From positions 88,117-152,116 of the forward strand of contig CAMPCD010000001.1 in the NCBI GenBank assembly GCA_946643435.1: a stretch of DNA of 64,000 nt, in the 5' to 3' direction. The position numbers and the translations under genes were made by a program. Source of the stretch: an uncultured bacterium. GTDB taxonomy: Bacteria > Bacillota_I > Bacilli_A > RF39 > UBA660. Shown one piece after another: positions 1-64,000 of the stretch (within the stretch, counting starts at the first letter, position 1; every line of letters begins with the position of its first letter). The notes beneath the pieces were generated by a model. The model saw only the letters and a list, made by a program, of their open reading frames with translations. It did not search any database and was not told where the DNA came from.

Positions 1-941
1 ATTATAACTAAACCAAGGTTACCCTTTTCAGCTAATCTTCTACACTTAGCTCTTAATTCACCAACTGTTATACCTAAGTTATCTTCAATGTAGATTGGAG
101 CTTCAGCTAAGTTAGACATAGCTTCATTAACTCTTTTCCAATCATCATTGTTAAGACGACCTGTCTTTAATTTATTTCCATCAACAGCACCTTGAGATGA
201 AATCATTCTCATCATCAATTGCTCTGCACTCATTTCTAGGTTGAATATACATACATCTTTACCACTAGACATAGCAGCATTAACACCAATATTTAAAGCA
301 AATGCTGTTTTACCCATGGCAGGACGAGCACCAATGATAATTAATTCATTTGGATGAAGTCCTGATGTTAATCTATCGAAATCTACAAAGCCTGTTGAAA
401 TACCAGTGATTTCACTTCCGTTTTGACTTCTTTCTTCTAGTTGTTTTCTAGCACTTTTAACAACTTCTTCTGAAGATTTAAACTCACTAGATTTTCTTTG
501 TTTTGCTACAGCAAATATTTCTTTTTCAGCTGTTTCAATTAATTCATTTTGATTATTATTTTCATCTACAGCTGTTTTAGTAATCTTATTACATGTTTCA
601 ATTAATTTTCTTCTAACATATTTATCTTTAACTATATCTATATATGTTTCAACATTAGCAGAAGATAATACTGAGTCTATTACTTCTGATAAATATTCAA
701 CACCACCCACTGAATTAATAGGTGTTGTTTTTTCTATTTCATTTTTTAAGATAGTAGAATCTAGATTATCATTTCTACTTCTTATACTTTTCATAGCTTT
801 AAATATAACTTGGTTCTTTTTATCATAGAACATTTCTTCTGTAAGATCATCACAAACTTTATCTAAAGCATTTTGTGATAAATATGCACAACCTAAAACG
901 TTCATTTCTGCTTCTAAGTTTCTTGGATCTTGATTGTTCAT
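1..941 (-). CDS. dnaB: Replicative DNA helicase DnaB, N-terminal 313 codons; C-terminus lies beyond the window start
   Basis: Minus-strand translation from ATG (complement of 939-941) gives MNNQDPRNLEAEMNVLG... with Walker A GARPAMGKTAF. GGAGG SD lies 6 nt upstream. Positioned downstream of rplI as in Firmicutes. Confidence 0.85.
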   Translation of the reverse strand, partial: MNNQDPRNLEAEMNVLGCAYLSQNALDKVCDDLTEEMFYDKKNQVIFKAMKSIRSRNDNLDSTILKNEIEKTTPINSVGGVEYLSEVIDSVLSSANVETYIDIVKDKYVRRKLIETCNKITKTAVDENNNQNELIETAEKEIFAVAKQRKSSEFKSSEEVVKSARKQLEERSQNGSEITGISTGFVDFDRLTSGLHPNELIIIGARPAMGKTAFALNIGVNAAMSSGKDVCIFNLEMSAEQLMMRMISSQGAVDGNKLKTGRLNNDDWKRVNEAMSNLAEAPIYIEDNLGITVGELRAKCRRLAEKGNLGLVI

Positions 942-953
942 GTTAAAACCTCC

Positions 954-1391
954 CTATTCAACTGTTATATTTAATTTAGCTATAACCTTCTTATGTAATT
1001 CAATATCTACTATATGATTACCAAGTGATTCTATTTGATGATCACATGAAATAATCTTCTTATCAATATCGAATCCTTTCTTCTTTAATTCTTCACTTAT
1101 TTGTTTAGTTGAGATAGAACCAAACATTCTACCATCATTACTCTTTTTAACAGTAAATTTTAATTTAACTGTTTCTATTTTTTTCTTTAAAGCAGTCATA
1201 TCAGCAATTAATTGCTCTTCTGCTTCTTGTCTTCTTTTTATAGAACCTTCTAATTGATTCTTATTTTTTTCATTATAAGGTACTGCTAATCCTTTAGCTA
1301 TTAAGAAATTATTTGCGTATCCATCTGATACATTAATAACTTCATCTTTCTTACCTTGTTTTTTTACATCTTGGAGTAAAATTACTTCCAT
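954..1391 (-). CDS. rplI: 50S ribosomal protein L9
   Basis: 145 aa MEVILLQDVKKQGKKDEVINVSDGYANNFLIAKGLA... is a typical L9 N-terminal domain. Immediately precedes dnaB. Confidence 0.9.
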   Translation of the reverse strand: MEVILLQDVKKQGKKDEVINVSDGYANNFLIAKGLAVPYNEKNKNQLEGSIKRRQEAEEQLIADMTALKKKIETVKLKFTVKKSNDGRMFGSISTKQISEELKKKGFDIDKKIISCDHQIESLGNHIVDIELHKKVIAKLNITVE

Positions 1392-1474
1392 TCCTTTATC
1401 CTCCTTTTGTCTCGTTTATATTATATCAAATATTATTTGTCATTAAAATAAAAAAGATACTTTTAGTATCTTTA

Positions 1475-1816
1475 TTATATAAATGGTGTTTTAACAAGTT
1501 CTTTACCATATTTATCTATTAATTGTTGTTTATAAACAGAATGTTTTGCAGATAATACTTTATACTTTTTATTTGAATAAAAATATCCACCTATAGATAA
1601 TAATCCTACAATTAAACTTGTTATACCTATTTTTAAAATTTCTTGTTCACTTGATCCGCCTACAACACAACCAATACCTGTTGTAATACCAAATGGAATA
1701 AAACATTTAGACATTCCTCTTATATAATCATAGTCATCCATAGCCATGCTAATGTCATCTATTTCTTTTGTTTCTTTTTCAGTTAACATTCCTTTATTTA
1801 AATCATCATTAAACAT
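1475..1816 (-). CDS. Small hypothetical membrane protein (two predicted TM helices)
   Basis: ORF 1475..1870 trimmed to internal Met (MFNDDLNKG...), which is preceded by GGGGGAA SD with 5-nt spacer. Hydrophobic segments GITTGIGCVVGG and ITSLIVGLLSIGGYFY. Confidence 0.45.
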   Translation of the reverse strand: MFNDDLNKGMLTEKETKEIDDISMAMDDYDYIRGMSKCFIPFGITTGIGCVVGGSSEQEILKIGITSLIVGLLSIGGYFYSNKKYKVLSAKHSVYKQQLIDKYGKELVKTPFI

Positions 1817-1891
1817 AAATATTCCCCCGTGATTGCGTACTATATTAACATTAGTTAATATTTTAGTCAAAAAAAGATGCTATAAAGCATC

Positions 1892-3559
1892 TTAATTTAA
1901 TTTAAATAAACTTTTATTCTTAATCATCTTATAAAGATATATTAAAGATCCTGCAATAAATAAGATTATAAATGAATATTTAAATACCCCTGTTACAGGA
2001 TTTTCTTCTACTCCTTTTACTTCTTTAAAAGTATAAGTATATTCTAAGTCGCCTTTTAGATAATCATCTAATGATATTTCATCAGACCAATAACCATCTA
2101 CACCGTTTTCACTTATCATACCTGTAGGTATATCACTTGAAGATAATTTATCCCATACATCTTTATATATTATTTTATCTTCAGTAGTACCATCAGCCCA
2201 TGTACCATTTGCTACCTTTAATACTATTTTTACTCTGTATACAATCTTAATAGATGAAGCAATTGTGCCATCTTCATATATCAATTTTCGCTCACCATAT
2301 TCATTATATGGTTCATCTAGTAAAACTTTTCTATTATTTATATCTAAAGGATATACTGAATCATCATAATACAAATCAAAGCATTCAAACGCTCCTGTAT
2401 CATCATATGTATTATTCACTAGAAAATATGAATTTTTCACATTTATATTGCCAGAAGTTACAAGTCTTCCTTCCAAACTAAAGTAACTATCATTAATATC
2501 CAAACACATTTTATCGTCCCCATAACTATACATATAAATATTATAGCCAGATGCAGTAAAACGGGAGTTATTAAGTGTCCAATGCTTCCCAAGAAGAGTA
2601 TTAGAATTCTTATTAAACACTCCATTTAGAATGATAGTTGAATTATTCACTATAGTATTAGGATTTGGATATTCGTCCGATGAAGATGTACTTTGACTGT
2701 ATTCGGTACCCTGAATATATGAATTTGTAATTTCAGTATAAGATGACAACTCTAATCTTTTTGTTACTATACTACTATCTTCAATTACCATTTTATTAGG
2801 AGATGAATCACCAAATTTTGATGCTACTATGTCGCAATTTTTGACTATAATCGAATAAGTAGTAGACATATAATGTGTTATATTTAACTCATCGCTACCT
2901 TCTGCCGGATGAATTTTACTATTAGTAAATTCAAAATGCTCATTGCTTCCGTTAGTATAAATATTCCAAGCTTCAACTTCAGAATCAATGATTCTCATTG
3001 TATCGGAATTACCTTCAACCTTTATTATTCCATTTGATGTACCATATATTCTTGAATTCTTAATAGTCATATCTCCCCTAGATACAATTCTAGGACAATA
3101 CACAGTACTGTTAATAATATTTAATGGCCCAGTATATGAAGATATACTTTGAACATTTCTTATAATAGAGTCTTTTATAGTAGTTTCAAAATTATAAATT
3201 TGACTTATTCCAGTATCTTCAGAAAGTACAACCTTATCAAATACTATTTCAACATTTGAATCAATGCCATATTTTTTATTAATTTGACCTTTAATAGTAA
3301 CTTCCTTATTATTTGATGTAATAGTGGTAGATCTCGCTATAGTGATTTCGCCGATTTGAGCATTCTCTTTAATGGTTAACACATCATTATCATATGACAA
3401 TATATCATTATAGTCATCTACAATTATTTCATTATTCCATGTACTAGCAGGATCTAAAACCTTTATATTTCCATCTGAATCGATATTAATACCATAACCT
3501 GCTGCATATACTGCAGGAGAAAATAATATTAAAGCTATTAATAACATATATTTCTTCAT
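1892..3559 (-). CDS. Secreted, C-terminally membrane-anchored protein with parallel beta-helix-like repeats
   Basis: N-terminal signal peptide MKKYMLLIALILFSPAVYA. Recurring xN-S/T-x-I motifs (KNSRIYG, TNSKIH, KNCDIV, EDSSIV, TNSYIQ, NNSTII, NNSRFT, NDSYFS, KNSYFL) are typical of right-handed beta-helix/pectate-lyase fold. C-terminal TM FIILFIAGSLIYLY. Confidence 0.55.
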   Translation of the reverse strand: MKKYMLLIALILFSPAVYAAGYGINIDSDGNIKVLDPASTWNNEIIVDDYNDILSYDNDVLTIKENAQIGEITIARSTTITSNNKEVTIKGQINKKYGIDSNVEIVFDKVVLSEDTGISQIYNFETTIKDSIIRNVQSISSYTGPLNIINSTVYCPRIVSRGDMTIKNSRIYGTSNGIIKVEGNSDTMRIIDSEVEAWNIYTNGSNEHFEFTNSKIHPAEGSDELNITHYMSTTYSIIVKNCDIVASKFGDSSPNKMVIEDSSIVTKRLELSSYTEITNSYIQGTEYSQSTSSSDEYPNPNTIVNNSTIILNGVFNKNSNTLLGKHWTLNNSRFTASGYNIYMYSYGDDKMCLDINDSYFSLEGRLVTSGNINVKNSYFLVNNTYDDTGAFECFDLYYDDSVYPLDINNRKVLLDEPYNEYGERKLIYEDGTIASSIKIVYRVKIVLKVANGTWADGTTEDKIIYKDVWDKLSSSDIPTGMISENGVDGYWSDEISLDDYLKGDLEYTYTFKEVKGVEENPVTGVFKYSFIILFIAGSLIYLYKMIKNKSLFKLN

Positions 3560-3643
3560 ATTATCACCATATTAAAAATAACATGTTAATTATTAATTAA
3601 CAACAAACTAGACATAAAAAAAAGACACTTAACAGTGTCTTAA

Positions 3644-3859
3644 TTACTTAACTTCAGGTATTAAAGCCATGAATCTAGCTCTTTTAATTTGATTAGCTAT
3701 ATGTCTTTGATGTCTAGAGCAAGCTCCAGTCATTCTTCTAGGCATTATTTTACCTTTTTCATTAATATATTTAGTAACTACATTAACATCTTTGTAGTCT
3801 ACATCTTTACCAGCACACATTTGGCAAACTTTCTTTTTCTTTCTAAAAAATTCAGCCAT
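3644..3859 (-). CDS. rpsR: 30S ribosomal protein S18
   Basis: 71 aa MAEFFRKKKKVCQMCAGKDVDYKDVNVVTKYINEKGKIMPRRMTGACSRHQRHIANQIKRARFMALIP. Confidence 0.9.
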   Translation of the reverse strand: MAEFFRKKKKVCQMCAGKDVDYKDVNVVTKYINEKGKIMPRRMTGACSRHQRHIANQIKRARFMALIPEVK

Positions 3860-3873
3860 TTTATATTTCCTTT

Positions 3874-4311
3874 CTAGAATGGTAAATCATCATCAGACAA
3901 AACTGTTTCTTCACCCATATTAGCATATGGATCTTCAGATAGATCAGCAGTTTCAACTGGTGAATTATTACTTACTTCATAATTTGTATTTGTACTGTCA
4001 CCTTTAGAACCTAAGAATGTAATTCTTTCAGCTACTACATCAGTAGTATATCTTGTAGTTCCATCTTGTGCAGTATATTGTCCAGTTTGAATATGTCCAG
4101 TTACTCCAATTTGAGATCCTTTATGTTGATATTTGCATAAATTTTCAGCTTGAACATTCCATGCAACACATCTAATAAAGTCTGTATGAGGTTCACCATT
4201 TTGTGGTCTACCATCAACAGCAACAGTAAAAGAGCAAGTTGAAGTTCCTGATCCTGTAGTTCTTAATTCTGGATCTTGAGTTAATCTTCCAATTAAACTA
4301 ACATTATTCAT
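3874..4311 (-). CDS. ssb: Single-stranded DNA-binding protein
   Basis: OB-fold N-terminus MNNVSLIGRLTQDPELRTT..., flexible linker, acidic C-terminal tail DDDLPF. Sits in the rpsF-ssb-rpsR arrangement. Confidence 0.9.
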   Translation of the reverse strand: MNNVSLIGRLTQDPELRTTGSGTSTCSFTVAVDGRPQNGEPHTDFIRCVAWNVQAENLCKYQHKGSQIGVTGHIQTGQYTAQDGTTRYTTDVVAERITFLGSKGDSTNTNYEVSNNSPVETADLSEDPYANMGEETVLSDDDLPF

Positions 4312-4314
4312 AAA

Positions 4315-4605
4315 TTACTCCTCATCTAATCTGATAATTAAATGTCTTAATACAGATTCGTCAATTCTAGCTTTACGATCTAGTTCAGCAACAATGTCAG
4401 CAGTAGCTTCGAAATCAACTACAAAGTAGAAACCAACATTTTCCTTCTTAATAGGATATGCTAATTCTTTACTTCCTAAATCTTTTTCATCAGTTATTTT
4501 ACCCTTCATTGAAGTAATAACTTCCTTTAAAGATTTTGCAGTATTAGCTACAGCTTTTTCGTCTGCATTAGCTTTAACTATGAACATCATTTCATATTTG
4601 TTCAT
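4315..4605 (-). CDS. rpsF: 30S ribosomal protein S6
   Basis: 96 aa MNKYEMMFIVKANADEKAVANTAKSLKEVITSMKGKITDEKDLGSKELAYPIKK... Confidence 0.9.
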   Translation of the reverse strand: MNKYEMMFIVKANADEKAVANTAKSLKEVITSMKGKITDEKDLGSKELAYPIKKENVGFYFVVDFEATADIVAELDRKARIDESVLRHLIIRLDEE

Positions 4606-4718
4606 TCTTACACCTCCTTGTGGTCTATTCGGCTTATATTAAAGTATAAGCAAGGAGCTTTCGCTCGTTAGTATTGTAGCAAATATTTGTTTGTTTGTAA
4701 ACTAAAAAAAGGAATTTA

Positions 4719-5630
4719 TTACATTCCTCTTTTTTTAGCTTTTTCTGCTCTAGCTGCAAAGAATTTTTTACAGCCTGTAACTAGTAGTAAATCTGATACT
4801 TCTACAGTAACATCTTCTTTAACTATATCATCACCTTTAATAACTTCAGTGTGTGTTTCTTGTACACCATCAGTTATAAAAGGATACATATCTATGCTCT
4901 TTTTTTCTTTATCAACCATTTTTGGACAATCCATCATATGAACTGGACAGTCAAAGCATAAATGTGATTTAGTTCTAGGATCTAATTTACCAGAAATCTT
5001 TTTAACTAATAAATTCTTTAAGAATTTCTTTAATTCAACATCTTCAAGAGTAGAAAATGATACTCCATCTAATATAACAGTTCTTAATATATCTTCATTT
5101 GTATTTATTTCTGCTTTTAATCCCATAATTTCATATTCAGATAATGATTCAACAAAACTATAAATAAATGATTTACATGCTTCTCTAAAAATTGTAGATG
5201 ATAATTGATCTGGATGTTCACGTCCGAATTCTCTAATTCTCCCAATCTTAGATTGATCACTCTTAACATGTTTACCAAATACTCTTCTATATTCAGTATA
5301 TCCATCTAAAAACATATTATTTAATATATGTAAGTCTTTGATTGATTTAGCTTCTACTATCTTAACCATTAAATCATGAATTAATTTTTCATATAAATAA
5401 ACACTATCTTTTTTCATGTATTTAAACATATTTTTAACTTCTTCTGATTTGTCTCCAGCAACAAATGGTATTTCATAATCTTTTAAGAAATCAAAGCCTA
5501 TAGCTTTATAAATAGTAAATTTAGGATCTAATGCATTAGTATCTTGTACTCCATCACTTTTCTTTCTTGTTTTTATAACTTTGATTGTTTCGCCATTAAC
5601 CTTATTGTATCTATACTTCATTTTAACCAC
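4719..5630 (-). CDS. Hypothetical cytoplasmic protein with C-terminal Cys/His cluster (HLCFDCPVHMMDCPK)
   Basis: 303-aa ORF, no TM segments, no recognisable catalytic motifs. C-terminal H-x-C-x2-C-x-H-x3-C metal-binding-like cluster. Confidence 0.55.
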   Translation of the reverse strand: MVKMKYRYNKVNGETIKVIKTRKKSDGVQDTNALDPKFTIYKAIGFDFLKDYEIPFVAGDKSEEVKNMFKYMKKDSVYLYEKLIHDLMVKIVEAKSIKDLHILNNMFLDGYTEYRRVFGKHVKSDQSKIGRIREFGREHPDQLSSTIFREACKSFIYSFVESLSEYEIMGLKAEINTNEDILRTVILDGVSFSTLEDVELKKFLKNLLVKKISGKLDPRTKSHLCFDCPVHMMDCPKMVDKEKKSIDMYPFITDGVQETHTEVIKGDDIVKEDVTVEVSDLLLVTGCKKFFAARAEKAKKRGM

Positions 5631-5764
5631 CTTTTTCTTATTTATCGATTAGTTATTATTCTTTTTCGATATAATAATACTTCTTTTTTGCTAGTTTTGA
5701 TATTATACACACATTAATACTTTTTGGCAAATAAAAAAACTACCCTAAGGTAGTTAAAATCAAA

Positions 5765-5841
5765 TGGTGATCTGTATGGGATTCGGACCCATGAATGTAG
5801 CCTTGAGAGGGCTATGTGTTAAACCACTTCACCAACAGACC
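5765..5841 (-). tRNA. tRNA-Glu, anticodon read as CUC, 3' CCA encoded
   Basis: Reverse complement GGTCTGTTGGTGAAGTGGTTTAACACATAGCCCTCTCAAGGCTACATTCATGGGTCCGAATCCCATACAGATCACCA folds as cloverleaf: 7-bp acceptor with one G.U, 3-bp D stem, anticodon loop CTCTCAA, T loop TCCGAAT. Very close to Bacillus tRNA-Glu except anticodon CUC rather than UUC. Confidence 0.75.
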
Positions 5842-5889
5842 AAATAACAATATAATTAATTTATCAAATTATATTGTTTTTTTCAATAA

Positions 5890-7089
5890 TTACTTTTTCC
5901 TTTTAATCCAATAAGTAATTATTATTAATAATAAAATGAATATTATAACTAATACAACTAATTCAAATATATGAATTTTTATCCAATTCTTAAGATTTGG
6001 TTTAATAACCTCATCTAATGTAACTGTTCGTTCATATATTAAATCATCTTCATAGTAGTATTTAATATAACCTATTACTTCATCTTTATTATTTCTATAT
6101 GATATTTCTAAAGGAAGATTATCTTCTATTCTTATTTTAGATTGATCATAGTTATTTAATAATAGTATTAAATCCTTATCATTATATATAGAATAATTAT
6201 CTATAGTAGAATCTACTACTTTAATATTTTTATATAATGTATTATTCTTTACTAAAGTATAGTAATCAAATTCATTATCTAAGTAATTAATTATACTAAC
6301 TGCATCTCTTAAATGTTTGAAATCAGTAAAGTTTTCAACAGGTGCACCTAGTAAAACTGCATAGAATAAGTGATCATGTGATACAAATTCAAAAGCTAAA
6401 CAGAATTCAGCAGGATCAGTAAAACCTGTCTTATCTCCTATTATTCTTGAAGTATCTATATTTATTTGATCACCAAACGTCTTGGCAGTAGCTGATACTT
6501 GCATACCATTAGACATAGTATAATCTTTTGTTTCAAACATCTTTTTAAATGTATTATTTTGTAATACATACTTTAATAATATATATAAATCAGATGCTGT
6601 AGAATAATTGTTTTCATGATCCATTCCTATAGGATTTTCAAAACTAGTATTATTCATTCCTAATTCTTTAGCTTTATCATTCATTAATTTAACAAATGAA
6701 GGTAAATCACCAGCTGTAGCAATTGCTAGAGAATTAACTGCATCTGCTCCACTTGGTAAAAGTGTTGCATAGATTAAATCTTCCATGGTTAATACATCCC
6801 CAGCTTTTAGCTTAATAACTGCTGCATCCCATGGAACAGTATTTAACATCTCTTGAGTAATTGTAACCTTTTTAGTTAAGTCAGGATTATTTTCAATAGC
6901 TACAATAGTAGACATCATCTTAGTTAATGATGCTATACTTCTTTTTTCATTAGAATTATGTTCTAATATGACCTTATTAGTATTTTCATCATATAAAATA
7001 TATGCCTTAGAATTTAACTCTAAAGCATATATATTTATAGGTATTATTAATAGTAGTAATAATAAATATTTCTTCATATTAAATACCAA
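5890..7089 (-). CDS. D-alanyl-D-alanine carboxypeptidase (PBP5/DacA-like serine peptidase S11), C-terminal membrane anchor
   Basis: Signal peptide. SxxK active-site motif SIASLTKMMS. C-terminal TM LVVLVIIFILLLIIITYWI. Confidence 0.8.
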   Translation of the reverse strand: MVFNMKKYLLLLLLIIPINIYALELNSKAYILYDENTNKVILEHNSNEKRSIASLTKMMSTIVAIENNPDLTKKVTITQEMLNTVPWDAAVIKLKAGDVLTMEDLIYATLLPSGADAVNSLAIATAGDLPSFVKLMNDKAKELGMNNTSFENPIGMDHENNYSTASDLYILLKYVLQNNTFKKMFETKDYTMSNGMQVSATAKTFGDQINIDTSRIIGDKTGFTDPAEFCLAFEFVSHDHLFYAVLLGAPVENFTDFKHLRDAVSIINYLDNEFDYYTLVKNNTLYKNIKVVDSTIDNYSIYNDKDLILLLNNYDQSKIRIEDNLPLEISYRNNKDEVIGYIKYYYEDDLIYERTVTLDEVIKPNLKNWIKIHIFELVVLVIIFILLLIIITYWIKRKK

Positions 7090-7375
7090 ATAATATCAAA
7101 TCTTCTATATCATTATTAACTAGATTAACAAATAGTTTATTAGTCACTTTAGATATAGTCTTTTCTATATCTTCTCTTTTGATTAATACTAAATCAGGTC
7201 TATTTATTATTAAATTATATAAATCTTTTATTCCTATTTCTTTATAATAATTAAGTGTATCTACTACTATATTCTTTGATATTTCAAGTGATACAAGTAT
7301 ATTATCTTCTAGCTTTTCATTTATATCATGAATTTGTTCAGGTGAAAATTGTAAATCTAATAAATAATTAAGCAT
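7079..7375 (-). CDS. Hypothetical protein (98 aa)
   Basis: ORF overlapping neighbours by a few nt on the same strand (operon-like). No recognisable motifs. Confidence 0.45.
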   Translation of the reverse strand: MLNYLLDLQFSPEQIHDINEKLEDNILVSLEISKNIVVDTLNYYKEIGIKDLYNLIINRPDLVLIKREDIEKTISKVTNKLFVNLVNNDIEDLILFGI

Positions 7376-8711
7376 TTATATCACCCCATAAATTCTTTTC
7401 TTGATTATCATATATTTCCTTAATAAGTAATTTAGTTACAGCATCAATTGATTTCTTATTATATTTATTAATAATATAATTAATCTTCTTATCAAGATTA
7501 GGAACCTTTAATAAGTGATAATTATCACCTTTTAAATATTCATTTATATCAAAATATTTATTAATAACATCTAAGTTTTCAATAACTAATCTAGGATTAA
7601 TAACTAACATTTTATATAATTTGTTAATAACTTTCTTCTTATCAGCTTTATATCTACCAAATACACTTAAGAAACTCTCTATTATTTCATTTCTTACAAC
7701 AAATAATAAAGGACATTTATTCAATAAGTTAATAGTATTTATTTCATATTTTTTAAATACCTCTACATTAAACATATAATTATAATATAAAGGTGTACAA
7801 ATAGTATTACTCTTAGATATTAAGACTGGGAATATATAATTAACTAATTTCTTTATTGAATTAACATCAAGATCATTATTATTATCTCTAAATGTTTCAA
7901 CAACATTTTTAATACATTCAATATTAGAAAATAATACTATAGCTAATTTAGCTTTAACATTATCTTTATCAATTAAATGTAATATTCCATAGTCTTCTAC
8001 TTTATTACGTTTAATAAAGTTATATGTCTCAGTTATTTGTTCTTCACTTGTATTCTTAATAAGTAGTTTATAATCTACTGGTAATTCATCATATTCAATA
8101 TTAAGCTTTTTAAATATTTTCTTAAGATCATCTGATATATCAGTTAGTCTTAATTCACTTGTTGCACTTAATGTATCTTCTAGAGTCTTATGATTCAAAA
8201 TATTATAGTTATGTCTAGTAACATATTGCATAATAGTATACATATTACTATCAAATGAAGAAGGAGCATAAGCCTTAGTAATATATTCTATTACTTCTTC
8301 ATCATTTATTATTTCATTATATTTAATAGCAGCAGATAGATTATTTAATCTATCACCTAAATTATTAGTTAAATCGTCTACATTAGAAAGTTTCTTTAAA
8401 AGAATAAGGAAAGTATCAATTGTCTTTTTATGGTCTTCTTTATCATTAATATTTAGATTATATTGTAGTTTTCCTAAATATAAATCTCTTAATTGATAAA
8501 TCTTTTTATTAAATATTATATGTGTTTGATATTTATTTCGTTTTATTATTTCACTTATAAAATCATTGCTTAGATTACCTAAATAATATTTATCTTCTTT
8601 AATCTTATTGATTAAATCAGATATATCAATATCATTTATTATTACTTTAGTAGCTTCAGGTATTTCTGTAGCTGCTATTATATCTAATAACAATTGTTTC
8701 CCCTTATCCAT
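7368..8711 (-). CDS. Hypothetical cytoplasmic protein (447 aa), N/K/I/D-rich
   Basis: Long uninterrupted ORF in an AT-rich genome where random ORFs are short. No TM, no catalytic motif recognised. Confidence 0.6.
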   Translation of the reverse strand: MDKGKQLLLDIIAATEIPEATKVIINDIDISDLINKIKEDKYYLGNLSNDFISEIIKRNKYQTHIIFNKKIYQLRDLYLGKLQYNLNINDKEDHKKTIDTFLILLKKLSNVDDLTNNLGDRLNNLSAAIKYNEIINDEEVIEYITKAYAPSSFDSNMYTIMQYVTRHNYNILNHKTLEDTLSATSELRLTDISDDLKKIFKKLNIEYDELPVDYKLLIKNTSEEQITETYNFIKRNKVEDYGILHLIDKDNVKAKLAIVLFSNIECIKNVVETFRDNNNDLDVNSIKKLVNYIFPVLISKSNTICTPLYYNYMFNVEVFKKYEINTINLLNKCPLLFVVRNEIIESFLSVFGRYKADKKKVINKLYKMLVINPRLVIENLDVINKYFDINEYLKGDNYHLLKVPNLDKKINYIINKYNKKSIDAVTKLLIKEIYDNQEKNLWGDINA

Positions 8712-8725
8712 ATTTATTCTTCTTT

Positions 8726-9784
8726 CTATTGTATTTGACTATATGCTTCTTTTAATTCTCCTAATAATTTAATATAAGATATATATTCATCACTTTGAGG
8801 ATCAATAGTACTCATATTGTCTAATGTTTCTTTTATTCTTTTAATTATAGGTAATTCTTTTAAGGTTACAGCCTTATCATGATCATTTGTTGAATTTTCT
8901 ATATCATTTATAGATATATTCATATAATCATTTATATTATTACCTTTATTTATTTCTTCATTTAAGATATCTTCATACTTTAATACTATTGATTTACAAG
9001 GATTAATTATTTGTTCATCATATAAATCTAAGTATTGTAATGTATTATTAATCATTAAATGAGTACTTTCTGAATTATCTTCTTTTAATTGTTTATATAA
9101 TTCATTTAATATAATTGTTGCTAATGCATTTCTTGTTTTATCAACATTATATTTATTATCTGCTATCTTTTTAGCTATATTAGGTATCATATCTATATCA
9201 ATATTTATATCATTAATATAGTTATTAATATCATTATTTAAAGATTCATTATCTAAATATAAGTTATTATAAACAACTAGCTTACTATTTAAATTAACTA
9301 ATTCTAATTCAGCAGCATTAATATCTACATTTTTTTGATTAATATAAGCAAGTATCTTCCATTTGTCAGATATCATAACTCCTAATTCATTCATTAGATT
9401 TTCTAGTTCATCATAATCACCGAATGCTTCATCTAATGTATCCTTAGATAATAAATCAATATATTTATTATATCTAGCAACTTCATTATCTCTATTATTT
9501 AAATGAGTTTCTCTTGCTACATTATATTCATCTATAAATGATTCTATTATTCCATCTAATGTAGGATAGTCAGATCTAATCTTATCATTAGGTGGTATAC
9601 CTACTATATCAGCAATATAATCTATATCTTTTTCATTATATCTAGAAGTATCTAATACTCCATATCTATCTATAATATTTTCAATTTCGTCAACTCTAGA
9701 TGAATCAAGTATATCATTAGAGCGATTCAATAAATTAATCCTAGTTGATAAAGTCATAATGAAATCTTCTATAACTTGTTTCAT
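8726..9784 (-). CDS. Hypothetical cytoplasmic protein (352 aa), acidic, low complexity
   Basis: Long ORF. First gene of apparent three-gene unit 9784->7079. Confidence 0.6.
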   Translation of the reverse strand: MKQVIEDFIMTLSTRINLLNRSNDILDSSRVDEIENIIDRYGVLDTSRYNEKDIDYIADIVGIPPNDKIRSDYPTLDGIIESFIDEYNVARETHLNNRDNEVARYNKYIDLLSKDTLDEAFGDYDELENLMNELGVMISDKWKILAYINQKNVDINAAELELVNLNSKLVVYNNLYLDNESLNNDINNYINDINIDIDMIPNIAKKIADNKYNVDKTRNALATIILNELYKQLKEDNSESTHLMINNTLQYLDLYDEQIINPCKSIVLKYEDILNEEINKGNNINDYMNISINDIENSTNDHDKAVTLKELPIIKRIKETLDNMSTIDPQSDEYISYIKLLGELKEAYSQIQ

Positions 9785-9900
9785 CTAATAGCCTCCTTAT
9801 TCTTAATCATTTTACCATAAGATAGGGCCTTTAGTAAATATTATAGATTGTTTTTAATTCGATATTATGCTATTATTCTAAATAGGATAGAGTTGATAAA

Positions 9901-10218
9901 ATGTACACAAATGAAAATACAATAAAACTATTCGACGCTAACAATAATTTTGTCGAGGACTTTGATAAAAAGATTGAAGATATAGAAATATCTATACATG
10001 GTGAGCACTATTATGATATAGATGAAGAATTAGTTAACACTAATGAAGTACCTATTCAACCTGTTATTAAAGTAGAAAAACCTAAGAAAGAACATAAAAT
10101 ATCAATTAAGGATTTTCTTCCTGTATTATTTATACTATTAATATTTGGTATTGTAGTATATGGAGGATATTACTTCTTAAATTCTTTTGATGTTTCAACA
10201 TTAATTAATCATGGATAA
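9901..10218 (+). CDS. Hypothetical protein with C-terminal TM helix (105 aa)
   Basis: Divergent from the three-gene block. TM LPVLFILLIFGIVVYGGYYF. Confidence 0.5.
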   Translation: MYTNENTIKLFDANNNFVEDFDKKIEDIEISIHGEHYYDIDEELVNTNEVPIQPVIKVEKPKKEHKISIKDFLPVLFILLIFGIVVYGGYYFLNSFDVSTLINHG

Positions 10219-10465
10219 TATAAAAGTAGATATAGATATCAACCCAGAATACACAATGATGAAAACTCTTCCTAATGGTTTAATGCTATCTCAAGAACAA
10301 ATAGAAATATTAAATCAATATAATATAGATTACTTATCTTGTAAAAGTTTAAATGAACTTATATATAAGATAGATACTGTGTATGATGAAACTAATGATG
10401 ATGTACTAAATAACTTGCTTGATGTACTATCTGAAAGAGATTATTACGAAAATTATAACAAATAG
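10211..10465 (+). CDS. Hypothetical acidic protein (84 aa)
   Basis: Overlaps upstream ORF by 8 nt (translational coupling). Confidence 0.45.
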   Translation: MDNIKVDIDINPEYTMMKTLPNGLMLSQEQIEILNQYNIDYLSCKSLNELIYKIDTVYDETNDDVLNNLLDVLSERDYYENYNK

Positions 10466-10524
10466 CATTGAATAACAATAAAATTATGCTATAATATAAT
10501 ATACAAAAACGAGGAAGTGAGATA

Positions 10525-10752
10525 ATGGGAATAGTTCTAAAATTAGATCATATAATGTTAGATAAAAAGATGTCTTTAAATCAATTAGCAGAAAACGTTG
10601 GAATAACACCTGCTAATATGTCTAATATCAAAACAGGTAAGATCAAGGCTATTAGATTTTCAACACTTGAAGGTATTTGCAAAGTATTAAAATGCCAACC
10701 TGGAGACATATTAGAATATAAGGAAGACGACAACAAAGACGAATTATTATAA
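10525..10752 (+). CDS. XRE-family helix-turn-helix transcriptional regulator (Cro/CI-like, 75 aa)
   Basis: MSLNQLAENVGITPANMSNIKTGKIKAIRFSTLEGICKVLKCQPGDIL is a canonical HTH_XRE. Preceded by extended -10 TGCTATAAT at 10485-10493. Confidence 0.8.
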   Translation: MGIVLKLDHIMLDKKMSLNQLAENVGITPANMSNIKTGKIKAIRFSTLEGICKVLKCQPGDILEYKEDDNKDELL

Positions 10753-10776
10753 AAACTACACGTAAGTGTAGTTTTA

Positions 10777-11394
10777 TTATTCATAAGTTTTAAAATATTG
10801 AGGTAATTTAGCTATATACTCTTTACCATCTATAACTAATCTATAAGCATGTAAATACATTTTAGGAGATTTATCTCTTAATCCATATTTCTTATCACCT
10901 ATTATAGGATTACCTAGATTAGCTAAAGCTATTCTTATTTGATTTTTTCTTCCTGTTTCTATAGATACATCTAAATATGAAGCTTTAGCAAATCTTTTTA
11001 TAACTTTATAATTTGTTATAGCTATCTTGCCTTCATTCTTATTTGTAGCATATACAAAGTGTTCTTTATTTTCTTTTAAATATTCAACTATTCTTTTCTT
11101 GTCTTCTTTTACTTTACCATGTACTACTACTTTATACTCTCTAGTATATTTATCCCAGTTATCTTGTAACTGTCTTTTTAGCTTTTCATTTTTAGCAAAT
11201 ACTATTACTCCTGAAGTATCTCTATCTAATCTATGTACAATAAACACTTTTTGATTTTTCTTATATAAATACTCTCTTACCTCATGATATAGACAATGTA
11301 TTTTATCTTTATCTGTACCAATTGTAAGATAATTAGCAGGTTTATTTATGACTATCATATTTTTATCTTCATATATAATATCTAATTTCTTCAT
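10777..11394 (-). CDS. RluA-family RNA pseudouridine synthase (no S4 domain)
   Basis: Catalytic motif HRLDRDTSGVIVFAKN. 205 aa. Confidence 0.85.
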   Translation of the reverse strand: MKKLDIIYEDKNMIVINKPANYLTIGTDKDKIHCLYHEVREYLYKKNQKVFIVHRLDRDTSGVIVFAKNEKLKRQLQDNWDKYTREYKVVVHGKVKEDKKRIVEYLKENKEHFVYATNKNEGKIAITNYKVIKRFAKASYLDVSIETGRKNQIRIALANLGNPIIGDKKYGLRDKSPKMYLHAYRLVIDGKEYIAKLPQYFKTYE

Positions 11395-11485
11395 TCAAAT
11401 CACCTATTTTTATTATAATAAATTTAAATATAAATAGATATTATTTTTGATTTATATTATAATGTTTATTAGAGGTGAATAGAAA

Positions 11486-12109
11486 ATGGCAACAACTAAA
11501 AAGAAAAACAATACAAAGAAAAATGAAAAGGAAGTAAAAACTACTACAACTAAGAAAAATAGTACTGCTAAAAAGAGTAATACAACTAAGAAAGTAAATA
11601 CTAATAATCAAAAGAAAAAAACAACAAATAAATCAACAAACAAACCTAAAAACGCTGTTAAAAAGAATGCACCTAAAAAACAAAATGCACCTAAGAAACA
11701 AAACGAATCAAAAAAGGAAGTTGTTGAAAAAGTTGTTACTGATGAAACAGATGTAGTTATTGCTCCTGTTACTATAGAAGAACCTGAAGTTATTGAAACT
11801 CCAGTTATTGAAGAAAAAGAAGAAGTAAAAGAAGAACCTGTTAAAGAAGTACCTAAAGTTGAAGAAGTAAAAACAAATGAAATAGATCTTCAAGCTAAAA
11901 AAGAATTAGTACAAAAAGCAGAAAAAAGAATTAACCTAGGATTATTTACTGTAATAATTGGTTTATTATTATTAATTGTTACTACTTATTTATCTTCTGC
12001 TACTGATATAGCTAAGAAAACAGTAGATTGTTTAGTTATAGCTTCTCTAGTAGTTGAATTTATAGGTATTGTTGTTATTATTTATAACACAATTAAATCT
12101 AATAAATAA
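11486..12109 (+). CDS. Lys/Thr-rich basic protein with acidic central region and two C-terminal TM helices
   Basis: N-terminal ~85 aa almost entirely K/T/N (TKKKNNTKKNEKEVKTTTTKKNST...). C-terminal LGLFTVIIGLLLLIVTTYL and LVIASLVVEFIGIVVIIY. Confidence 0.6.
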   Translation: MATTKKKNNTKKNEKEVKTTTTKKNSTAKKSNTTKKVNTNNQKKKTTNKSTNKPKNAVKKNAPKKQNAPKKQNESKKEVVEKVVTDETDVVIAPVTIEEPEVIETPVIEEKEEVKEEPVKEVPKVEEVKTNEIDLQAKKELVQKAEKRINLGLFTVIIGLLLLIVTTYLSSATDIAKKTVDCLVIASLVVEFIGIVVIIYNTIKSNK

Positions 12110-12822
12110 TGATAGAAGAATTAAATAAAATCATAAATGAATCAGATAATATTGTATTCTTTGGAGGAGCTGGTGTATCTACTGAATCTGGTATACCTGA
12201 TTTTAGATCACAAGATGGATTATATAATATGAAATATGATTATCCACCCGAGACTATATTATCTCATTCATTTTTTCTTTCTCATAAAAAAGAATTCTAT
12301 AAATTTTATTTTGATAAACTAGTTAATACAGATATAAAACCAAACTATACACATATCTTCTTAAAAGAATTAGAAGATAAAGGTAAATTAAAAGGAATAA
12401 TAACTCAAAATATTGATGGATTACATGAAATGGCTGGATCCAAGAAAGTATATAACTTACATGGAACTATCTATAAAAACCATTGTATGTTGTGTAATAA
12501 AGAATACTCATTAGATGAAATTATAGGTCAAGAAATACCTACATGCACATGTGGTGGTACAATAAAACCTGATGTGGTTTTATATGAAGAACCATTAGAT
12601 AATGATGTATTTGAAGAAGCAGAAAAATTAATAAGTTCTTGTAAAACTCTTATTATTGGAGGAACATCTTTAACTGTTTATCCTGCTGCTTACCTTATCA
12701 ATTATTTTGATGGAGATAATTTAATTATTATTAATAGAGATAAAATAAATGTTCCATTTAAAAATGCTATTCAAATAAATGATAGTATAGGAGAAACATT
12801 TAAGAAAGTTAATTTGAGGTGA
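12109..12822 (+). CDS. cobB: NAD-dependent protein deacylase (sirtuin, CobB/SIR2 family)
   Basis: GAGVSTESGIPDFRS Rossmann motif. Zn ribbon CxxC...CxC (CMLCNKEY...CTCGG). Confidence 0.85.
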   Translation: MIEELNKIINESDNIVFFGGAGVSTESGIPDFRSQDGLYNMKYDYPPETILSHSFFLSHKKEFYKFYFDKLVNTDIKPNYTHIFLKELEDKGKLKGIITQNIDGLHEMAGSKKVYNLHGTIYKNHCMLCNKEYSLDEIIGQEIPTCTCGGTIKPDVVLYEEPLDNDVFEEAEKLISSCKTLIIGGTSLTVYPAAYLINYFDGDNLIIINRDKINVPFKNAIQINDSIGETFKKVNLR

Positions 12823-12826
12823 TTAT

Positions 12827-13741
12827 ATGGAATTAATATTAAATATTTTATGTGCACTTATACCACTTATATATTTAGTAATATTTGTTGCTAAGGAAAA
12901 TAGAAGAAAAGGTAAGAAACATTACATATATGGATTAGTTGTAGCTGCAGTATTATTCTTAATACTATTTGTTATAAGATTAATAGCACTTACATTTATA
13001 TCAAATGAAAGTACTCCTGATAATACAACAACTACTACAACTAGTACAACAACTACAGTAGAACCTACTAAAGAATCTACTACTACAAAGAAATCTAACT
13101 ATGAAAGATTAACTACTCCTGCTGGTGGAGAAACACTTGGTACTACACCTAAAGGATATGAAGTAAAAAAGATAGATGGATTATATTATGTAGATGGTTA
13201 TTTAATAGCTAATAAAACATATTCATTACCTAAATCATATAATCCTGGAAAACTAAAAGCTGAAGTAGAAACAGCTGCAAATAAAATGTTTGCTGATGCT
13301 CAAAAAGAAGTAAATAATAATATGTGGGCTCAATCGGGATTTAGATCATACTCTACTCAAGAAAGTATTTATAATAGATATGTTTCAAGAGATGGGCAGA
13401 AAGAAGCTGATACATATTCAGCAAGACCTGGTTATTCAGAACATCAATCAGGTTTAGCATTTGACGTATGTGCTACTGGTAAATCTTGTATTGATAATGG
13501 TTTTGATAATACTAAAGAAGCTAAATGGTTATCTGAAAATGCTTATAAATATGGATTTATTTTAAGATATCCTAAAGGATCAGATAAAGTTGCTCAAACA
13601 GGATATATGTATGAATCATGGCACTTTAGATATGTTGGTGAAGACCTAGCAGAAAAACTATACAATAATGGTGATTGGATTACCATGGAAGAATATTTTG
13701 GTTTAACTTCATCTTATGATGAAAAACCAATAGGAGAATAA
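12827..13741 (+). CDS. D-alanyl-D-alanine carboxypeptidase, VanY/peptidase M15B family, N-terminal membrane anchor and Thr-rich linker
   Basis: SEHQSGLAFDV and ESWHFRY zinc-peptidase motifs. N-terminal TM. TTTTTSTTTT linker. Confidence 0.8.
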   Translation: MELILNILCALIPLIYLVIFVAKENRRKGKKHYIYGLVVAAVLFLILFVIRLIALTFISNESTPDNTTTTTTSTTTTVEPTKESTTTKKSNYERLTTPAGGETLGTTPKGYEVKKIDGLYYVDGYLIANKTYSLPKSYNPGKLKAEVETAANKMFADAQKEVNNNMWAQSGFRSYSTQESIYNRYVSRDGQKEADTYSARPGYSEHQSGLAFDVCATGKSCIDNGFDNTKEAKWLSENAYKYGFILRYPKGSDKVAQTGYMYESWHFRYVGEDLAEKLYNNGDWITMEEYFGLTSSYDEKPIGE

Positions 13742-13742
13742 T

Positions 13743-14084
13743 ATGAAGAAATATTTATTAATAATACCTATTCTATTATCTATATTAATAGTTGGAGGAT
13801 GTAAAAAAATGAACAACATACAAGATATAATCAAAGAAAACAATTATATAATAGTAGATGTAAGAACACCAGAAGAATATAACGAAGGTCATTTAAAAGA
13901 TGCTTTAAATATTCCAGTAGATGAAATAGAAGAAAACATATTTGATAAATCTAAAACCATAATTGTATATTGTAAATCTGGAAACAGAAGTAAAACTGCA
14001 TATGATAGTTTAACTAAAATGGGTTATAAAGCATATGACCTTGGAGCATATGATAAAATAACTGAATTCGAGAAAGTTAAGTAG
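13743..14084 (+). CDS. Rhodanese-domain lipoprotein
   Basis: Lipobox IVGGC. Rhodanese active-site loop YCKSGNRS. Confidence 0.8.
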   Translation: MKKYLLIIPILLSILIVGGCKKMNNIQDIIKENNYIIVDVRTPEEYNEGHLKDALNIPVDEIEENIFDKSKTIIVYCKSGNRSKTAYDSLTKMGYKAYDLGAYDKITEFEKVK

Positions 14085-14128
14085 ATACTTAACTTTTTTT
14101 AATGATATAATATCTATAGGTGATAATC

Positions 14129-16552
14129 ATGGACTTTTTAAATAATTTAGTTGATAACTCAATACTTATTATACCTAATGATTTAAAAAATAAAGTATTA
14201 GATTATATTGATGAAAATAAATTGTTAATAAATATTAAATTATTAACATTTAATGAACTAAAAAATGGTTTATTATATAGTTATACAAATGAAGCTATCT
14301 ACTATGTAATGAATAATTATAAAGTTAACTATGCTGTAGCAAAAGACTTTATTAATAATACTTATTACTTAGAAGATGAACACTATGAAAGTGATAAATT
14401 AAATACTATATTATCTATTAAAGATGATCTTAATACTAATGGTTTGTTAGAAAAAGATATCTTATTTAAAGAATTATTAAAATCTAAACAAAAACTATAT
14501 GTATATGGTTTTGATTTTATTAATAAATTTAATAATTATTTATTGGAGTTAGCTTCTAAATATATTGAAGTTGAAAGAATTAATAAAGATCAAAAAAATA
14601 ATGTTCATAAAGTAATAGAATTCAACAATATGGAAGATGAAGTATTCTTTGTTGCGGAAAAAATATCTAAATTAATTACTAAGGGAATTCCTCTTAATAA
14701 AATATATATAGCTAATTATAGTAATGAATATTTCTTTACTATGCATAGAATATTTAAACAATTTAATATTCCTTATTATATTAAATCTGAAACTAATCTA
14801 TACGACACACATATAGGTAGATACTTTATTGATAATTTAGATAATGATATAGACAAATTATTGTTTAAAATATCTAAGAAGTTTGATATTGAAAATAATA
14901 CATATAATATGAGTATATATAATTCTTTATTTAATTTAGTTAATACTTATTATTGGACTGATAATTATGTTGAAATAAAAGACTTAATCATGGAAGAAAT
15001 GATGAGGAAAACTATACCTATTAATCATTTTAATCAAGAAGTTACTACTACAAGTATAACTAACAATGTTTTCTTGGATGATGAATATGTATTCTTAATA
15101 GGTTTCAATTTAAACAGTTGTCCAAGTATTAAAAAGGATGAAGATTATATAAATGATAGTATTAAAACAAGATTAATGGAAACTACTATCGAGACTAATA
15201 AAAATAATAAAGAAACTTTATTACAAGCTATTGGTAATATAGATGATAATAATTTATTTATTACTTATAAATTACATTCATCTACTAATACTTATTTCCC
15301 ATCTTCATTAATAGATGGTAATAAATTAATTAAAGAAGTAAGTAATACATCATATTCTACATATTCAGATGATTATAATAAATACTTATATGCATCTAAA
15401 ATAGATAATTTAATTAAGTTTAATGAAAAGGATGAGACACTTTCAGTACTTAATTCAAACTATGATATACCATATGTTACATATGATAATAGATTAACTC
15501 CATTAAATAAGAATAAGATTAAAGAAATACTAGAAGATGGTAAACATACATTTAATTATTCTAATATTTCTAAATACTATAAATGTCCTTTTAAATTCTA
15601 TTTAGATTATTTCTATAAACTAGATACATTTGAACAAACAATAGATACTTTTGTTGGTTCATTATTCCATGGTGTATTAGAAGTATGTATAAATAATCCT
15701 TCAAAAGATATAGATAACGAATATGATAAATATTTGGAAGAACATAAAGATGACATGACATTTACTAAAGGTGATAAATTCTTTATTGAACACTTAAGAA
15801 AAGAAATTCACTTTATAATTGAATGTATTAGAAAACAATATAGTTACTCTACTCATGATATGAGTAAAGAATTACATGAGGAAGAAATAAAAAAGAATAC
15901 TAAAGATTTAGATTTAAATGTATCAGTTGATACTATCGTAAAAGGTATTGTTGATAAATTATTAATTATTAACAAAGATTATATGATAATCGATTATAAG
16001 ACTGGTAACTCAGATAAAATAGATTCAAAATTATTTAAATTTGGTATAGATATACAATTACCTATATATTTATTTCTACTTAAGAATCTAGATAAAGATA
16101 ATGCTGTAGCAGGAATGTATTTACAACATATATTACCTGGATTTATATCTTATAAAGATATATTAAAAAAAGATATAGATGAATATAGATTATCATCTTT
16201 AAGATTAGATGGTTTAACATTAGATGATGAAAGTAAAATCAAACAATTTGATTCAACATATGAAGACTCATTAGTTATTAAGAGTTTAAAGAAGAAAGCA
16301 GATGGTAACTGGAGTTCTAAGAAAATGATTACATATGATGAAGAACAAGAATTATACAATACAGTAAAGAAACTAATTGAAGATTGTATTAATAATACTG
16401 CTGAAGGAAACTTTGAAATAAAACCTATAAACATATATCAAAAAGTTGATGGATGCGATTACTGTAAATATCGTGATATATGTTATAGAAGAAACTCTGA
16501 TATAAACTATCAAAGTATATATGAAGCAAAGGATGGTGATGATAATGAGTAG
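14129..16552 (+). CDS. addB: AddB/RexB-type helicase-nuclease subunit B (compact form, degenerate N-terminal ATPase, C-terminal PD-(D/E)XK nuclease with Fe-S Cys cluster)
   Basis: C-terminus IIDYKTG...CDYCKYRDICY matches the AddB nuclease/Fe-S module. No Walker A in N-terminus. Overlaps addA start. Start chosen at ATG 14129 (AGGTGA SD, 5-nt spacer). Confidence 0.75.
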   Translation: MDFLNNLVDNSILIIPNDLKNKVLDYIDENKLLINIKLLTFNELKNGLLYSYTNEAIYYVMNNYKVNYAVAKDFINNTYYLEDEHYESDKLNTILSIKDDLNTNGLLEKDILFKELLKSKQKLYVYGFDFINKFNNYLLELASKYIEVERINKDQKNNVHKVIEFNNMEDEVFFVAEKISKLITKGIPLNKIYIANYSNEYFFTMHRIFKQFNIPYYIKSETNLYDTHIGRYFIDNLDNDIDKLLFKISKKFDIENNTYNMSIYNSLFNLVNTYYWTDNYVEIKDLIMEEMMRKTIPINHFNQEVTTTSITNNVFLDDEYVFLIGFNLNSCPSIKKDEDYINDSIKTRLMETTIETNKNNKETLLQAIGNIDDNNLFITYKLHSSTNTYFPSSLIDGNKLIKEVSNTSYSTYSDDYNKYLYASKIDNLIKFNEKDETLSVLNSNYDIPYVTYDNRLTPLNKNKIKEILEDGKHTFNYSNISKYYKCPFKFYLDYFYKLDTFEQTIDTFVGSLFHGVLEVCINNPSKDIDNEYDKYLEEHKDDMTFTKGDKFFIEHLRKEIHFIIECIRKQYSYSTHDMSKELHEEEIKKNTKDLDLNVSVDTIVKGIVDKLLIINKDYMIIDYKTGNSDKIDSKLFKFGIDIQLPIYLFLLKNLDKDNAVAGMYLQHILPGFISYKDILKKDIDEYRLSSLRLDGLTLDDESKIKQFDSTYEDSLVIKSLKKKADGNWSSKKMITYDEEQELYNTVKKLIEDCINNTAEGNFEIKPINIYQKVDGCDYCKYRDICYRRNSDINYQSIYEAKDGDDNE

Positions 16553-19500
16553 TCCTACAAAAGAACAAAAAGCTGCTATTGAAACAGATGGTTCAAATAT
16601 ACTAGTCTCTGCTGGTGCTGGGTCAGGTAAAACTTTCGTATTAAAAGAAAGAGTTCTAAGACTTGTATCAACTAAAACTACTGTAGACAAGCTTATCATC
16701 TTAACCTTCACTAAAAATGCTGCAGCAGAAATGAAAGAAAGAATAAGAAAGATAATATTAGAAAATGATGCTGTTAAAGACCAATTAGATCTAGTAGATT
16801 CAGCATATATAACTACATTCGATTCATTTGCTAATTCAATAGTTAAAAAGTATAACTATTTACTTAATATACCTAAGGACTTTGGTATTATTGATGCAAA
16901 TATAGTAAAAGCTGAATTAAATAAAATTATCGATGATATATTCAATGAATATTATGATAAAGATGATGAAGAATTCAAACAATTATTAACAAATTATTGT
17001 TATAAAAATGATAAAGACTTAAAAGAATCAATTGTTAGCATGTATAATACTTTATTAAATATAATTGATAGAGATACATATTTAAATGAATATATAGATA
17101 AACATTTTAGTGATAAATATATTCAATCTTTAATGGATGAATATTCTAATGATATATTTAATAGAATAGAAAAACTATTTCCTTTATATGATGAATTATT
17201 AGAATTAACATTAAAGGATACAGCTAAGGAAACTAATTATATAAGAATTGAAAATATTAAAAACTCTACTACATTTGATGAATTATTAGAATCCTTATCT
17301 ACTCCATTAGCTAGAGCTAATAAAGGTTGGTATGATGAAGGATACAAACCTCTTAAAGTATCAATTGATAATGTAGAAAAAAAGATAAAAGATGAATTAT
17401 TACATAATGAAAATGAATTCATTAAGCTATATAAAGAAACTTTAGTTCCAACTAAAGTCATAATAAATATTCTTAAAGAATTAGATAAAAGAATTCTTAA
17501 GTTTAAAGAAGAACATAATAGCTATGAATTCACTGATATAGCATTAAAAGCTATTGAATTAGTAAAAAAACATTCTGATGTAAGAGAAGAAATAAAAAAT
17601 AATACATATGAAATCATGATAGATGAATATCAAGATACAAATGATATTCAAGAAACATTTATTAATTATATTCAAAATAATAATGTATATATGGTAGGAG
17701 ATGTTAAACAATCTATCTATAGATTCCGTAATGCAAATCCATATATATTTAAGAATAAATATGATAACTATTCCCATAATAATGGTGGTTTTAAAATTGA
17801 TTTAACTAAAAACTTTAGATCAAGAGAAGAAGTTATTAATAATATAAATGATTTATTCTCAATAATCATGAGTGATGAATGTGGTGGTGCAAACTATAAA
17901 GCATCACATGCTATGAAATATGGTCAAGGAGATTATAGTAAGAATGAAATGAAAGATTATAACTATAATTTTGAATTATATAACTATGATTTAGATAAAG
18001 AAAAATACCCTAAGATGACTAAAGATGAAGTAGAAGCATTCATTATAGCTAATGATATAAAGAAGAAACTTGATAATAAAGAAACTATCATGGTTGAAGA
18101 AAATAAAAAGAATATAACTAGAGAAGCTACTTATAAAGACTTTGCTATTCTTGTAGATAAATCAACAAACTTTGATACTTTAAAGAAAATATTAGAGTAT
18201 AAAGGTATACCTGCTACAATCTATAAAGATGTAAATATTAAAGAAGATGATGAAGTATTTATACTAAAGAATCTTATATCTTTATTGGTACATATTAAAC
18301 AAAATAATCTAAATCATGAATTTAGACATGCATATATGTCTATTGGTAGATCATATGTATATAAAATAGATGATGATATCTTATTTGATATATTTAGAAA
18401 TAATACCTTTAAAGAAACTGATTTATATAAGAAGTGTTTAGAACTATCTAATATGATAGATGGTCTATCTAATAAAGAAATAATAACTAAACTAATTGAT
18501 GAATTTGATATTATCAATAAATTAGTTACTGTAGGAGATATAAAAGATAGAACTATTAAACTAGAATACTTTGTTGAACAAGCTAGTTCATTAAATGATT
18601 TTGGGTATGACATATATCAATTAAATGATTACTTCGATACTATTATAGAATCTGATAATCCTATCCAAATACCAGGTAAAAATGCTGATGCAAATGCAGT
18701 TAAAATCATGACTATACATGGTTCAAAAGGATTGGAATTCCCATATGTATATATGCCATATCTACAAACACAATTTAAAGGTAAAAAGCATACTAAATAT
18801 ATCATGTCTAATAATTCTAAATATGGTATATTGCTTCCATATTCACATGATGAAATTATAGATAACACATTTGTATATAATCTAAATGAAAACTTTGAAT
18901 TAAAAGAAGAAATATCAGAGAAAATTAGATTATTATATGTTGCAATTACCAGAGCAAGAGAAAAGTTTATATTAATTAATTCTTATAAAGATAAAACAGA
19001 ACCAATAGATCCAAGTTTAGTTATAGCAGATGATATATTTAACTGTAAGTCATTTAAGGATATCATCACTATACTTAGAAACTATTACTCTAAGTATCAA
19101 GTAGATATTGATTTATCTACATTAGGACTAACTAAAGATTATAATGATTCTTTAGAAAGCACATATAAAGAAAAGATTGATAGCTCAAGCACAAAAATAA
19201 ATATTATTAATAATAATATAGATTATAAAATATTAGATAATAAACACTTCTCTAAACAATTATCTAGTGTAATAGATAAGAAGTTTAAAGAGACATTAGA
19301 CTTTGGTACATTTATGCATTATTGTTTTGAGATATATGATTTCAACAATGACAATCTAAATTCAATGGATATACCTGAGTCTAATAAAGAATATATTAAG
19401 GACTTCTTAAAACATGATGAAGTTAAAGATATAAAGAATGCTAAAATATATAAGGAACACGAAATAAGATTTAGTAAAGATGGTTCTATATTTCATGGAA

Positions 19501-19685
19501 TAATAGACTTACTTGTAGAATATGATGATCATTTTGATATCATAGATTATAAGACTAGTAGTATTGATTCCCCTGAGTATAAAGAGCAATTATCTGGATA
19601 TAAGGATTATATAGAATCACAATATAATAAACCATGTAATATATATTTATATTCAATTAAAAAAGATATATTTAAAAAGTTGTAG
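16545..19685 (+). CDS. addA: AddA/RexA ATP-dependent helicase-nuclease subunit A
   Basis: UvrD-like Walker A SAGAGSGKTFVL. Motif II MIDEYQDTN. C-terminal RecB-type nuclease IIDYKTS. 1046 aa from ATG preceded by GGTGA. Confidence 0.85.
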   Translation: MSSPTKEQKAAIETDGSNILVSAGAGSGKTFVLKERVLRLVSTKTTVDKLIILTFTKNAAAEMKERIRKIILENDAVKDQLDLVDSAYITTFDSFANSIVKKYNYLLNIPKDFGIIDANIVKAELNKIIDDIFNEYYDKDDEEFKQLLTNYCYKNDKDLKESIVSMYNTLLNIIDRDTYLNEYIDKHFSDKYIQSLMDEYSNDIFNRIEKLFPLYDELLELTLKDTAKETNYIRIENIKNSTTFDELLESLSTPLARANKGWYDEGYKPLKVSIDNVEKKIKDELLHNENEFIKLYKETLVPTKVIINILKELDKRILKFKEEHNSYEFTDIALKAIELVKKHSDVREEIKNNTYEIMIDEYQDTNDIQETFINYIQNNNVYMVGDVKQSIYRFRNANPYIFKNKYDNYSHNNGGFKIDLTKNFRSREEVINNINDLFSIIMSDECGGANYKASHAMKYGQGDYSKNEMKDYNYNFELYNYDLDKEKYPKMTKDEVEAFIIANDIKKKLDNKETIMVEENKKNITREATYKDFAILVDKSTNFDTLKKILEYKGIPATIYKDVNIKEDDEVFILKNLISLLVHIKQNNLNHEFRHAYMSIGRSYVYKIDDDILFDIFRNNTFKETDLYKKCLELSNMIDGLSNKEIITKLIDEFDIINKLVTVGDIKDRTIKLEYFVEQASSLNDFGYDIYQLNDYFDTIIESDNPIQIPGKNADANAVKIMTIHGSKGLEFPYVYMPYLQTQFKGKKHTKYIMSNNSKYGILLPYSHDEIIDNTFVYNLNENFELKEEISEKIRLLYVAITRAREKFILINSYKDKTEPIDPSLVIADDIFNCKSFKDIITILRNYYSKYQVDIDLSTLGLTKDYNDSLESTYKEKIDSSSTKINIINNNIDYKILDNKHFSKQLSSVIDKKFKETLDFGTFMHYCFEIYDFNNDNLNSMDIPESNKEYIKDFLKHDEVKDIKNAKIYKEHEIRFSKDGSIFHGIIDLLVEYDDHFDIIDYKTSSIDSPEYKEQLSGYKDYIESQYNKPCNIYLYSIKKDIFKKL

Positions 19686-19754
19686 AAATACAACTTTTTT
19701 ATTTTATTCGAGATTTCATACATTAATCTTGTATATATATATTAAGGAGTAATA

Positions 19755-21125
19755 ATGAATATATTTAATATAAATGGCTATGATTTAGATGATACTCAAA
19801 TAAGTGCAATTAAAAGTGATGCTCAAAATACTCTTGTAGTAGCTGGTGCAGGATCAGGCAAATCACTTACAATATTAGGATTAATCAATTATCTTATTAA
19901 AGAGAAAAAGTATAAGGAGAATGAAATATTAGTAATATCTTTTACCAACGAAGCCACTTTAAGTCTTCACAATAAAATATTAGATTTAGGATATGATATT
20001 GAATCATTAACATTTCATAAACTTGGAATTAAACTTATAGGTAATAACTACTCTATAGTAAGTAATAATTATCTTAACTATTGTATAGATGAATACTTCA
20101 AATCATATATAAGTAATAATAAGAATAGATTCAATTTATTTAAGAATATATTATATATGGATAGTAATAAAGTATTTCACACTTATGAGTATAATAATTT
20201 AAAATCATTGATCATTACATTTATAAATCTCCTTAAAAGCAATAATATGAATGAAAAAAATATTGCTACCTTCTATAATAAAGCTTTCTTTAATGAAAAA
20301 GAATTATTAAAGATAATACTAGAAATATACATACTATATAAAAGAGAATTAGAATCTACTAATCAAATAGATTTCAATGATATGATTACTCTTGCAATAG
20401 ATAAAGTTAAAGATAATAAATTACCATATAAACATATAATAATTGATGAATTTCAGGACACCTCTACTGTTAGATTTGATCTAATTAAAGAGATTATTAA
20501 ATACACTAATGCTAAATTATTTGTTGTAGGAGATGATTTTCAATCAATATATAGATTCTCTGGATGTAACCTTGATACATTTCTTAATTTTAATAAATAT
20601 TTCAAAGATACAAAGACATATTATCTTAAACATACATATAGAAATAGTAATGAATTAATAAAAGTATCTACTTCATTTATTATGAAAAATCCTAAACAAT
20701 TAAGAAAATATATAATATCAAATAAAAATGTTGATAAACCTATAGTTATTCTTTTTAACTTTAAACTTAAAGACATTATTAATCATATAGAAGATCCTAT
20801 GATATTAGGAAGAAATAATAAAGATATAGAAGGACTAAACTATGATAAAAAATATACTATTCATAGATCAAAAGGATTAGAATCAACCAATGTAATAATT
20901 GTTAATTCAGATAATATACCTAATAAAGTAAAAAATGAAAAAATATTAAGATATGTATTAAATGATAATGATTACATAATACATGAAGAAGAAAGAAGAC
21001 TCTTTTATGTAGCTCTTACAAGAACTAAAAATAAAGTATATATATTGGTAAATAAAAAAATGAGTCCTTTTGTAAAAGAACTCATTCATGACTATAAATA
21101 TTATATAGATATTAGATATAAATAA
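19755..21125 (+). CDS. Compact UvrD/PcrA-family SF1 DNA helicase (456 aa)
   Basis: Walker A VAGAGSGKSLTI. DExx motif IIIDEFQDTS. Motif VI-like FYVALTRTKNKVYIL. About 250 aa shorter than canonical PcrA. Confidence 0.7.
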   Translation: MNIFNINGYDLDDTQISAIKSDAQNTLVVAGAGSGKSLTILGLINYLIKEKKYKENEILVISFTNEATLSLHNKILDLGYDIESLTFHKLGIKLIGNNYSIVSNNYLNYCIDEYFKSYISNNKNRFNLFKNILYMDSNKVFHTYEYNNLKSLIITFINLLKSNNMNEKNIATFYNKAFFNEKELLKIILEIYILYKRELESTNQIDFNDMITLAIDKVKDNKLPYKHIIIDEFQDTSTVRFDLIKEIIKYTNAKLFVVGDDFQSIYRFSGCNLDTFLNFNKYFKDTKTYYLKHTYRNSNELIKVSTSFIMKNPKQLRKYIISNKNVDKPIVILFNFKLKDIINHIEDPMILGRNNKDIEGLNYDKKYTIHRSKGLESTNVIIVNSDNIPNKVKNEKILRYVLNDNDYIIHEEERRLFYVALTRTKNKVYILVNKKMSPFVKELIHDYKYYIDIRYK

Positions 21126-21127
21126 TC

Positions 21128-21667
21128 CTAGTAATTTTCAGCCTTTAATTCAAAATATGATTGAGGATGTGCACATACTGGACATACTTCAGGTGCATTC
21201 TTTCCAAATACAACATGACCACAGTTACGACAAATCCAAATCTTATCTTCATCTTTTGAGAATACAACTGCATCATCAATATTCTTTAATAATTTTCTAA
21301 ATCTTTCTTCATGATGCTTTTCTATTTCTCCAACTTGTCTAAATTTAACTGCTAATTCAGTAAATCCTTCTTCTTCAGCAGTCTTAGCAAATTCTTCATA
21401 CATATCTGTCCATTCATAGTTTTCACCATCAGCTGCATCTTTTAAGTTTTCAGTAGTTGATGGAACTGTACCATCATGTAGCTCTTTAAACCACATTTTA
21501 GCATGTTCCTTTTCATTATTAGCTGTTTCTTCAAATAAAGCAGCTATTTGTTCATAACCATCCTTTTTAGCCTTTGAAGCATAGAATGTATATTTATTTC
21601 TTGCTTGAGATTCTCCAGCAAATGCAGCCATTAAGTTGGCTTCAGTTTTTGATCCTTTTAATTCCAT
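21128..21667 (-). CDS. rbr: Rubrerythrin (ferritin-like diiron domain plus C-terminal rubredoxin-like Cys4)
   Basis: [26 protein letters not shown]... followed by CRNCGHV...CPVCAHP. Start trimmed to Met preceded by AAAGGAG. Confidence 0.85.
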
Positions 21668-21962
21668 AATAATCACTCCTTTATGATATTTTAACACAAC
21701 ACCAAGATAGAAAGAAGATATAAAATGAATTATTATAATTTATCAAAATATATAGAATCAGTACTAGTTCCTTATATACTAGTTAATCAAATATTATATC
21801 TATATAAACATAACGCTTTAGATATATCATTTATTAAATTATATAACAAAATAAAAAAGATAATTAATATCAGAAATATTAACTATCATAAAGTAAAACA
21901 TATAACAAATAACATATTAATAACTAAATATAACTATAAAATAATAAGTTATAAACCCTTAA

Positions 21963-22817
21963 TTATTTCTTATGTAGTAAAGCAATAAAGAATCCTTCAT
22001 ATTCTTTATTAGGTTTAACTGTTAATACACCTTCTATAGATGAAGGAAGCAACTCTACTCCATCTAATGATATAGGTATTATCTCTATATCATCAGATAA
22101 TACTTTTTTAAGTTGTTCTTCATTCTCTCTTTTAAGAATAGAGCATGTGGAATAAACCATATATTTATCGTTTTTTAATAAACTAATTGCTTTATTCAAT
22201 AATTTTTCTTGGTTTTCCACTATTTTATTTAAACTATATTCATTTATATTTATTTGTTTATCAGTGCCTATCGTACCGATACCGGAACAATTGACATCCA
22301 ATAATATTGAATCAAATTTCATGTATTCAGATAATGATAATGAATCTTGATTTAATACAGTTACATTATTACAGTTTTGCTTTTGAACATTAAATTTTAA
22401 TCTTTCAGCTCTATATTTATCTCTTTCACATGCAGTAATAAGAATATTTGGATACATATGTGATAATTGTGTAGTTTTTGATCCAGGTGCTGCACACATA
22501 TCAAGGACTTGATCACGATTATTTACTTTCATATAGAATGGAGGTATTTGAGAAGATAAAGATTGAAGATATATCTTTCCTTCTTTATATAAATCCCATG
22601 TTTCAATTTCTTTGTTATCTACATCTTTAAGTAATAATGCTAAATTATTTGTTGATACTTCTTCATAAGGTATCCCCTTCTCTTTTAAAAAGTTAATGAC
22701 TTCTTCCTTTTCAACATTACATCTTATGGTTGTATCTTTATCAACAAAACCATCTATAATTTCATTAGCTAATCCTTCTCCATAATCGTTAATAAGTAAT
22801 TCCTTAACGTAATCCAT
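21963..22817 (-). CDS. NOL1/NOP2/Sun-family RNA cytosine-C5 methyltransferase (RsmB/RsmF-like catalytic domain only)
   Basis: SAM motif LDMCAAPGSKTTQL. Catalytic Cys motif YSTCSI. Confidence 0.7.
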   Translation of the reverse strand: MDYVKELLINDYGEGLANEIIDGFVDKDTTIRCNVEKEEVINFLKEKGIPYEEVSTNNLALLLKDVDNKEIETWDLYKEGKIYLQSLSSQIPPFYMKVNNRDQVLDMCAAPGSKTTQLSHMYPNILITACERDKYRAERLKFNVQKQNCNNVTVLNQDSLSLSEYMKFDSILLDVNCSGIGTIGTDKQININEYSLNKIVENQEKLLNKAISLLKNDKYMVYSTCSILKRENEEQLKKVLSDDIEIIPISLDGVELLPSSIEGVLTVKPNKEYEGFFIALLHKK

Positions 22818-22858
22818 ATAATCCTCCTAACAAAAAAAGTTGATAAACACCAACTTTT

Positions 22859-24529
22859 CTACATGTATGATGGTATTTCAATACCAATTAATTTAAGCAT
22901 GTCTGTTAATATATTAACAGTAACATTTAATACATATAACCAATCATTCTTTTTAGTCTTATCATCTAAACCAGCAATATGATTTAATTGATAGAAGTTA
23001 TTAGCTTCATTAGCTAAGTCATATATATAATCTACTATATATGAAGGCATTCTATTTTCATAAGCCTTATCAAATGCTGAAGCAATATTAGTTATCTTTA
23101 GTCTTAGATTTCTATCTACTTCATTATAAATAGTATCAGTTAAATTATTATCAAATGATTCAGATGCTAATATCTTCTTTAATCTTAATACAGTATATTG
23201 CATGTAAGGACCTGTCTTACCAGCTGTATTAGAAAATTTATTAATATCAAATATATAATCATTTGTTAAATTGTTTTGTAAATCTGCAAACTTAATAATT
23301 GCATTTACAATTTTATTTAAATCTTCATCACTCATATCTTTATTATCTTCTTTTTTAGATATGAATATATCTCTTGTTTCATTTAACATATCTCTTAGAG
23401 AAGGAGCATTACCAGCTCTAGTCTTAAAAGGTTTACCATCTGGTCCATTTACTGTACCATATCCCTTATGTTCAAGAGTAGCATCAGTTATACCAGCCTT
23501 CAAAGATGATCTAAATACTTGAGTAAAATGCATAGATTGTCTATCATCAGTAATATAAATTATATTATCTGGTTGGAATTTATTTTCTCTATCATAGATA
23601 GTAGCCATATCTGTTGTTCCATATAAATAAGCTCCATTAGACTTCTTAAATATCATTGGAGGTATTTCTTTAGAATCAGTTTCTTCAGCAACATCTATTA
23701 CTTCAGCACCTTGTGAAGTATATAATAAACCTTTTTTATTTAATAATTCTTCTAATTCATTTATATATTTATAAGCTGATTTTTCAGATTCCCATAAATC
23801 AAATGAAACAGATAAATCTTCATATATACCTTTAATATCTTTAATAGATATATCACATATAATGTCACATAATCTATTATATTCAGGATCTCCATCTTGC
23901 ATCTTCTTTGTTATTTCTTCGCATTCTTTCTTAATGTCTTCATTTTCCTTACAAATACCAGACATTCTAGGATATGCTTCATTTAAATACTCTAATGTGA
24001 TTTCTTCATCTTTTTTGCCATCATGTTGAATAGCATAAATTACTTCACCTATTTGTAATCCATAGTCTCCTAAATGCACATCAGCAATTACATCATTACC
24101 TTTATATCTAAGAATTCTTTTAATAGATTCACCGATAATAGCAGATCTCAAATGACCAACATGTAATGGCTTAGCAACGTTAGGTCCACCATAGTCTATT
24201 ACAACCTTTTTCTTTTCAGGTTTAATACAATATTTATCATCATTATTAATCATTACTAACATCTTATTAATAAATGAATTTGTAACTGTAATATTAATAA
24301 AACCATTTACTACTTCAATATTTTCAATAACATCATTTATATTGTTGATATTTTTAATCTTTTCAACAATATCATTAGCTATTTCAAATGGAGATTTATG
24401 TAATTCTTTTGCAAGTTTAAAAGCCTCATCTATTTGAAAATCACATAGATCAGGTCTATTTGATTGAATAACATTAACCTTTACATCTAACTCTTTTTTT
24501 AGTAGTTCATTTAACCAGTTAGTAATCAT
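22859..24529 (-). CDS. argS: Arginine--tRNA ligase
   Basis: HIGH motif PNVAKPLHVGHLRSAIIGE. Class I architecture with DALR anticodon-binding C-terminus. 556 aa. Confidence 0.9.
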   Translation of the reverse strand: MITNWLNELLKKELDVKVNVIQSNRPDLCDFQIDEAFKLAKELHKSPFEIANDIVEKIKNINNINDVIENIEVVNGFINITVTNSFINKMLVMINNDDKYCIKPEKKKVVIDYGGPNVAKPLHVGHLRSAIIGESIKRILRYKGNDVIADVHLGDYGLQIGEVIYAIQHDGKKDEEITLEYLNEAYPRMSGICKENEDIKKECEEITKKMQDGDPEYNRLCDIICDISIKDIKGIYEDLSVSFDLWESEKSAYKYINELEELLNKKGLLYTSQGAEVIDVAEETDSKEIPPMIFKKSNGAYLYGTTDMATIYDRENKFQPDNIIYITDDRQSMHFTQVFRSSLKAGITDATLEHKGYGTVNGPDGKPFKTRAGNAPSLRDMLNETRDIFISKKEDNKDMSDEDLNKIVNAIIKFADLQNNLTNDYIFDINKFSNTAGKTGPYMQYTVLRLKKILASESFDNNLTDTIYNEVDRNLRLKITNIASAFDKAYENRMPSYIVDYIYDLANEANNFYQLNHIAGLDDKTKKNDWLYVLNVTVNILTDMLKLIGIEIPSYM

Positions 24530-24622
24530 AATATCACCTTTTTTAATTTTATCATTTATTTCATCTTTATAAAAGACATTTGTATTATAGCATAAAAAAA
24601 GAATTAGTAATAACTAATTCTC

Positions 24623-25897
24623 TTATAGATTAAAATTATTTGGGTTGTTATCCACAGGACTGTTGTCTACTGGAGTATTGTTAACATTCATCTCAGGTGC
24701 ACTAGGCATAACTGGTGCAGATGGAGTAACTGGTATTGTTGGTTCAGTAGGAACAACAGGTGTTACAGGTTCTACTGGTGTAACTGGTGTTACTGGAACA
24801 GTAGGTTCAACTGGAGTAACTGGTACTGTTGGAACAACTGGTTCACTTGGTACTACTGGAGTTACTGGAGCTTCATTAACAACTGGAGTAACAACATCAT
24901 TTGCAGCAAAATCATTATTTACTACAGGTGTATCAGTAACACTAGGAGCTACTGGAGTAACTGGAGTAGTTTGATCTACTGGAGATACTGGAGTAACTGG
25001 AGTAGTTTGATCTACTGGTGTAACTGGAGTATTTATTGCTACATTGTTAACTGTTGCATTATTCTTTTTACCTCTAGTTAAAATTATAATAATTACTACA
25101 GCAATAGCTAATAAACAAACAACACCAACAATAGCATATACCATCTTATCTGATAAAACATCCTTTTTTGATGATTCTGTAGATGTATTAGTAGGTACTA
25201 CAGCTTTACCATCATCTAAAGTGAAGCTAAAATCAATATTCTTTGTTTCAAGTAAGCTATATGTTAATTTCTTCTTATCAGCTGATACAGTAGTTGCATT
25301 ATTTGCAGCTGCTTCACTTGGCAAGTTGAATGATATAGAAATATCAAATGCTTCAGCCATTTGTTCAGCAGAAACGCCTTCCATTCCTGTAGTATCGTTT
25401 GATACAGTATAACTCATATTTGATGTATACGTATTACCATTCTTTATAAATAATACAGCATCATCATTTATTTCGCTTCCATTAAATAATTGAGATAAAT
25501 CTACTCTTTCAGTAGCTGTTTCACTACTTATATCATCTAATTTACCTACTGGAATGCTATAACTATATCCTTTAAAGCCATCTTTTTCATATCTTTCAGG
25601 TTTATAATCATCTGATACATCGCCCATGCTTGTCCATGATCCACTTTCAATGTATGCCCATCTTTCTTCATCAGTATGTGTTGGAACAGTTGTTGTTGCA
25701 GGGTCACCACTTATAGCATCTGGATTTTCTTGATATGCTAACATAGTATCAATAAACTCATCATCAAATGCCATAATCAAGTTGATATTTGTATTCTCCT
25801 TATCAATATTGAACTCCATACTAGTTTTCATCTTACATCCTGTAACAAGTACAACAGAAAGAACGGAAACTAGCAATAATTTACTTAGTCTTTTCAT
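24623..25897 (-). CDS. Lipoprotein with internal TM helix and C-terminal Pro/Thr/Val repeat region (PVTPV repeats)
   Basis: Lipobox [29 protein letters not shown]-terminal [13 protein letters not shown] repeats encoded by tandem 36-bp DNA repeat. Confidence 0.6.
24951..25022. repeat. Tandem 36-bp direct repeat x2 (2 mismatches) inside PT-repeat lipoprotein gene
   Basis: ACTGGAGTAACTGGAGTAGTTTGATCTACTGGAGAT / ACTGGAGTAACTGGAGTAGTTTGATCTACTGGTGTA. Confidence 0.8.
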
Positions 25898-26001
25898 TAT
25901 ATCCTCCTTATTCTAAAATAATTATACAATCTTAATGTAAAAAAATAAACAAAAATTATATAAAATTATTCTTTTATAATATAATTATTTTTGGTGATAA
26001 T

Positions 26002-26799
26002 ATGATAAGCGTAATTTCGTTAAACGAGAAATTTAAAAGTATAACTCCAAATGCAATGATAAAAAAATTAGTTGAATCTAAATATACTAAAGGTGTTGAA
26101 ATATGTGCTTCTCCTAATAATGAAGAAATGCTTGCATACATGGATGAATTAGTTAAAGAATGCAAGGAAAATAATATACTTTTTCAAGTTCATGGAGACT
26201 CTTCTTTAGACTTAGAAACTCAATTAAAATATTTGGAAAGAATAGCTGAATACTCTGATTACTTAGGATATACAATTAATGTTGTATTACATAGTGTGTT
26301 AAGAGATGATAATGAAACTTCCCTACATGATTCTCAAGAGTATTTTGACGAAATACTAAAAGTTATAAATAGAAAGAAAATTAGAATTAGTGTTGAAAAT
26401 CTAAATGATGCTGTAGGATATATAAGACTTGATAAAGATGAAATGAAACCTATTCTATATAATGATGCAAGATTATATATGACATACGACATTGGTCATG
26501 AAATAGCTGACTTTGGAAACATAACTGATATAGATTCTGAATTTATTAAAAGATTATCAAATGTACATCTACATGAAATATCAGATAGATATAAAATTCA
26601 ATCAGAACACTTGCCAATATATGATACAAGTAAAGATTTTGAACAAGTATTAAAAGGTATACTATTCTTAAAAAAGATTAAGTATGAAGGTCCTGTAGTA
26701 TTTGAATATGATTTATATGCTTGTAAAGGTGAAACTATTGAAGAAAAAGTAGATGAATATATCCATTCTATAGATAGTACATCAGAACATATGATATAA
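26002..26799 (+). CDS. Xylose-isomerase-like TIM-barrel protein (putative sugar phosphate isomerase/epimerase)
   Basis: Metal-ligand-like pattern QVHG ... ISVEN ... YDIGHE ... VHLHE resembles AP-endonuclease-2/xylose isomerase-like fold. Weak. Confidence 0.45.
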   Translation: MISVISLNEKFKSITPNAMIKKLVESKYTKGVEICASPNNEEMLAYMDELVKECKENNILFQVHGDSSLDLETQLKYLERIAEYSDYLGYTINVVLHSVLRDDNETSLHDSQEYFDEILKVINRKKIRISVENLNDAVGYIRLDKDEMKPILYNDARLYMTYDIGHEIADFGNITDIDSEFIKRLSNVHLHEISDRYKIQSEHLPIYDTSKDFEQVLKGILFLKKIKYEGPVVFEYDLYACKGETIEEKVDEYIHSIDSTSEHMI

Positions 26800-26829
26800 A
26801 AAAAGATATTAGTTTTTTCTAATATCTTT

Positions 26830-27612
26830 TTATTTACAAGTAAATTTTCTGTTTTCTAATCTTGTTTTAATATCACTTTTCTTAACACCGAATGAGTCAA
26901 TATCTTTATATTCCATAGAAACTTTAAATATTTTTCCACTTCTACTTACTTTGATATTATCTCCTGTTTCTTTTAATTCTTCTTTTAATTCATCTACTTT
27001 TTTATCTAGTTCAGATTCAGACATACCTTCTGATTCATCAGTCATATCCATATCCATTACTACATACATAGATTTAATATTATCATCTGAATCAAACTTC
27101 ATTTCGTAAGAATACTTAATACCGTAGCTTTCCTCTGATGTACATTTTAATTTATTACTTGAATTAGCAATAACAGTAATAATAATACCTATTACAATTA
27201 ATGCAGCTGCTGCTATACCAATTATTAAAGGCAGCTTACTATCATTAGTTTTAGTAGTTGTATTTGTAGGAACTTTTGATGGATCAAATGCACCATTTGA
27301 ACTAGTTGTTGGCATTGCCATTGGATCAAAAGTCGATTCTACTTTCTTTGTTGTAGCAGGAACAGCTAATGGATCTATTGCAGATGTTTCTTTGCTAGTC
27401 TTTGGTATTGAGTTAACATTGAAAGCCTCCATATTAATATTAACCTTATTACTTGCAGCTTCAGGTGTAGGTTCCACAACTTCAGATTTACCTATTGGTG
27501 ATTCAGTATTTGCTTTTTCAACTACTTCATCATTTTCTTTCTTTAAAGTAGGTACTTCATTTTTATCTAATCCTTTTACAGAAGGAACAGATTCCTTATT
27601 ATCAGTTTTCAT
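26830..27612 (-). CDS. Hypothetical single-pass membrane protein, low-complexity N-terminal region
   Basis: TM LPLIIGIAAAALIVIGIIITVIA. Start trimmed to MKTDNKESV preceded by AAGAGGA SD. Confidence 0.55.
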   Translation of the reverse strand: MKTDNKESVPSVKGLDKNEVPTLKKENDEVVEKANTESPIGKSEVVEPTPEAASNKVNINMEAFNVNSIPKTSKETSAIDPLAVPATTKKVESTFDPMAMPTTSSNGAFDPSKVPTNTTTKTNDSKLPLIIGIAAAALIVIGIIITVIANSSNKLKCTSEESYGIKYSYEMKFDSDDNIKSMYVVMDMDMTDESEGMSESELDKKVDELKEELKETGDNIKVSRSGKIFKVSMEYKDIDSFGVKKSDIKTRLENRKFTCK

Positions 27613-27687
27613 ATTATCCTCTTTTCTATAATTAAAGTATAGCATTAATAATATTAATAATAAATAAAAAAAGGAATTGAACTTCCT

Positions 27688-27843
27688 TTAATATTTTAAT
27701 ACATAATAAATAATTATACCTGCTATTATAAATAATATTGATATAAAGATTATTACTCCATTACTTACACCACTTTTAGAATTATTAACATTATTTTCTT
27801 CTTCATGTGGTATTAAAGGATTGTTATTAAATTGATCATTCAT
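27688..27843 (-). CDS. Possible small membrane protein (51 aa)
   Basis: MNDQFNNNPLIPHEEENNVNNSKSGVSNGVIIFISILFIIAGIIIYYVLKY. Single TM. Followed by hairpin plus U-run on minus strand (27661-27688). Below ORF-track size cutoff. Confidence 0.3.
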   Translation of the reverse strand: MNDQFNNNPLIPHEEENNVNNSKSGVSNGVIIFISILFIIAGIIIYYVLKY

Positions 27844-27947
27844 ATAACCACTCCAATTATAATAGAATTATATCATATTTACATTGTTTTAATCATTAAT
27901 AGTTTATTAAAGCCTAAATTATTGATAAATTATAAATAGGTGATTAT

Positions 27948-28439
27948 ATGTATTTATTAATTATAATTATTGTTTTTATTGCAGTTATATTTGTATTAAA
28001 AAAACGAGTAGACTATCAAGAAGAAAATGAAGTAGAAGTAATAGAAGCTAAAGCAGATAAGATGCCTAAAAGAGCTCTTGTTCCTACAGATATTTTATTT
28101 AGATTAGTTGATAGAGACATGTCTTTAGGAAGAACAAATAGTATAATCTTTTACTATAAACTTGAAAAACATGAATTAGGTGTAATTCTTTATAATGGTA
28201 AACTAGTATTTAAACTAGATGATAAGATTTACATGACTATGAATGATATGAAAAATATGGCTATCTTACAAAACCACCGTATGGCAGATATAAGTGATAA
28301 GGTTACATTAACAGAAATTATTTATCCAGATACTAATGTTAAAGCTATATTAGAACAAGAACCATTAATTAAAGATTATATTATTACAAGTGATAATAAA
28401 TTCTATGATTTAAATATTAAAGTAAGTGAAATACAATAA
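27948..28439 (+). CDS. Hypothetical protein with N-terminal TM anchor (163 aa)
   Basis: TM MYLLIIIIVFIAVIFVL. Followed by bidirectional terminator. Confidence 0.55.
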   Translation: MYLLIIIIVFIAVIFVLKKRVDYQEENEVEVIEAKADKMPKRALVPTDILFRLVDRDMSLGRTNSIIFYYKLEKHELGVILYNGKLVFKLDDKIYMTMNDMKNMAILQNHRMADISDKVTLTEIIYPDTNVKAILEQEPLIKDYIITSDNKFYDLNIKVSEIQ

Positions 28440-28440
28440 A

Positions 28441-28470
28441 AAAAGGAGTTAATACTCCTTTTTATTTTAT
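28441..28470. terminator. Bidirectional rho-independent terminator between convergent genes
   Basis: AAGGAGT-taat-ACTCCTT hairpin flanked by A-run upstream and TTTTATTTT downstream. Confidence 0.7.
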
Positions 28471-28908
28471 CTTTATTTTAATTTCATCAGGTAATGTAAA
28501 TATATGGAATTTTATTATAAATAATATTAAACATATAAACATAACTGGAAGATTCAACCATGGAACACATGGCAATGGAACTTCACTCTTAGATACAATA
28601 TCAACTAACTTAACTAGCTTAACAAACAGTTCACCAGCAAACGCTGCAATAGCTAATAGATTAGCTAAAACTGTAAGTATTAATCCAGCACCCTTTCGTG
28701 TATAAATTGCTATTATTGTAACAGCTATACTTATCTCCGGTAGATAATTAATGATATTAATTAACATATCATCTGGGTGAGAAGTATAGAATCCAGAAGT
28801 ATCATGTTGTAACAATTCTATCCTATAAAACCATATTAATAATAATATACAAGTAAAAATCGTAGATGACATTATAATTACTAATTTCTTTGACATAACT
28901 ACATCCAT
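28462..28908 (-). CDS. Hypothetical polytopic membrane protein (148 aa, about 4 TM)
   Basis: Multiple hydrophobic helices. No motif. Confidence 0.55.
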   Translation of the reverse strand: MDVVMSKKLVIIMSSTIFTCILLLIWFYRIELLQHDTSGFYTSHPDDMLINIINYLPEISIAVTIIAIYTRKGAGLILTVLANLLAIAAFAGELFVKLVKLVDIVSKSEVPLPCVPWLNLPVMFICLILFIIKFHIFTLPDEIKIKIK

Positions 28909-29060
28909 CCATTTCTTACCTGTATTATATTATGTAAAATAAATAAAAGCAACCTTTATTATTTTTAACGCGTTTTTACGTCATTTATCATATATCATTT
29001 TTATTAATTATTATTAATCAAACTCTCATTTATTTATCACTTCAGCACAATCAAGTAAAC

Positions 29061-29116
29061 TTATTTACATATGTAAATAAATAGTTAATAATTTATTTAC
29101 ATTTAAATAATGTAAA
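29061..29116. promoter_or_regulatory. Two operator-like inverted repeats sharing TTTACAT half-sites upstream of NlpC/P60 gene
   Basis: 20-bp perfect palindrome TTATTTACAT|ATGTAAATAA (29061-29080) and TTTACATT-taaat-AATGTAAA (29096-29116) in the AT-rich leader ~60-115 bp upstream of ATG 29177. Confidence 0.5.
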
Positions 29117-29176
29117 TATATACAAAACATATACTTTTATTTTACAATATGCTTTATAATAAAATCAGGTGATAGT

Positions 29177-30406
29177 ATGAAAGATAAAGAGTTCGAAATT
29201 AGCATACCAAGAATAAGTGAAACTAAGCAATTATTTAGTTTAATAATATTAATGTGCGTATTAATCCTGGATTCTATATACATTAATAAATACAATTTCG
29301 AAGCTAATAAATCTTATGCCTATTCAGACAAAATAGGTATTGTAGATAAACCTTCTGCTATTACTATCTATAATAATAAAGGAAAAGTAGAAGCAACAAA
29401 GAGCAGTAAAGTAAATGTAGATGATATTATTGATATATATGTATGTAAAAACAACAATTGTAAAGTAATAGATTTAAATACTACATCAAAAGAACTACTA
29501 GTACTTGATGAAGACTATACACTTTACAACTACGATACAAAAGACGAAACATCAGTAAATATTGATGTAAAGGAATATCAAGATATCAAGTTTGTAGAAA
29601 ACGACTTATATATAAAAGATGAAGATAAATATGCTATCTTTGATTTAAAGAATAATGATTACTTAACTGATTTTATTTACGATAATATATTAGTTAGAAC
29701 TTTCAACGGAATCGAAGAATCAGTATTTGGTGGATATACAAATAATAGTAAATATAATCAAGTATTAGATATATATAATAAAAACAATGAGATTATTAAA
29801 CATTACAATCACTGTACAAAACTAGAACAAAATGATCAATTATATTGTAATGAACATGTTGAAGGAACAATCACTAATGAAGAAGTAGATAAAACATTAG
29901 ATATTATATTAGAGCAATATCCAGACTTAAATGATACAAGATTCTATGAAGTAAAGAATGCTATTGAAACAGTTGGTCTTCCTTACCTATGGGGTGGTGG
30001 ACATTCAACACTAAAAAATACTTTAGATATAGCTAATAAAAACTGGGGTAAGAAAATGGTTTTCTTATCTAAAGGATTTGATAGACAAGAAGGCGGTAAA
30101 GAATATCCTGCTGGACTTGACTGTGCTGGATTTGTAAGATGGGTTATTTACTCAGCATCTGGTGTAGACCTTTATAAAGACCATATAAATGTCATAAGTG
30201 GTAGAAATAAAGATGTAACATTAATAAATAAAGAAGACTTATTACCTGGTGATATTATCCTAGATAAAGATCATGTAGTAATATATTTATATAAAGACCA
30301 AAACAATAATCCAATAAGTGTGCATGCTGCTCTAGGTTCATTAAAAGTTGAAATAAGTCACTATAAAAGAGGCAATAGATACTATAGATTAAATGCATGG
30401 ATGTAA
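29177..30406 (+). CDS. Membrane-anchored NlpC/P60-family cell-wall peptidase
   Basis: C-terminal domain with catalytic Cys (GLDCAGFVRWV) and His (DHVVIYLY). N-terminal TM LFSLIILMCVLILDSIYI. Confidence 0.75.
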   Translation: MKDKEFEISIPRISETKQLFSLIILMCVLILDSIYINKYNFEANKSYAYSDKIGIVDKPSAITIYNNKGKVEATKSSKVNVDDIIDIYVCKNNNCKVIDLNTTSKELLVLDEDYTLYNYDTKDETSVNIDVKEYQDIKFVENDLYIKDEDKYAIFDLKNNDYLTDFIYDNILVRTFNGIEESVFGGYTNNSKYNQVLDIYNKNNEIIKHYNHCTKLEQNDQLYCNEHVEGTITNEEVDKTLDIILEQYPDLNDTRFYEVKNAIETVGLPYLWGGGHSTLKNTLDIANKNWGKKMVFLSKGFDRQEGGKEYPAGLDCAGFVRWVIYSASGVDLYKDHINVISGRNKDVTLINKEDLLPGDIILDKDHVVIYLYKDQNNNPISVHAALGSLKVEISHYKRGNRYYRLNAWM

Positions 30407-30408
30407 TA

Positions 30409-30436
30409 AGGAGTGTTAACAACACTCTTTTATTTT
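30409..30436 (+). terminator. Rho-independent terminator of NlpC/P60 gene
   Basis: GAGTGTT-aac-AACACTC hairpin then TTTATTTTG, directly after stop. Confidence 0.7.
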
Positions 30437-30513
30437 GCTATTTAACGTATAAATGTAGTAAACCAGGAATTTATTAATTGATTTTACCCCTTATATCTAG
30501 TAATATTAATATA

Positions 30514-30619
30514 GGCAAGATATGAAAATAACTTGCCGATAGCTCTAACGATTTAACCAATGTTAGAGTATATCAACCAAAACCCCCTGAATGGCTCCCT
30601 TATGGGAGTCTCTTTTTTT
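30514..30619 (+). ncRNA. Candidate small RNA (~105 nt): promoter, two hairpins, C-rich unpaired stretch, intrinsic terminator
   Basis: TTGATT(30478-30483)-17 nt-TAATAT(30501-30506). Hairpins GGCAAG/CTTGCC and CTCTAAC/GTTAGAG. Unpaired UAUAUCAACCAAAACCCCCUGAAU. Terminator GGCTCCC-ttat-GGGAGTC plus T8 (30593-30619). Lies between the terminator of the upstream gene and the promoter/SD of the downstream gene. Confidence 0.35.
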
Positions 30620-30685
30620 ATGTAAAGAATAGTAAGCAAAATATAAAGATATACTATATATGGTATAATTAATATGGTGATAATC

Positions 30686-31369
30686 ATGGAGAAGAAAACT
30701 AAATACGCTATTTTTAATTATGTCGAACAAGATCAAGATTTAATAGATGGTCTAGAAGAATATTTAAACGAACATGTAGAAGAAATATATGAATTCTTTG
30801 ATACTGAACTACAAAGAAAACAAGTAAATATAAACATCATACCTACAAAACAACAATATGATGAAATTGTAATGAAAAAAACAAATAAAACAGAAGTTCC
30901 AGATTGGGAAATAGGAAATGCTAGTAATGGTGGAATAACTCAAGTATCTCTTCATGATTATGGTAATACTTCACACGCTTTCCCGCCTGAAAAATATGAC
31001 CAAGTTTTTGATAAATTCAAAAAAACTATGATTCATGAATATACTCATTTAGTTGTAAAGGCATACTTAGCAAAATATGATGCTGGTTATACACTTAGAT
31101 ATTTAAATGAAGGAATAGCTCAATATTTAAGTAAACAACAAGAAAATATTGAATTGAATATGATTTATTCACTTGAAGATATACTAGAAAGTACAAGTTG
31201 TTATAAAGGATGGTTCTTATTAACTAAATATATAGTAGAAGTAAAAGGACAAGAATATTTTTTAAATCTACTTAGAAATAGACTACAAGCTTTATCTGAA
31301 ACTCCTATTCTATATGAGGAAGCAACAAAATACTATGAAAGCTTAAAGAATAATAACAAGGTGATATAA
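30686..31369 (+). CDS. Putative zinc metallopeptidase (HExxH...E gluzincin-like)
   Basis: HEYTH followed ~20 aa later by NEG. Start set at ATG 30686 (GGTGA SD, 5-nt spacer) rather than upstream GTG/ATG. Confidence 0.5.
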   Translation: MEKKTKYAIFNYVEQDQDLIDGLEEYLNEHVEEIYEFFDTELQRKQVNINIIPTKQQYDEIVMKKTNKTEVPDWEIGNASNGGITQVSLHDYGNTSHAFPPEKYDQVFDKFKKTMIHEYTHLVVKAYLAKYDAGYTLRYLNEGIAQYLSKQQENIELNMIYSLEDILESTSCYKGWFLLTKYIVEVKGQEYFLNLLRNRLQALSETPILYEEATKYYESLKNNNKVI

Positions 31370-31990
31370 ATGACAAAAATAATCTTAATGAGACATTCAC
31401 AACCAATGAATTCAAACATTGGAATCAATGATAGTAATGATTCTGATCAAGTACGAAATGAAAAGAATATATTAACTCCAGAAGGAGAAAAAAGAGCTGA
31501 AGAATTAGCTAAAAAGGATATATTTAAAGATATAGATGTATTATATTCATCTAATTATGTAAGAACTATGTCTACAGCTAAATATATAGCATTCAATAAT
31601 AATATAGATTTAAACATGAATGAAAAATTAGGTGAAAGAAAATTTGGTATAGCTATTAATGATTTACCTAAGGATTTCTTTACAAGACAATGGAAAGAAC
31701 TAGACTACAAAGAAGGTAATGGAGAATCTATAAATGATACTAAAGAAAGAATTACTAGTGTAATAAATGAGATAATAAGTAAAAACAAAGATAAAAACAT
31801 ATGTATAGTATCACATGCTACAGCAATATCAGCATATTTCTTAAACTTCCTAGAATTAAGAATAAATGATGGTCTTACATGGTATTTAAATAATGAACTA
31901 GTATTTGATGGTAAATGGGATGCACCACATGCATTTGAACTAGAAATAGAAAATGGTAAATTAATATCATTTAAAAACATAGGTAGATAA
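31370..31990 (+). CDS. Histidine phosphatase superfamily protein (phosphoglycerate-mutase-like)
   Basis: N-terminal catalytic motif ILMRHSQ (RHG-type). Start overlaps upstream stop (TAAATG). Confidence 0.75.
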   Translation: MTKIILMRHSQPMNSNIGINDSNDSDQVRNEKNILTPEGEKRAEELAKKDIFKDIDVLYSSNYVRTMSTAKYIAFNNNIDLNMNEKLGERKFGIAINDLPKDFFTRQWKELDYKEGNGESINDTKERITSVINEIISKNKDKNICIVSHATAISAYFLNFLELRINDGLTWYLNNELVFDGKWDAPHAFELEIENGKLISFKNIGR

Positions 31991-32003
31991 CCTATGCTTT
32001 TTT
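31978..32003. terminator. Bidirectional terminator shared by phosphatase gene (+) and recG (-)
   Basis: CATAGG-tagataa-CCTATG hairpin followed by CTTTTTT. Confidence 0.6.
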
Positions 32004-33996
32004 AATCTGTATTTAATAGTTTTTCTTCTATTACTTTGTAATATGAATAATCTCTAAAGCCATTATCAATATTATTATTAATAAATTCTTCACTATCTTT
32101 TTTACATTGTAATAATATTTTCATATCAGTTCTTATATCAGCAATCTTAAAGACCATATCACCATGTTGTTTAGTTCCAAACAAATCTCCTGATCCTCTT
32201 AACTCATAATCTTTATCAGCTATATAGAAACCATCATTAGATTCACACATAACATGTAATCTATCTGTTTCTTTATCAGATATTAATAGACAGTATGATT
32301 GTAACTCATTTCTACCTACTCTACCTCTTAACTGATGAAGTGTAGCTAGACCAAATCTTTCAGCATTAAATATGGTCATAACTGTAGAGTTTTTAACATC
32401 TACTCCTACTTCAATTACAGTAGTAGATATTAATATGTCTACTTTACCATCTTTAAACTTGTTCATAACTTTATCTTTATCAACTTGTTTCATCTTGCCA
32501 TGTAATATTTCTATTGATGGTTTAATAGATAAATTGTTAACAAGCAAATCTTTTATCTTCTTTAAATCTTGTAACTCTTCTCTATCTTCTTCATCATCTA
32601 TTAAAGGAGCAACTACATATACTTGATGTCCTTCATTTATTTGTTTTGTAATAACGCTACATACTTCTTTAATTTTATTCATTGGATAAAGATTAGTTAT
32701 TATTTCTTTTCTACCACTTGGTTTACTCTTAATCATAGATATATCCATATCACCATATATAGTTAATGCATATGTTCTTGGTATTGGTGTAGCTGACATA
32801 TATAATACGTCTACATTCATACCTTTATTTTGAAGTGCTTTTCTTTGATTAACTCCAAATCTATGTTGTTCATCTGTTACTACTAATCCTATATTATTAA
32901 ACTCTATATCATCAGATATAATGGCATGAGTACCAATTAATATATCTATTTCATTTGTTAATAACTTATTCTTTATCAACTTTTTATCTAGAGCACTTGT
33001 ACTACCTGTTAATAAAGCAACTTTTATATTTGGAAATAATTTAACAAAATTATCATAATGTTGATTAGCTAATACTTCTGTAGGTGCTAGTATAGCTGAT
33101 TGATATCCACATGATAAATTAACTAAACAAGCAATAAATGATACTATTGTCTTACCAGATCCTACATCACCTAATACTAATCTATTCATTCTCTTTTCAT
33201 CTTTAAAATCATTAACAATATCTTCTATGGCTTTATCTTGATCTTCAGTTAATTCAAATGGTAAAGATGATTTGATTTTATCTATAATAGAAGAATCAAC
33301 ATTCTTTATGTAATAATCATTAAATACTCTAGATTTTAACTTCAATAAATTAATTTTAAACATAAATTCAAATAATTCATCATATTTAAGTTTTAACTTA
33401 GATTTTTTTAATCTATCTAAACTAGTTGGATTATGTATTTCTTTAATAGCACTTTCTGTATCTAACAATTCATATCTATCATTTATATATGTTGGTAATA
33501 CATCTTCAACATTAAAAGAAGATAAACTATTATCAATCAAAGTCTTTAAACTTTTTCTCTTTAAACCTTGAACCATATGATAAACAGGTTCTACTTCAGT
33601 CTTAATAATTGGATAAAGCTTTATATCCGATGCAGTAAAACTATTATTCTTAATAGAATACTTACCTATTAAAGTAATGTCCTTTCCAATTGATAAAGAT
33701 TGTTTAAGATATGATCTATTAAAAATAACTACTTTAATAATCTTGCCATTTGTCTCTAAATTAAAAGCTAATCTATTTAATGTCTTCTTAATAAAGAAGA
33801 TATTTGGATTACTTACTATCTTACCAGATACAACTATTGTATCCTCTTCATTAATATCACGACTAATATCAACTGGATGATAGATATTATATCTATATGG
33901 ATAATATCTAATTAAATCATCTATAGTATTAATATTTAACTTATTTAAATACTCTAAAGTCTTAGGTCCAACACCTTTTAATTGAGACAATTCCAT
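32002..33996 (-). CDS. recG: ATP-dependent DNA helicase RecG
   Basis: Walker A LGDVGSGKT. DEQH motif VTDEQHRFG. Wedge plus helicase architecture. 664 aa. Confidence 0.9.
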   Translation of the reverse strand: MELSQLKGVGPKTLEYLNKLNINTIDDLIRYYPYRYNIYHPVDISRDINEEDTIVVSGKIVSNPNIFFIKKTLNRLAFNLETNGKIIKVVIFNRSYLKQSLSIGKDITLIGKYSIKNNSFTASDIKLYPIIKTEVEPVYHMVQGLKRKSLKTLIDNSLSSFNVEDVLPTYINDRYELLDTESAIKEIHNPTSLDRLKKSKLKLKYDELFEFMFKINLLKLKSRVFNDYYIKNVDSSIIDKIKSSLPFELTEDQDKAIEDIVNDFKDEKRMNRLVLGDVGSGKTIVSFIACLVNLSCGYQSAILAPTEVLANQHYDNFVKLFPNIKVALLTGSTSALDKKLIKNKLLTNEIDILIGTHAIISDDIEFNNIGLVVTDEQHRFGVNQRKALQNKGMNVDVLYMSATPIPRTYALTIYGDMDISMIKSKPSGRKEIITNLYPMNKIKEVCSVITKQINEGHQVYVVAPLIDDEEDREELQDLKKIKDLLVNNLSIKPSIEILHGKMKQVDKDKVMNKFKDGKVDILISTTVIEVGVDVKNSTVMTIFNAERFGLATLHQLRGRVGRNELQSYCLLISDKETDRLHVMCESNDGFYIADKDYELRGSGDLFGTKQHGDMVFKIADIRTDMKILLQCKKDSEEFINNNIDNGFRDYSYYKVIEEKLLNTD

Positions 33997-34154
33997 ATAG
34001 ATCTTCCTTTCATTTTTAATTATATCATTTAATGTTATTATAGACTAAAAAAACGGCAATTTATAACTTAAAATTATATAATTATATAGGGATATAACCG
34101 TAGGTTATAGGGTATATAATTTTTTTAAATAAATGCTTAAAAATGCACTAAAAA

Positions 34155-34174
34155 AAGTTGACAAACATCAACTT
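34155..34174. terminator. Hairpin AAGTTGA-caaaca-TCAACTT flanked by A7/T4; near-identical copy of argS terminator element at 22830-22856
   Basis: AAAAAAAGTTGAYAAACAYCAACTTTTC occurs at 22832-22858 and 34149-34176. Acts as minus-strand terminator (U7) and contains TTGACA -35 for plus-strand sRNA candidate. Confidence 0.5.
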
Positions 34175-34191
34175 TTCAATTAGTATATATC

Positions 34192-34288
34192 GTACCAATT
34201 CACTTACAGGCGAATTGGTGCTAGTATCACACTAGCCAACCCCTTTTTATTCTTTGGAAGGCGTCCTCAGGGGGACGCCTTTCTTTTT
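34192..34288 (+). ncRNA. Candidate small RNA (~97 nt) with near-consensus sigma-A promoter and GC-rich terminator
   Basis: TTGACA(34158-34163)-17 nt-TAGTAT(34181-34186). Hairpins ACCAATTC/GAATTGGT and GCTAGT/ACTAGC. Unpaired CAACCCCUUUUUAUUCUUUGG. Terminator AAGGCGTCC-tcaggg-GGACGCCTT plus TTCTTTTT. Terminator GC content is anomalous for this genome. Confidence 0.35.
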
Positions 34289-34290
34289 GT

Positions 34291-34482
34291 TTAAATAAAT
34301 ATATTTAATATATCTAGTATTAAAGATCCACTTAAATATGTTAAAGCCATAATAATTAATGTAGTAAATATTCTAGCTTCCCATATATGATTAGTTTTAA
34401 ATATATTATTAATATTAATACCAGATACAGCGAATGTTGATACTAGCAACATTATTCCATATACTAAAATCTTAATACTCAT
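34291..34482 (-). CDS. Possible small two-TM membrane protein (63 aa)
   Basis: Hydrophobic ORF overlapping rpiB stop by 11 nt. Confidence 0.35.
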   Translation of the reverse strand: MSIKILVYGIMLLVSTFAVSGININNIFKTNHIWEARIFTTLIIMALTYLSGSLILDILNIFI

Positions 34483-34918
34483 CAGATTCGTACTCTTCTA
34501 TTTCTTTTAATCTTCTAATGTGTCTTTCATCGCCATAGAATGATTCTTCTATAAAAGCTAATGACATAGCTCTAATCTTATCAATATCTTCTTTATAAGA
34601 CATTGCAAGTATTTGTGCGTTGTTATGACCCTTAGCTAATTTAGCTTCTTCTACAGATGAAGCTAAAGCACAACGAATACCTCTATGTTTATTAGCTGCT
34701 ATTGCCATACCAATACCTGTACCACACATTAATATTCCTAAGTCTACTTCTCTTTTTTGAATTGCTCTACAAACTTTATGAGCAAATTTAGGATAATCAT
34801 CTAATGGATCATTAACAGGAGAGTAATCTTTAATTTCATAACCCTTCTTTGTTAAATATTCTATTAGTATCTTCTTTTCATTCACACCATTGTGATCTGT
34901 AGCTATACCTATTTTCAT
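34472..34918 (-). CDS. rpiB: Ribose-5-phosphate isomerase B (RpiB/LacAB family)
   Basis: MKIGIATDHNGVNEKK...GILMCGTGIGMAIAANK. Start at internal Met with GGAGGAA SD; the longer ORF-track start overlaps upstream gene. Confidence 0.85.
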   Translation of the reverse strand: MKIGIATDHNGVNEKKILIEYLTKKGYEIKDYSPVNDPLDDYPKFAHKVCRAIQKREVDLGILMCGTGIGMAIAANKHRGIRCALASSVEEAKLAKGHNNAQILAMSYKEDIDKIRAMSLAFIEESFYGDERHIRRLKEIEEYESDEY

Positions 34919-34919
34919 T

Positions 34920-35912
34920 TTATTCCTCCTCCATAGCCTTTTTAAATCTAGGCAACAAACCATATTTATCTTTTTTATGTACTGGCAATTCATATAAGTC
35001 GTGTCCTGGGAAATCATTACCTTCTATTAGGCATGGTTTCTTTTCACCTAAGCAAACGTCCCATGCAATATATCCTACCTCAGGAACAACTTCACATGCA
35101 TCAATACATAACTTTTTAACATCATCCCACATAGGTATTTGAATACCTACTATTTTTTTATTTGTTTCAGGATGTACTTCAAACACATTAGTATCTTTAT
35201 CAATAGCTGGGAAATTAATCTTTCCTGTATCAACATCAATAGCTGTTACCATACCACCATGATTAAAGTTATCTACAACATTACCATGGTTACCTATTCT
35301 TAAGTAAGCAGTAACTACTTTCTTATTTAGTGTAACTATTCTTAAAGTATTTACTGAATGAGGATATAACTCATTCAATAAATGATGTTGTTCAGCAACA
35401 TCTTCTACTAATGTTTGTCCAGATTCTAATAAATCATTATAAAGTTTATCTATATCTTTTGGTACTTTAATCTTATCTACGCCTTTTCCACATGATAAGT
35501 CTAATGGTTTTACTATAACTTCCTTTTTACCCTTTAAATAGGCCTTAAAATCATCTACAGAAGCATCTTTTAAATAAATCCATTCTCTATTAAGATATTT
35601 ATCAAATAATTTATTAAATAAAGCCTTATCTTCAAATATACTGATCTTAGTTTTATCATTAAATCTTTTTACTATATCATTATTAACTCCACGAGTTATT
35701 ATTGTTTTTCTTTCATCTTCATTCATATCAAACATTCTAAATTGATAATAATCAACATAGCCTGCACCATATTTAGATGCACAGTGTGCCCAATCAAAAA
35801 ATATACCAATTCTATTTTTATGATTTATGTCATGAACCATATTAATAGTCTTAAACATATTTCCATAATTCATATGAATAATTCTTTGAAATATATAACT
35901 AATCTTACCCAT
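34920..35912 (-). CDS. ATP-grasp domain protein (sugar-transfer-associated ATP-grasp type)
   Basis: Central ATP-grasp fold signature (KPLDLSCGKGV..., ...EGNDFPGHDLY). Start set at MGKISYIF preceded by AAGGAGAA. Confidence 0.55.
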   Translation of the reverse strand: MGKISYIFQRIIHMNYGNMFKTINMVHDINHKNRIGIFFDWAHCASKYGAGYVDYYQFRMFDMNEDERKTIITRGVNNDIVKRFNDKTKISIFEDKALFNKLFDKYLNREWIYLKDASVDDFKAYLKGKKEVIVKPLDLSCGKGVDKIKVPKDIDKLYNDLLESGQTLVEDVAEQHHLLNELYPHSVNTLRIVTLNKKVVTAYLRIGNHGNVVDNFNHGGMVTAIDVDTGKINFPAIDKDTNVFEVHPETNKKIVGIQIPMWDDVKKLCIDACEVVPEVGYIAWDVCLGEKKPCLIEGNDFPGHDLYELPVHKKDKYGLLPRFKKAMEEE

Positions 35913-36065
35913 ACAATTCTCCTTATGGTTATTATACCACATATTTAATTTTATAATAACCTCTACCTATTATATCATTTTATAGTTGATACTTTATAAA
36001 TTGATTGAATACTTTACAACTTATAGTATTAATATATGTTATAATTATTACAATGAGGTGTCATG

Positions 36066-37238
36066 ATGAACAAAAGACTTAAAATCGGTATATTTATGGA
36101 CAGTTTTTACCCAACTATAGATGGTGTTGTATTAGTTATAGATAATTTAGCTAAAGAATTATCAAAATATAATGATGTAGTCATGGTTGTTCCTTATAAT
36201 TCTTCAGTTGATGAGGATAAAAATAGACCATATAAAGTAATAAGAATAAGTAGTTTTAAACTACCAACTACTGAATATACTGTATCTTTACCAAAAAGTA
36301 AGTTATCTAAAGAATTTAAACAATTAGTAAATGAACATTTTGATGTTATACATATTCATTCACCATTCATGCTAGGATCACTTGGAGTTAAGGTAGCTAA
36401 AGCATGTCATATACCTATAATTGGTACTTTCCATACAAGATATGATTTTGAATTAAATAAAAGATTAAAAAATAAGGTTATAACAAATAAGGTTATAAAA
36501 GTTATTATTAAAACATTAAATCAATGCAATAAATGCATAGCAATAAATAGTAAAATGATAGATGTATTTAAAGACTATGGATATAAACATGAACCAGTTA
36601 TTATTTACAATGGAACAGACTTAAAACCTTTAGATAATAAAGAAGAAGCTATAGATAAAGTTAATAAACTATATAATTTCAAAAAAGATGATAATATTTT
36701 ATTGTTTGTCGGAAGAATTACATCGATTAAAAATATATTCTTTATACTAAATTCATTAAAACTATTAAATGAAGATGGATATAATTTTAAGATGTTATAT
36801 GTAGGTGAAGGTGCAGATCTTAAGAAATTGCAAAAGAAGATAAAAGAATATAACTTAGAAGATAAAGTAATAGCAAATGGTCCTATAAATGATAGAAATC
36901 TACTATCTGCTATATATACAAGAGCAAATCTATTCTTATTTCCTTCTTTATTTGATGCATCATCATTAGTACAAATAGAAGCTGCTGTTAATGAAACTCC
37001 TGGTTTATTTATTGATGGAGCAGTCACAGCTGATACAGTAATAAATGGAGTATCTGGTTATACATGTGAATTAGATAATACTGTTTATAAAGATAAAATA
37101 AAAGAAATACTTAATGATAAGAAACAATTAGCAAAAGTATCTAAGAATGCAAGAGAGATGTTAGGTAAATCTTGGGAAACAATAGCTAAGGAAACTTATA
37201 ATTTATATATTGAAGAAATAAAAAAGATGTCTAAATAG
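36066..37238 (+). CDS. GT4-family glycosyltransferase (diacylglycerol/glycolipid glycosyltransferase-like)
   Basis: N-terminal KIGIFMDSFYPTIDGV. C-terminal E-x7-E region of GT-B retaining glycosyltransferases. Confidence 0.75.
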   Translation: MNKRLKIGIFMDSFYPTIDGVVLVIDNLAKELSKYNDVVMVVPYNSSVDEDKNRPYKVIRISSFKLPTTEYTVSLPKSKLSKEFKQLVNEHFDVIHIHSPFMLGSLGVKVAKACHIPIIGTFHTRYDFELNKRLKNKVITNKVIKVIIKTLNQCNKCIAINSKMIDVFKDYGYKHEPVIIYNGTDLKPLDNKEEAIDKVNKLYNFKKDDNILLFVGRITSIKNIFFILNSLKLLNEDGYNFKMLYVGEGADLKKLQKKIKEYNLEDKVIANGPINDRNLLSAIYTRANLFLFPSLFDASSLVQIEAAVNETPGLFIDGAVTADTVINGVSGYTCELDNTVYKDKIKEILNDKKQLAKVSKNAREMLGKSWETIAKETYNLYIEEIKKMSK

Positions 37239-37248
37239 ACATCTTTTA

Positions 37249-37452
37249 TTATTCACCAAGATTATATTTCTTATTGAATTTTTCAATACTACCAGTTTTT
37301 TTCTTCTTTCCTTGAGCACCAGTATAGAATGGATGACATTCTGAACAAATTTCTACATTTTGTTCTGGCTTATTGCTCATAGCCTTAAAAGTAGCTCCAC
37401 ATGCACATTTAAAAGTACATTCTACTGTTTCTGGATGTAAATTTTTCTTCAT
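37249..37452 (-). CDS. rpmE: 50S ribosomal protein L31 (zinc-ribbon type A)
   Basis: MKKNLHPETVECTFKCACGATF...CSECHPFYTG. Confidence 0.9.
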   Translation of the reverse strand: MKKNLHPETVECTFKCACGATFKAMSNKPEQNVEICSECHPFYTGAQGKKKKTGSIEKFNKKYNLGE

Positions 37453-37540
37453 AAATTACTCTCCTTCCGCCAAGACATATTCATGCCTTAGAAATTTAAT
37501 TGCCCTATTAATATATCATTTATATGGAGTAAAATCAAGT

Positions 37541-38794
37541 TTATTCGTCAATTAATTTAATATCTGCTCCAACAGTATTCAATTTATGAACTAAATTCTC
37601 ATATCCTCTTAATAAATGTTCAATATTATCTACTTCTGTTATACCATTTGCTATCATACCAGCAACTAATAAAGATGCACCAGCTCTTAAGTCAGTAGCT
37701 TTAACTTTGCGTCCTTTTAATTGTGTATTACCTATGATAACAGCTTTCTTATCCCATGATTTGATATTAGCTCCCATAGTAGTTAAATATGGAATATGTC
37801 TTAATCTATTTTCATAAATAGTTTCTTCAAATAATGATTCACCTTTACATTGAGTTAAGAATGCACTCATTGGTTGACCTAAGTCAGTTGGGAATCCAGG
37901 ATAAACTGATGTTTTAACATTAACAGCCTTTAAATTCTTAGATTTATTAACAATAATACTATCTTTATTAATCTTCATGCTTACACCAGCATCTTTTAAC
38001 TTAGATATTAATGAGAATAAATGATCTCTATTAATGCCTGATATCTTTAAGTTTTTACCAAGTAAAGCACCTATAATTAAATAAGTACCTCCTTCAATTC
38101 TATCAGGAATAACTGTTACTTCAGCTCCATGTAGTTCTTTAACTCCATGAATAATTATTTCTGCAGTACCAGCACCTTGAATATCAGCACCCATGTTATT
38201 TAAGAATTCAGCTACGTTTTGAATTTCAGGTTCTCTTGCAGCATTTATAATTCTAGTTGTACCTTCAGCTAATGTTGCAGTAAGCATAACATTTATAGTA
38301 GCTCCAACCGAAGGAAAATCAAAGAATATATCTTGTCCCTTTAACTTATGTGTATCAAGTGTATATGTTCCATCTTTTTCTGTAACTTTAAATCCTTGTT
38401 TTTTAAATGAATTAATATGGATATCAATAGGTCTTGCACCTATAGTACAACCACCTGGATAAGATATTTCAGCATGATGAAATAATCCTCCTAATGAACC
38501 CATAAAATAATATGACGCTCTTAAGCATGATGAATATTCAGTAGGTATAGGTTTAACCTTTAAATTCTTATTATCAATAGTTAATACTTCATTCTCATAA
38601 GTAATCTTTGATCCTAAATATTCCATCATTTTAATTAATATTCCAACATCAGAAATATCAGGAACATTATGAATAACACATTTACCTTTAGTCAAACATG
38701 ATGCAGGTATTAATGCTACTACTGAATTCTTAGCTCCTCCTATATGAATTTCACCGGACAAATCTCTATTGCCTCTAATAATTAGTTTTTTCAC
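37541..38794 (-). CDS. murA: UDP-N-acetylglucosamine 1-carboxyvinyltransferase
   Basis: MKKLIIRGNRDLSGEIHIGGAKNSVVALIPAS... Catalytic Cys region. 417 aa. Confidence 0.9.
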   Translation of the reverse strand: MKKLIIRGNRDLSGEIHIGGAKNSVVALIPASCLTKGKCVIHNVPDISDVGILIKMMEYLGSKITYENEVLTIDNKNLKVKPIPTEYSSCLRASYYFMGSLGGLFHHAEISYPGGCTIGARPIDIHINSFKKQGFKVTEKDGTYTLDTHKLKGQDIFFDFPSVGATINVMLTATLAEGTTRIINAAREPEIQNVAEFLNNMGADIQGAGTAEIIIHGVKELHGAEVTVIPDRIEGGTYLIIGALLGKNLKISGINRDHLFSLISKLKDAGVSMKINKDSIIVNKSKNLKAVNVKTSVYPGFPTDLGQPMSAFLTQCKGESLFEETIYENRLRHIPYLTTMGANIKSWDKKAVIIGNTQLKGRKVKATDLRAGASLLVAGMIANGITEVDNIEHLLRGYENLVHKLNTVGADIKLIDE

Positions 38795-38844
38795 TAAATC
38801 ACCTTCGTATATATATTATATCAAAAAAATAAGGTATAAATACC

Positions 38845-39540
38845 TTATTTACATATTATTGATACCAACTCACTAGTATGTGTATTAGCTATATCATGTT
38901 TACCATCCTTGATAACATGTATATTATAGTCCTTTAATTCAGTTAGTATTTTATCAGTATTAATCATTTGATCTTTTTCACCAATTATAATAGTTACATT
39001 TTTCTTGTTAATATCTTTTACTTTATCAACAATATCTTGTCTAACTATTATTTGATAAGACTCTCTTAAAAAAGGAGTACCATATATCATATATGGATTC
39101 TTAACAATATGTATTAAATACATATCTCTAAAAAACTTCCTAATAGGATAAATAATATTAGGTGAATCTATAACCTTAATATTCTTACTAGAATACTTTC
39201 TTGATATAGCAGGAGATACGAGTATTAGCTTTTGATTATTATCATAAATATTATTATATCTAACAGCTACTGCACCACCAAAAGAATACCCTAATATATA
39301 ATCTACTTTAAGATTATTATTTAATAAATATAAATGAACAAATCTAGCATACTCATCAAGATCAAAAGGTTTATCATATTCAGGTTGTCCACAAAAACCA
39401 GGAAAGTTTAATTTATATATTATAAAATGCTTAGATAATTCTTTAACAAATTTCTTTCTATTATTCCAAGCATCTTTACTAGTTGATCTTGATGTATAAT
39501 TATCATCATTCCATCCATGTAGTAATAAAATACTTTTCAT
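38845..39540 (-). CDS. Alpha/beta-hydrolase fold protein
   Basis: GxSxG nucleophile elbow LGYSFGGAVAV. Asp/His downstream. Confidence 0.65.
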   Translation of the reverse strand: MKSILLLHGWNDDNYTSRSTSKDAWNNRKKFVKELSKHFIIYKLNFPGFCGQPEYDKPFDLDEYARFVHLYLLNNNLKVDYILGYSFGGAVAVRYNNIYDNNQKLILVSPAISRKYSSKNIKVIDSPNIIYPIRKFFRDMYLIHIVKNPYMIYGTPFLRESYQIIVRQDIVDKVKDINKKNVTIIIGEKDQMINTDKILTELKDYNIHVIKDGKHDIANTHTSELVSIICK

Positions 39541-39551
39541 ATCATCACCTA

Positions 39552-40271
39552 TTATTTATTAATAATCAACAAATATCTATCTCTATTTGATAAATCTTTA
39601 TGTATTTCTATAATACTATTTTGATAATATTTAGATGCAAATTCTTTCAAATAATTACCTTGATTATAACCAATTTCGAAAGCTATTATAGATTGAGCAT
39701 TAATCCAATTAACTGATTCTTTAATTATATGTTCATAAAAAACTAAACCTTTATTATCTGCAAATATTGCATTTTGAGGTTCATATTTTGTTTCCTTATC
39801 TACTTCTTCATCATATGCCACATATGGTGGATTTGAGATAATTAAATCATATTTTTTAGTTGGATTGTATTCAAATATATCATTGTTAATAACTTCAATA
39901 TTATCAATATTATTTAATTTATAATTTTCTTTTGCTAAAGATAAAGCATCAGATGAAATATCTATTGTTGAAATATTAGCATTATTCAACTTTTTAGATA
40001 ATACTACATCTATACAACCTGAACCTGTACCAATATCAAATATATCATTTACTTTAATATTATGTTTATTAATAGTATTAATAACTAGTTCTATTAATCC
40101 TTCTGTTTCAAATCTAGGTATTAAAGCTCTCTCATCTACATTTATCCTATATCCATAGAAGTCTACATATCCAATTAAGTATTGTATAGGATAATTACTA
40201 TCTAATTTATCTTTAATAGCTTCTAATGAACCATATTTATTTATTAATAATTCTTCATCTATCTTATTCAT
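39552..40271 (-). CDS. prmC: Release factor glutamine N5-methyltransferase PrmC/HemK
   Basis: NPPY motif IISNPPYV. SAM motif DIGTGSGCI. Downstream of prfA. Confidence 0.85.
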   Translation of the reverse strand: MNKIDEELLINKYGSLEAIKDKLDSNYPIQYLIGYVDFYGYRINVDERALIPRFETEGLIELVINTINKHNIKVNDIFDIGTGSGCIDVVLSKKLNNANISTIDISSDALSLAKENYKLNNIDNIEVINNDIFEYNPTKKYDLIISNPPYVAYDEEVDKETKYEPQNAIFADNKGLVFYEHIIKESVNWINAQSIIAFEIGYNQGNYLKEFASKYYQNSIIEIHKDLSNRDRYLLIINK

Positions 40272-40323
40272 ATCATCACTTCAAACGTATTATACCATAA
40301 AAAAAGGATATATAATTATCCTT

Positions 40324-41037
40324 TTATTTACCTCTATAATTAGTTAATTCTTTATCTATTTCAGATAGTTGTTTTTCTATAAGTCTTTTCTTTGTTTGTA
40401 ATACATCATAAGATAATTGTACAGATGCACTTTTATCTATAACATCTTTAATTGAATCTTCATATATTACAATATTTCTTATTTGATTCATATCTTTTTC
40501 AGGCATAAATGATAAACCTGCACTTTTTAATCCTTCTTCAATAACTTGAATATCTTCGTCAGATAATCCAACATAATTTCTTAACATTGATTTTGGAGTT
40601 AATAATAATTCTTGAATACCAAATATATCGGCATCTCCTAATATATCTTCATAAGTATAATATAATTCACTAAACATATCTTCATATGCTTTTGAATCTT
40701 TAAAACCAATAGAATCTAAATACTCTTTATCAACAACATTAGATAAACCACTATTAGCTAAAATTATTCTGATTCTATTTGCAAGGAAATATCCTTGTTT
40801 AGTATCGTATAATTTAGATAAATCACTATATACAAAGTTTTCAAATTTTATCTTAGAATTTTTTATATCTTCATAATTTTCAATAAATCCATATTTATTT
40901 AATGCATTTAATACTTCTGAATTAAATTCTTCACAACCTTTACCAAAAATATCTCCATCTTGATCATATGCGTAAAAGTTATTTTGGAATGTAGTATAAT
41001 GAAAATCCTTCTTCTTATAATCATTAATAATTTGCAT
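40324..41037 (-). CDS. Hypothetical protein with C-terminal RNAP alpha-CTD-like helix-hairpin-helix segment
   Basis: IQELLLTPKSMLRNYVGLSDEDIQVIEEGLKSAGLSF resembles alpha-CTD ([30 protein letters not shown]). Inserted between prfA and prmC. Confidence 0.45.
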   Translation of the reverse strand: MQIINDYKKKDFHYTTFQNNFYAYDQDGDIFGKGCEEFNSEVLNALNKYGFIENYEDIKNSKIKFENFVYSDLSKLYDTKQGYFLANRIRIILANSGLSNVVDKEYLDSIGFKDSKAYEDMFSELYYTYEDILGDADIFGIQELLLTPKSMLRNYVGLSDEDIQVIEEGLKSAGLSFMPEKDMNQIRNIVIYEDSIKDVIDKSASVQLSYDVLQTKKRLIEKQLSEIDKELTNYRGK

Positions 41038-41098
41038 AATATCACCTCAGTTGAGCGTTATTATAACATAATAATTATAAAAATCAAAAAAAGAAGGA

Positions 41099-42169
41099 TT
41101 ATTTTCCTTCTTGTTCAGCTTGTAGTTTTCTCTTTGTATCTTCAGTAATTAATTCTTGAATAATAGCATCTAAATCACCATTCATAACCTTTTCAAGATT
41201 CATTACTGAGAAATTAATTCTATGATCAGTTACTCTATTTTGAGGATAGTTATAAGTTCTAATCTTTTCTGATCTATCACCAGTACCAATTTGAGAATTT
41301 CTTAAACTATCTTCGTTTTGTTTCTTTTCTCTTTGTTGTAAATCATATAATCTAGTTTTCATAATTTCGAAAGCTTTTTCTTTATTTCTTAATTGTGATC
41401 TTTCAGTTTGTTGATATACAACTATACCAGTAGGTAAATGAGTTAATCTTACAGCAGAGTCTGTAGTATTAACACCTTGTCCACCATTACCGGAAGCACG
41501 AGTAATATCTACTCTTATTTCATCCATATTAAGTTCAAATTCATCTGTTTCATCTAATTGAGGCATAACTGCAACAGTAGCAGTTGATGTTTGAATTCTA
41601 CCATTAGATTCAGTTACAGGTATTCTTTGAACTCTATGTGCACCTGATTCATATTTCATTTTAGAATATACATTATCACCTTTGATAGAAAACTCTATTT
41701 GAGAATATCCACCAGCTTCACCTTCTGAAGCATCTAATATCTCAGTCTTCCAACCATTTTTATCAGCATAATGTTGATACATTCTAAATAAATCACCAGC
41801 AAAGATATTAGCTTCATCTCCACCAGCAGCTCCTCTTATTTCAATAATAATATCTCTACCATCATCTTCATCTTTAGGAACTAATAATAATTCTAATTCA
41901 TGTTTTAATACTTCTTGTCTAGCAGTATTTTCTTGTAGTTCAGACTCTGCAATATCCTTCATTTCAGGATCATTCATCATTTCTTTAAGTCCATCTACAT
42001 CTTCTATTAATTTTTTATATTCTCTATATTTAGTAACAGTTTCTTCTAGACCTGCTTTTTCTTTATTTAATTTACTCATTTGAGTATAATCAGCTAAAAC
42101 CTCAGGTTTAGATAATTCTTCATTTAATTCATTATATCTTGCTTCTAATACATCTAATCTTTCTATCAT
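41099..42169 (-). CDS. prfA: Peptide chain release factor 1
   Basis: GGQ motif SGNGGQGVNTTDSAVRLTH. PxT-type domain. Confidence 0.9.
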   Translation of the reverse strand: MIERLDVLEARYNELNEELSKPEVLADYTQMSKLNKEKAGLEETVTKYREYKKLIEDVDGLKEMMNDPEMKDIAESELQENTARQEVLKHELELLLVPKDEDDGRDIIIEIRGAAGGDEANIFAGDLFRMYQHYADKNGWKTEILDASEGEAGGYSQIEFSIKGDNVYSKMKYESGAHRVQRIPVTESNGRIQTSTATVAVMPQLDETDEFELNMDEIRVDITRASGNGGQGVNTTDSAVRLTHLPTGIVVYQQTERSQLRNKEKAFEIMKTRLYDLQQREKKQNEDSLRNSQIGTGDRSEKIRTYNYPQNRVTDHRINFSVMNLEKVMNGDLDAIIQELITEDTKRKLQAEQEGK

Positions 42170-42214
42170 AATTAATCTTCCTTTCTTATAAGATATATTA
42201 ATTAGATAGAGTCG

Positions 42215-42661
42215 CTATAAATCCATTCCAGATTCATCATCAGAATCAATAATAACTAAATCTTTGAAGTCATCTTCTTCAGTATCATCATCAACATCGA
42301 TAGCTTCATCATAGTTAATTACATCTTCATCTTCTTCTTCATTTTCTTCATCATCTAGTACTATTTCTTCTTCGTCTTCTTCATCGTCTAAATTCATATT
42401 AATACTATTTTTATGCTTCTTTGATAAATCAAATAATCCTTTATCTAACATAACAAATCTATTATCTGATGAAACTAAACCAAAAAAATCACCTATTTTT
42501 GATTCAAAAATTGCTTTAGGATCATCACCTCTTAACTTAATTACTTCTGTAAATAAGTCAGCTATTTTCATTTTTTTACCTTTTTGTTCTAAAACGTATT
42601 CAGCAATATCTGTATACGACATAGTATCTAATTGTTCAGTAGTTAATTTAGCTATTGCCAT
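42215..42661 (-). CDS. rpoE: RNA polymerase delta subunit (HARE-HTH N-domain plus polyacidic tail)
   Basis: N-terminus MSYTDIAEYVLEQKGKKMKIADLF. C-terminal Asp/Glu-rich tail of ~60 aa. Confidence 0.7.
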   Translation of the reverse strand: MAIAKLTTEQLDTMSYTDIAEYVLEQKGKKMKIADLFTEVIKLRGDDPKAIFESKIGDFFGLVSSDNRFVMLDKGLFDLSKKHKNSINMNLDDEEDEEEIVLDDEENEEEDEDVINYDEAIDVDDDTEEDDFKDLVIIDSDDESGMDL

Positions 42662-42724
42662 ATTAATCCCTCTTTCATAAATATATATAAAACAATAATA
42701 ATATTATCATAAATATGTTGGTTG

Positions 42725-43060
42725 TCAATAAGATATTTCAATTATATTGACTATATCATTGTCAGGTATCTCATACTCAAACTTAACATAATTATCATTA
42801 TTTGATAATTTATTATTATCTATTGGTAATTGAAACTCTTTATTTAAGTCTTTATATAGATATATAATCATCTTATTTAGCATGTCAATATTCATCATAG
42901 ATTCTTTATTTTCTTTATTTAAAATACACTTTGTAATATTAAATCTATAAATATTATCATCTATAGTAAAATTAATAACATCTTCTTTCATGAAGTAAGT
43001 AGTTTTTACATTCATTATTACTTCATCATTAGTAGATAACTTAAAAGTAAGTTCTTTCAT
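42725..43060 (-). CDS. Hypothetical protein (111 aa)
   Basis: ORF between parB and rpoE. No motifs. Confidence 0.45.
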   Translation of the reverse strand: MKELTFKLSTNDEVIMNVKTTYFMKEDVINFTIDDNIYRFNITKCILNKENKESMMNIDMLNKMIIYLYKDLNKEFQLPIDNNKLSNNDNYVKFEYEIPDNDIVNIIEISY

Positions 43061-43122
43061 TAAATCACCACATTTCGTTTATAGATTATAGCATAATAAA
43101 AAGACTAATTGAATAGTCTTTT

Positions 43123-44265
43123 TTATTTATTTTCTTCTTTTTGTTCTTCTTCAGGATTTTTAACTATCTTAACTACTATTTGATATATATCACTGAAATT
43201 AAATTCTTCAGTCTTTACTTCAATATTATTTTCAATAGCTAATTTAACTAATTCATTTATTGCTTTAGTCAATTCTCTTGGAGTATAAACATCCATGTTG
43301 ATTTTCTTTTCTTCCTCTTGTTGTGCAGCTTCAGATCCTTGAATTGGTATATCTAATTCATCATCTGTTTGTTGATCTTCTAAATCTACAAAATCTTCAT
43401 CAGATATTATGTTTTGTGTTTTCATTGGATCAAAACCAAATGATAATGTTGGATCTTCCATAGTTGCAGGATGATTTTCTAGATTGTTAAAAAATAAACT
43501 CTTTTTTGTGTTTTTATCATTAATTTTAGATCTATATTGATACTCTTTTGGTGTTATTGATAGATTAAAATCATCATCTTCTAGTAATAAATTAGATACA
43601 TCTATATCATTTCTAGAGTCTATATTAATTCCACCAGTTAGATTTTCTTCTTTTTTATAAGTACCTAATACTTTATCTATTTCATCTTCTACTTGTCTAA
43701 CAGTTAATTTATCTCTAATTATTTCATTAAGAATATCTACTTGTTTCATTTTATCAGTTAATCTTAATAAACTCTTAGCATGTTTAACTGATATCATATT
43801 CTTTTGTAATGCATCTTGTACTGCTTCATCTAATGATAATAATCTTATCTTATCATTTAGATTTGATTGAGTAGTTCCCATACGAGCAGCTAATTGATCA
43901 ATTGTTATATATCCTTTATCTAATAACTTTTTATATCCTCTAGCTTCATCAATAGGAGTTAAATCTTTTCTATGAATATTTTCTACTAAAGCTAATTCAG
44001 AAGACTCATTATCATCTATATCGCATATAATACAAGGTACTGATTGTAATCCAAGTAATTCAGCTGCTTTTAGTCTTCTTTCACCAGCTATTATTTCAAA
44101 TTTATCTTGTAATCTTCTGACAATAAGAGGTTGAACAATACCATGAGATCTAATAGATGAAGCTAATTCTTGTAATGATGATGTATCAAATTGAGTTCTT
44201 GGTTGAGCTTTATTAGGTACTAATTGGTCTACATTAATCATTCTAATTTGAGCTTCCATCTTCAT
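43123..44265 (-). CDS. parB: ParB/Spo0J-family chromosome partitioning protein with long acidic C-terminal extension; no adjacent ParA
   Basis: ParB box II GERRLKAAELLGL. HTH region. 380 aa. Immediately downstream of rsmG. Confidence 0.85.
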   Translation of the reverse strand: MKMEAQIRMINVDQLVPNKAQPRTQFDTSSLQELASSIRSHGIVQPLIVRRLQDKFEIIAGERRLKAAELLGLQSVPCIICDIDDNESSELALVENIHRKDLTPIDEARGYKKLLDKGYITIDQLAARMGTTQSNLNDKIRLLSLDEAVQDALQKNMISVKHAKSLLRLTDKMKQVDILNEIIRDKLTVRQVEDEIDKVLGTYKKEENLTGGINIDSRNDIDVSNLLLEDDDFNLSITPKEYQYRSKINDKNTKKSLFFNNLENHPATMEDPTLSFGFDPMKTQNIISDEDFVDLEDQQTDDELDIPIQGSEAAQQEEEKKINMDVYTPRELTKAINELVKLAIENNIEVKTEEFNFSDIYQIVVKIVKNPEEEQKEENK

Positions 44266-44345
44266 GATAACCCTCTCCTATTCTATATATAATTATATTA
44301 TTATGACTATTTATTTTCAATAATAAAAGAAGTATTGCTACTTCT

Positions 44346-45053
44346 TTATTTTGTTTTAATATCTTTTACAATGTCTTTATAATCTCTAGGATATTTATCA
44401 GGACATTTATCTATTTTTTTAATAACTATTATATTTCTTATATCTCCATTAGGAAGATTAAAAGAAATAACATTTTCTAAATTACCTTTTATCTTTTTAA
44501 TTATATCTTTTGCTTTAGGTAATTCTTCATCAATTATACCTTTTAAAGGTATAAAATAACCATTTACTTTAACTAAAGGTAAACATAATTCAGTTAATTC
44601 TTGCATATTCTTAACAGCTCTAGCAGTAACTACATCATATTTATCTTTATTATTCTTAGCATATATTTCAGATCTTTCATGAATTGTTTCTACATTATTT
44701 ATACCTAATTTAATAGTTAATTCATTTAAGAAATTAATTCTTTTATTATTACTATCTAATAAAGTAACCTTTATATTAGGAAATAATATAGCAATTACCA
44801 TTCCTGGAAAACCTGCTCCTGTACCAACATCTATTAAAGTATTAACTTTATTTAAATCTATTGCTTTAACAATAGTTAAACTATCATAGAAGTGTTTTAA
44901 ATATACATCTTCTTTTTCGGTAATAGATGTTAAATTAGTATGATTATTATATTCAACTAAATAATTATAATAAATATCAAGTTTATTAAGAATATCATCA
45001 TTAATACTAATGTTTAAATCTTTTAAGTTTTTAACAAATTCTTCTATATTCAT
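44346..45053 (-). CDS. rsmG: 16S rRNA m7G527 methyltransferase RsmG (GidB)
   Basis: SAM fold GTGAGFPGMVIAILFP. Position after mnmG. Confidence 0.9.
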   Translation of the reverse strand: MNIEEFVKNLKDLNISINDDILNKLDIYYNYLVEYNNHTNLTSITEKEDVYLKHFYDSLTIVKAIDLNKVNTLIDVGTGAGFPGMVIAILFPNIKVTLLDSNNKRINFLNELTIKLGINNVETIHERSEIYAKNNKDKYDVVTARAVKNMQELTELCLPLVKVNGYFIPLKGIIDEELPKAKDIIKKIKGNLENVISFNLPNGDIRNIIVIKKIDKCPDKYPRDYKDIVKDIKTK

Positions 45054-45054
45054 A

Positions 45055-46896
45055 TTACTTATTATATTCTTTCTTTAAATATACTGTTAAAACAGATATA
45101 TCAGCAGGATTAACTCCTGATATACGAGAAGCTTGGGCAATAGTTAAAGGCATAACTTGTTTAAGTTTTTGTCTTGCTTCACTAGCTAAATTCTTAATAT
45201 CATCATAATTAATATCTGATGGTATTTCTTTTTCTTCTAGTTTTAACATTCTTTCAACTTCTTTATTAGTCTTATTAATATATCCTTCATATTTAACTTG
45301 TATTTCTACTATATTAAATATTTCATCAGTATAACTATTAGTTATATATTCTTTTAAGTAATCTATTTTAATTTCAGGTCTCTTTAATAAATCATATAAA
45401 GATTCACCTTTAGTTAATTCACCAATATATTTATTAGTATTCTTATTAGTTATTCTTATTTCTTTTAATTCATTAACTAATTGATTAATATCAGCTATCT
45501 TTTTATTTAATCTAGCATATTGTTCTTCATCTATAGTACCTACTTCATATCCATGTTTTCTTAATCTTAAATCTGCATTATCATGTCTTAAGATTAATCT
45601 ATATTCAGCACGTGAAGTTAATAATCTATATGGTTCTTTAGTACCTTTTGTAGTTAAATCATCTAATAATACACCAATATAAGATTCATTTCTCTTTAAT
45701 ATTAAAGGATCTTTACCTTGGCATCTTAAACCTGCATTTATACCTGCAATTAAGCCTTGTCCTGCTGCTTCTTCATATCCTGAAGTACCATTTATTTGTC
45801 CTGCAGTATATAAATTCTTAATTATCTTTGATTCTTCTGATGGATACATTTGTAATGGATTAATAGCATCATATTCAATAGCATATGCATATTTAAGTAT
45901 TTTTACATGCTCTAATCCTTTTAATGAATGTACCATCTTATCTTGTACATCTATAGGCATAGATGTTGAGAATCCTTGTAAATATAAATCAGGATAATAT
46001 GCTGATTCAGGTTCAAGGAATAATTGATGTCTTTCTTTATCTTTAAATCTTACTACTTTATCTTCAATAGAAGGACAATAACGAGGTCCAATACCTTCTG
46101 CATATCCTCCATACATAGCTGATCTATCAAGATTATCCATTATAATCTTATGAGTTTCTTTATTTGTATATACAATATAACAAGGAACTTGTTTATCTAC
46201 ATCATATTGAGGTTCTAAATCAAATGAGAATGTCCAAGGAGTTTTATCTCCTTCTTCTTTCTCTAAAACTGAATAATCAACTGTATCTGGATCTAATCTT
46301 TGAGGAGTACCAGTTTTTAATCTTTGTATTTCAAAACCTAACTCTCTTAATTTATCTGATAAATGTTTAGAAGATTCTTCTCCATGAGGTCCTTCAAACT
46401 TAAATTTATCACCTACTAATATCTTAGATTTAAGATAAGTACCTGTAGTTAATACTAAAGTCTTACACTTATATACATTACCTTCTGCTGTAATAACACC
46501 TTTAATAGTTTTATCTTCAACTATTAAATCTTCTACCATACCTTGTACTATTGTTAAATTTTTTAATTTATTTAAAGCTTTTACCATATTTTTAGGATAA
46601 ATAACTTTATCACCTTGTGCTCTTAATGATTTAACAGCTGGTCCTTTACCTGAATTAAGCATTTTAATTTGTAAATGAGATATATCAGCTATTCTTCCCA
46701 TTAAACCACCTAAAGCATCTATTTCTCTAACAACAATACCTTTAGCAGTTCCACCTATAGATGGATTACATGGCATATCTGCAATATTAGCTAAACTAGA
46801 TGTTATTAATAATACTTTTAGTCCCATTTTTGCTGGTGCATTAGCAGCTTCACATCCTGCATGTCCGCCACCTACAACTATTACGTCATATTCCAT
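45055..46896 (-). CDS. mnmG: tRNA uridine-5-carboxymethylaminomethyl modification enzyme MnmG (GidA)
   Basis: FAD motif MEYDVIVVGGGHAGCEAA. Start at Met with AGGTGA SD. Confidence 0.9.
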   Translation of the reverse strand: MEYDVIVVGGGHAGCEAANAPAKMGLKVLLITSSLANIADMPCNPSIGGTAKGIVVREIDALGGLMGRIADISHLQIKMLNSGKGPAVKSLRAQGDKVIYPKNMVKALNKLKNLTIVQGMVEDLIVEDKTIKGVITAEGNVYKCKTLVLTTGTYLKSKILVGDKFKFEGPHGEESSKHLSDKLRELGFEIQRLKTGTPQRLDPDTVDYSVLEKEEGDKTPWTFSFDLEPQYDVDKQVPCYIVYTNKETHKIIMDNLDRSAMYGGYAEGIGPRYCPSIEDKVVRFKDKERHQLFLEPESAYYPDLYLQGFSTSMPIDVQDKMVHSLKGLEHVKILKYAYAIEYDAINPLQMYPSEESKIIKNLYTAGQINGTSGYEEAAGQGLIAGINAGLRCQGKDPLILKRNESYIGVLLDDLTTKGTKEPYRLLTSRAEYRLILRHDNADLRLRKHGYEVGTIDEEQYARLNKKIADINQLVNELKEIRITNKNTNKYIGELTKGESLYDLLKRPEIKIDYLKEYITNSYTDEIFNIVEIQVKYEGYINKTNKEVERMLKLEEKEIPSDINYDDIKNLASEARQKLKQVMPLTIAQASRISGVNPADISVLTVYLKKEYNK

Positions 46897-46904
46897 ATAA
46901 TCAC

Positions 46905-48251
46905 CTACTTTCCTACACAAAACTTACTAAATATCTCATCTAGTAATTCTTCTTTATATGTTTCACCTATAACTTCGCCTAATAAATTATAAGTCATTTG
47001 AATATCATCTGCAATTATTTCAAATGGTAATTCATTCTTAGTATTATTTATTGATTCTTCTATAGATTCTACTGCTTTTTTAACTAATGATAATTCTCTT
47101 GCATTAGTTAAATAATTATAATTATTAGAATCTAATTCATTAAGGTTAAACATCTCAACAATTTTATTTTTTAAATTATCTAATCCTTCAGGAGTTGTAG
47201 TATTACCATATACTACTTCTTCTTTAATATCAGATAAATCTATCTTACTATCTAAATCATTCTTGTTAACAAATATAATCTTTTTAACATTATTTAAAGA
47301 ATCAAGTAATTCTTTTTCTTCAGGAGTCATATCTGTATTATTATCTAATATAAATATAACTAAATTAGCTTTATTGATTATATCTTTAGATTTATCTACA
47401 CCTATACGTTCTACTACATCATCAGTTTCTCTTATACCTGCAGTATCTATTAGATTTATTTTAATACCATTTAAACTTATAGATCCTTCAACTATATCTC
47501 TTGTAGTACCTGCAATATTAGTTACAATTGCTTTATTTTCATTTAATAAATGGTTAAGAATTGAACTTTTTCCTACATTAGGTTTTCCTACTAAAGCAAC
47601 ATCTATTCCTTCTTTTATTATTTGTGAATTATTATAACTATTAACTAAATCTTTTAATTCTTCTTTAATACTAGTTAATCCTTCTAATACTTTATCATAA
47701 GTTATTTCTTCTTCTATTTCTTCAGGATAATCAAATATTACTTCTAATTCAGCTTGTAATGATAATAATTCTTTTCTATGCTTTTTAATTAATTTAGATA
47801 AATTACCTTCTACCCTATTCATAGCTAATTTACGTGATTTTTCAGTTTCAGCTACAATTAAATCATTTATACCTTCTGCTTCAAGTAAATCAATTCTACC
47901 ATTTAAATAAGCTCTTTTAGTGAATTCTCCTGGTTCAGCTAATCTACAACCATTTAAAAGTAATAATTCTAATATCTTATTTGTAGTTGAAATACCACCA
48001 TGAGAGTTAATTTCAATAACATCTTCCATAGTAAAAGTTTTAGGAGCATCCATTTTCATGATTAATACTTCATCTACTACTTCTTCTTTATCTAATATAT
48101 GGGCATATGAAATAGTATGTGATGCTTTTTTTGTTATATCTATATCACATATTTTATTGACTATATTAAATACATCAGGTCCTGTTGCCCTAATAATTGA
48201 GATAGCACCAACACCTAAAGCAGTTGAAATTGCACAAATATTTTCATTCAT
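46905..48251 (-). CDS. mnmE: tRNA modification GTPase MnmE (TrmE)
   Basis: G1 GKPNVGKSSILN. C-terminal CVGK. ORF-track start is GTG inside the SD; ATG 9 nt downstream used. Confidence 0.9.
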   Translation of the reverse strand: MNENICAISTALGVGAISIIRATGPDVFNIVNKICDIDITKKASHTISYAHILDKEEVVDEVLIMKMDAPKTFTMEDVIEINSHGGISTTNKILELLLLNGCRLAEPGEFTKRAYLNGRIDLLEAEGINDLIVAETEKSRKLAMNRVEGNLSKLIKKHRKELLSLQAELEVIFDYPEEIEEEITYDKVLEGLTSIKEELKDLVNSYNNSQIIKEGIDVALVGKPNVGKSSILNHLLNENKAIVTNIAGTTRDIVEGSISLNGIKINLIDTAGIRETDDVVERIGVDKSKDIINKANLVIFILDNNTDMTPEEKELLDSLNNVKKIIFVNKNDLDSKIDLSDIKEEVVYGNTTTPEGLDNLKNKIVEMFNLNELDSNNYNYLTNARELSLVKKAVESIEESINNTKNELPFEIIADDIQMTYNLLGEVIGETYKEELLDEIFSKFCVGK

Positions 48252-48335
48252 ATATTTCACCCCATATAAGCAATTGTATTATATCACTTTCATAATATAA
48301 AACAAAGTAATAAAAAAACACATAAATGTGTTTTA

Positions 48336-48887
48336 TTATTTTGTGCATCCAGTAAATACAAAAGGCAAAAATAAAATAGATAATAATCCTATGACGAGTA
48401 TTATCATTGCATTATGATAACCTTTTTTTAATTGGTATAAAATAGTATAAGCCTTTTCTATTGTTTCGCTTTCATAGTTATCGCGGTAGTATTTGATTTT
48501 ATTATAATCAGCACCTAATTCTTGTAAACTAAAAGATTTAGTTTTCCAATGTTCATATTTTTTTAACATATTTGAAGCAAATATTTCTGAAATATATTCT
48601 TCTGAATTATCTATATATTCCTTAATTTTTTTATTATTAGGATATTCTATTAAATACTTATTAGCCAAATCATAACATTTTTGATAATTACCATTATCAA
48701 AATATTCTTTAAGTTCATTAATACAGTTACTAAGTTTACTATTAATATTCTTCACTGTAATAGATTCTTCATCTAATAAGGATGTTACTCCACAATAATT
48801 ACAAGTAAATTTTTCTAAATTAGAGTTAACTTCTAATTTAGCTCCACATGAAGGACAAACTAATTTTAATAATTTCATACTAATCAC
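48336..48887 (-). CDS. Zinc-ribbon protein with C-terminal TM anchor (hypothetical)
   Basis: CPSCGAKL...CNYCG zinc ribbon. C-terminal IILVIGLLSILFLPFVF. Confidence 0.55.
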   Translation of the reverse strand: MISMKLLKLVCPSCGAKLEVNSNLEKFTCNYCGVTSLLDEESITVKNINSKLSNCINELKEYFDNGNYQKCYDLANKYLIEYPNNKKIKEYIDNSEEYISEIFASNMLKKYEHWKTKSFSLQELGADYNKIKYYRDNYESETIEKAYTILYQLKKGYHNAMIILVIGLLSILFLPFVFTGCTK

Positions 48888-48940
48888 TCACTTATATACT
48901 TATTATATCAAAAATAATATAAAACAAATAAAAAAGAGGA

Positions 48941-49555
48941 CTAATCCTCTTTTGGTTTAACAACTATATGTCTATTAGGTTCTTCACCTTCAGATTCAGT
49001 ATAAACTGTCTTAAATTTTTCAGATATGTAATTATGAATAATTCTTCTTTCATATGAATTCATATTTTCCATAATAACAGGATTTTTAGTTTGTTCTACT
49101 TCTTTAGCTATTGTTTTAGCTGTTCTAATTAAATATTTTTCTTGGTTTTCTTTATAATTAGATACATCTAATAATACATAAGGATAACAACCTGTAGCAT
49201 TCTTAACTACTTGTTTAACTACTGTAGTTAATGCTTGAAGTGTCTTACCTTGTTTACCAATTAAAATATTATTATTGTCTGAGAACATTCTAATTGTAAT
49301 TTGTTTTTCTCTTACTTGAGTTTCAAATGAAACATCTAATCCCATATCTTTAGTTAAATTTTCTAAATAATGTTTAATAAATGCTAATACTTCAGTCATT
49401 TTAAAAACATGTAATTTAACTAATTCTTTCTTTAATAAACCAACTTTTTCTTTAGTTACTGAATAAAGAATATCATCTTCTTCTAATTTTAATTCATCTA
49501 AAGCTTGTTGTATTAATGTTTCTTTATCTTTTCCTTCATATAAATATTCTTGCAT
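48941..49555 (-). CDS. jag: Jag/KhpB RNA-binding protein (KH plus R3H domains)
   Basis: C-terminal R3H SYERRIIHNYISEKFKTVYTESEGEEPNRHIVV. Downstream of yidC. Confidence 0.8.
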   Translation of the reverse strand: MQEYLYEGKDKETLIQQALDELKLEEDDILYSVTKEKVGLLKKELVKLHVFKMTEVLAFIKHYLENLTKDMGLDVSFETQVREKQITIRMFSDNNNILIGKQGKTLQALTTVVKQVVKNATGCYPYVLLDVSNYKENQEKYLIRTAKTIAKEVEQTKNPVIMENMNSYERRIIHNYISEKFKTVYTESEGEEPNRHIVVKPKED

Positions 49556-49556
49556 A

Positions 49557-50504
49557 TTACTTACCTACTTTCTTTATGATTAATGTTTGTATTACTGAGA
49601 ATGCATTTATAATTACCCAATATAAAGCGATTGCTGAAGGTAATTGGAATGATGCAATACCAATAAATACTATCATCATGATCATCATCATCTTAGATTG
49701 TCTTTGTTGTTCTGAATTACCTGACATGCTACTCATTGAAATCATGAAAGTTAATACAGTAAATAATATAATTAATACAAGTAATATAATATACCAATAA
49801 TTACCATGAGTTATTCCATATAAAGGAGTTGTACCTAATTGGAAAGCCCATAAGTTATTTTCAAATATTGCAGGAGTTCTATTAATTGCTTCTAAGAAAG
49901 CAAAGAATATTGGTAATTGAACTAACATAATTAAACAAGATGATAAAGGATTAACTTTATACTTTTGATAAATCATCATAGTTTCTTGAGATTTCTTCAT
50001 CATACTGTTTTGATCATCTTTACCTGCATATTTCTTTTCAAGTCTTTCTAATTCAGGTTGAACTTTTTTCATTACTTCTTGTTGTTTAGTAGATTTAATA
50101 GTAAATGGTAATAAAATAATTCTAATAATTATACCTATTAACATAACTGATATACCTATGTTACCTACTAGTTTACCAACATTAATTATTAACCATGATA
50201 ATGGTTGTACAAATAATTGAGTCCAGATTCCTTCATAAGGATTCTTCCAAGCACCCATTTCATCACATACAACTAAATTATCTAGATTAGTTGGATTTTT
50301 ACCACTATTTATTAAATCTTTATTTTCATTATATTTATTTAATAATTGTTCATCTTTTGGTAAACATAAAATATTAGCTGTTAAAGCTTGACCTGTTGCA
50401 TCATTAATAATTCGTTGTTTATTATTATCAACTAATGTTTGAGTACATCCTGTTAATAAAAAAACAAACATAACTATTAATACTAGTTGTAGTTTCTTTT
50501 TCAT
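49557..50504 (-). CDS. yidC: Membrane protein insertase YidC/SpoIIIJ (lipoprotein type)
   Basis: Lipobox LLTGC. Five-TM 60-kDa insertase core. Position rnpA-yidC-jag. Confidence 0.9.
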   Translation of the reverse strand: MKKKLQLVLIVMFVFLLTGCTQTLVDNNKQRIINDATGQALTANILCLPKDEQLLNKYNENKDLINSGKNPTNLDNLVVCDEMGAWKNPYEGIWTQLFVQPLSWLIINVGKLVGNIGISVMLIGIIIRIILLPFTIKSTKQQEVMKKVQPELERLEKKYAGKDDQNSMMKKSQETMMIYQKYKVNPLSSCLIMLVQLPIFFAFLEAINRTPAIFENNLWAFQLGTTPLYGITHGNYWYIILLVLIILFTVLTFMISMSSMSGNSEQQRQSKMMMIMMIVFIGIASFQLPSAIALYWVIINAFSVIQTLIIKKVGK

Positions 50505-50828
50505 TTAATCACCCTTAATAATATTCAATATATCTTCTTCCAATACAATATACTTAGCTTCTATTGCATTTCTCTTCACTATTATAATATAATCATTACC
50601 ATTTTTAAACATATTTTTATATTTATTAAGTATCATCCTAGTTACTCTTTTCATTTTATTTCTGATAACTGCTGTACCATTCTTTTTTGATACAGCAATA
50701 CCAAATCTATTAAAGTTTAAATTATTATCCTTATTATATATAACAAAAAAAGTACCCTTTTTATATTTACCAGTATTAATGATATTATCAAAATCTTTAT
50801 GTTCTTTAACTATTTCATATTTTTTCAT
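50505..50828 (-). CDS. rnpA: RNase P protein component
   Basis: 107 aa basic protein. KKNGTAVIRNKMKRVTRMIL motif. Confidence 0.85.
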   Translation of the reverse strand: MKKYEIVKEHKDFDNIINTGKYKKGTFFVIYNKDNNLNFNRFGIAVSKKNGTAVIRNKMKRVTRMILNKYKNMFKNGNDYIIIVKRNAIEAKYIVLEEDILNIIKGD

Positions 50829-50842
50829 TAATACTCCTCCAT

Positions 50843-50869
50843 AAAATAAAAACCACTATAAAAAGTGGA
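50843..50869 (-). terminator. Attenuator/terminator hairpin between rpmH and rnpA
   Basis: Minus strand CCACTTTTTATAGTGG followed by TTTTTATTTT. Confidence 0.6.
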
Positions 50870-50995
50870 TTATTTTGTAATTAAATTTTTTCTTCCTTTA
50901 GCTCTTCTAGTTTTTAATACTTTACTATTCTTACGAGCGAAGAATCCATGTTTTTTAGCTTTTTTTCTATTATTTGGTTGAAATGGTCTTTTCAT
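50870..50995 (-). CDS. rpmH: 50S ribosomal protein L34
   Basis: [41 protein letters not shown] (41 aa). Not in ORF track (<60 aa). Confidence 0.9.
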
Positions 50996-51317
50996 AAAAT
51001 TACACCTCCACATCTCAAATGCAAGGTTATTATATTATATTAATTTTTTCAAGTCAACCTATTTTCGTAGATTATAGCACTTTTCAACTGTTTGAACGTT
51101 CATTGTTAATAAATTATTAATAGTTTTCAAATACTTTTAAAACAAATTTGTTGAAACTGTTGAAAACTTAATTATTTCCCTTTATAATAGGCAATTAAAT
51201 GTTGATAAGTATGTTGATAACTAAGTGAAAACTTTTTTATTAATATATTAACTTTACTTTTTCAACATGGATATATTAAACTTTATTTAGTGTTAAAAAA
51301 ATAGACAGGGTGGTTAT
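50996..51317. other. oriC, left part (rpmH-dnaA intergenic) with DnaA-box variants
   Basis: TGTTGATAA x2 (51200-51208, 51212-51220; rc TTATCAACA). TTTTCAACA-type boxes at 51081-51089, 51158-51166, 51259-51267. GTTTCAACA at 51149-51157. Confidence 0.7.
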
Positions 51318-52739
51318 ATGAATGTTGATGAACTTACAACTAATTTTCAGGCAACGATACAATCTAAAGTATCCAACGCATTATATAACGCATGGTTCAA
51401 GAATCTACAAATATTAGATATAGATCAATCAACTATAGTAATGTATATAGATTCAGACTTTAAGAAGAAAAAGATACTTGAAAATAGTAGTTATATAGAT
51501 ATTATAGAAAAAACTTTAAAAGATATAACTAAAAAAGATTATAATTTTGAACTTGTAACTGATTTTATGATAAATGAGGAACCTACTCCTCCTAAAATTG
51601 AAAATAATAATAATAATAATAATTTTATAAATAACTTTAATAATACTAATAATATTATTACTCAGGAAGAACAAGCTGAATATAGAAATATTAATAGTAA
51701 TTTAAATCCTAACTATAGATTTGATAACTTTATTGTTGGAGAATCAAATATGGTTGCTCAAGCTGCTGCATTGGAAGTTGCTAAAAATCCAGGTAAAACA
51801 TTTAATCCATTCTTTATATATGGTAGATCTGGAATTGGTAAAACCCATTTAATGCATGCAATTGGTAATTATATAGTAGAAAATAGTAATAAATCTGTAT
51901 TATATGTTACATCTGGACAATTCATTGAAGATTTTACTGAAATGACTAGAAAATATAATAATACTGATAATACTAGTTTAATTGAACGATTTAAAGATAA
52001 ATATCGTAATATTGATGTATTAATAATAGATGATATTCAAATGTTAAAGGATGCTAGTAAAACACAAAATGAATTCTTCCAAACATTTGATTTACTACAA
52101 AATAATAATAAACAAATAATTATATCTTCGGATACATCACCAAATGACTTAAAGATGTTTGAAGATAGACTTAAAACTAGGTTTAATTGGGGAATGACCC
52201 TAGATATTAAGCCTCCTGAATTAAGTTTAAAGATAAAAATATTAAAGAATAAGATATTAGGTATGGAAATAGCCAGTGAAATAGATGAAGATGTATATGA
52301 ATATATCGCAACTAATTCATTATCAGACGTAAGAACACTAGAAGGTGCTATAAATAGACTACTAGCCTATACTTCTCTATTCGTACCTGATAGAATTACA
52401 TTAGACTTTGCAAAAGAAGCTTTAAAAGATTACTTAGGTAATAATCAGTATACTACTAATGATTTAGCTAAAATACGAAAAGTAGTAGCTGAATACTATG
52501 ATGTTACCGAAGATTCAATAAAAAGTAAGAAAAGACAAGCAAATATCAATAAAGCAAGGCAAGTTGGTATGTACTTAGCTAGTATAACTACTGAAGAAAC
52601 AGTCGAAAAGATTGGTATTGAGTTTGGTAGAGATCATGCTACTGTACTACATGGTGTATCTAAAATAGAAGAACAATTAAAAGAAGATAAAGAACTTAGT
52701 CATGAGATATCTGAACTAAGAGATAAATTAATAAGTTAA
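51318..52739 (+). CDS. dnaA: Chromosomal replication initiator DnaA
   Basis: AAA+ Walker A GRSGIGKTHLMHA. Sensor/box VII. C-terminal DNA-binding domain ...KRQANINKARQVGMYL. Poly-Asn linker encoded by (AAT)7 at 51603-51623. Confidence 0.95.
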   Translation: MNVDELTTNFQATIQSKVSNALYNAWFKNLQILDIDQSTIVMYIDSDFKKKKILENSSYIDIIEKTLKDITKKDYNFELVTDFMINEEPTPPKIENNNNNNNFINNFNNTNNIITQEEQAEYRNINSNLNPNYRFDNFIVGESNMVAQAAALEVAKNPGKTFNPFFIYGRSGIGKTHLMHAIGNYIVENSNKSVLYVTSGQFIEDFTEMTRKYNNTDNTSLIERFKDKYRNIDVLIIDDIQMLKDASKTQNEFFQTFDLLQNNNKQIIISSDTSPNDLKMFEDRLKTRFNWGMTLDIKPPELSLKIKILKNKILGMEIASEIDEDVYEYIATNSLSDVRTLEGAINRLLAYTSLFVPDRITLDFAKEALKDYLGNNQYTTNDLAKIRKVVAEYYDVTEDSIKSKKRQANINKARQVGMYLASITTEETVEKIGIEFGRDHATVLHGVSKIEEQLKEDKELSHEISELRDKLIS

Positions 52740-52878
52740 AAAGTAATTAATTATTAACATATAATACTAATAATTATTTATAAAAATCAACGTATTTGTG
52801 TATAAAATAACACTTTTCAACTTTTTCAACAGCCTATAATAATACTAAATATAAAAAAGAAAGAAAGAAGGAATAAAC
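52740..52878. other. oriC, right part (dnaA-dnaN intergenic): DnaA boxes plus AT-rich unwinding element
   Basis: TTTTCAACT/TTTTCAACA at 52814-52831. Flanking runs of A/T. Confidence 0.6.
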
Positions 52879-54000
52879 ATGAAGTTTTCAATAAATAAAA
52901 ATATTATATTAAATGAATTAATAAATGTATCTAGAGCTATATCTTCTAGAAATATTATACCTATATTAAATGGTATTAAATTTGACTTAAATAATGAAGG
53001 ATTATATTTAACAGGATCTGATTCAGATCTTACTATTAAATCTTATATACCTAAAGATAAGATAGAATCTGTTGAAAAAGAAGGAGTTATTATTATCCAA
53101 TCTAAATATTTATTAGATATTATTAAGAAAATGCCTGGAGAAATTGTTAACTTTGAAGTTGTAGATGACTTAAAGATAATTATTTATTCAGATAATTCAG
53201 AATATAATTTAAATTGTTTAAATAGTTTAGATTATCCTGAAATACAATTAGAAGATAATACTACTCATATTAATTTATTATCTAGTGAATTAAAGAAAAT
53301 GATTAATCAAACATCATTTGCTGTATCAAATCAAGAATCTAGACCTTTATTAACAGGTTTAAATATTAAAATTAATGGTGATATTCTAGAATGTGTTGCA
53401 ACAGACTCTTATAGATTAGCTAAGAAAGTTATTACTTTAGCTACACCATATGAAGAAAATGTTAATATAGTTATACCTGGTAGAACTATATGTGAATTAG
53501 ATAAAATATTAGAAGATAAAGAAGAAAATGTAGAAATACATGTATTCCCTAAGAAAATTATGTTTAAATATAATAATATAATATTCCAAACTAACCTATT
53601 AAATGGTGAATATCCTAATACTTCTAACTTTATTCCTACTGAATTTACTCATATAGTTAAAGTTAATTTAAATAATTATTATTCATCATTAGATAGAGCT
53701 GCCCTACTTACTCAAAGTAAGGAAAAGAATATTGTAAAGATGGAATTATTAGAAAATACATTGATTTTATCATCATTTGCTTCAGAAATTGGTAAAGTTG
53801 AAGATAAAATACAAGTAGAAAGAAATATTCAAGATTCATTAAGTATTAGTTTCTCATCTAAATATATGATGGATGCCTTAAAAACATTTGATTCAGAAGA
53901 TATTACTATTAATATGACTACTGATTCAAAACCTATTATTTTAAAGGCTACAGATGATGATTCACTTGTACAATTAATATTACCTATTAAGACATATTAA
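52879..54000 (+). CDS. dnaN: DNA polymerase III beta sliding clamp
   Basis: 373 aa. Three-domain clamp. Follows dnaA. Confidence 0.9.
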   Translation: MKFSINKNIILNELINVSRAISSRNIIPILNGIKFDLNNEGLYLTGSDSDLTIKSYIPKDKIESVEKEGVIIIQSKYLLDIIKKMPGEIVNFEVVDDLKIIIYSDNSEYNLNCLNSLDYPEIQLEDNTTHINLLSSELKKMINQTSFAVSNQESRPLLTGLNIKINGDILECVATDSYRLAKKVITLATPYEENVNIVIPGRTICELDKILEDKEENVEIHVFPKKIMFKYNNIIFQTNLLNGEYPNTSNFIPTEFTHIVKVNLNNYYSSLDRAALLTQSKEKNIVKMELLENTLILSSFASEIGKVEDKIQVERNIQDSLSISFSSKYMMDALKTFDSEDITINMTTDSKPIILKATDDDSLVQLILPIKTY

Positions 54001-54037
54001 GAAGATTTTATATCTTCTTTTTATTTTTGTTAAAAAA

Positions 54038-54056
54038 TCGACATTTTTCGACATTT
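54038..54056 (+). promoter_or_regulatory. Direct repeat TCGACATTT-t-TCGACATTT upstream of comK-like gene
   Basis: Two 9-bp copies separated by 1 nt, ~40 bp upstream of ATG 54094. Confidence 0.3.
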
Positions 54057-54093
54057 CTTTTTGTTATAGTACCCATTGAAAAGGAGATGTATT

Positions 54094-54543
54094 ATGAAAA
54101 ATTATGTGATAACTGGGGATACTTTAGCTATATTACCCTACTCTACAGGATCTATTATATATGAGACTAATCAAACACTTATAATTAATAAATTACCTAA
54201 TAATATAATTAGTTATAACTGTTTATTATTTGGTTCTTCCTATAAAGGCAGAGTTAAAGGTTCTAAGAATCTAATTGGATTTAAGTATAAAAATCCTATT
54301 AGTATTAATGATAGTTTAATATTCTTTCCCACTACTTCACCTAGATTAAAGGAATGTAGCTGGATTAATTATATTAATGTTAAAAAAGTTGATTTTATTA
54401 ACAATATAAATATGACTAAAATACAGTTTATTAATGATTTAGAATTGAAATTTCATATATCAAAAAATATAATAAATAATCAAATTAATAAATCTTATAT
54501 TTTGAATAGCAAAATTCACATGAATTTAGGCTATTTTGTGTAA
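54094..54543 (+). CDS. ComK-family protein (competence transcription factor-like)
   Basis: Similar to staphylococcal/bacillary ComK across its length: YVITGDTLAILP, CLLFGSSYKGR, IFFPTTSPRLKECSWINYINVKKV, TKIQFINDLELKFHISKN. Start at Met with AAAGGAGA SD. Confidence 0.55.
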   Translation: MKNYVITGDTLAILPYSTGSIIYETNQTLIINKLPNNIISYNCLLFGSSYKGRVKGSKNLIGFKYKNPISINDSLIFFPTTSPRLKECSWINYINVKKVDFINNINMTKIQFINDLELKFHISKNIINNQINKSYILNSKIHMNLGYFV

Positions 54544-54645
54544 TTTATTGTTTTTTAACCCTTATTTTTATGATATAATATATTTGTGTATAGGAGTACA
54601 TAAAAGGTCTAATTTTGCCTTAAAAATTAATTTAGGGGGATTATT

Positions 54646-55743
54646 ATGAAATTTATTAATATTAAGTTAACAAATTTTCGTAATTATAAAAAACTTAATC
54701 TTTCATTCAATCCTACTAAAAATATAATAATAGGTGAAAATGGAGAAGGTAAGACAAATATAGTAGAAGCTTTATATGTATTAGCTTTATCCAAATCTTT
54801 TAGAGGATCTAAAGAAGATGTAATTATATTAAATGGTGAAGATTCTACATGTATAGAAGGAACTGTTAAAGATAATTACAAGGATAAATATAAGTTAGTT
54901 TTATCTAAAGAGGGTAAGAAAGTATTTATTAATGATACTAAAATAGATAAAATATCTGATTATTTATCCAAAATAAACATAGTTTTATTTACTTCTGAGG
55001 ATTTAAAACTTATTAAAGATACTCCAAATACAAGAAGAAGACTTATCAATATTGAATTAAGCCAATATTCTAATGAATATCTTAAGTTATTATCTAATTA
55101 TAATAAAGTACTTAAACAAAGAAATGCATTCCTTAAAATGTTATATTTCAATGGTAATGCATCACGTAATTATTTAGATATATTAACGGATCAATTGATT
55201 GAAATAGGTTTAAAACTATATAATTATCGACAAGATTTTGTTAATAATATATCTAATTATATTGAAAATAATTACTATAAAATAGCTAAAAAGCATGGAT
55301 TAGTACTTAGTTATAAGTCTGATTATAAAAATAAATCAAAAGAAGACTTATTAAATATGTATAAAAAGAATATAGATAAAGATATAACTCAAGGTAAAAC
55401 AAATTTAGGTATTCATCATGATGATTTTATATTTGAATTAAATGGTAAAAATTTAAAGGATTATGGATCAGAGGGTGAACAAAAAAATGCTATTATAAGC
55501 CTTAAAATGGCTGAAATAGACATATTTAAGAATGATTTGAATATTATGCCTATATTGATATTAGATGATTTATTTTCAGAATTAGATAAGAAGAAAATAA
55601 ATAATATATTAGATTTTATATCTGATGATATACAAACTTTTGTTACAACAACAGATCTTACAAAAGTTGATAAGAGATTAAAAGTAGGTAGTAAAATATT
55701 TAAAATAAAAAATGGTAGCATTAAGGAGGTAAATTATGAATAA
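54646..55743 (+). CDS. recF: DNA replication and repair protein RecF
   Basis: Walker [20 protein letters not shown]-like signature and D-loop [12 protein letters not shown]. Confidence 0.9.
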
Positions 55744-57688
55744 AGAACAAATAAAAGAATTAAACGCTAAAATCGATGAATATGATGATAGTGAGATTCA
55801 AGTTCTTGAAGGACTAGAGGCAGTTCGTAAAAGACCTGGTATGTATATAGGTACTACTTCTGAAAGAGGATTACATCATTTAGTTTGGGAAATTGTTGAT
55901 AATTCAATAGATGAAGCTTTAGCTGGTTTTTGTACTGATATTCAAGTAAAAATAGAGAAGGGAAATATTATATCTGTTAGAGATAATGGACGTGGTATGC
56001 CAACTGGAATGAACGAAAAAACTGGAAAATCTACAATAGAAACAATATTTACTGTATTACATGCAGGTGGTAAGTTTGGTGGAGGAGGATACAAAGTATC
56101 TGGTGGACTTCACGGAGTAGGTGCGTCTGTTGTTAATGCGTTATCTACATGGTTGGAAGTAAAAGTATATAGAGATGAAAAAGTATATTTTCAAAAATTT
56201 GAAAATGGTGGACAACCATTAGGAGCTACTACTGTTATTGATTCATGTGATAATGATATCCATGGTACAGAAGTAAGATTTAAAGCTGATCCTACTATAT
56301 TTACTGAAACTACAGTATATAATTATGCAACATTAGAACAAAGATTAAGAGAATTAGCTTTCTTAAATAAAGGATTAAGAATATCTTTAATTGATGAAAG
56401 AGAAGATGAAATAAAAAGAGCTAATTTCCATTATGAAGGTGGTATATCTGAATATGTTAAGCTATTAAATAAGAATAAAACACCAATTCATGATGTAGTT
56501 GCATTTGAAGGTGAAGAAGACGATATTTCTATTGAAATAGCTTTACAATACAATGAAGAATATAATTCAGCTATATATTCATTTACTAATAATATTAGAA
56601 CACATGAAGGTGGAACTCATGAAGATGGTGTAAAAGCTGCATTAACAAGAATTATTAATAAATATGGTAGAAATACTAATATTTTAAAAGAAAAAGATGA
56701 AGCTTTAAAAGGTGAAGATGTACAAGAAGGTTTAACTATGGTTATTTCTTGTAAACACCCAGATCCACAATTTGAGGGACAAACTAAGACTAAATTAGGT
56801 AACTCTGAAGTAAGAAAGATTGCAAGTGATGTATTTAGTGAAGGATTTGAACGTTATTTAATGGAAAATCCTGAACAAGCACGAACAATTGTTTCTAAAT
56901 GTGCTTTAGCTTCTCAAGCTAGATTAGCTGCAAAGAAGGCTAGAGAAAATACAAGAAGAAAAACAAGTTTAGATAGCATTAATTTTATGGGTAAATTGAC
57001 TGATTGTAAGTCTAAAAATGCTGAAGAGTGTGAAATATTCATAGTCGAGGGTAATTCCGCTGGTGGTTCTGCTAAAATGGGTAGAGATTATATGACTCAA
57101 GCAGTATTACCATTAAGAGGAAAAATATTAAATGTTGAAAAAGCTAGATTAGATAGAGCTTTAAATAATGAAGAAATAAAATCTATGATTACTGCATTTG
57201 GTACAGGAATTGGTGAAGATTTTGATGTTAATAAATTAAGATATCATAAAATAATTATCATGACTGATGCCGATGTTGATGGTGATCACATCAGAACATT
57301 ATTATTAACATTATTCTATAGATTCTTTAAACCTATAGTTGAAGGTGGATATGTATATGCAGCTCAACCTCCATTATTTAAGGTTACATATGGTAAAAAG
57401 ACAGTTTTAGTTCAAACTGAAAATGATTTACCTAAAGTATTAGAAGAAATACCTGAAAAATATAGAAATAATGTAATAATTAACCGATTCAAAGGTTTAG
57501 GTGAAATGAATCCAGAAGAATTAAGAGATACAACAATGTCTAAAACAAATAGAGTTTTAAGAAGAATCACAGTTGATGATGCAATGGCAGCTGATGAAGC
57601 ATTTAGCTTATTGATGTCAGATAATGTTGAACCAAGACGTGATTTCATTGTTGAAAATGCTGGATATGTTAAGAATTTAGATATATAG
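55736..57688 (+). CDS. gyrB: DNA gyrase subunit B
   Basis: GHKL ATPase, TOPRIM ([14 protein letters not shown]), C-terminal tail. 650 aa. Confidence 0.95.
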
Positions 57689-57700
57689 GAGGTTTGAAAC

Positions 57701-60283
57701 ATGGATGATAAAGAATTAGAAATAAATGAAGTAGAAGAAGTTCAAGAATCTGATGTCGAAGATGATGAACTTGAAGAAGAAACTGTTTCAACTTCTGTAG
57801 CAAATGATGAAATGGTTGATAATGATATTGTTAAAGAAATTAAAGATTCATTTTTACAATATTCAATGTCAGTTATAGTATCTCGTGCTTTACCAGACTT
57901 AAGAGATGGTTTAAAACCAGTTCATAGAAGAATACTATATTCAATGTATGAAAATGGTATTACACCTGATAAACCACATAGAAAATGTGCTACTACTGTA
58001 GGAGCCGTTATGGGTGCTTACCATCCACATGGTGATACATCTATATATGATGCTTTAGCTAGAATGGCTCAAGATTTCTCATATAGATATCTATTAATAG
58101 ATGGACATGGTAACTTTGGTTCTATGGATGGTGATGATCCTGCAGCTATGCGTTATACTGAAGCAAGATTAGCAAAATTATCACTAGAAATGACTAGAGA
58201 TATTAAAAAAGATACTATTGATTTTGTAGATAACTTTGATGCTACAAGAAAAGAACCAACAGTATTACCTTCAAGATTTCCTAATATATTAGTAAATGGT
58301 ACTATGGGTATTGCTGTAGGTATGGCAACAAATATACCTCCACATAATTTAAGAGAAGTAGTAAATGGATGTGTTGCTGTATTAGACAATCCTGATATTG
58401 ACTTAGATGAATTAATGACTATAGTTAAAGGTCCAGATTTTCCTACAGGAGCAATAATACTTGGAAATTCAGGTATTAGAAAAGCTTATGCTACAGGAAA
58501 AGGTACAATAACTATAAGAGGTAAGGTAGAAATACAAGAAAAACAAAATCATAGTTTAATTGTTATTACTGAAATACCTTATGGTGTTAATAAGAAAGAA
58601 TTACAAACAAAAATAGCTGAATTAGTTAGAGATAAAGTTATTGAAGGTATATCTGATTTACATGAAGAAACAAACCTAGAAAATGGTATTAAAATTGTTG
58701 TTACATGTAAGAAAGATGCTAATGCTAATGTAATTTTAAATAATTTATATAAATCAACACCATTACAAATAACATATGGTATTAACTTCTTAATGCTTGA
58801 TAATGGTATTCCTAAAACATTAGGACTAAAAGATATATTAATTAAATATACAAATTATCAAAAAGAAATTATTATTAGACGTACAAGATATGATCTAGGA
58901 CAAGCTGAAAATAGAGTACATATTTTAGATGGTGAAATAATTGCTATCAATAATATTGATGATTTCGTACATATTATTCGTGGTTCTAGAACAGATCAAG
59001 AAGCTAAGAGTAGATTAGAAGAAAAATATGGACTAGATAATATTCAATCTGAAGATATCTTACAAATGCGTTTAAGAAAGTTAACTGGTCTTGAATTAGA
59101 TAAAGTCACTGAAGAACGTGATGGATTATTAAAGGATATTGAAATGTATAATGCTATATTAAACTCTGATGAAATGGTAAGAGATGTTGTTAAGAAAGAA
59201 TTATTAGATATTGCTAATAGATTTGGTGATGAAAGACGTACTCATATTGATATGACTGCAATTGATTATATTGAAGATGAATCATTAATACCTGAAGAAA
59301 ATATAATAATTACATTAACTGATAAAGGTTATATTAAGAGATTATCATCTGATACATACCGTGAACAAAATCGTGGTGGTGTAGGAGTTAAAGGAATGAC
59401 TACTAACGAAGATGATTATGTTAAATTCTTAATTAATTCTTCAACTCATGATTATGTATGTATTTTCACTAATAAAGGAAGAATTTATAGATTAAAAGGA
59501 TATGAAATACCTGAATATGGTAGAAATGCTAAGGGATTACCAATTATTAACTTAATTCAAATAGAAAAAGATGAAAAAGTTAATGCAATAATCAATGTTT
59601 CACGTGAAACATCAGCTCAATATACAGTATTTGCTACTAAACAAGGTATTATTAAGAAGACTCCTAACTCTGAATTTGAAAATATTAGAAAGTCTGGTAA
59701 GATTGCTATTACGTTACATGAAGGTGATGAATTAATAGATGTTAAGTTATCAGATGGAAAACAAAATATTATTTTAGGATCTACAACAGGTAAGATTGTA
59801 GTATTTGATGAAAATGAAATTAGACCAATGGGTAGAACAGCTACTGGTGTTAAGGGTATTAACCTTGATGGTGGTGAATGTACTGGTATGGAAGTTGGAA
59901 CTGACGATGATAACTTATTAGTTATTTCTCGTAATGGATACGGTAAGCGTACATTTGTAAAAGATTATCGTAAGACTAAACGTGGTTCTAAAGGCGTATT
60001 AAGTATTAAAGCTACTGATAAAACCGGTGGTATGATAGCTCACAAGATTGTAGATAACGATAAATCATTATTAATTGTAACTGAACAAGGTATGATTATT
60101 AGAATAAGTGTTGATTCAATATCTCAATTAAATAGAGTTACTCAAGGTGTAAGATTAATTAATCTTAAAGATGATCAATATGTTTCTACAGTAAGTATTA
60201 TTTCTAAGGAAGAAGAACCTGAAGAAATGGTAGATGAAACTACAGAATCATCTAATGAAGAAATAAAGGAAGAGACTGAATAA
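57701..60283 (+). CDS. gyrA: DNA gyrase subunit A
   Basis: Active-site region [35 protein letters not shown]-terminal beta-pinwheel. 860 aa. Confidence 0.95.
59595..59612. promoter_or_regulatory. parS site inside gyrA coding sequence
   Basis: ATGTTTCACGTGAAACAT, an exact match to the four intergenic copies. Encodes NVSRET. Confidence 0.7.
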
Positions 60284-60296
60284 TCTCTTCTTTTTT
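60269..60296 (+). terminator. gyrA rho-independent terminator
   Basis: GAAGAGA-ctgaataa-TCTCTTC hairpin overlapping stop, then T6. Confidence 0.65.
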
Positions 60297-60300
60297 ATTA

Positions 60301-60322
60301 CAATGTTTCACGTGAAACATTG
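60301..60322. promoter_or_regulatory. parS site 1 (CAATGTTTCACGTGAAACATTG)
   Basis: Perfect 22-bp palindrome containing 16-bp parS consensus TGTTTCACGTGAAACA. Confidence 0.8.
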
Positions 60323-60343
60323 TAATGTGAATAAAATATAATA

Positions 60344-60367
60344 TATATGTTTCACGTGAAACATATG
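60344..60367. promoter_or_regulatory. parS site 2 (CATATGTTTCACGTGAAACATATG)
   Basis: Perfect 24-bp palindrome with parS core. Confidence 0.8.
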
Positions 60368-60384
60368 AGAAAATAAAAATAGTA

Positions 60385-60414
60385 TTTCTAATGTTTCACG
60401 TGAAACATTAGAAA
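60385..60414. promoter_or_regulatory. parS site 3 (TTTCTAATGTTTCACGTGAAACATTAGAAA)
   Basis: Perfect 30-bp palindrome with parS core. Confidence 0.8.
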
Positions 60415-60482
60415 TGATACAAATAAATTAAACTAACAAATGAATTATTTATTAATTTTTTTTTACTTATATATGTGACAAG

Positions 60483-60506
60483 TCAATGTTTCACGTGAAA
60501 CATTGA
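60483..60506. promoter_or_regulatory. parS site 4 (TCAATGTTTCACGTGAAACATTGA), abutting ffs promoter
   Basis: Perfect 24-bp palindrome ending 10 bp upstream of the -35 TTGTTA. Confidence 0.8.
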
Positions 60507-60515
60507 TAATAATTC

Positions 60516-60544
60516 TTGTTAATAATTAATAAATAAGATATAAT
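60516..60544 (+). promoter_or_regulatory. Promoter of SRP RNA gene
   Basis: TTGTTA(60516-60521)-17 nt-TATAAT(60539-60544). G at 60551 about 7 nt downstream. Confidence 0.6.
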
Positions 60545-60550
60545 TAAATT

Positions 60551-60627
60551 GCGCAACGATTATATTATAAACTGGTCAGGACAGGAATGTAGCAGCCACA
60601 TTAATCCCTAGTCGTGTGCGCTTTTTT
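60551..60627 (+). ncRNA. ffs: Small signal recognition particle RNA (4.5S/scRNA-type, domain IV hairpin)
   Basis: GGTCAGGACAGGAATGTAGCAGCC matches the SRP domain IV consensus GGUCAGGUCCGGAAGGAAGCAGCC with a GGAA tetraloop closed by ACA/TGT. Terminal helix GCGCAACGA/TCGTgTGCGC followed by T6. Located before tadA-dnaX as scr is in Bacillus. Confidence 0.65.
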
Positions 60628-60642
60628 AGTGAGATGATTTAT

Positions 60643-61062
60643 ATGGATAAATATATTGAAGTACTTATAAAATTATCTGACAAAGCTGAATCTATAGGTG
60701 ATATACCAGTAGGAGCAATTGTTGTAAAAGATAATAAAATAATTGGAAAAGGTTACAATAATCGAATAAAAAATAAAAAAGTTATAAGTCATGCAGAAGT
60801 GAATGCAATAATTGATGCTTCAAAGAAACTTAATGATTGGAGGCTTAATGATTGTGATTTGTATGTAACACTTGAACCATGTGATATGTGTTACGAAATA
60901 ATCAAACAATCACGTATTAAAAATGTTTATTATTTACTTGAAAATAAAGAAAAACATAAGTACAACAAAACAAATGTTCATATATTGAAATATAGTGAAG
61001 AAACAGTAGATTTATATAGAAAAAAACTTAGTAATTTCTTTGCTAAAAACTTAAATAGATAG
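60643..61062 (+). CDS. tadA: tRNA-specific adenosine deaminase TadA
   Basis: CDA zinc motifs HAEVNAI...PCDMC. Start moved to MDKYIEVL because ORF-track start (GTG 60616) lies inside the SRP RNA terminator helix. Confidence 0.8.
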   Translation: MDKYIEVLIKLSDKAESIGDIPVGAIVVKDNKIIGKGYNNRIKNKKVISHAEVNAIIDASKKLNDWRLNDCDLYVTLEPCDMCYEIIKQSRIKNVYYLLENKEKHKYNKTNVHILKYSEETVDLYRKKLSNFFAKNLNR

Positions 61063-61098
61063 GATATCTATGATATAATTGAATGTAGGTGAGGAACT

Positions 61099-62652
61099 AT
61101 GAACTACAAGGTATTATACAGAAAATATAGACCATCTAACTTTGATCAATTAATAGGTCAAGATAGCATAGTTAAAATTCTTAAAAACTCAATAATTGAA
61201 GATAAAATAGCGCATGCTTATATATTTACTGGACCTAGAGGTACTGGTAAAACTAGTACTGCTAAATTATTTGCAAAAGCGTTAAATTGTCCTAATGCAA
61301 AGAATGGTATACCTTGTGAAGAATGTTCAAATTGTATTAATTTTGCTACTTCTCCTGATATTATTGAATTAGATGCTGCATCTAATAATGGAGTAGAGTA
61401 TATAAGAGAGATTAAAGATAATGTTTTAATAGCTCCTACATCTTCTAAATATAAAATATACATAATTGATGAGGTTCATATGTTATCAAATGCAGCATGG
61501 AATGCATTCTTAAAAACACTTGAAGAACCACCTCAAAATGTAATATTTATATTGGCTACAACTGAAATACAAAAAGTTCCTATTACTGTATTATCTCGTT
61601 GTCAAAGATTTGATTTTAATAGAATTGATAGAGAACTTATACAAAAACATTTAAAAAAAATATGTGATTTAGAAAATATATCTTATAAAGAAGATGCCAT
61701 AGTTGAAATATCATATTTATCAGATGGTTGCATGCGTGATGCATTAAGTATATTGGATCAATTATCTAAGGTTTCAGATGATATAAACATGGATATATTA
61801 AAACAAAACTATGGTACTGTAACAAAAAATGATGTTGATAAAATATATTCTGATATTTTAAAAAATGATTTAGATTCATTAGTTAATGATATAAATACAA
61901 TTAAAGAATCTGGAGTAGATATTAAAATATTAATTAATAAGATGATAGAAAACTACATTAATAAGGCTATTGAAATGAAAAAGAAAAGTTTAAGTAATGC
62001 TTCTTTTACTCATATCAAGTCTGTTATAAGTGTATTAAATGAACTTTTAACTAATATTTCTACAACAACTAATGGATATTTAATACTAGAATTAAATTTA
62101 TTATCTTTTATTAATTCTGAGGATAATAGATTAAGTAGTAGAGAAGTAGAACAAATATTATCTAAGGAAATAATTCCAAGTAATATATATGAAAATGAAA
62201 GTTCTTATTACAACATTAATAAAGAATTTATAGATATAAGAGTCAATAATGCTTTTGTTGGAGCTTCTAAAGAATTAAAGGCAGAATTTATTAATAACTG
62301 GAATACATTCGTAAAAAATATAAAAGCAAATGATATTAAAGAATTATATTCAGTTACAAAAGATTCTGAACCTGTAGTAGTATCACCTACAAATGTTATT
62401 ATTACAAATAAAAGAGCAGCTATAGCTGATGTTGGAAATCATAAGCTAGATACTGTTGAAAATAAGTTTAATCAAGAGTTTAAAACTAATCTTAAATTTA
62501 TTTACTTAACACAAAGTGAATGGACTAAGATTGCTAAAACATTTGATAAAAACAAAAAATATGAATTGATTGATGATTCAAAATTTATAAATAATGTAGA
62601 TTCACAAGGTCTTGCTGAAGAAATATTTGGCGATAATGTGAATGTAGAATAG
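61099..62652 (+). CDS. dnaX: DNA polymerase III subunit gamma/tau
   Basis: AAA+ GPRGTGKTS. Zn motif CxxC...CxxC. SRC motif. 517 aa. Confidence 0.9.
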   Translation: MNYKVLYRKYRPSNFDQLIGQDSIVKILKNSIIEDKIAHAYIFTGPRGTGKTSTAKLFAKALNCPNAKNGIPCEECSNCINFATSPDIIELDAASNNGVEYIREIKDNVLIAPTSSKYKIYIIDEVHMLSNAAWNAFLKTLEEPPQNVIFILATTEIQKVPITVLSRCQRFDFNRIDRELIQKHLKKICDLENISYKEDAIVEISYLSDGCMRDALSILDQLSKVSDDINMDILKQNYGTVTKNDVDKIYSDILKNDLDSLVNDINTIKESGVDIKILINKMIENYINKAIEMKKKSLSNASFTHIKSVISVLNELLTNISTTTNGYLILELNLLSFINSEDNRLSSREVEQILSKEIIPSNIYENESSYYNINKEFIDIRVNNAFVGASKELKAEFINNWNTFVKNIKANDIKELYSVTKDSEPVVVSPTNVIITNKRAAIADVGNHKLDTVENKFNQEFKTNLKFIYLTQSEWTKIAKTFDKNKKYELIDDSKFINNVDSQGLAEEIFGDNVNVE

Positions 62653-62663
62653 GAGAGATAATT

Positions 62664-62960
62664 ATGAATATGCAAGCTATGTTACAACAAGCACAAAGAA
62701 TGCAAAAAGATATACAACAAAAACAAGAACAAATAAATAGTTCAGAATATACAGGCACTTCTGAAATGATAGATATTACAATCTATGGATCTAAAAAGAT
62801 TAAATCCGTAAATATCAAGGTTAAATCATTAGATGAAGAAGATGTAGAAGTACTTGAAGATATGATTAAAATAGCTATGAATGATGCAATTAGCAAGGTT
62901 GAAAAGGATACTGAAGCTAAATTAGGATCATACAGCAAACAATTAGGTGGTTTATTCTAA
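62664..62960 (+). CDS. ybaB: Nucleoid-associated protein YbaB/EbfC
   Basis: MNMQAMLQQAQRMQKDIQQKQEQI... 98 aa. Between dnaX and recR. Confidence 0.85.
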   Translation: MNMQAMLQQAQRMQKDIQQKQEQINSSEYTGTSEMIDITIYGSKKIKSVNIKVKSLDEEDVEVLEDMIKIAMNDAISKVEKDTEAKLGSYSKQLGGLF

Positions 62961-62961
62961 T

Positions 62962-63558
62962 ATGTTATATCCAGAGTCTTTAAGTAATGCTATTAATTCA
63001 TTTAAGAGATTACCTGGTATTGGTGAAAAAAGTGCTGAAAGATTTGCATTATCTATTCTTGATTTAGATGAAGAAGAGATAGAAGAATTTTCTAAGAGTA
63101 TTAAAACTTGTAAGGAAAGATTACATAGATGCAAGACATGTGGACATTTAACTGATAAAGAAGAATGTGCTATATGTACAGATACTAATAGAAAAGATAA
63201 TCTTATATGTGTAGTAGAAGATTATAAATCAGTGTTTATGTTTGAAAAATCAGGTACTTTTCAAGGCAAATATCATGTGTTGAATGGATTAATATCTCCT
63301 ATGGATGGAATATATCCTGAAGATATTAATTTAAGCAATTTAGTATCTAGAATAGATGGTAAAGAAAATGCAGAAATAATTATAGCATTAAAACCAACAA
63401 TAGAAGGTGAAACAACTACTCTATATATCAAGAAAATATTTGAAAATAAGAATGTTAAAATATCTAGATTATCATATGGTATTCCTATGGGAGTTGATAT
63501 TGATTACTTAGATTCAATTACACTTGATAGAGCATTATTAGATAGAATTGAATTATAG
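62962..63558 (+). CDS. recR: Recombination protein RecR
   Basis: HhH N-terminus LPGIGEKSAERF. C4 zinc finger CKTCGHL...CAIC. Toprim. Start at ATG after AGGTGG. Confidence 0.85.
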   Translation: MLYPESLSNAINSFKRLPGIGEKSAERFALSILDLDEEEIEEFSKSIKTCKERLHRCKTCGHLTDKEECAICTDTNRKDNLICVVEDYKSVFMFEKSGTFQGKYHVLNGLISPMDGIYPEDINLSNLVSRIDGKENAEIIIALKPTIEGETTTLYIKKIFENKNVKISRLSYGIPMGVDIDYLDSITLDRALLDRIEL

Positions 63559-63566
63559 GAGCAACA

Positions 63567-64000
63567 ATGAAAAATGAAGAAATAATAAATTCTATTATTA
63601 ATTCATTCCATGAGAAAAAAAATTCTCATGCTTTTTTGCTTGAAACAAACAATTTAGAATCTTGTTATAAAGATTTAATTAACATGATTAAAGTACTTAA
63701 CTGTAAGAATGGTACTATCGATGATTGTAATGTGTGTCATACGATAGATGTTGGTACAAATCCTGATATTATCACTATAAACCCTGTAAAAAAAGAGATA
63801 GGTGTAGAACCAATAAATAATATAATCAAGGTATTCTCAACTCAACCACTTATAAGTAAGTATTCTATGTATATTATATATGAAGCTGATTTATTAAGTG
63901 TTTCAGCAGCGAACACAATTCTTAAGTTTTTAGAGGAACCTGAAGAAGGAATAGTTGGATTCTTTATTACTAGTAGACTAAGTTCTATGCTACCTACTAT
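63567..64000 (+). CDS. holB: DNA polymerase III delta-prime subunit (HolB), N-terminal part; continues past window end
   Basis: MKNEEIINSIINSFHEKKNSHAFLLETN..., Zn module CNVCHT, ...LKFLEEPEEG. AGGAG SD. No stop before 64000. Confidence 0.7.
   Translation, partial: MKNEEIINSIINSFHEKKNSHAFLLETNNLESCYKDLINMIKVLNCKNGTIDDCNVCHTIDVGTNPDIITINPVKKEIGVEPINNIIKVFSTQPLISKYSMYIIYEADLLSVSAANTILKFLEEPEEGIVGFFITSRLSSMLPT

Follow-up and report, generated by a model that had tools for sequence, protein, structure and literature searches.

A small RNA gene with its own promoter and terminator, here called sRNA-1, is supported by sequence between recG and a convergent operon in the window (the whole 64,000-nt stretch of DNA that was analysed, with a GC content of about 25%). 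The region occupies positions 34149-34293 on the + strand, and the discrete promoter-to-terminator unit proposed there in the sequence-only reading was borne out essentially in place (34158-34293, +). We hold, with slightly better than even confidence, that the product is an sRNA of about 98 nt, which belongs to an undescribed family absent from RNA databases and acts in trans through two pairing domains in the manner of RsaI. By analogy with RsaE and RsaI, we infer that it acts by base pairing, and its partners are probably G-rich ribosome-binding sites and a second small RNA, sRNA-2. The G-track in the sRNA-1 terminator, the partner sRNA-2 and the predicted sites at recF and dnaA are new beyond the earlier description. 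To our knowledge, nothing is known about RNA regulators in the abundant, uncultured, small-genome Bacilli of the gut and rumen.

The promoter of sRNA-1 comprises a -35 hexamer TTGACA (34158-34163, +) and a -10 hexamer TAGTAT (34181-34186, +) separated by a 17-nt spacer, as had been read earlier, and agrees with the sigma-A consensus at 10 of 12 positions. Transcription is predicted to start at 34192-34194 (+), 1-2 nt 5' of the first helix. The two short hairpins and the unpaired C-rich stretch described previously were likewise found. Hairpin P1 (34194-34219, +) is formed by ACCAAUUC / GAAUUGGU, in which 34194-34201 pairs with 34212-34219 around a variable loop, and hairpin P2 (34220-34236, +) has the sequence GCUAGU-AUCAC-ACUAGC, in which 34220-34225 pairs with 34231-34236 around the loop AUCAC. 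These hairpins are followed by the 19-nt C/U-rich stretch CAACCCCUUUUUAUUCUUU (34237-34255, +), a putative seed that is unpaired in the MFE and centroid folds. The GC-rich terminator hairpin (34256-34283, +) has 12 pairs, including seven G-C pairs; it carries the G-track UCAGGGGG at its apex (34267-34274, +) and is followed by a U-tract (34284-34293, +). The RNA (approximately 98-100 nt) has a folding energy of -37.5 kcal/mol (z = -5.3 relative to dinucleotide shuffles) with the C-rich stretch left free, and the computed opening energy of this seed is 0.06 kcal/mol. The description of the terminator as strong and anomalously GC-rich was fair, given that its hairpin has a GC content of 68% compared with 25.5% for the window and that, among the terminators in 20 kb, sRNA-1 has seven G-C pairs, sRNA-2 has five and every other site has three. 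Promoter-like hexamers were as frequent in shuffled sequences as near sRNA-1 (28.8 vs 31 sites) and over 20 kb (174 vs 155 sites), and the promoter match alone therefore means little; terminator-like sites in the region numbered two, against 0.5 expected. We regard sRNA-1 as a real gene because it is conserved, and not because of its promoter match.

Homologues of recG were collected from GTDB genomes to give 80 loci, all from uncultured gut or rumen metagenome-assembled genomes (MAGs) labelled 'Bacilli', 'Erysipelotrichales', 'Mollicutes' or 'Tenericutes'. The sRNA-1 element was located upstream of and divergent from recG in 65 of these loci, and its alignment contained 53 invariant columns although the neighbouring RecG proteins were only 50-83% identical. 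A degenerate pattern scan of metagenome contigs yielded at least 120 stretches with the element, and in total at least 174 copies were obtained from at least 173 DNA sources of low-GC gut and rumen Bacilli, all of these sequences stemming from metagenome assemblies. A covariance model of sRNA-1 returned exactly one match per source at E <= 1e-6 and a single match in the window (34192-34292, 111 bits); one contig carries two copies in tandem. No match to sRNA-1 was found in phage and plasmid collections, a search of a literature library for its exact signature sequences returned no paper, and no contig ends coinciding with the predicted RNA ends were present among the matches listed in the metagenome scan.

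The signals that flank the RNA were kept in these copies. The pattern TTGAC[AT]-N16/17-TAnnnT was present in 161 of the 163 copies with enough flanking sequence, whereas the spacer sequence and the inner -10 bases varied. The -35 hexamer was TTGACA in 135 and TTGACT in 26 of the 161 homologous promoters, with the logo tgTTGACAAA, and the -10 hexamer was maintained as TAnnnT (TAGTAT in 84, TATTAT in 44, TAATAT in 18, and others). The spacer was 17 nt in 157 of the 161 copies, and the distance from the -10 hexamer to the first C of P1 was 8 nt in 135 of 156. A T-rich tail followed the terminator in 123 of 163 copies, and 99% of 137 distinct 3' regions folded at <= -10 kcal/mol, compared with 9% of shuffles. 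The seed CAACCCCUUUUUAUUCUUU was invariant in the recG-anchored copies, which were recovered independently of the seed motif; part of it was included in the search pattern for the metagenome set.

Helix conservation was evaluated in a MAFFT alignment of 42 distinct cores, and a model-fitted alignment was used over the terminator, where the MAFFT alignment was poor. Compensatory changes were detected at four of seven P1 pairs in the MAFFT alignment (for example, CCAAAUC/GAUUUGG, CCAGCU/AGCUGG, CCAAACC/GGUUUGG and UCAAUUC/GAAUUGA), and seven of eight P1 pairs covaried in the model-fitted alignment. The lower terminator helix showed two-sided changes at all five of its pairs in the latter alignment, in 30-45 of 94 sequences. 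None of 500 shuffles reached the covariation observed in P1 and the terminator, and 99.7-99.8% of the helix cells were paired, a value that no shuffle or slid register came close to. The wobble pairs in CCAGUUC/GAAUUGG and GCUAGU/ACUAGU are G·U pairs that fit the + strand RNA only, and the strand of the gene is thereby fixed. The promoter, terminator and helices of sRNA-1 are thus under selection on the + strand, and the element is among the most conserved non-coding sequences of these Bacilli. In P2, the closing pair alone varies (G-C, G-U or A-U), and the other five pairs and the loop are constant in 94 distinct copies. A search of approximately 1.9 Mb of related DNA for a pairing partner of the invariant P2 returned none, and no pairing model accounts for the absolute invariance of its sequence.

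The terminator loop is a second conserved element of sRNA-1. Of 164 copies, 126 contain the sequence TCAGGGGG despite differing stems (105 distinct hairpins), and opposite the invariant G-run the partner strand toggles between C and U. The G-track is absent from 23 of 163 copies although these genomes keep sRNA-2. The gene for sRNA-2 came to light while the few G-runs of the window were being listed. It has a promoter TTGATT-17-TAATAT (30478-30506, +) and a transcript at about 30512-30620 (+), which comprises two covarying hairpins (30514-30537 and 30542-30569, +), an invariant unpaired seed CAACCAAAACCCCCUGAA (30574-30591, +) and a terminator (30593-30610, +) with a U-run. The invariant single strand can be written as CAACC[A/G]AAACCCCCUGAAG. 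The gene was found in 91 sources and, in most relatives, is located directly 3' of recG, which is thus bracketed by both sRNA genes. The promoter pattern TTGAnn-N16-18-TAnnnT was present in all 78 of 78 sRNA-2 homologues, compensatory changes occurred at 12 of 12 predicted hairpin pairs, and Rfam gave no match for sRNA-2. Judged from its sequence, sRNA-2 is a solid gene.

The seed of sRNA-2 contains CCCCCUGA (30583-30590, +), which complements the sRNA-1 loop UCAGGGGG exactly. Between the 3' hairpin of sRNA-1 and sRNA-2, 8-11 contiguous Watson-Crick pairs could be formed in 63 of 72 fragments carrying both genes, compared with 1.7% of composition-preserving shuffles. The G5 of sRNA-1 and its preceding UCA fit the C5UGA of sRNA-2 better than they fit the C4 of the sRNA-1 seed itself. 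The predicted contact of the G-track with sRNA-2 in the window is modest, at -6 to -7 kcal/mol net of opening costs (accessibility-corrected). RNAcofold did not return the loop-seed contact for sRNA-1 and sRNA-2 because its topology is a pseudoknot, which the program cannot represent.

Targets were predicted for both seeds. For the sRNA-1 seed, the best site among the genes of the window was unremarkable (-16 kcal/mol, z about -2.4), no gene family recurred when 1420 genes of related loci were grouped into families, and nothing consistent came from scanning eight dnaA-gyrA loci with a sliding window. Strong matches in coding regions of relatives were absent from the window, and the recG ribosome-binding site has no complementarity to sRNA-1. 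The predictions thus offer no convincing conserved target for this seed in the window, the related loci or the eight dnaA-gyrA loci. For the sRNA-2 seed, the ribosome-binding sites of dnaA and recF ranked as the best two among the 63 genes of the window. The dnaA site ACAGGGUGGUU (51305-51315, +) is predicted to engage both invariant blocks of the seed and scored -17.3 kcal/mol (z about -3), compared with a mean of -7.2 kcal/mol and a standard deviation of 3.3 over the 63 genes. The recF Shine-Dalgarno sequence AGGGGG (54634-54639, +), which precedes the ATG at 54646, is a predicted 8-bp site, and GGGG occurs upstream of just two of the 63 genes.

Eight recF loci were fetched from relatives (RecF 62-85% identical), two of them on contigs with loci bearing both sRNAs. 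The GGGGG of the recF Shine-Dalgarno sequence was invariant in nine of nine genomes, whereas in the same genomes the gyrA and gyrB sites were of the GGAGG type and the dnaN site was of the GAAGGAA type. This GGGGG was the sole G5 run on either strand in seven of eight 13-kb loci. The recF site ranked in the top 3 of approximately 8700 sliding windows per locus for the sRNA-2 seed in all eight loci, and the dnaA site was conserved and in the top 3 in six of eight relatives. The ribosome-binding sites of recF and dnaA are the best conserved sites predicted for sRNA-2. Moderate pairing of the recF site with the seed of sRNA-1 is also predicted (AAGGGGGUU : AACCCCUUU, 9 bp, one of them G·U; -9.6 to -14.5 kcal/mol).

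The following mechanism is proposed. A sigma-A promoter would start sRNA-1 1-2 nt ahead of P1, and the RNA would end at the intrinsic terminator. The stretch CAACCCCUUUUUAUUCUUU would be the seed that pairs with Shine-Dalgarno regions rich in G, in the manner of RsaE/RoxS and RsaI; because the genome has few G-rich sites, the target set of sRNA-1 should be small. The G-track would dock with the C-rich seed CCCCCUGA of sRNA-2, which would make sRNA-1 a decoy or sponge of sRNA-2 or place both in a ternary complex. It may act as a decoy towards sRNA-2 or help to regulate recF, or it may do both. A more specific scheme, which we put forward only tentatively and consider rather improbable in its full form, is a two-RNA module bracketing recG, in which sRNA-2 (CAACC...CCCCCUG) represses the translation of recF and dnaA, and sRNA-1 titrates sRNA-2 by offering it a better match, as a decoy, in the terminator loop and regulates further G-rich ribosome-binding sites through its own seed.

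The genomic context raises the question of a role in cis. The recG gene (32002-33996, minus strand), encoding the RecG wedge and helicase domains, lies on one side, and on the other side is the convergent operon that consists of an ATP-grasp gene (34920-35942), rpiB (34472-34921) and, as its last member, a DUF1146-like ORF of 63 aa (34291-34482). The sRNA-1 gene lies 8 nt past the stop codon (34291) of this last ORF. The unit had been called antisense to the 3' region of the rpiB operon; the convergent operon does adjoin it, but the two overlap only if the operon reads through. The minus-strand terminator hairpin said to share the -35 element exists (34150-34171, -9.8 kcal/mol, with U7 after it; 34143-34171 overall). 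Folding makes this AU-rich hairpin a candidate weak terminator for read-through of the rpiB operon; over the -35 hexamer it is not generally conserved in relatives. Inspection by eye of the sRNA-1 gene for a recG promoter on the other strand, and of the sRNA-1 promoter for cre-like sites, found neither. In most loci examined, the next gene after sRNA-1 is convergent and its identity differs between genomes, ranging from the 63-aa DUF1146-like ORF to proteins exceeding 1100 aa. Among the 88 metagenome copies listed, which were not selected via recG, recG was upstream and divergent in 60, of which 51 were within 400 nt of it, and in 27 recG was not nearby and the same sequence was kept. Since 60 of the 88 copies are still linked to recG, the synteny appears from these sequences to be ancestral but not obligatory.

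An explanation in which sRNA-1 works mainly in cis, as an antisense RNA or roadblock to read-through of the convergent operon or by interference with a back-to-back recG promoter, is considered unlikely. The frequent divergent linkage to recG would suit it, as would the convergent gene ends that lie a few to tens of nucleotides from the terminator in most loci examined and the lack of a U-tract after this terminator in the opposite direction. Antisense action, however, requires no sequence conservation, yet approximately 50 positions are invariant; moreover, the convergent neighbour changes between genomes, more than a quarter of the listed copies have no nearby recG, two copies stand in tandem on one contig, and the recG ribosome-binding site lacks complementarity. 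It is extremely improbable that the element is a leader acting in cis, as a riboswitch or attenuator, or that it encodes a tiny protein. Attenuators, too, have a structured 5' region ahead of a terminator, and an alternative structure is conceivable in which the G-run of the loop pairs with the C-run, but no + strand ORF of at least 40 aa was found downstream in the window, the next gene is mostly convergent in relatives, and Rfam gave no riboswitch match. The lack of a regulated ORF on the same strand and the variable convergent neighbour excluded both a riboswitch or other leader and a type I toxin that is conserved; small membrane proteins occur next to sRNA-1 in sub-clades only, and the type I antitoxin candidate was rejected on the lack of a conserved toxin gene. 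As a small ORF, the element was also rejected, given that its only in-frame peptides extend across the variable terminator stem and lack conservation.

A function chiefly as a protein-binding or housekeeping RNA, in which P2 and its flank form a recognition site (for example, of the KhpB/Jag type) and the C-rich stretch is no seed, is doubtful, although we rate it a little above the cis role. The constancy of P2, five of whose six pairs are invariant together with the loop while the other helices covary, suggests sequence-specific recognition; P2 has no complementary partner among the sequences searched, and the window (48941-49555) and each of the eight relatives examined encode a KhpB homologue. 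Nevertheless, no known protein-binding motif was recognised and the GGA after the G-run is not conserved, sequestering RNAs use repeated sites whereas the motifs of sRNA-1 are single-copy, and the complementarity to sRNA-2 is specific and conserved. A chaperone partner would in any case be compatible with trans-acting pairing through two domains and does not exclude it. It is also improbable, to about the degree of the cis role, that sRNA-1 is a divergent RsaE/RoxS orthologue that regulates central-metabolism and redox genes as in Bacillales. The Rfam RsaE model (RF01820) aligned with sRNA-1 end to end, spanning the hairpin, CA.CCCCUUU.U.U and the terminator, and the two share a C-rich motif and a pattern of conservation with a near-identical body and a variable terminator. 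In the 108-nt search, however, this alignment reached 18.0 bits (E = 0.36), short of the gathering score of 79, and RsaE was absent from the E-value search of 551 nt and the gathering-threshold search of the whole window. The single C-rich motif and the lack of relationship of P1 and P2 to the RsaE hairpin argue against orthology. The 35 nt upstream of the -35 hexamer may do so too: the logo of 143 distinct sRNA-1 promoters contains A/T runs only and no conserved block there, and the ResD/SrrA site of RsaE is located near -65. The RsaE family, furthermore, has been reported in Staphylococcaceae and Bacillaceae.

The trans-acting reading with two pairing domains, which we prefer, has several implications. 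sRNA-1 would represent a predicted C-rich, Shine-Dalgarno-targeting sRNA outside Bacillales, and sRNA-1 and sRNA-2 would form a predicted sRNA-sRNA pair with syntenic genes. A concrete target hypothesis is provided by recF and dnaA, whose ribosome-binding sites contain rare G-runs. Both new families, for which alignments and a covariance model are supplied, are candidates for Rfam and for the annotation of hundreds of metagenome-assembled genomes. If true, the two-RNA module would act at the RNA level as a switch that controls replication initiation and recombinational repair in gut Bacilli with reduced genomes.

The sequence-only reading had likened the unit to RsaE/RoxS. The resemblance held for the design, namely, an unpaired C-rich stretch between hairpin and terminator, and family membership was not supported: the Rfam scan that it had suggested gave no family at threshold for sRNA-1, either over the whole window or in the E-value searches of 551 nt and 108 nt. 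The weak Rfam matches in the region were driven by the terminator. RsaE/RoxS is defined by a duplicated 10-nt motif CCCCUUUGUU, one copy of which sits in a hairpin loop while the other lies unpaired in an interval between hairpins; the motif pairs with the G-rich Shine-Dalgarno regions of metabolic mRNAs and blocks initiation. RsaE also has a conserved ResD/SrrA site approximately 65 nt upstream and is induced by NO and redox signals. The signature motif claimed for sRNA-1 was recovered in part, at 8 of 10 positions identical to CCCCUUUGUU, but in a single copy and not duplicated; the transcript has one CCCC run (34240-34243) and none in the P1 or P2 loops. Similar to RsaE/RoxS, sRNA-1 is about 100 nt long with its own promoter and terminator, its unpaired CCCCUUU-containing motif occupies the same position, in the interval from hairpin to terminator, as motif 2 of RsaE and CRR3 of RoxS, and a body near-identical across distant species is combined with a variable terminator. 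RsaE differs in having two to four C-rich motifs rather than one. In sRNA-1, by contrast, no motif is present in a hairpin loop, the 5' hairpins P1 and P2 are unrelated, the terminator loop holds a conserved G-track, and the gene adjoins recG in hosts that are uncultured gut Bacilli. As a functional analogy the RsaE/RoxS label is right, and as a statement of family membership it is unproven.

RsaI provides a further precedent. RsaI of Staphylococcus has two independent domains: a long, unpaired CU-rich interhelical region binds the ribosome-binding sites of mRNAs, and the C-rich motifs of the sRNAs RsaG, RsaD and RsaE are bound by G-tracks in a hairpin. In like manner, sRNA-1 combines an unpaired CU-rich stretch with a G-track complementary to the seed of another sRNA, a likeness of architecture and complementarity only. 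Sequence and covariance similarity to RsaI (RsaOG) is lacking, and RsaOG was absent among the Rfam matches up to E = 10. RsaI is 144 nt long, compared with about 98 nt for sRNA-1, and has two G-tracks in its first hairpin, whereas sRNA-1 has one in its terminator loop; unlike the partners of RsaI, that of sRNA-1 is encoded by a syntenic gene across recG. RosA of Bacillus subtilis, according to PMC8216469, is a sponge RNA of RoxS that pairs with its C-rich seed and sets its level and efficacy. The role proposed here for the sRNA-1 G-track toward the sRNA-2 seed, a predicted one only, resembles that of RosA; unlike RosA, sRNA-1 also carries its own C-rich seed. Because its terminator carries a conserved G-track, sRNA-1 has, by analogy, a closer analogue in RsaI than in RsaE, and RsaI is its closest functional precedent.

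A second small RNA gene, sRNA-2, which is unannotated, was located at window 30478-30620 on the forward strand. Its promoter reads TTGATT-17-TAATAT, and the transcribed part comprises a pair of covarying hairpins, the invariant seed CAACCAAAACCCCCUGAA and a terminator. Conserved sRNA-2 is carried by 91 sources, and its usual place is directly 3' of recG. No match for sRNA-2 was found in Rfam. The only Rfam and ARAGORN matches across the 64 kb were a small (4.5S-type) SRP RNA (60541-60635, forward strand; 59.7 bits) and tRNA-Glu(CUC) (5765-5841, reverse strand). A short hairpin-like motif, CCCTTTATTTATAAGGG(T), recurs just past the sRNA-2 terminator at many loci, including L047, L067, L158 and L022.

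Among the predicted binding sites for the seed of sRNA-2, the ribosome-binding sites of recF (54634-54639) and dnaA (ACAGGGUGGUU, 51305-51315) ranked best. The unusual GGGGG Shine-Dalgarno of recF was kept in all nine genomes compared (the window and the eight recF loci of relatives, L201-L208), and the dnaA site was also conserved, whereas gyrA and gyrB have GGAGG-type and dnaN has GAAGGAA-type Shine-Dalgarno sequences. Both genes lie in the replication-origin region, one flank of which is formed by dnaA-dnaN-comK-recF-gyrB-gyrA (51318-60283) and the other by trmE-jag(khpB)-yidC-rnpA-rpmH (46905-51013, reverse strand); the GC skew switches sign near 52 kb of the window. The ComK-family gene (54076-54543) is situated between dnaN and recF, an arrangement shared by 8/8 relatives.

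The sequence of the P2 hairpin of sRNA-1, the ~98-nt small RNA gene adjoining recG, was invariant across all copies (34220-34236, forward strand), unlike the other helices, and no complementary site for this hairpin was found in ~1.9 Mb of related DNA. One metagenome contig (L147) carries a tandem pair of sRNA-1 copies on the reverse strand (100-207 and 890-996, ~790 nt apart), each with its own promoter, G-track and terminator.

Small proteins of 84-161 aa, each with an acidic N-terminus followed by a pair of hydrophobic segments, form a family whose genes are mostly adjacent to sRNA-1 and convergent with it (L071, for example at 5410-5676 on the forward strand, L072, L082, L110, L112, L114, L133, L145, L154, L156 and L183). 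A GGGG(G) Shine-Dalgarno was present in 10 of these 11 members, and the 3' hairpin of sRNA-1 lacked a U-tract in the checked members of this sub-clade (L071 and L072). In the window, a 63-aa hydrophobic ORF (34291-34482, reverse strand), which resembles DUF1146 only weakly (E = 5e-4), overlaps the stop codon of rpiB, and its own end lies 8 nt away from the terminator of sRNA-1; ORFs of 65-67 aa occupy the equivalent position in loci L001, L004 and L016.

A KhpB/Jag homologue with KH and R3H domains (48941-49555, reverse strand) is a candidate RNA-binding partner for sRNAs in this organism, whose sampled DNA revealed no Hfq.

Follow-up and report, generated by a model that had tools for sequence, protein, structure and literature searches.

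The 380-aa ParB-family protein encoded directly downstream of rsmG in the 64-kb stretch of DNA analysed here (the window) is named ParBx in this report. As judged by sequence comparison, it is a member of the lineage of Noc (the nucleoid occlusion protein), with an intact CTP-binding N-domain of the ParB/Noc kind and a Noc-type HTH, and carries a C-terminal dimerization domain (CTD) of the Noc type, not of the Spo0J type. The family to which ParBx belongs is large, comes from uncultured gut Bacilli and has not been described before. The reading that we favor, with a probability of about two in three, is that ParBx is a Noc-lineage clamp that forms a new architectural variant, that it is not a parS-reading centromere protein, and that parS would be served by a separate ParB. 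Feature coordinates are collected in Table 1.

Table 1. Positions of ParBx, its domains and neighboring signals, and the positions of parS and of the Noc-binding site (NBS) within the window
Feature	Position	Strand	Basis or remarks
ParBx gene (380-aa Noc-lineage ParB-family protein)	43123..44265	-	Pfam, PDB/fold ranking, tree
Noc-type C-terminal domain, residues 323-370	43156..43299	-	one helix and two strands; acidic tail to residue 380
Disordered acidic linker, residues 206-322 (117 aa)	43300..43650	-	net charge -19; 25% D+E
Conserved short linear motif, residues 256-283 (SLFFNNLENHPATMEDPTLSFGFDPMKT)	43417..43500	-
Recognition region, residues 130-164 (GTTQSNLNDKIRLLSL...SVKHAK)	43774..43878	-	gap-free alignment to Noc/Spo0J PDB chains
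N-terminal CTP-binding domain, residues 1-100	43966..44265	-	ParB_N; AF2 pLDDT 70-90
Promoter-like TTGAAA-17-TATAAT, RBS GGAGAGG, in-frame TAG 15 nt before ATG	44266..44320	-
rsmG	44346..45053	-	directly upstream of ParBx; GidB E 1.9e-51
Five perfect parS (TGTTTCACGTGAAACA)	59596..60502	.	59596, 60304, 60348, 60392, 60487
dnaX position of the relatives' NBS	62157..62172	+	decayed to ATTATCTAAGGAAATA (ATA TTA TCT AAG GAA ATA)

Gene context and affiliation of ParBx

The window is the replication-origin region of a bacterium with 25% GC, as dnaA starts at position 51318; the GC skew turns near 51 kb. One side of the origin carries dnaA, followed by dnaN, comK, recF, gyrB and gyrA. On the opposite strand are rnpA, yidC and jag, then mnmE and mnmG, which precede rsmG. 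ParBx thus sits in the noc slot, i.e., directly downstream of rsmG, and noc has been inferred to be part of the ancestral Firmicutes ORI cluster (PMC8136486). The main text of Garcia et al. 2021 does not address whether Erysipelotrichia have Noc or ParAB.

In an earlier reading made from the letters of the DNA alone (the sequence-only reading), a ParB-family gene was placed directly after rsmG, and no ParA partner was seen in the 64 kb. Both observations hold. Pfam places ParB_N at residues 6-98 of ParBx (E 8.6e-32) and HTH_ParB at residues 100-198 (E 4.7e-28), and the gene directly upstream is recognized as GidB. No ParA was found in the 64-kb window by tblastn and phmmer --max searches with B. 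subtilis Soj (best E 0.1), and the deviant Walker A motif KGGxGK[ST] is absent from all six frames of the window. There is also no second ParB-family ORF in the window, and neither ParA nor ParB is present in about 13 kb of extensions beyond it. These include a leftward extension of ~5 kb that includes rplI-dnaB-M23 peptidase and a rightward one of ~6 kb obtained via locus L033 of the same species. The span originally noted, 43123-44346, corresponds to ParBx plus the 80 nt that separate it from the rsmG stop codon; this gap contains a hairpin and a promoter-like site and RBS of its own.

The gene order dnaA...mnmG-rsmG-ParBx-orf111-rpoE-prfA is kept in 29 loci, in many of which a class A PBP is encoded on the opposite strand between ParBx and orf111. 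Within 10 kb on either side of ParBx, no Soj and no second ParB were found in the 29 related loci.

Full-length homologues of ParBx are 360-400 aa long, with identities down to 46%, and come from gut MAGs designated “Bacilli bacterium” or “Erysipelotrichales bacterium”; the best match among GTDB representatives, which do not include the species of the window, has 70% identity to ParBx. When residues 1-205 were searched exhaustively, 150 representatives were recovered, all with short N-termini. Nearly all of these are 313-744 aa in length, and the few shorter entries look truncated. The same architecture is seen in the 46 of the 150 that were inspected. A second family search yielded at least 8000 proteins at E <= 1e-30 (8000 of the 8000 scored candidates). 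The ParBx ORF itself is intact and is 99-100% identical across several metagenomes.

The top PDB sequence matches to ParBx are Noc chains, 7NG0 from Geobacillus with 179 bits and 7OL9 from B. subtilis with 157 bits, and Spo0J chains rank lower (1VZ0, 150 bits; 6SDK, 145 bits). Foldseek with the AF2 model gives the same order, with Noc on top at an E of 1e-20. The phylogeny against Noc and Spo0J that had been proposed as a check groups ParBx with Noc. In this neighbor-joining tree, built from 197 columns and only five reference sequences, the ParBx family and Noc form one clade in 100% of 200 bootstraps, and B. subtilis Spo0J, Thermus ParB and Myxococcus ParB fall outside of it. An HMM of the family CTD (the C-terminal 53 residues) scores 32 bits on residues 242-283 of B. 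subtilis Noc, i.e., its last 42 residues, but -2.8 bits with Spo0J, which is no match. A secondary suggestion of the sequence-only reading, that the protein acts like Noc, is therefore in agreement with its lineage, as seen in the ranking of structures by sequence and fold, the tree, the CTD and the position after rsmG.

The NCBIfam Noc model TIGR04285 gives ParBx 244 bits over model positions 1-202, with a cut-off of 315; the linker insertion splits the match. For calibration, Noc scores 373 bits, Spo0J 257 and ParBx family members 267-294. Since a true Spo0J scores 257, the TIGR04285 score was rejected as a discriminator between Noc and Spo0J. The B. subtilis Noc sequence used in the comparisons is confirmed by its match to the whole of the model at the score given.

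Domains of ParBx and the acidic linker

AF2 runs with 28 and 113 sequences both give a confident N-domain and HTH (residues 1-200). Three N-domain motifs, QPR (21-23), GERR (61-64) and ENIHR (95-99), are invariant in family alignments. The GERR CTP pocket had been listed for checking in the sequence-only reading, and is present as G61 E62 R63 R64, with G61, R63 and R64 invariant in the alignments. A Noc-like N-terminal amphipathic helix had been listed with it, and this is not found. The amphipathic membrane-targeting helix of Noc, defined in PMC4331003 and PMC8429893, is absent from ParBx. Only 5 residues precede strand beta1, and an N-terminal extension or membrane helix is impossible because of the in-frame TAG located 15 nt upstream of the ATG. 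ParBx also lacks a ParA-stimulating N-terminal peptide, and there is no adjacent parA.

At the other end of the protein, both AF2 models show a CTD with a helix (329-345) and two strands (350-356 and 361-367). The linker and CTD alone have no Pfam or NCBIfam match even at E 10. The predicted structure of the C-terminal half, also proposed for inspection, is thus a disordered linker followed by a small folded domain (residues 329-367); in the models the disorder covers residues 208-321. The pLDDT of the linker is <50 in both models, and with the motif described below it stays below 50-66; neither the linker nor the motif docks onto the N-domain in either model.

The protein was said to be about 100 aa longer than a typical Spo0J, and it is (380 aa versus 282 aa in Spo0J). 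The extra material was described as an acidic, low-complexity insert before the C-terminal region. Its acidic nature and position are as described, but it is not merely of low complexity, as a conserved motif lies inside it. The near-invariant peptide is KK-SLFFNNLEN-x5-(M)DPTLSFGFNPF, where all 28 sequences compared have F259, N260, L262, E263 and G277. In the broader family it takes the form [NG][KR]FF(N.LEDE..NM), at times in two or three copies. The motif is found in 25/28 close and 23/42 broad family linkers, compared with 0.5 and 0.7 expected after shuffling.

The FF motif may serve as a membrane anchor, a partner-docking site or an intramolecular regulator. With low confidence, we propose [SN][KL]FFN.LE as a candidate effector element, which would either anchor the protein to the membrane from a new position or dock a partner. 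Binding to anionic lipids is disfavored by the acidic residues after the FF motif. In B. subtilis Noc, the membrane helix comprises residues 1-10, of which K2, F5, R7, F8 and F9 are functionally important (PMC4331003). The FF motif resembles this helix, the best match of the motif HMM in Noc being SRFFGLGE (residues 6-13), but at -0.1 bits the match is not significant. The hydrophobic moment of the motif is 0.18-0.32, versus 0.43 for the Noc N-terminus, and its reading as an amphipathic helix is retained only as a lead.

Recognition helix, parS and NBS

Residues Q133, D138, K139, S144, K161 and K164 of ParBx correspond to Caulobacter ParB positions 173, 178, 179, 184, 201 and 204, and the helix reads G130 T T Q133 S N L N D138 K139 I R L L S144 ... 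V K161 H A K164. At the specificity positions, Noc has Q-K-K-R and ParB has R-x-x-G, and R173 is invariable in parS-specific variants (Jalal et al. 2020, PMC7383237). In the reading of NBS, Q173 is directed to the adenine at position 1 and R201 to the cytosine at position 6, and a single K at 179 or 184 suffices for this reading by Q173 and R201 (PMC7383237). ParBx does not have the parS-binder signature of Arg at 173 and a small residue at 201, and displays Q133 and K161 instead. Under these rules, which come from a Caulobacter ParB scaffold and might not hold in full for other proteins, ParBx would not be expected to recognize the neighboring canonical parS. Compared with the Q-K-K-R of Noc, ParBx has Q-K-S-K, with D at 178.

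It should be noted that most of the family conforms more closely to Noc at these positions. Q-K-x-R is present in 373/402 family members and in all of the GTDB relatives (24/24), and N at 178 in 380/402. ParBx departs from the S, N, R and R of the family with T132, D138, K161 and K164, all at positions listed as DNA-contacting (PMC7383237). The recognition-helix deviants number 25 among the 402 members, and almost all are within the subclade of ParBx. Position 173 in the nearest subclade is also P, V, T, N, M, I or A; R does not occur there. These changes suggest that the DNA address of ParBx is changing or being lost in its subclade.

Perfect parS are present in the window at 5 sites, where 0.21 are expected by chance, and are ~16 kb from ParBx. 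One is inside gyrA and four are between gyrA and the SRP RNA gene. A palindrome search of the window for an alternative binding site gave parS as the sole recurrent GC-containing (non-AT) palindrome. The array between gyrA and the SRP RNA gene/dnaX is kept in the relatives L033 to L037, whose loci were recovered via the GyrA C-terminus, with 5 parS in L033 (same species), 7 in L034/L035, 4 in L036, and 2 in L037, which is a short fragment. In the subclade genomes examined (the window species, L033 and L037), the parS array persists. The drift of the helix in a subclade where parS persists argues that ParBx is not a parS reader.

A perfect 16-bp NBS is found in four independent related genomes (L006, L035, L036 and L047), with a chance expectation of 1.7e-4 over all 569 kb examined. 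In the L035 and L036 genomes the site, TATTTCCCGGGAAATA, is within dnaX, where it is encoded as ATT TCC CGG GAA ATA. This involves rare codons, as CGG accounts for 1.1% of Arg and TCC for 3.2% of Ser codons in those genomes. In L006 and L047 a perfect NBS is upstream of mnmG, that of L047 in the jag-mnmE spacer. Loci L035 and L009 overlap with 99.6% identity, and L036 and L007 with 100%; each pair thus represents one genome. These two genomes combine a QKQR (L009/L035) or QKTR (L007/L036) protein, a perfect NBS, and 7 or 4 parS after gyrA, respectively. Since the clade keeps both perfect NBS and perfect parS arrays, two separate readers are needed. The Q-K-x-R protein fits NBS, and we therefore infer a separate, canonical ParB elsewhere. 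The parS array in the window is probably read by such a different, canonical ParB.

In the window itself, no NBS (ATTTCCCGGGAAAT) is present within 2 mismatches over the 64 kb. This, the absent membrane helix and the status of parS as the only recurrent GC palindrome count against a reading of ParBx as a Noc paralogue, as does the presence of ParBx as the only ParB-family gene in the window and its ~13 kb of extensions.

An alternative is that ParBx is the organism's only ParB. It would nucleate on the five parS near oriC, spread from there as a CTP clamp and load SMC with no need for ParA, and the linker would be only a spacer. Such a system would resemble that of S. pneumoniae. We consider it unlikely, although several observations are in its favor: the lack of another ParB-family ORF in the 64 kb and extensions, the perfect parS 16 kb away with no other recurrent non-AT palindrome, the intact CTP motifs, and the short N-terminus without a ParA-activating peptide, which we take to be a feature of S. 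pneumoniae ParB as well. The absence of ParA in the window also speaks for this alternative; ParA-less ParB/parS systems are documented, and S. aureus and S. pneumoniae have no ParA (bioRxiv 10.64898/2026.03.06.710092). Opposed to it are Q133, which takes the place of the R found without exception in parS binders, and K161 where a small residue is needed, the grouping of the family with Noc by sequence, fold, CTD and tree, and the relatives that have the same single gene and carry both parS arrays and perfect NBS. In addition, position 173 is never R in the subclade, and parS persists in the subclade genomes examined. The leading proposal of the sequence-only reading, a ParA-independent ParB/parS system, is not borne out for the same reasons of helix residues, Noc affiliation, and co-occurrence of NBS and parS in relatives.

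A further alternative, which we judge quite improbable, is that ParBx in this organism has lost sequence-specific DNA recognition and is kept for its CTPase domain, linker motif and CTD function. In that case it would work neither as a Noc nor as a ParB, and non-specific DNA clamping or a role as protein scaffold are examples of what might be left. The helix deviants concentrated in the subclade, the four replacements at DNA-contacting positions, the loss of the dnaX NBS with no NBS in the 64 kb, and the conservation of GERR, the FF motif and the CTD are consistent with such a loss. Against it, ParBx still has Q133 and K139, its ORF is intact and near-identical across metagenomes with its own promoter-like site and RBS, to our knowledge ParB-family clamps need a specific loading site, and 64 kb is too short to exclude a shifted site occurring at ~1 per 40-60 kb.

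Proposed function and comparison with known systems

In the favored reading of ParBx as a Noc-lineage clamp, members of the family would, like Noc, form CTP-dependent clamps and load at NBS dispersed over the chromosome. A separate canonical ParB, with its gene outside of the regions covered, would read the parS arrays after gyrA. This would be similar to the layout in S. aureus, where we take noc to be next to rsmG and an orphan parB to be located elsewhere. The family departs from the textbook Noc in having no membrane helix and in carrying an acidic linker with [SN][KL]FFN.LE between the HTH and the CTD. A second departure is specific to this species and its closest relatives, where the recognition helix is drifting and the conserved dnaX NBS has been lost. 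Helix drift together with the lost dnaX site suggests that the present DNA target of ParBx is altered or weakened.

More tentatively, these Noc-derived CTP clamps without an N-terminal membrane switch may act via the linker [SN][KL]FFN.LE, as an internal anchor or a partner dock, with the subclade of the window also losing or changing its DNA address. If this is true, the partner would be a division or segregation protein, and a change of ParB-family specificity would have been caught in progress. The function of Noc has so far been described, in the literature cited, via an N-terminal, CTP-gated membrane helix in Bacillales. Here a sister family keeps the CTPase domain, the NBS-type helix and the Noc CTD, and has a conserved linker peptide in place of the membrane helix. 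The family thus bears on the question of whether a Noc-type protein needs a membrane tether in order to function, or whether effectors of another kind can be attached to the clamp. The series of helices that runs from Q-K-x-R to Q-K-S-K with D178, and then to scrambled forms, is a natural one for the study of decay or switch of ParB/Noc specificity, and is a natural counterpart to the deep mutational scan by Jalal et al. 2020 (PMC7383237). A caution also follows for annotation: in reduced Bacilli genomes, the gene after rsmG should not be annotated as “the ParB”.

ParBx has ParB_N, HTH_ParB and the GERR pocket for CTP in common with B. subtilis Spo0J, and over 190 aa the two are ~40% similar. 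It differs from Spo0J in the lack of a ParA partner in the window and of an N-terminal LGKG peptide, and in having Q in place of R149 (equivalent to R173), a CTD that is not lysine-rich, and a long acidic linker.

The orphan chromosomal ParB (Spo0J) proteins of S. pneumoniae and S. aureus, which act on parS without ParA, are similar in that ParBx is likewise a ParB-family protein encoded near oriC, with no ParA in the window, perfect parS near the origin, and a short N-terminus that lacks the ParA-activating peptide. However, the S. pneumoniae and S. aureus proteins keep R173 and a Spo0J-type CTD, whereas ParBx has Q, a Noc-type CTD, and a place in the Noc clade.

Relative to Noc of B. subtilis, Geobacillus and S. 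aureus, ParBx is without the amphipathic membrane helix and helix alpha2, as nothing in it corresponds to residues 1-28 of Noc, and has the 117-aa acidic disordered insertion with the FF motif between HTH and CTD; whole proteins in the broader family reach 744 aa. It has S at 184 and K at 201 where Noc has K and R, scores below the NCBIfam Noc cut-off, and is not followed by soj-spo0J. With these exceptions Noc is the closest system: it is the best match by sequence and fold, shares a clade and the CTD type with ParBx, and has in common with it Q at 173, K at 179, a gene after rsmG and the CTP motifs, and the genomes of ParBx relatives hold the canonical NBS.

Possible sequence exchange, and an insertion, near the ParB-family gene

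Alignment of the metagenome scaffold L003 with window positions 42900-47300 shows that mnmG and most of rsmG have diverged, with up to about 35 differences per 100 nt (mostly 5-25), whereas from about 44750 to about 43000 the two sequences are 100% identical. The identical section includes the whole ParB-family gene, with 0 differences in 1143 nt. The pattern comes either from chimerism in the assembly or from recent recombination, in which this ParB-family allele was carried along.

A segment of ~600 bp (about 48315-48914), flanked by a 22-bp direct repeat, is inserted between jag and mnmE in the window when it is set against L001, a locus of the same species with 99% identity. The ORF within it has a translated sequence that displays an N-terminal CxxC...CxxC motif and a C-terminal hydrophobic segment, and no match to it was found in Pfam. 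Two relatives, L006 and L047, have a perfect Noc-binding site (NBS) upstream of mnmG; that of L047 is situated in the jag-mnmE spacer, the same spacer that holds the insertion in the window.

Binding-site motifs and their surroundings

All four intergenic parS sites of the window are embedded in longer palindromes, the sequence of which differs in every copy. The flanks show covariation, not conservation. In the relative L035, seven parS sites (10760-12130) are housed in repeated modules of 165-285 bp. In most of these, the palindrome ACGTAA(A/T)TACGT is also present, together with a hairpin of high GC content (AGCGCAGC...GCTGCGCG). The small SRP RNA gene immediately adjoins the window parS array, between the array and dnaX.

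Within dnaX of relatives, the perfect NBS is spelled by the rare codons TCC CGG and the encoded peptide is ISREI. There is no NBS at the corresponding window position (62157-62172), where common codons encode LSKEI. The short sequence inside gyrB at window 56524-56539 has NBS-like outer half-sites (with A at position 1) and an AT-only, non-palindromic centre. It is kept in the same species (L033 6991), but because it is a single occurrence it may be due to chance.

Features of the window and of related loci
Feature	Location	Details
Conserved ORF	window 42725-43060	111 aa; directly downstream of ParB-family gene
ORF in jag-mnmE insertion	window 48336..48887	183 aa
comK homologue	window 54076-54543	Pfam E 6.7e-35
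NBS-like sequence	window 56524-56539	TATTTCTATTGAAATA; inside gyrB
Palindromes extending four intergenic parS	window 60298-60510	ACAATG..CATTGT; ATATG..CATAT; TTTCTAATG..CATTAGAAA; TCAATG..CATTGA
Bacterial small SRP RNA	window 60541-60635	Rfam RF00169, 59.7 bits
Perfect NBS within dnaX of relatives	L035 13824; L036 13164; L034 5812	

Neighbouring genes

The conserved ORF downstream of the ParB-family gene matched nothing in Pfam or NCBIfam. In most relatives an opposite-strand class A PBP gene lies between the two, and therefore the ORF travels with rpoE and not with the ParB-family gene. The comK homologue is found between dnaN and recF, a position it also has in the related loci L001 and L045-L047, and spoIIR, near prfA, is likewise present in relatives.

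Follow-up and report, generated by a model that had tools for sequence, protein, structure and literature searches.

What does a tight cluster of perfect parS sites between gyrA and the signal recognition particle RNA gene ffs represent, and which protein reads it? Both questions arise from a 64-kb stretch of DNA (~25% GC) from an uncultured bacterium, hereafter the window, which is a replication-origin region. On the minus strand, to the left of the origin, are rpmH, rnpA, yidC, jag, trmE, gidA, rsmG and a ParB-family gene. The plus strand to the right carries dnaA, dnaN, a comK-like gene, recF, gyrB, gyrA, ffs, tadA, dnaX, ybaB and recR. The cumulative GC skew reaches its minimum and turns at 50-52 kb, and the parS array lies ~9 kb to the right of the dnaA start, near this turn. 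DnaA-box matches are scattered and form no cluster near the array. The small comK-like gene (54076-54543) occupies a position between dnaN and recF that is conserved across the clade; its orthologues in L001 and L204-L215 match Pfam ComK, and an NCBIfam search of the window gene returned no match. Feature coordinates are collected in Table 1, where loci from other genomes carry L numbers.

Table 1. Features of the window and of related loci. Positions refer to the window unless a locus is named; NBS, Noc-binding site.
Feature	Position	Strand	Basis or remark
ParB-family gene, 380 aa	43123..44265	-	Adjoins rsmG; apparent Noc-lineage paralogue
dnaA	51318..52739	+	ORF order; Pfam labels of same genes in L001; marks origin region
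gyrA	57701..60283	+	Pfam DNA_topoisoIV (E 8e-160) and DNA_gyraseA_C x6
parS copy 0	59595..59612		In gyrA coding sequence, peptide NVSRETS; perfect 18-mer, palindrome not extended
gyrA intrinsic terminator	60265..60296	+	Hairpin 60265-60294 across stop codon, then U-run
parS copy 1	60303-60320 (18-mer)		30-bp perfect palindrome 60297..60326
parS copy 2	60347-60364 (18-mer)		22-bp perfect palindrome 60345..60366
parS copy 3	60391-60408 (18-mer)		32-bp perfect palindrome 60384..60415
parS copy 4	60486-60503 (18-mer)		24-bp perfect palindrome 60483..60506; 9 bp from ffs -35
ffs promoter, predicted	60516..60544	+	-35 TTGTTA 60516-60521, 17-bp spacer, -10 TATAAT 60539-60544
ffs (small bacterial SRP RNA)	60541..60635	+	Rfam RF00169, 59.7 bits (gathering score 40), E 1.3e-10
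Interleaved parS and NBS	L127 6060-7320; L139 2760-3410; L021 2034-2102; L203 6060-6131; L210 17420-17540
NBS in DnaX linker	L021 3793; L130 8243; L132 8223; L137 7898; L150 6226; L135 4047
Canonical recognition helix (Q173, N178, K179, R201, R204)	L210-L213, L215		At least one NBS in 5/5; parS kept
Divergent recognition helix	Window (D178, K201, K204); L209 (N173, G178)		NBS in 0/2; parS kept

The 18-mer ATGTTTCACGTGAAACAT occurs in five perfect copies in the window, four in the gyrA-ffs spacer and one within gyrA, at centre-to-centre spacings of 708, 44, 44 and 95 bp. All five match the 16-bp consensus TGTTNCACGTGAAACA at 16 of 16 positions, and the 64 kb contain no further site with two or fewer mismatches to it. 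Dinucleotide shuffles yielded a mean of 0.04 chance matches to the 18-mer when up to three mismatches were allowed, and none of 100 shuffles reached five. A preliminary description of this DNA had recognised the canonical chromosomal consensus core and counted four perfect 18-mers in 206 bp. The core and all four copies are upheld, but the fifth copy, at 59595 within gyrA, had been overlooked, and the palindrome lengths it gave (22, 24, 30 and 24 bp) are corrected by measurement to 30, 22, 32 and 24 bp, in order. On sequence grounds, the sites are confirmed as canonical parS, present in more copies than first noted. L124, a separately assembled strain of this species with a spacer 97% identical to that of the window, has the same five sites, and the array is therefore not an assembly artefact. 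The copy inside gyrA is also kept in L124 and in the sister species L209 and L210, at positions of -669 to -696 relative to the gyrA stop codon.

The surroundings of the array are well defined. The intrinsic terminator of gyrA folds at -11.4 kcal/mol (z = -2.79), a stability equalled in 0/200 shuffles; a separate hairpin scan also picks it out, and the first parS palindrome starts directly after it. On the other side, the predicted ffs promoter scores 10/12 in a consensus scan of the spacer, and its elements (a TTGnnn -35, ~17 bp and a TAtAAT-like -10) are conserved 5′ of ffs in 13 species. Judging from the promoter position, the mature 5′ end of ffs is probably near 60550. Pfam and Rfam matches bear out the flanking genes originally named, gyrA and ffs, and the original placing of the array directly against the ffs -35 was roughly right, the last palindrome ending at 60506, 9 bp upstream. 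The four intergenic sites thus appear to fill an untranscribed gap of ~220 bp between the gyrA terminator and the outward-firing ffs promoter. The program-called tadA ORF opens at a GTG that overlaps the ffs 3′ end (region 60616-60660); translation probably begins a few codons further on, at one of the ATGs there. L174 offers a parallel case, with a parS ATG (ATGTTTCACGTGAAACAT = MFHVKH) chosen by the ORF finder as the tadA start.

Palindromes of this kind could be structural elements rather than protein sites, acting as REP-like repeats, as RNA hairpins or terminators, or as cruciform-forming DNA. Two of the parS copies do score as terminator-like hairpins, and the flanks lengthen the palindromes well past the 16-mer, to a non-random extent (P about 1.5e-6). 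This reading is nevertheless highly improbable given the full 16/16 match to parS, the confinement of the copies to one origin-proximal locus, and the presence of gyrA's own terminator upstream of the array. No other recurrent GC-containing palindromes were found in the window. Dispersed REP-like copies, named in the preliminary description as evidence that would count against parS, are also missing: no equivalent occurs elsewhere in the 64 kb or in the ~20-kb origin loci of relatives.

Nor is the lengthening of the palindromes peculiar to this locus. Among 309 parS sites at unrelated loci (the 120 listed, L004-L123), 21% have at least three extra pairs versus 1.9% expected, and some extend by up to 16 pairs, with flank sequences that are specific to each site. 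Among 121 unique parS sites of the clade, 31% have at least four extra pairs (1.3% expected). Flanks vary from site to site and from one sister species to another, and a C>T change in L124 shortens the palindrome of copy 1 from 30 to 20 bp, a broken arm that is evidently tolerated. We considered the long arms as functional elements and rejected this, since the extension is general across phyla, variable in sister species and broken in L124. Template-switch correction of quasi-palindromes is a mutational process, and the occurrence of extension in parS across phyla indicates that the arms are probably a by-product of the perfect palindromic core, generated by such correction.

The sites are shared by relatives. 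Metagenomic loci were chosen solely on GyrA C-terminal similarity (54-98% identity), and the 80 obtained fall into 25 species-like groups. Between two and ten parS sites, mostly perfect, follow gyrA in every locus with at least ~600 bp of sequence there, except L160, which is of odd composition. The 5 kb upstream contain no parS except the common copy internal to gyrA. Some contigs stop short here, L106 only 42 bp beyond its third parS and L214 243 bp beyond gyrA; repeated sites at the gyrA-ffs locus may break short-read assemblies, and the copy number of a truncated locus is a minimum. In these relatives ffs always lies 3′ of gyrA, and the sites take one of two layouts around it. In the first, parS sites lie between gyrA and ffs, with the nearest ending 33-47 bp before the start of the ffs model in 13/18 groups. 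In the second, that of the commonest human-gut group, 8-10 parS sites are spread over ~1.1 kb downstream of ffs, and none precedes the promoter. Of the ten sites in L093, four belong to a true tandem repeat of 44 bp and three fall within the DnaX linker, in frame; L106 also has true unit repeats (42 bp).

Comparison with L124 and with sister species shows that the parS cores stay perfect while the spacers diverge, which argues for selection on the sites. The spacing itself is not fixed, being 41 bp in L124 where the window has 44 bp. The source names of the clade ('Bacilli bacterium', 'Erysipelotrichales bacterium') and the sporulation genes nearby identify it as a group of spore-forming, Erysipelotrichales-type Bacilli. 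The array is thus best described as an inherited feature of a clade of low-GC gut Bacilli, variable in copy number, with 2-10 sites around ffs. All three intergenic parS sites of L209 (17450-17546) are the same asymmetric variant, TGTTACACGTGAAACA, while its gyrA copy is canonical; the identity of the three suggests concerted change within the array. One locus labelled uncultured Muribaculaceae (L041, CAYOWI010000005.1) has seven parS sites and could have signified a linkage of parS and ffs across phyla. We rejected it as such, because its low GC (0.28) and an ffs nearly identical to that of L093 mark it as probably a mis-binned member of the Bacilli clade.

The proximity of copy 4 to the ffs promoter raises the possibility that it is mainly an operator, with ParB bound upstream of the -35 modulating ffs transcription. 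In a variant, ParB would spread to one side only, blocked on the other by the strong ffs promoter. Either could coexist with a centromere role. In 13/18 groups, the nearest parS lies 8-14 bp (26 bp in L188) before the conserved -35, and ParB spreading from parS affects a neighbouring promoter in Streptococcus pneumoniae (PMC4488948). Yet the A/T-rich gap between parS and the -35 varies in length (8-26 bp) without phase-locking, the commonest human-gut relatives have their whole array downstream of ffs, and no ffs was found beside parS pairs outside the clade in 117 unrelated loci, searched with nhmmer and a core motif at limited sensitivity. Common ancestry and the available non-coding space would also explain the adjacency. 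We therefore regard both versions, taken together, as improbable, and a regulatory role of copy 4 on ffs as a possible but weakly supported one.

The array had initially been described as unusually tight for a chromosome, a view contradicted both within and beyond the clade. Relatives have their 2-10 sites at this same locus (L160 excepted). Further, a scan of one genome per species across 185,579 species, for two consensus parS sites 10-40 bp apart, returned at least 120 loci from many phyla; the matches listed include Actinomycetota, Bacteroidota, Pseudomonadota, Clostridia, CPR and others. At least three perfect parS sites fall within 250 bp in 23/120 listed loci (four in three of them), and several listed loci have 7-10 sites in 1-2 kb. 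Very dense parS arrays, reaching 10 sites per 1-2 kb, are thus common in nature, and model systems are looser. We also considered helical phasing of the sites. Across 75 parS-parS spacings, the Rayleigh R is 0.23-0.27 at 10-10.5 bp and 0.03 at 11 bp; we rejected phasing because this periodicity is weak and inconsistent, and L124 changes 44 bp to 41 bp.

The array itself therefore adds little, and what could matter is its mismatch with the sole ParB-family protein encoded nearby. The product of the gene at 43123..44265 has both the CTPase and the helix-turn-helix domain of a ParB (Pfam ParB_N, 8.6e-32; HTH_ParB, 4.7e-28), including the CTP box GERRLKAA and the motif ENIHRKDL. Its closest solved relatives are Noc proteins (7ng0, 1.4e-51; Bacillus subtilis Noc, 5.6e-45), with Spo0J structures scoring behind them (1e-42 to 3.3e-41; 6sdk, 3.3e-41). 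The best NCBIfam model is likewise that of Noc (TIGR04285), at 244.4 bits, below its cut-off of 315. The gene adjoins rsmG, as noc does in B. subtilis.

Noc function needs an N-terminal amphipathic membrane helix (PMC4331003). This helix is absent from the window protein, whose first residues (MKMEAQIR...) align to the start of the ParB box, with no leader of ~25 residues. The protein starts five residues before the conserved domain, without an N-terminal ParA-interaction peptide, and has ~180 extra, largely acidic C-terminal residues compared with Noc. Its homologues are 360-400 aa long (one of 541 and one of 309), with an acidic C-terminal extension that ends in a small conserved domain, and their genes always adjoin rsmG and never parA.

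Four residues set the binding specificity of these proteins: R173, T179, A184 and G201 in ParB versus Q, K, K and R in Noc, in the numbering of Caulobacter ParB (Jalal et al. 2020, PMC7383237). In the deep mutational scanning of that study, parS-specific variants invariably had R173, and T or S predominated at 201 in dual-specificity variants; according to the same study, one permissive Lys is enough (PMC7383237). At positions 173, 179, 184 and 201, the window protein reads Q-K-S-K. Across 120 full-length homologues the family consensus is Q, K, S/T/N and R, with Q173 in 107/120, K179 in 119/120, R201 in 108/120 (R or K in 118/120) and R173 in 0/120. The combination typical of a canonical ParB, R173 with G, S, T or C at 201, is absent from the window protein (Q173, K201). 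The gene had at first been taken to encode the cognate ParB of the array. Its product instead appears to be a Noc-lineage ParB paralogue with NBS-type specificity residues, neither a canonical ParB nor a typical Noc, and as the binder of the array it looks doubtful.

Other components of a partition system were sought in the same DNA. No ParA was found in the 64-kb window, either by tblastn with a B. subtilis Soj sequence (E > 1) or as a deviant Walker A motif (KGGxGK[ST]), and no SMC or ScpAB is encoded in the window. In most Firmicutes, spo0J sits in this origin region. A canonical ParB gene is absent from the window and from the ~20-kb origin loci of seven relatives, and no soj-spo0J pair lies within ~10 kb of the ParB-family gene in the loci of relatives.

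A Noc-like protein would be expected to read Noc-binding sites. The window has no match to the NBS ATTTCCCGGGAAAT with two or fewer mismatches, and a single match with three is at chance level. Relatives have 34 perfect NBS in 269 kb of ~27%-GC DNA, and in their gyrA-ffs-tadA spacer these are interleaved with parS (Table 1). Mixed parS-NBS neighbours can come within 22-27 bp of each other, centre to centre, while at least 35 bp separate any two neighbouring parS sites in the clade. In six species, a conserved 22-bp NBS palindrome, AATTATTTCCCGGGAAATAATT (NYFPGNN), lies in frame in the variable DnaX linker, where the surrounding protein is divergent. L203 also has the AATTATTTCCCGGGAAATAATT palindrome in dnaX, with an uncertain frame assignment. 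In L093 (7874-7979), three in-frame parS sites, 45 bp apart, replace the NBS in the DnaX linker, and the window DnaX lacks the linker segment that bears the NBS.

Across the loci that span both the protein gene and the array, the window included, the presence of NBS tracks the integrity of the recognition helix (5/5 versus 0/2; n = 7, Fisher p about 0.05), with parS present in all seven. Of the Noc-like recognition helices, that of L209 (N173, G178), the locus with the asymmetric parS variants, is the most divergent. The simplest reading, which we favour, is that NBS are read by the Noc-lineage family and parS by a canonical ParB whose gene lies elsewhere. The covariation among these seven would fit equally well a single protein that lost the reading of NBS and kept that of parS.

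Such a single reader deserves consideration. The Noc-lineage protein itself would read parS, with parS and NBS both recognised in relatives, parS alone in the window species, and no separate ParB. It is, after all, the sole ParB-family gene in the 64 kb and in the ~20-kb origin loci of seven relatives. Its missing membrane helix (PMC4331003) and its score below the NCBI Noc cut-off make it an untypical Noc. In many relatives the two motifs share one array, sometimes at 22-27 bp, as if interchangeable, and where the helices have diverged, in the window and L209, parS is retained and NBS are missing. Further, K171, conserved in ParB and Noc, is T, I or M in this family, and the rules derived from Caulobacter ParB may not transfer. 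Against this, Q173 with R or K at 201 is the NBS-reading combination, the scanned variants specific for parS invariably had R173 and those of dual specificity mostly T or S at 201 (PMC7383237), and two distinct, perfectly conserved motifs are most simply explained by two readers. On balance, we consider a single Noc-lineage reader somewhat unlikely.

Its most specific form, in which the helix-less paralogue is the centromere protein, reads parS despite Gln173 and serves both parS and NBS in relatives, we hold to be unlikely. As part of that proposal, the window species would have narrowed to parS after the changes at 178, 201 and 204 and the loss of its local NBS. To our knowledge, every known parS reader has Arg at 173. 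Should the proposal be true, the family would supply a natural example of a ParB/Noc intermediate, dual-specificity or reverted, such as deep mutational scanning suggested evolution had bypassed.

We return, then, to a canonical ParB as the reader. Judged from its sequence and context, the array is very probably a genuine, selected chromosomal centromere of five consensus parS sites, ~9 kb from oriC, with a canonical ParB from elsewhere in the genome as its most likely reader. On the identity of that reader alone, a canonical ParB with Arg at the position that reads guanine 1, encoded outside the window, we lean modestly in favour. There is precedent in Staphylococcus aureus, where spo0J is not known to be adjacent to noc.

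From the published biology of ParB (PMC7053999, PMC9449133, PMC4488948), we infer how such a centromere might work here. Each parS would act as a loading gate, where a ParB dimer with bound CTP would close as a clamp and then move off by sliding along the flanking DNA. Side-by-side gates would make loading faster and ParB more concentrated locally, giving rise to one origin-proximal partition complex that would recruit SMC-ScpAB and mark the origin for segregation. Placement between a terminator and an outward-firing promoter would keep RNA polymerase from sweeping the parS sites. Since no ParA occurs in the 64 kb, the system may be ParA-independent, as in S. pneumoniae, where parS/ParB works without ParA (PMC4488948).

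The interest of this locus thus lies in its combination of features. In a clade of abundant gut Bacilli, perfect parS sites, often interleaved with perfect NBS, lie at one locus beside ffs, and the sole origin-encoded ParB-family gene is Noc-like, with neither a membrane anchor nor a ParA partner. Such a clade represents a natural test bed for the evolution of ParB/Noc specificity, and for possible cooperation of the two clamp systems on a shared loading zone.

How, then, does this locus compare with known systems? With the Noc of B. subtilis and S. aureus, the window protein and its family share an rsmG-adjacent gene, nearest structures that are those of Noc, and the Q173/K179/R(K)201 pattern. 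The abundance of perfect NBS (ATTTCCCGGGAAAT) in relatives of the window likewise matches the Noc-NBS system. Unlike Noc, the window protein has no N-terminal membrane helix, has a long acidic C-terminus and scores below the NCBI cut-off, and the NBS of its relatives are concentrated beside parS at the origin instead of being distributed chromosome-wide.

A second comparison is with plasmid centromeres, to which the array had been likened. The sopC centromere of the F plasmid is built from a 43-bp unit in 12 direct repeats, and SopB binds a 16-bp inverted repeat within each unit (PMC3177203). Both are series of ParB-family palindromes with a period of ~43-44 bp, and L093 (44 bp) and L106 (42 bp) even have unit repeats. 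However, the window repeats the palindrome core only, with unrelated spacers and spacings of 44, 44 and 95 bp (41 bp in L124), so that there is no fixed-length unit of site plus spacer. Its context is chromosomal (dnaA-dnaN-recF-gyrBA), its motif is the chromosomal parS, and it lacks an adjacent sopAB-like operon and any ParA in 64 kb. The plasmid analogy is accordingly abandoned, and the likeness to sopC appears superficial.

The closest counterparts are the parS clusters of other chromosomes. In Caulobacter crescentus (parS1-7), the five strongest sites lie within 5 kb, two of them on a 260-bp segment (PMC5815017); Corynebacterium glutamicum (parS1-10) has ten sites in 35 kb, mostly intergenic, one of which is sufficient (PMC7083940); and Pseudomonas aeruginosa (parS1-4) has a four-parS cluster nearest oriC (PMC4368675). 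The window differs from these characterised clusters in being denser, with four sites in 206 bp and a minimum spacing of 44 bp, in having no adjoining parAB and no canonical ParB or ParA nearby, and in that the arrays of its relatives are interleaved with NBS. With these three and with S. pneumoniae, it shares the same 16-bp consensus, a position close to the origin, and multiple redundant sites on one chromosome arm. Its density appears to exceed that of the characterised model systems we checked, yet is not rare in nature, and the array is best regarded as an ordinary origin-proximal parS cluster, for which exceptional status is not supported.
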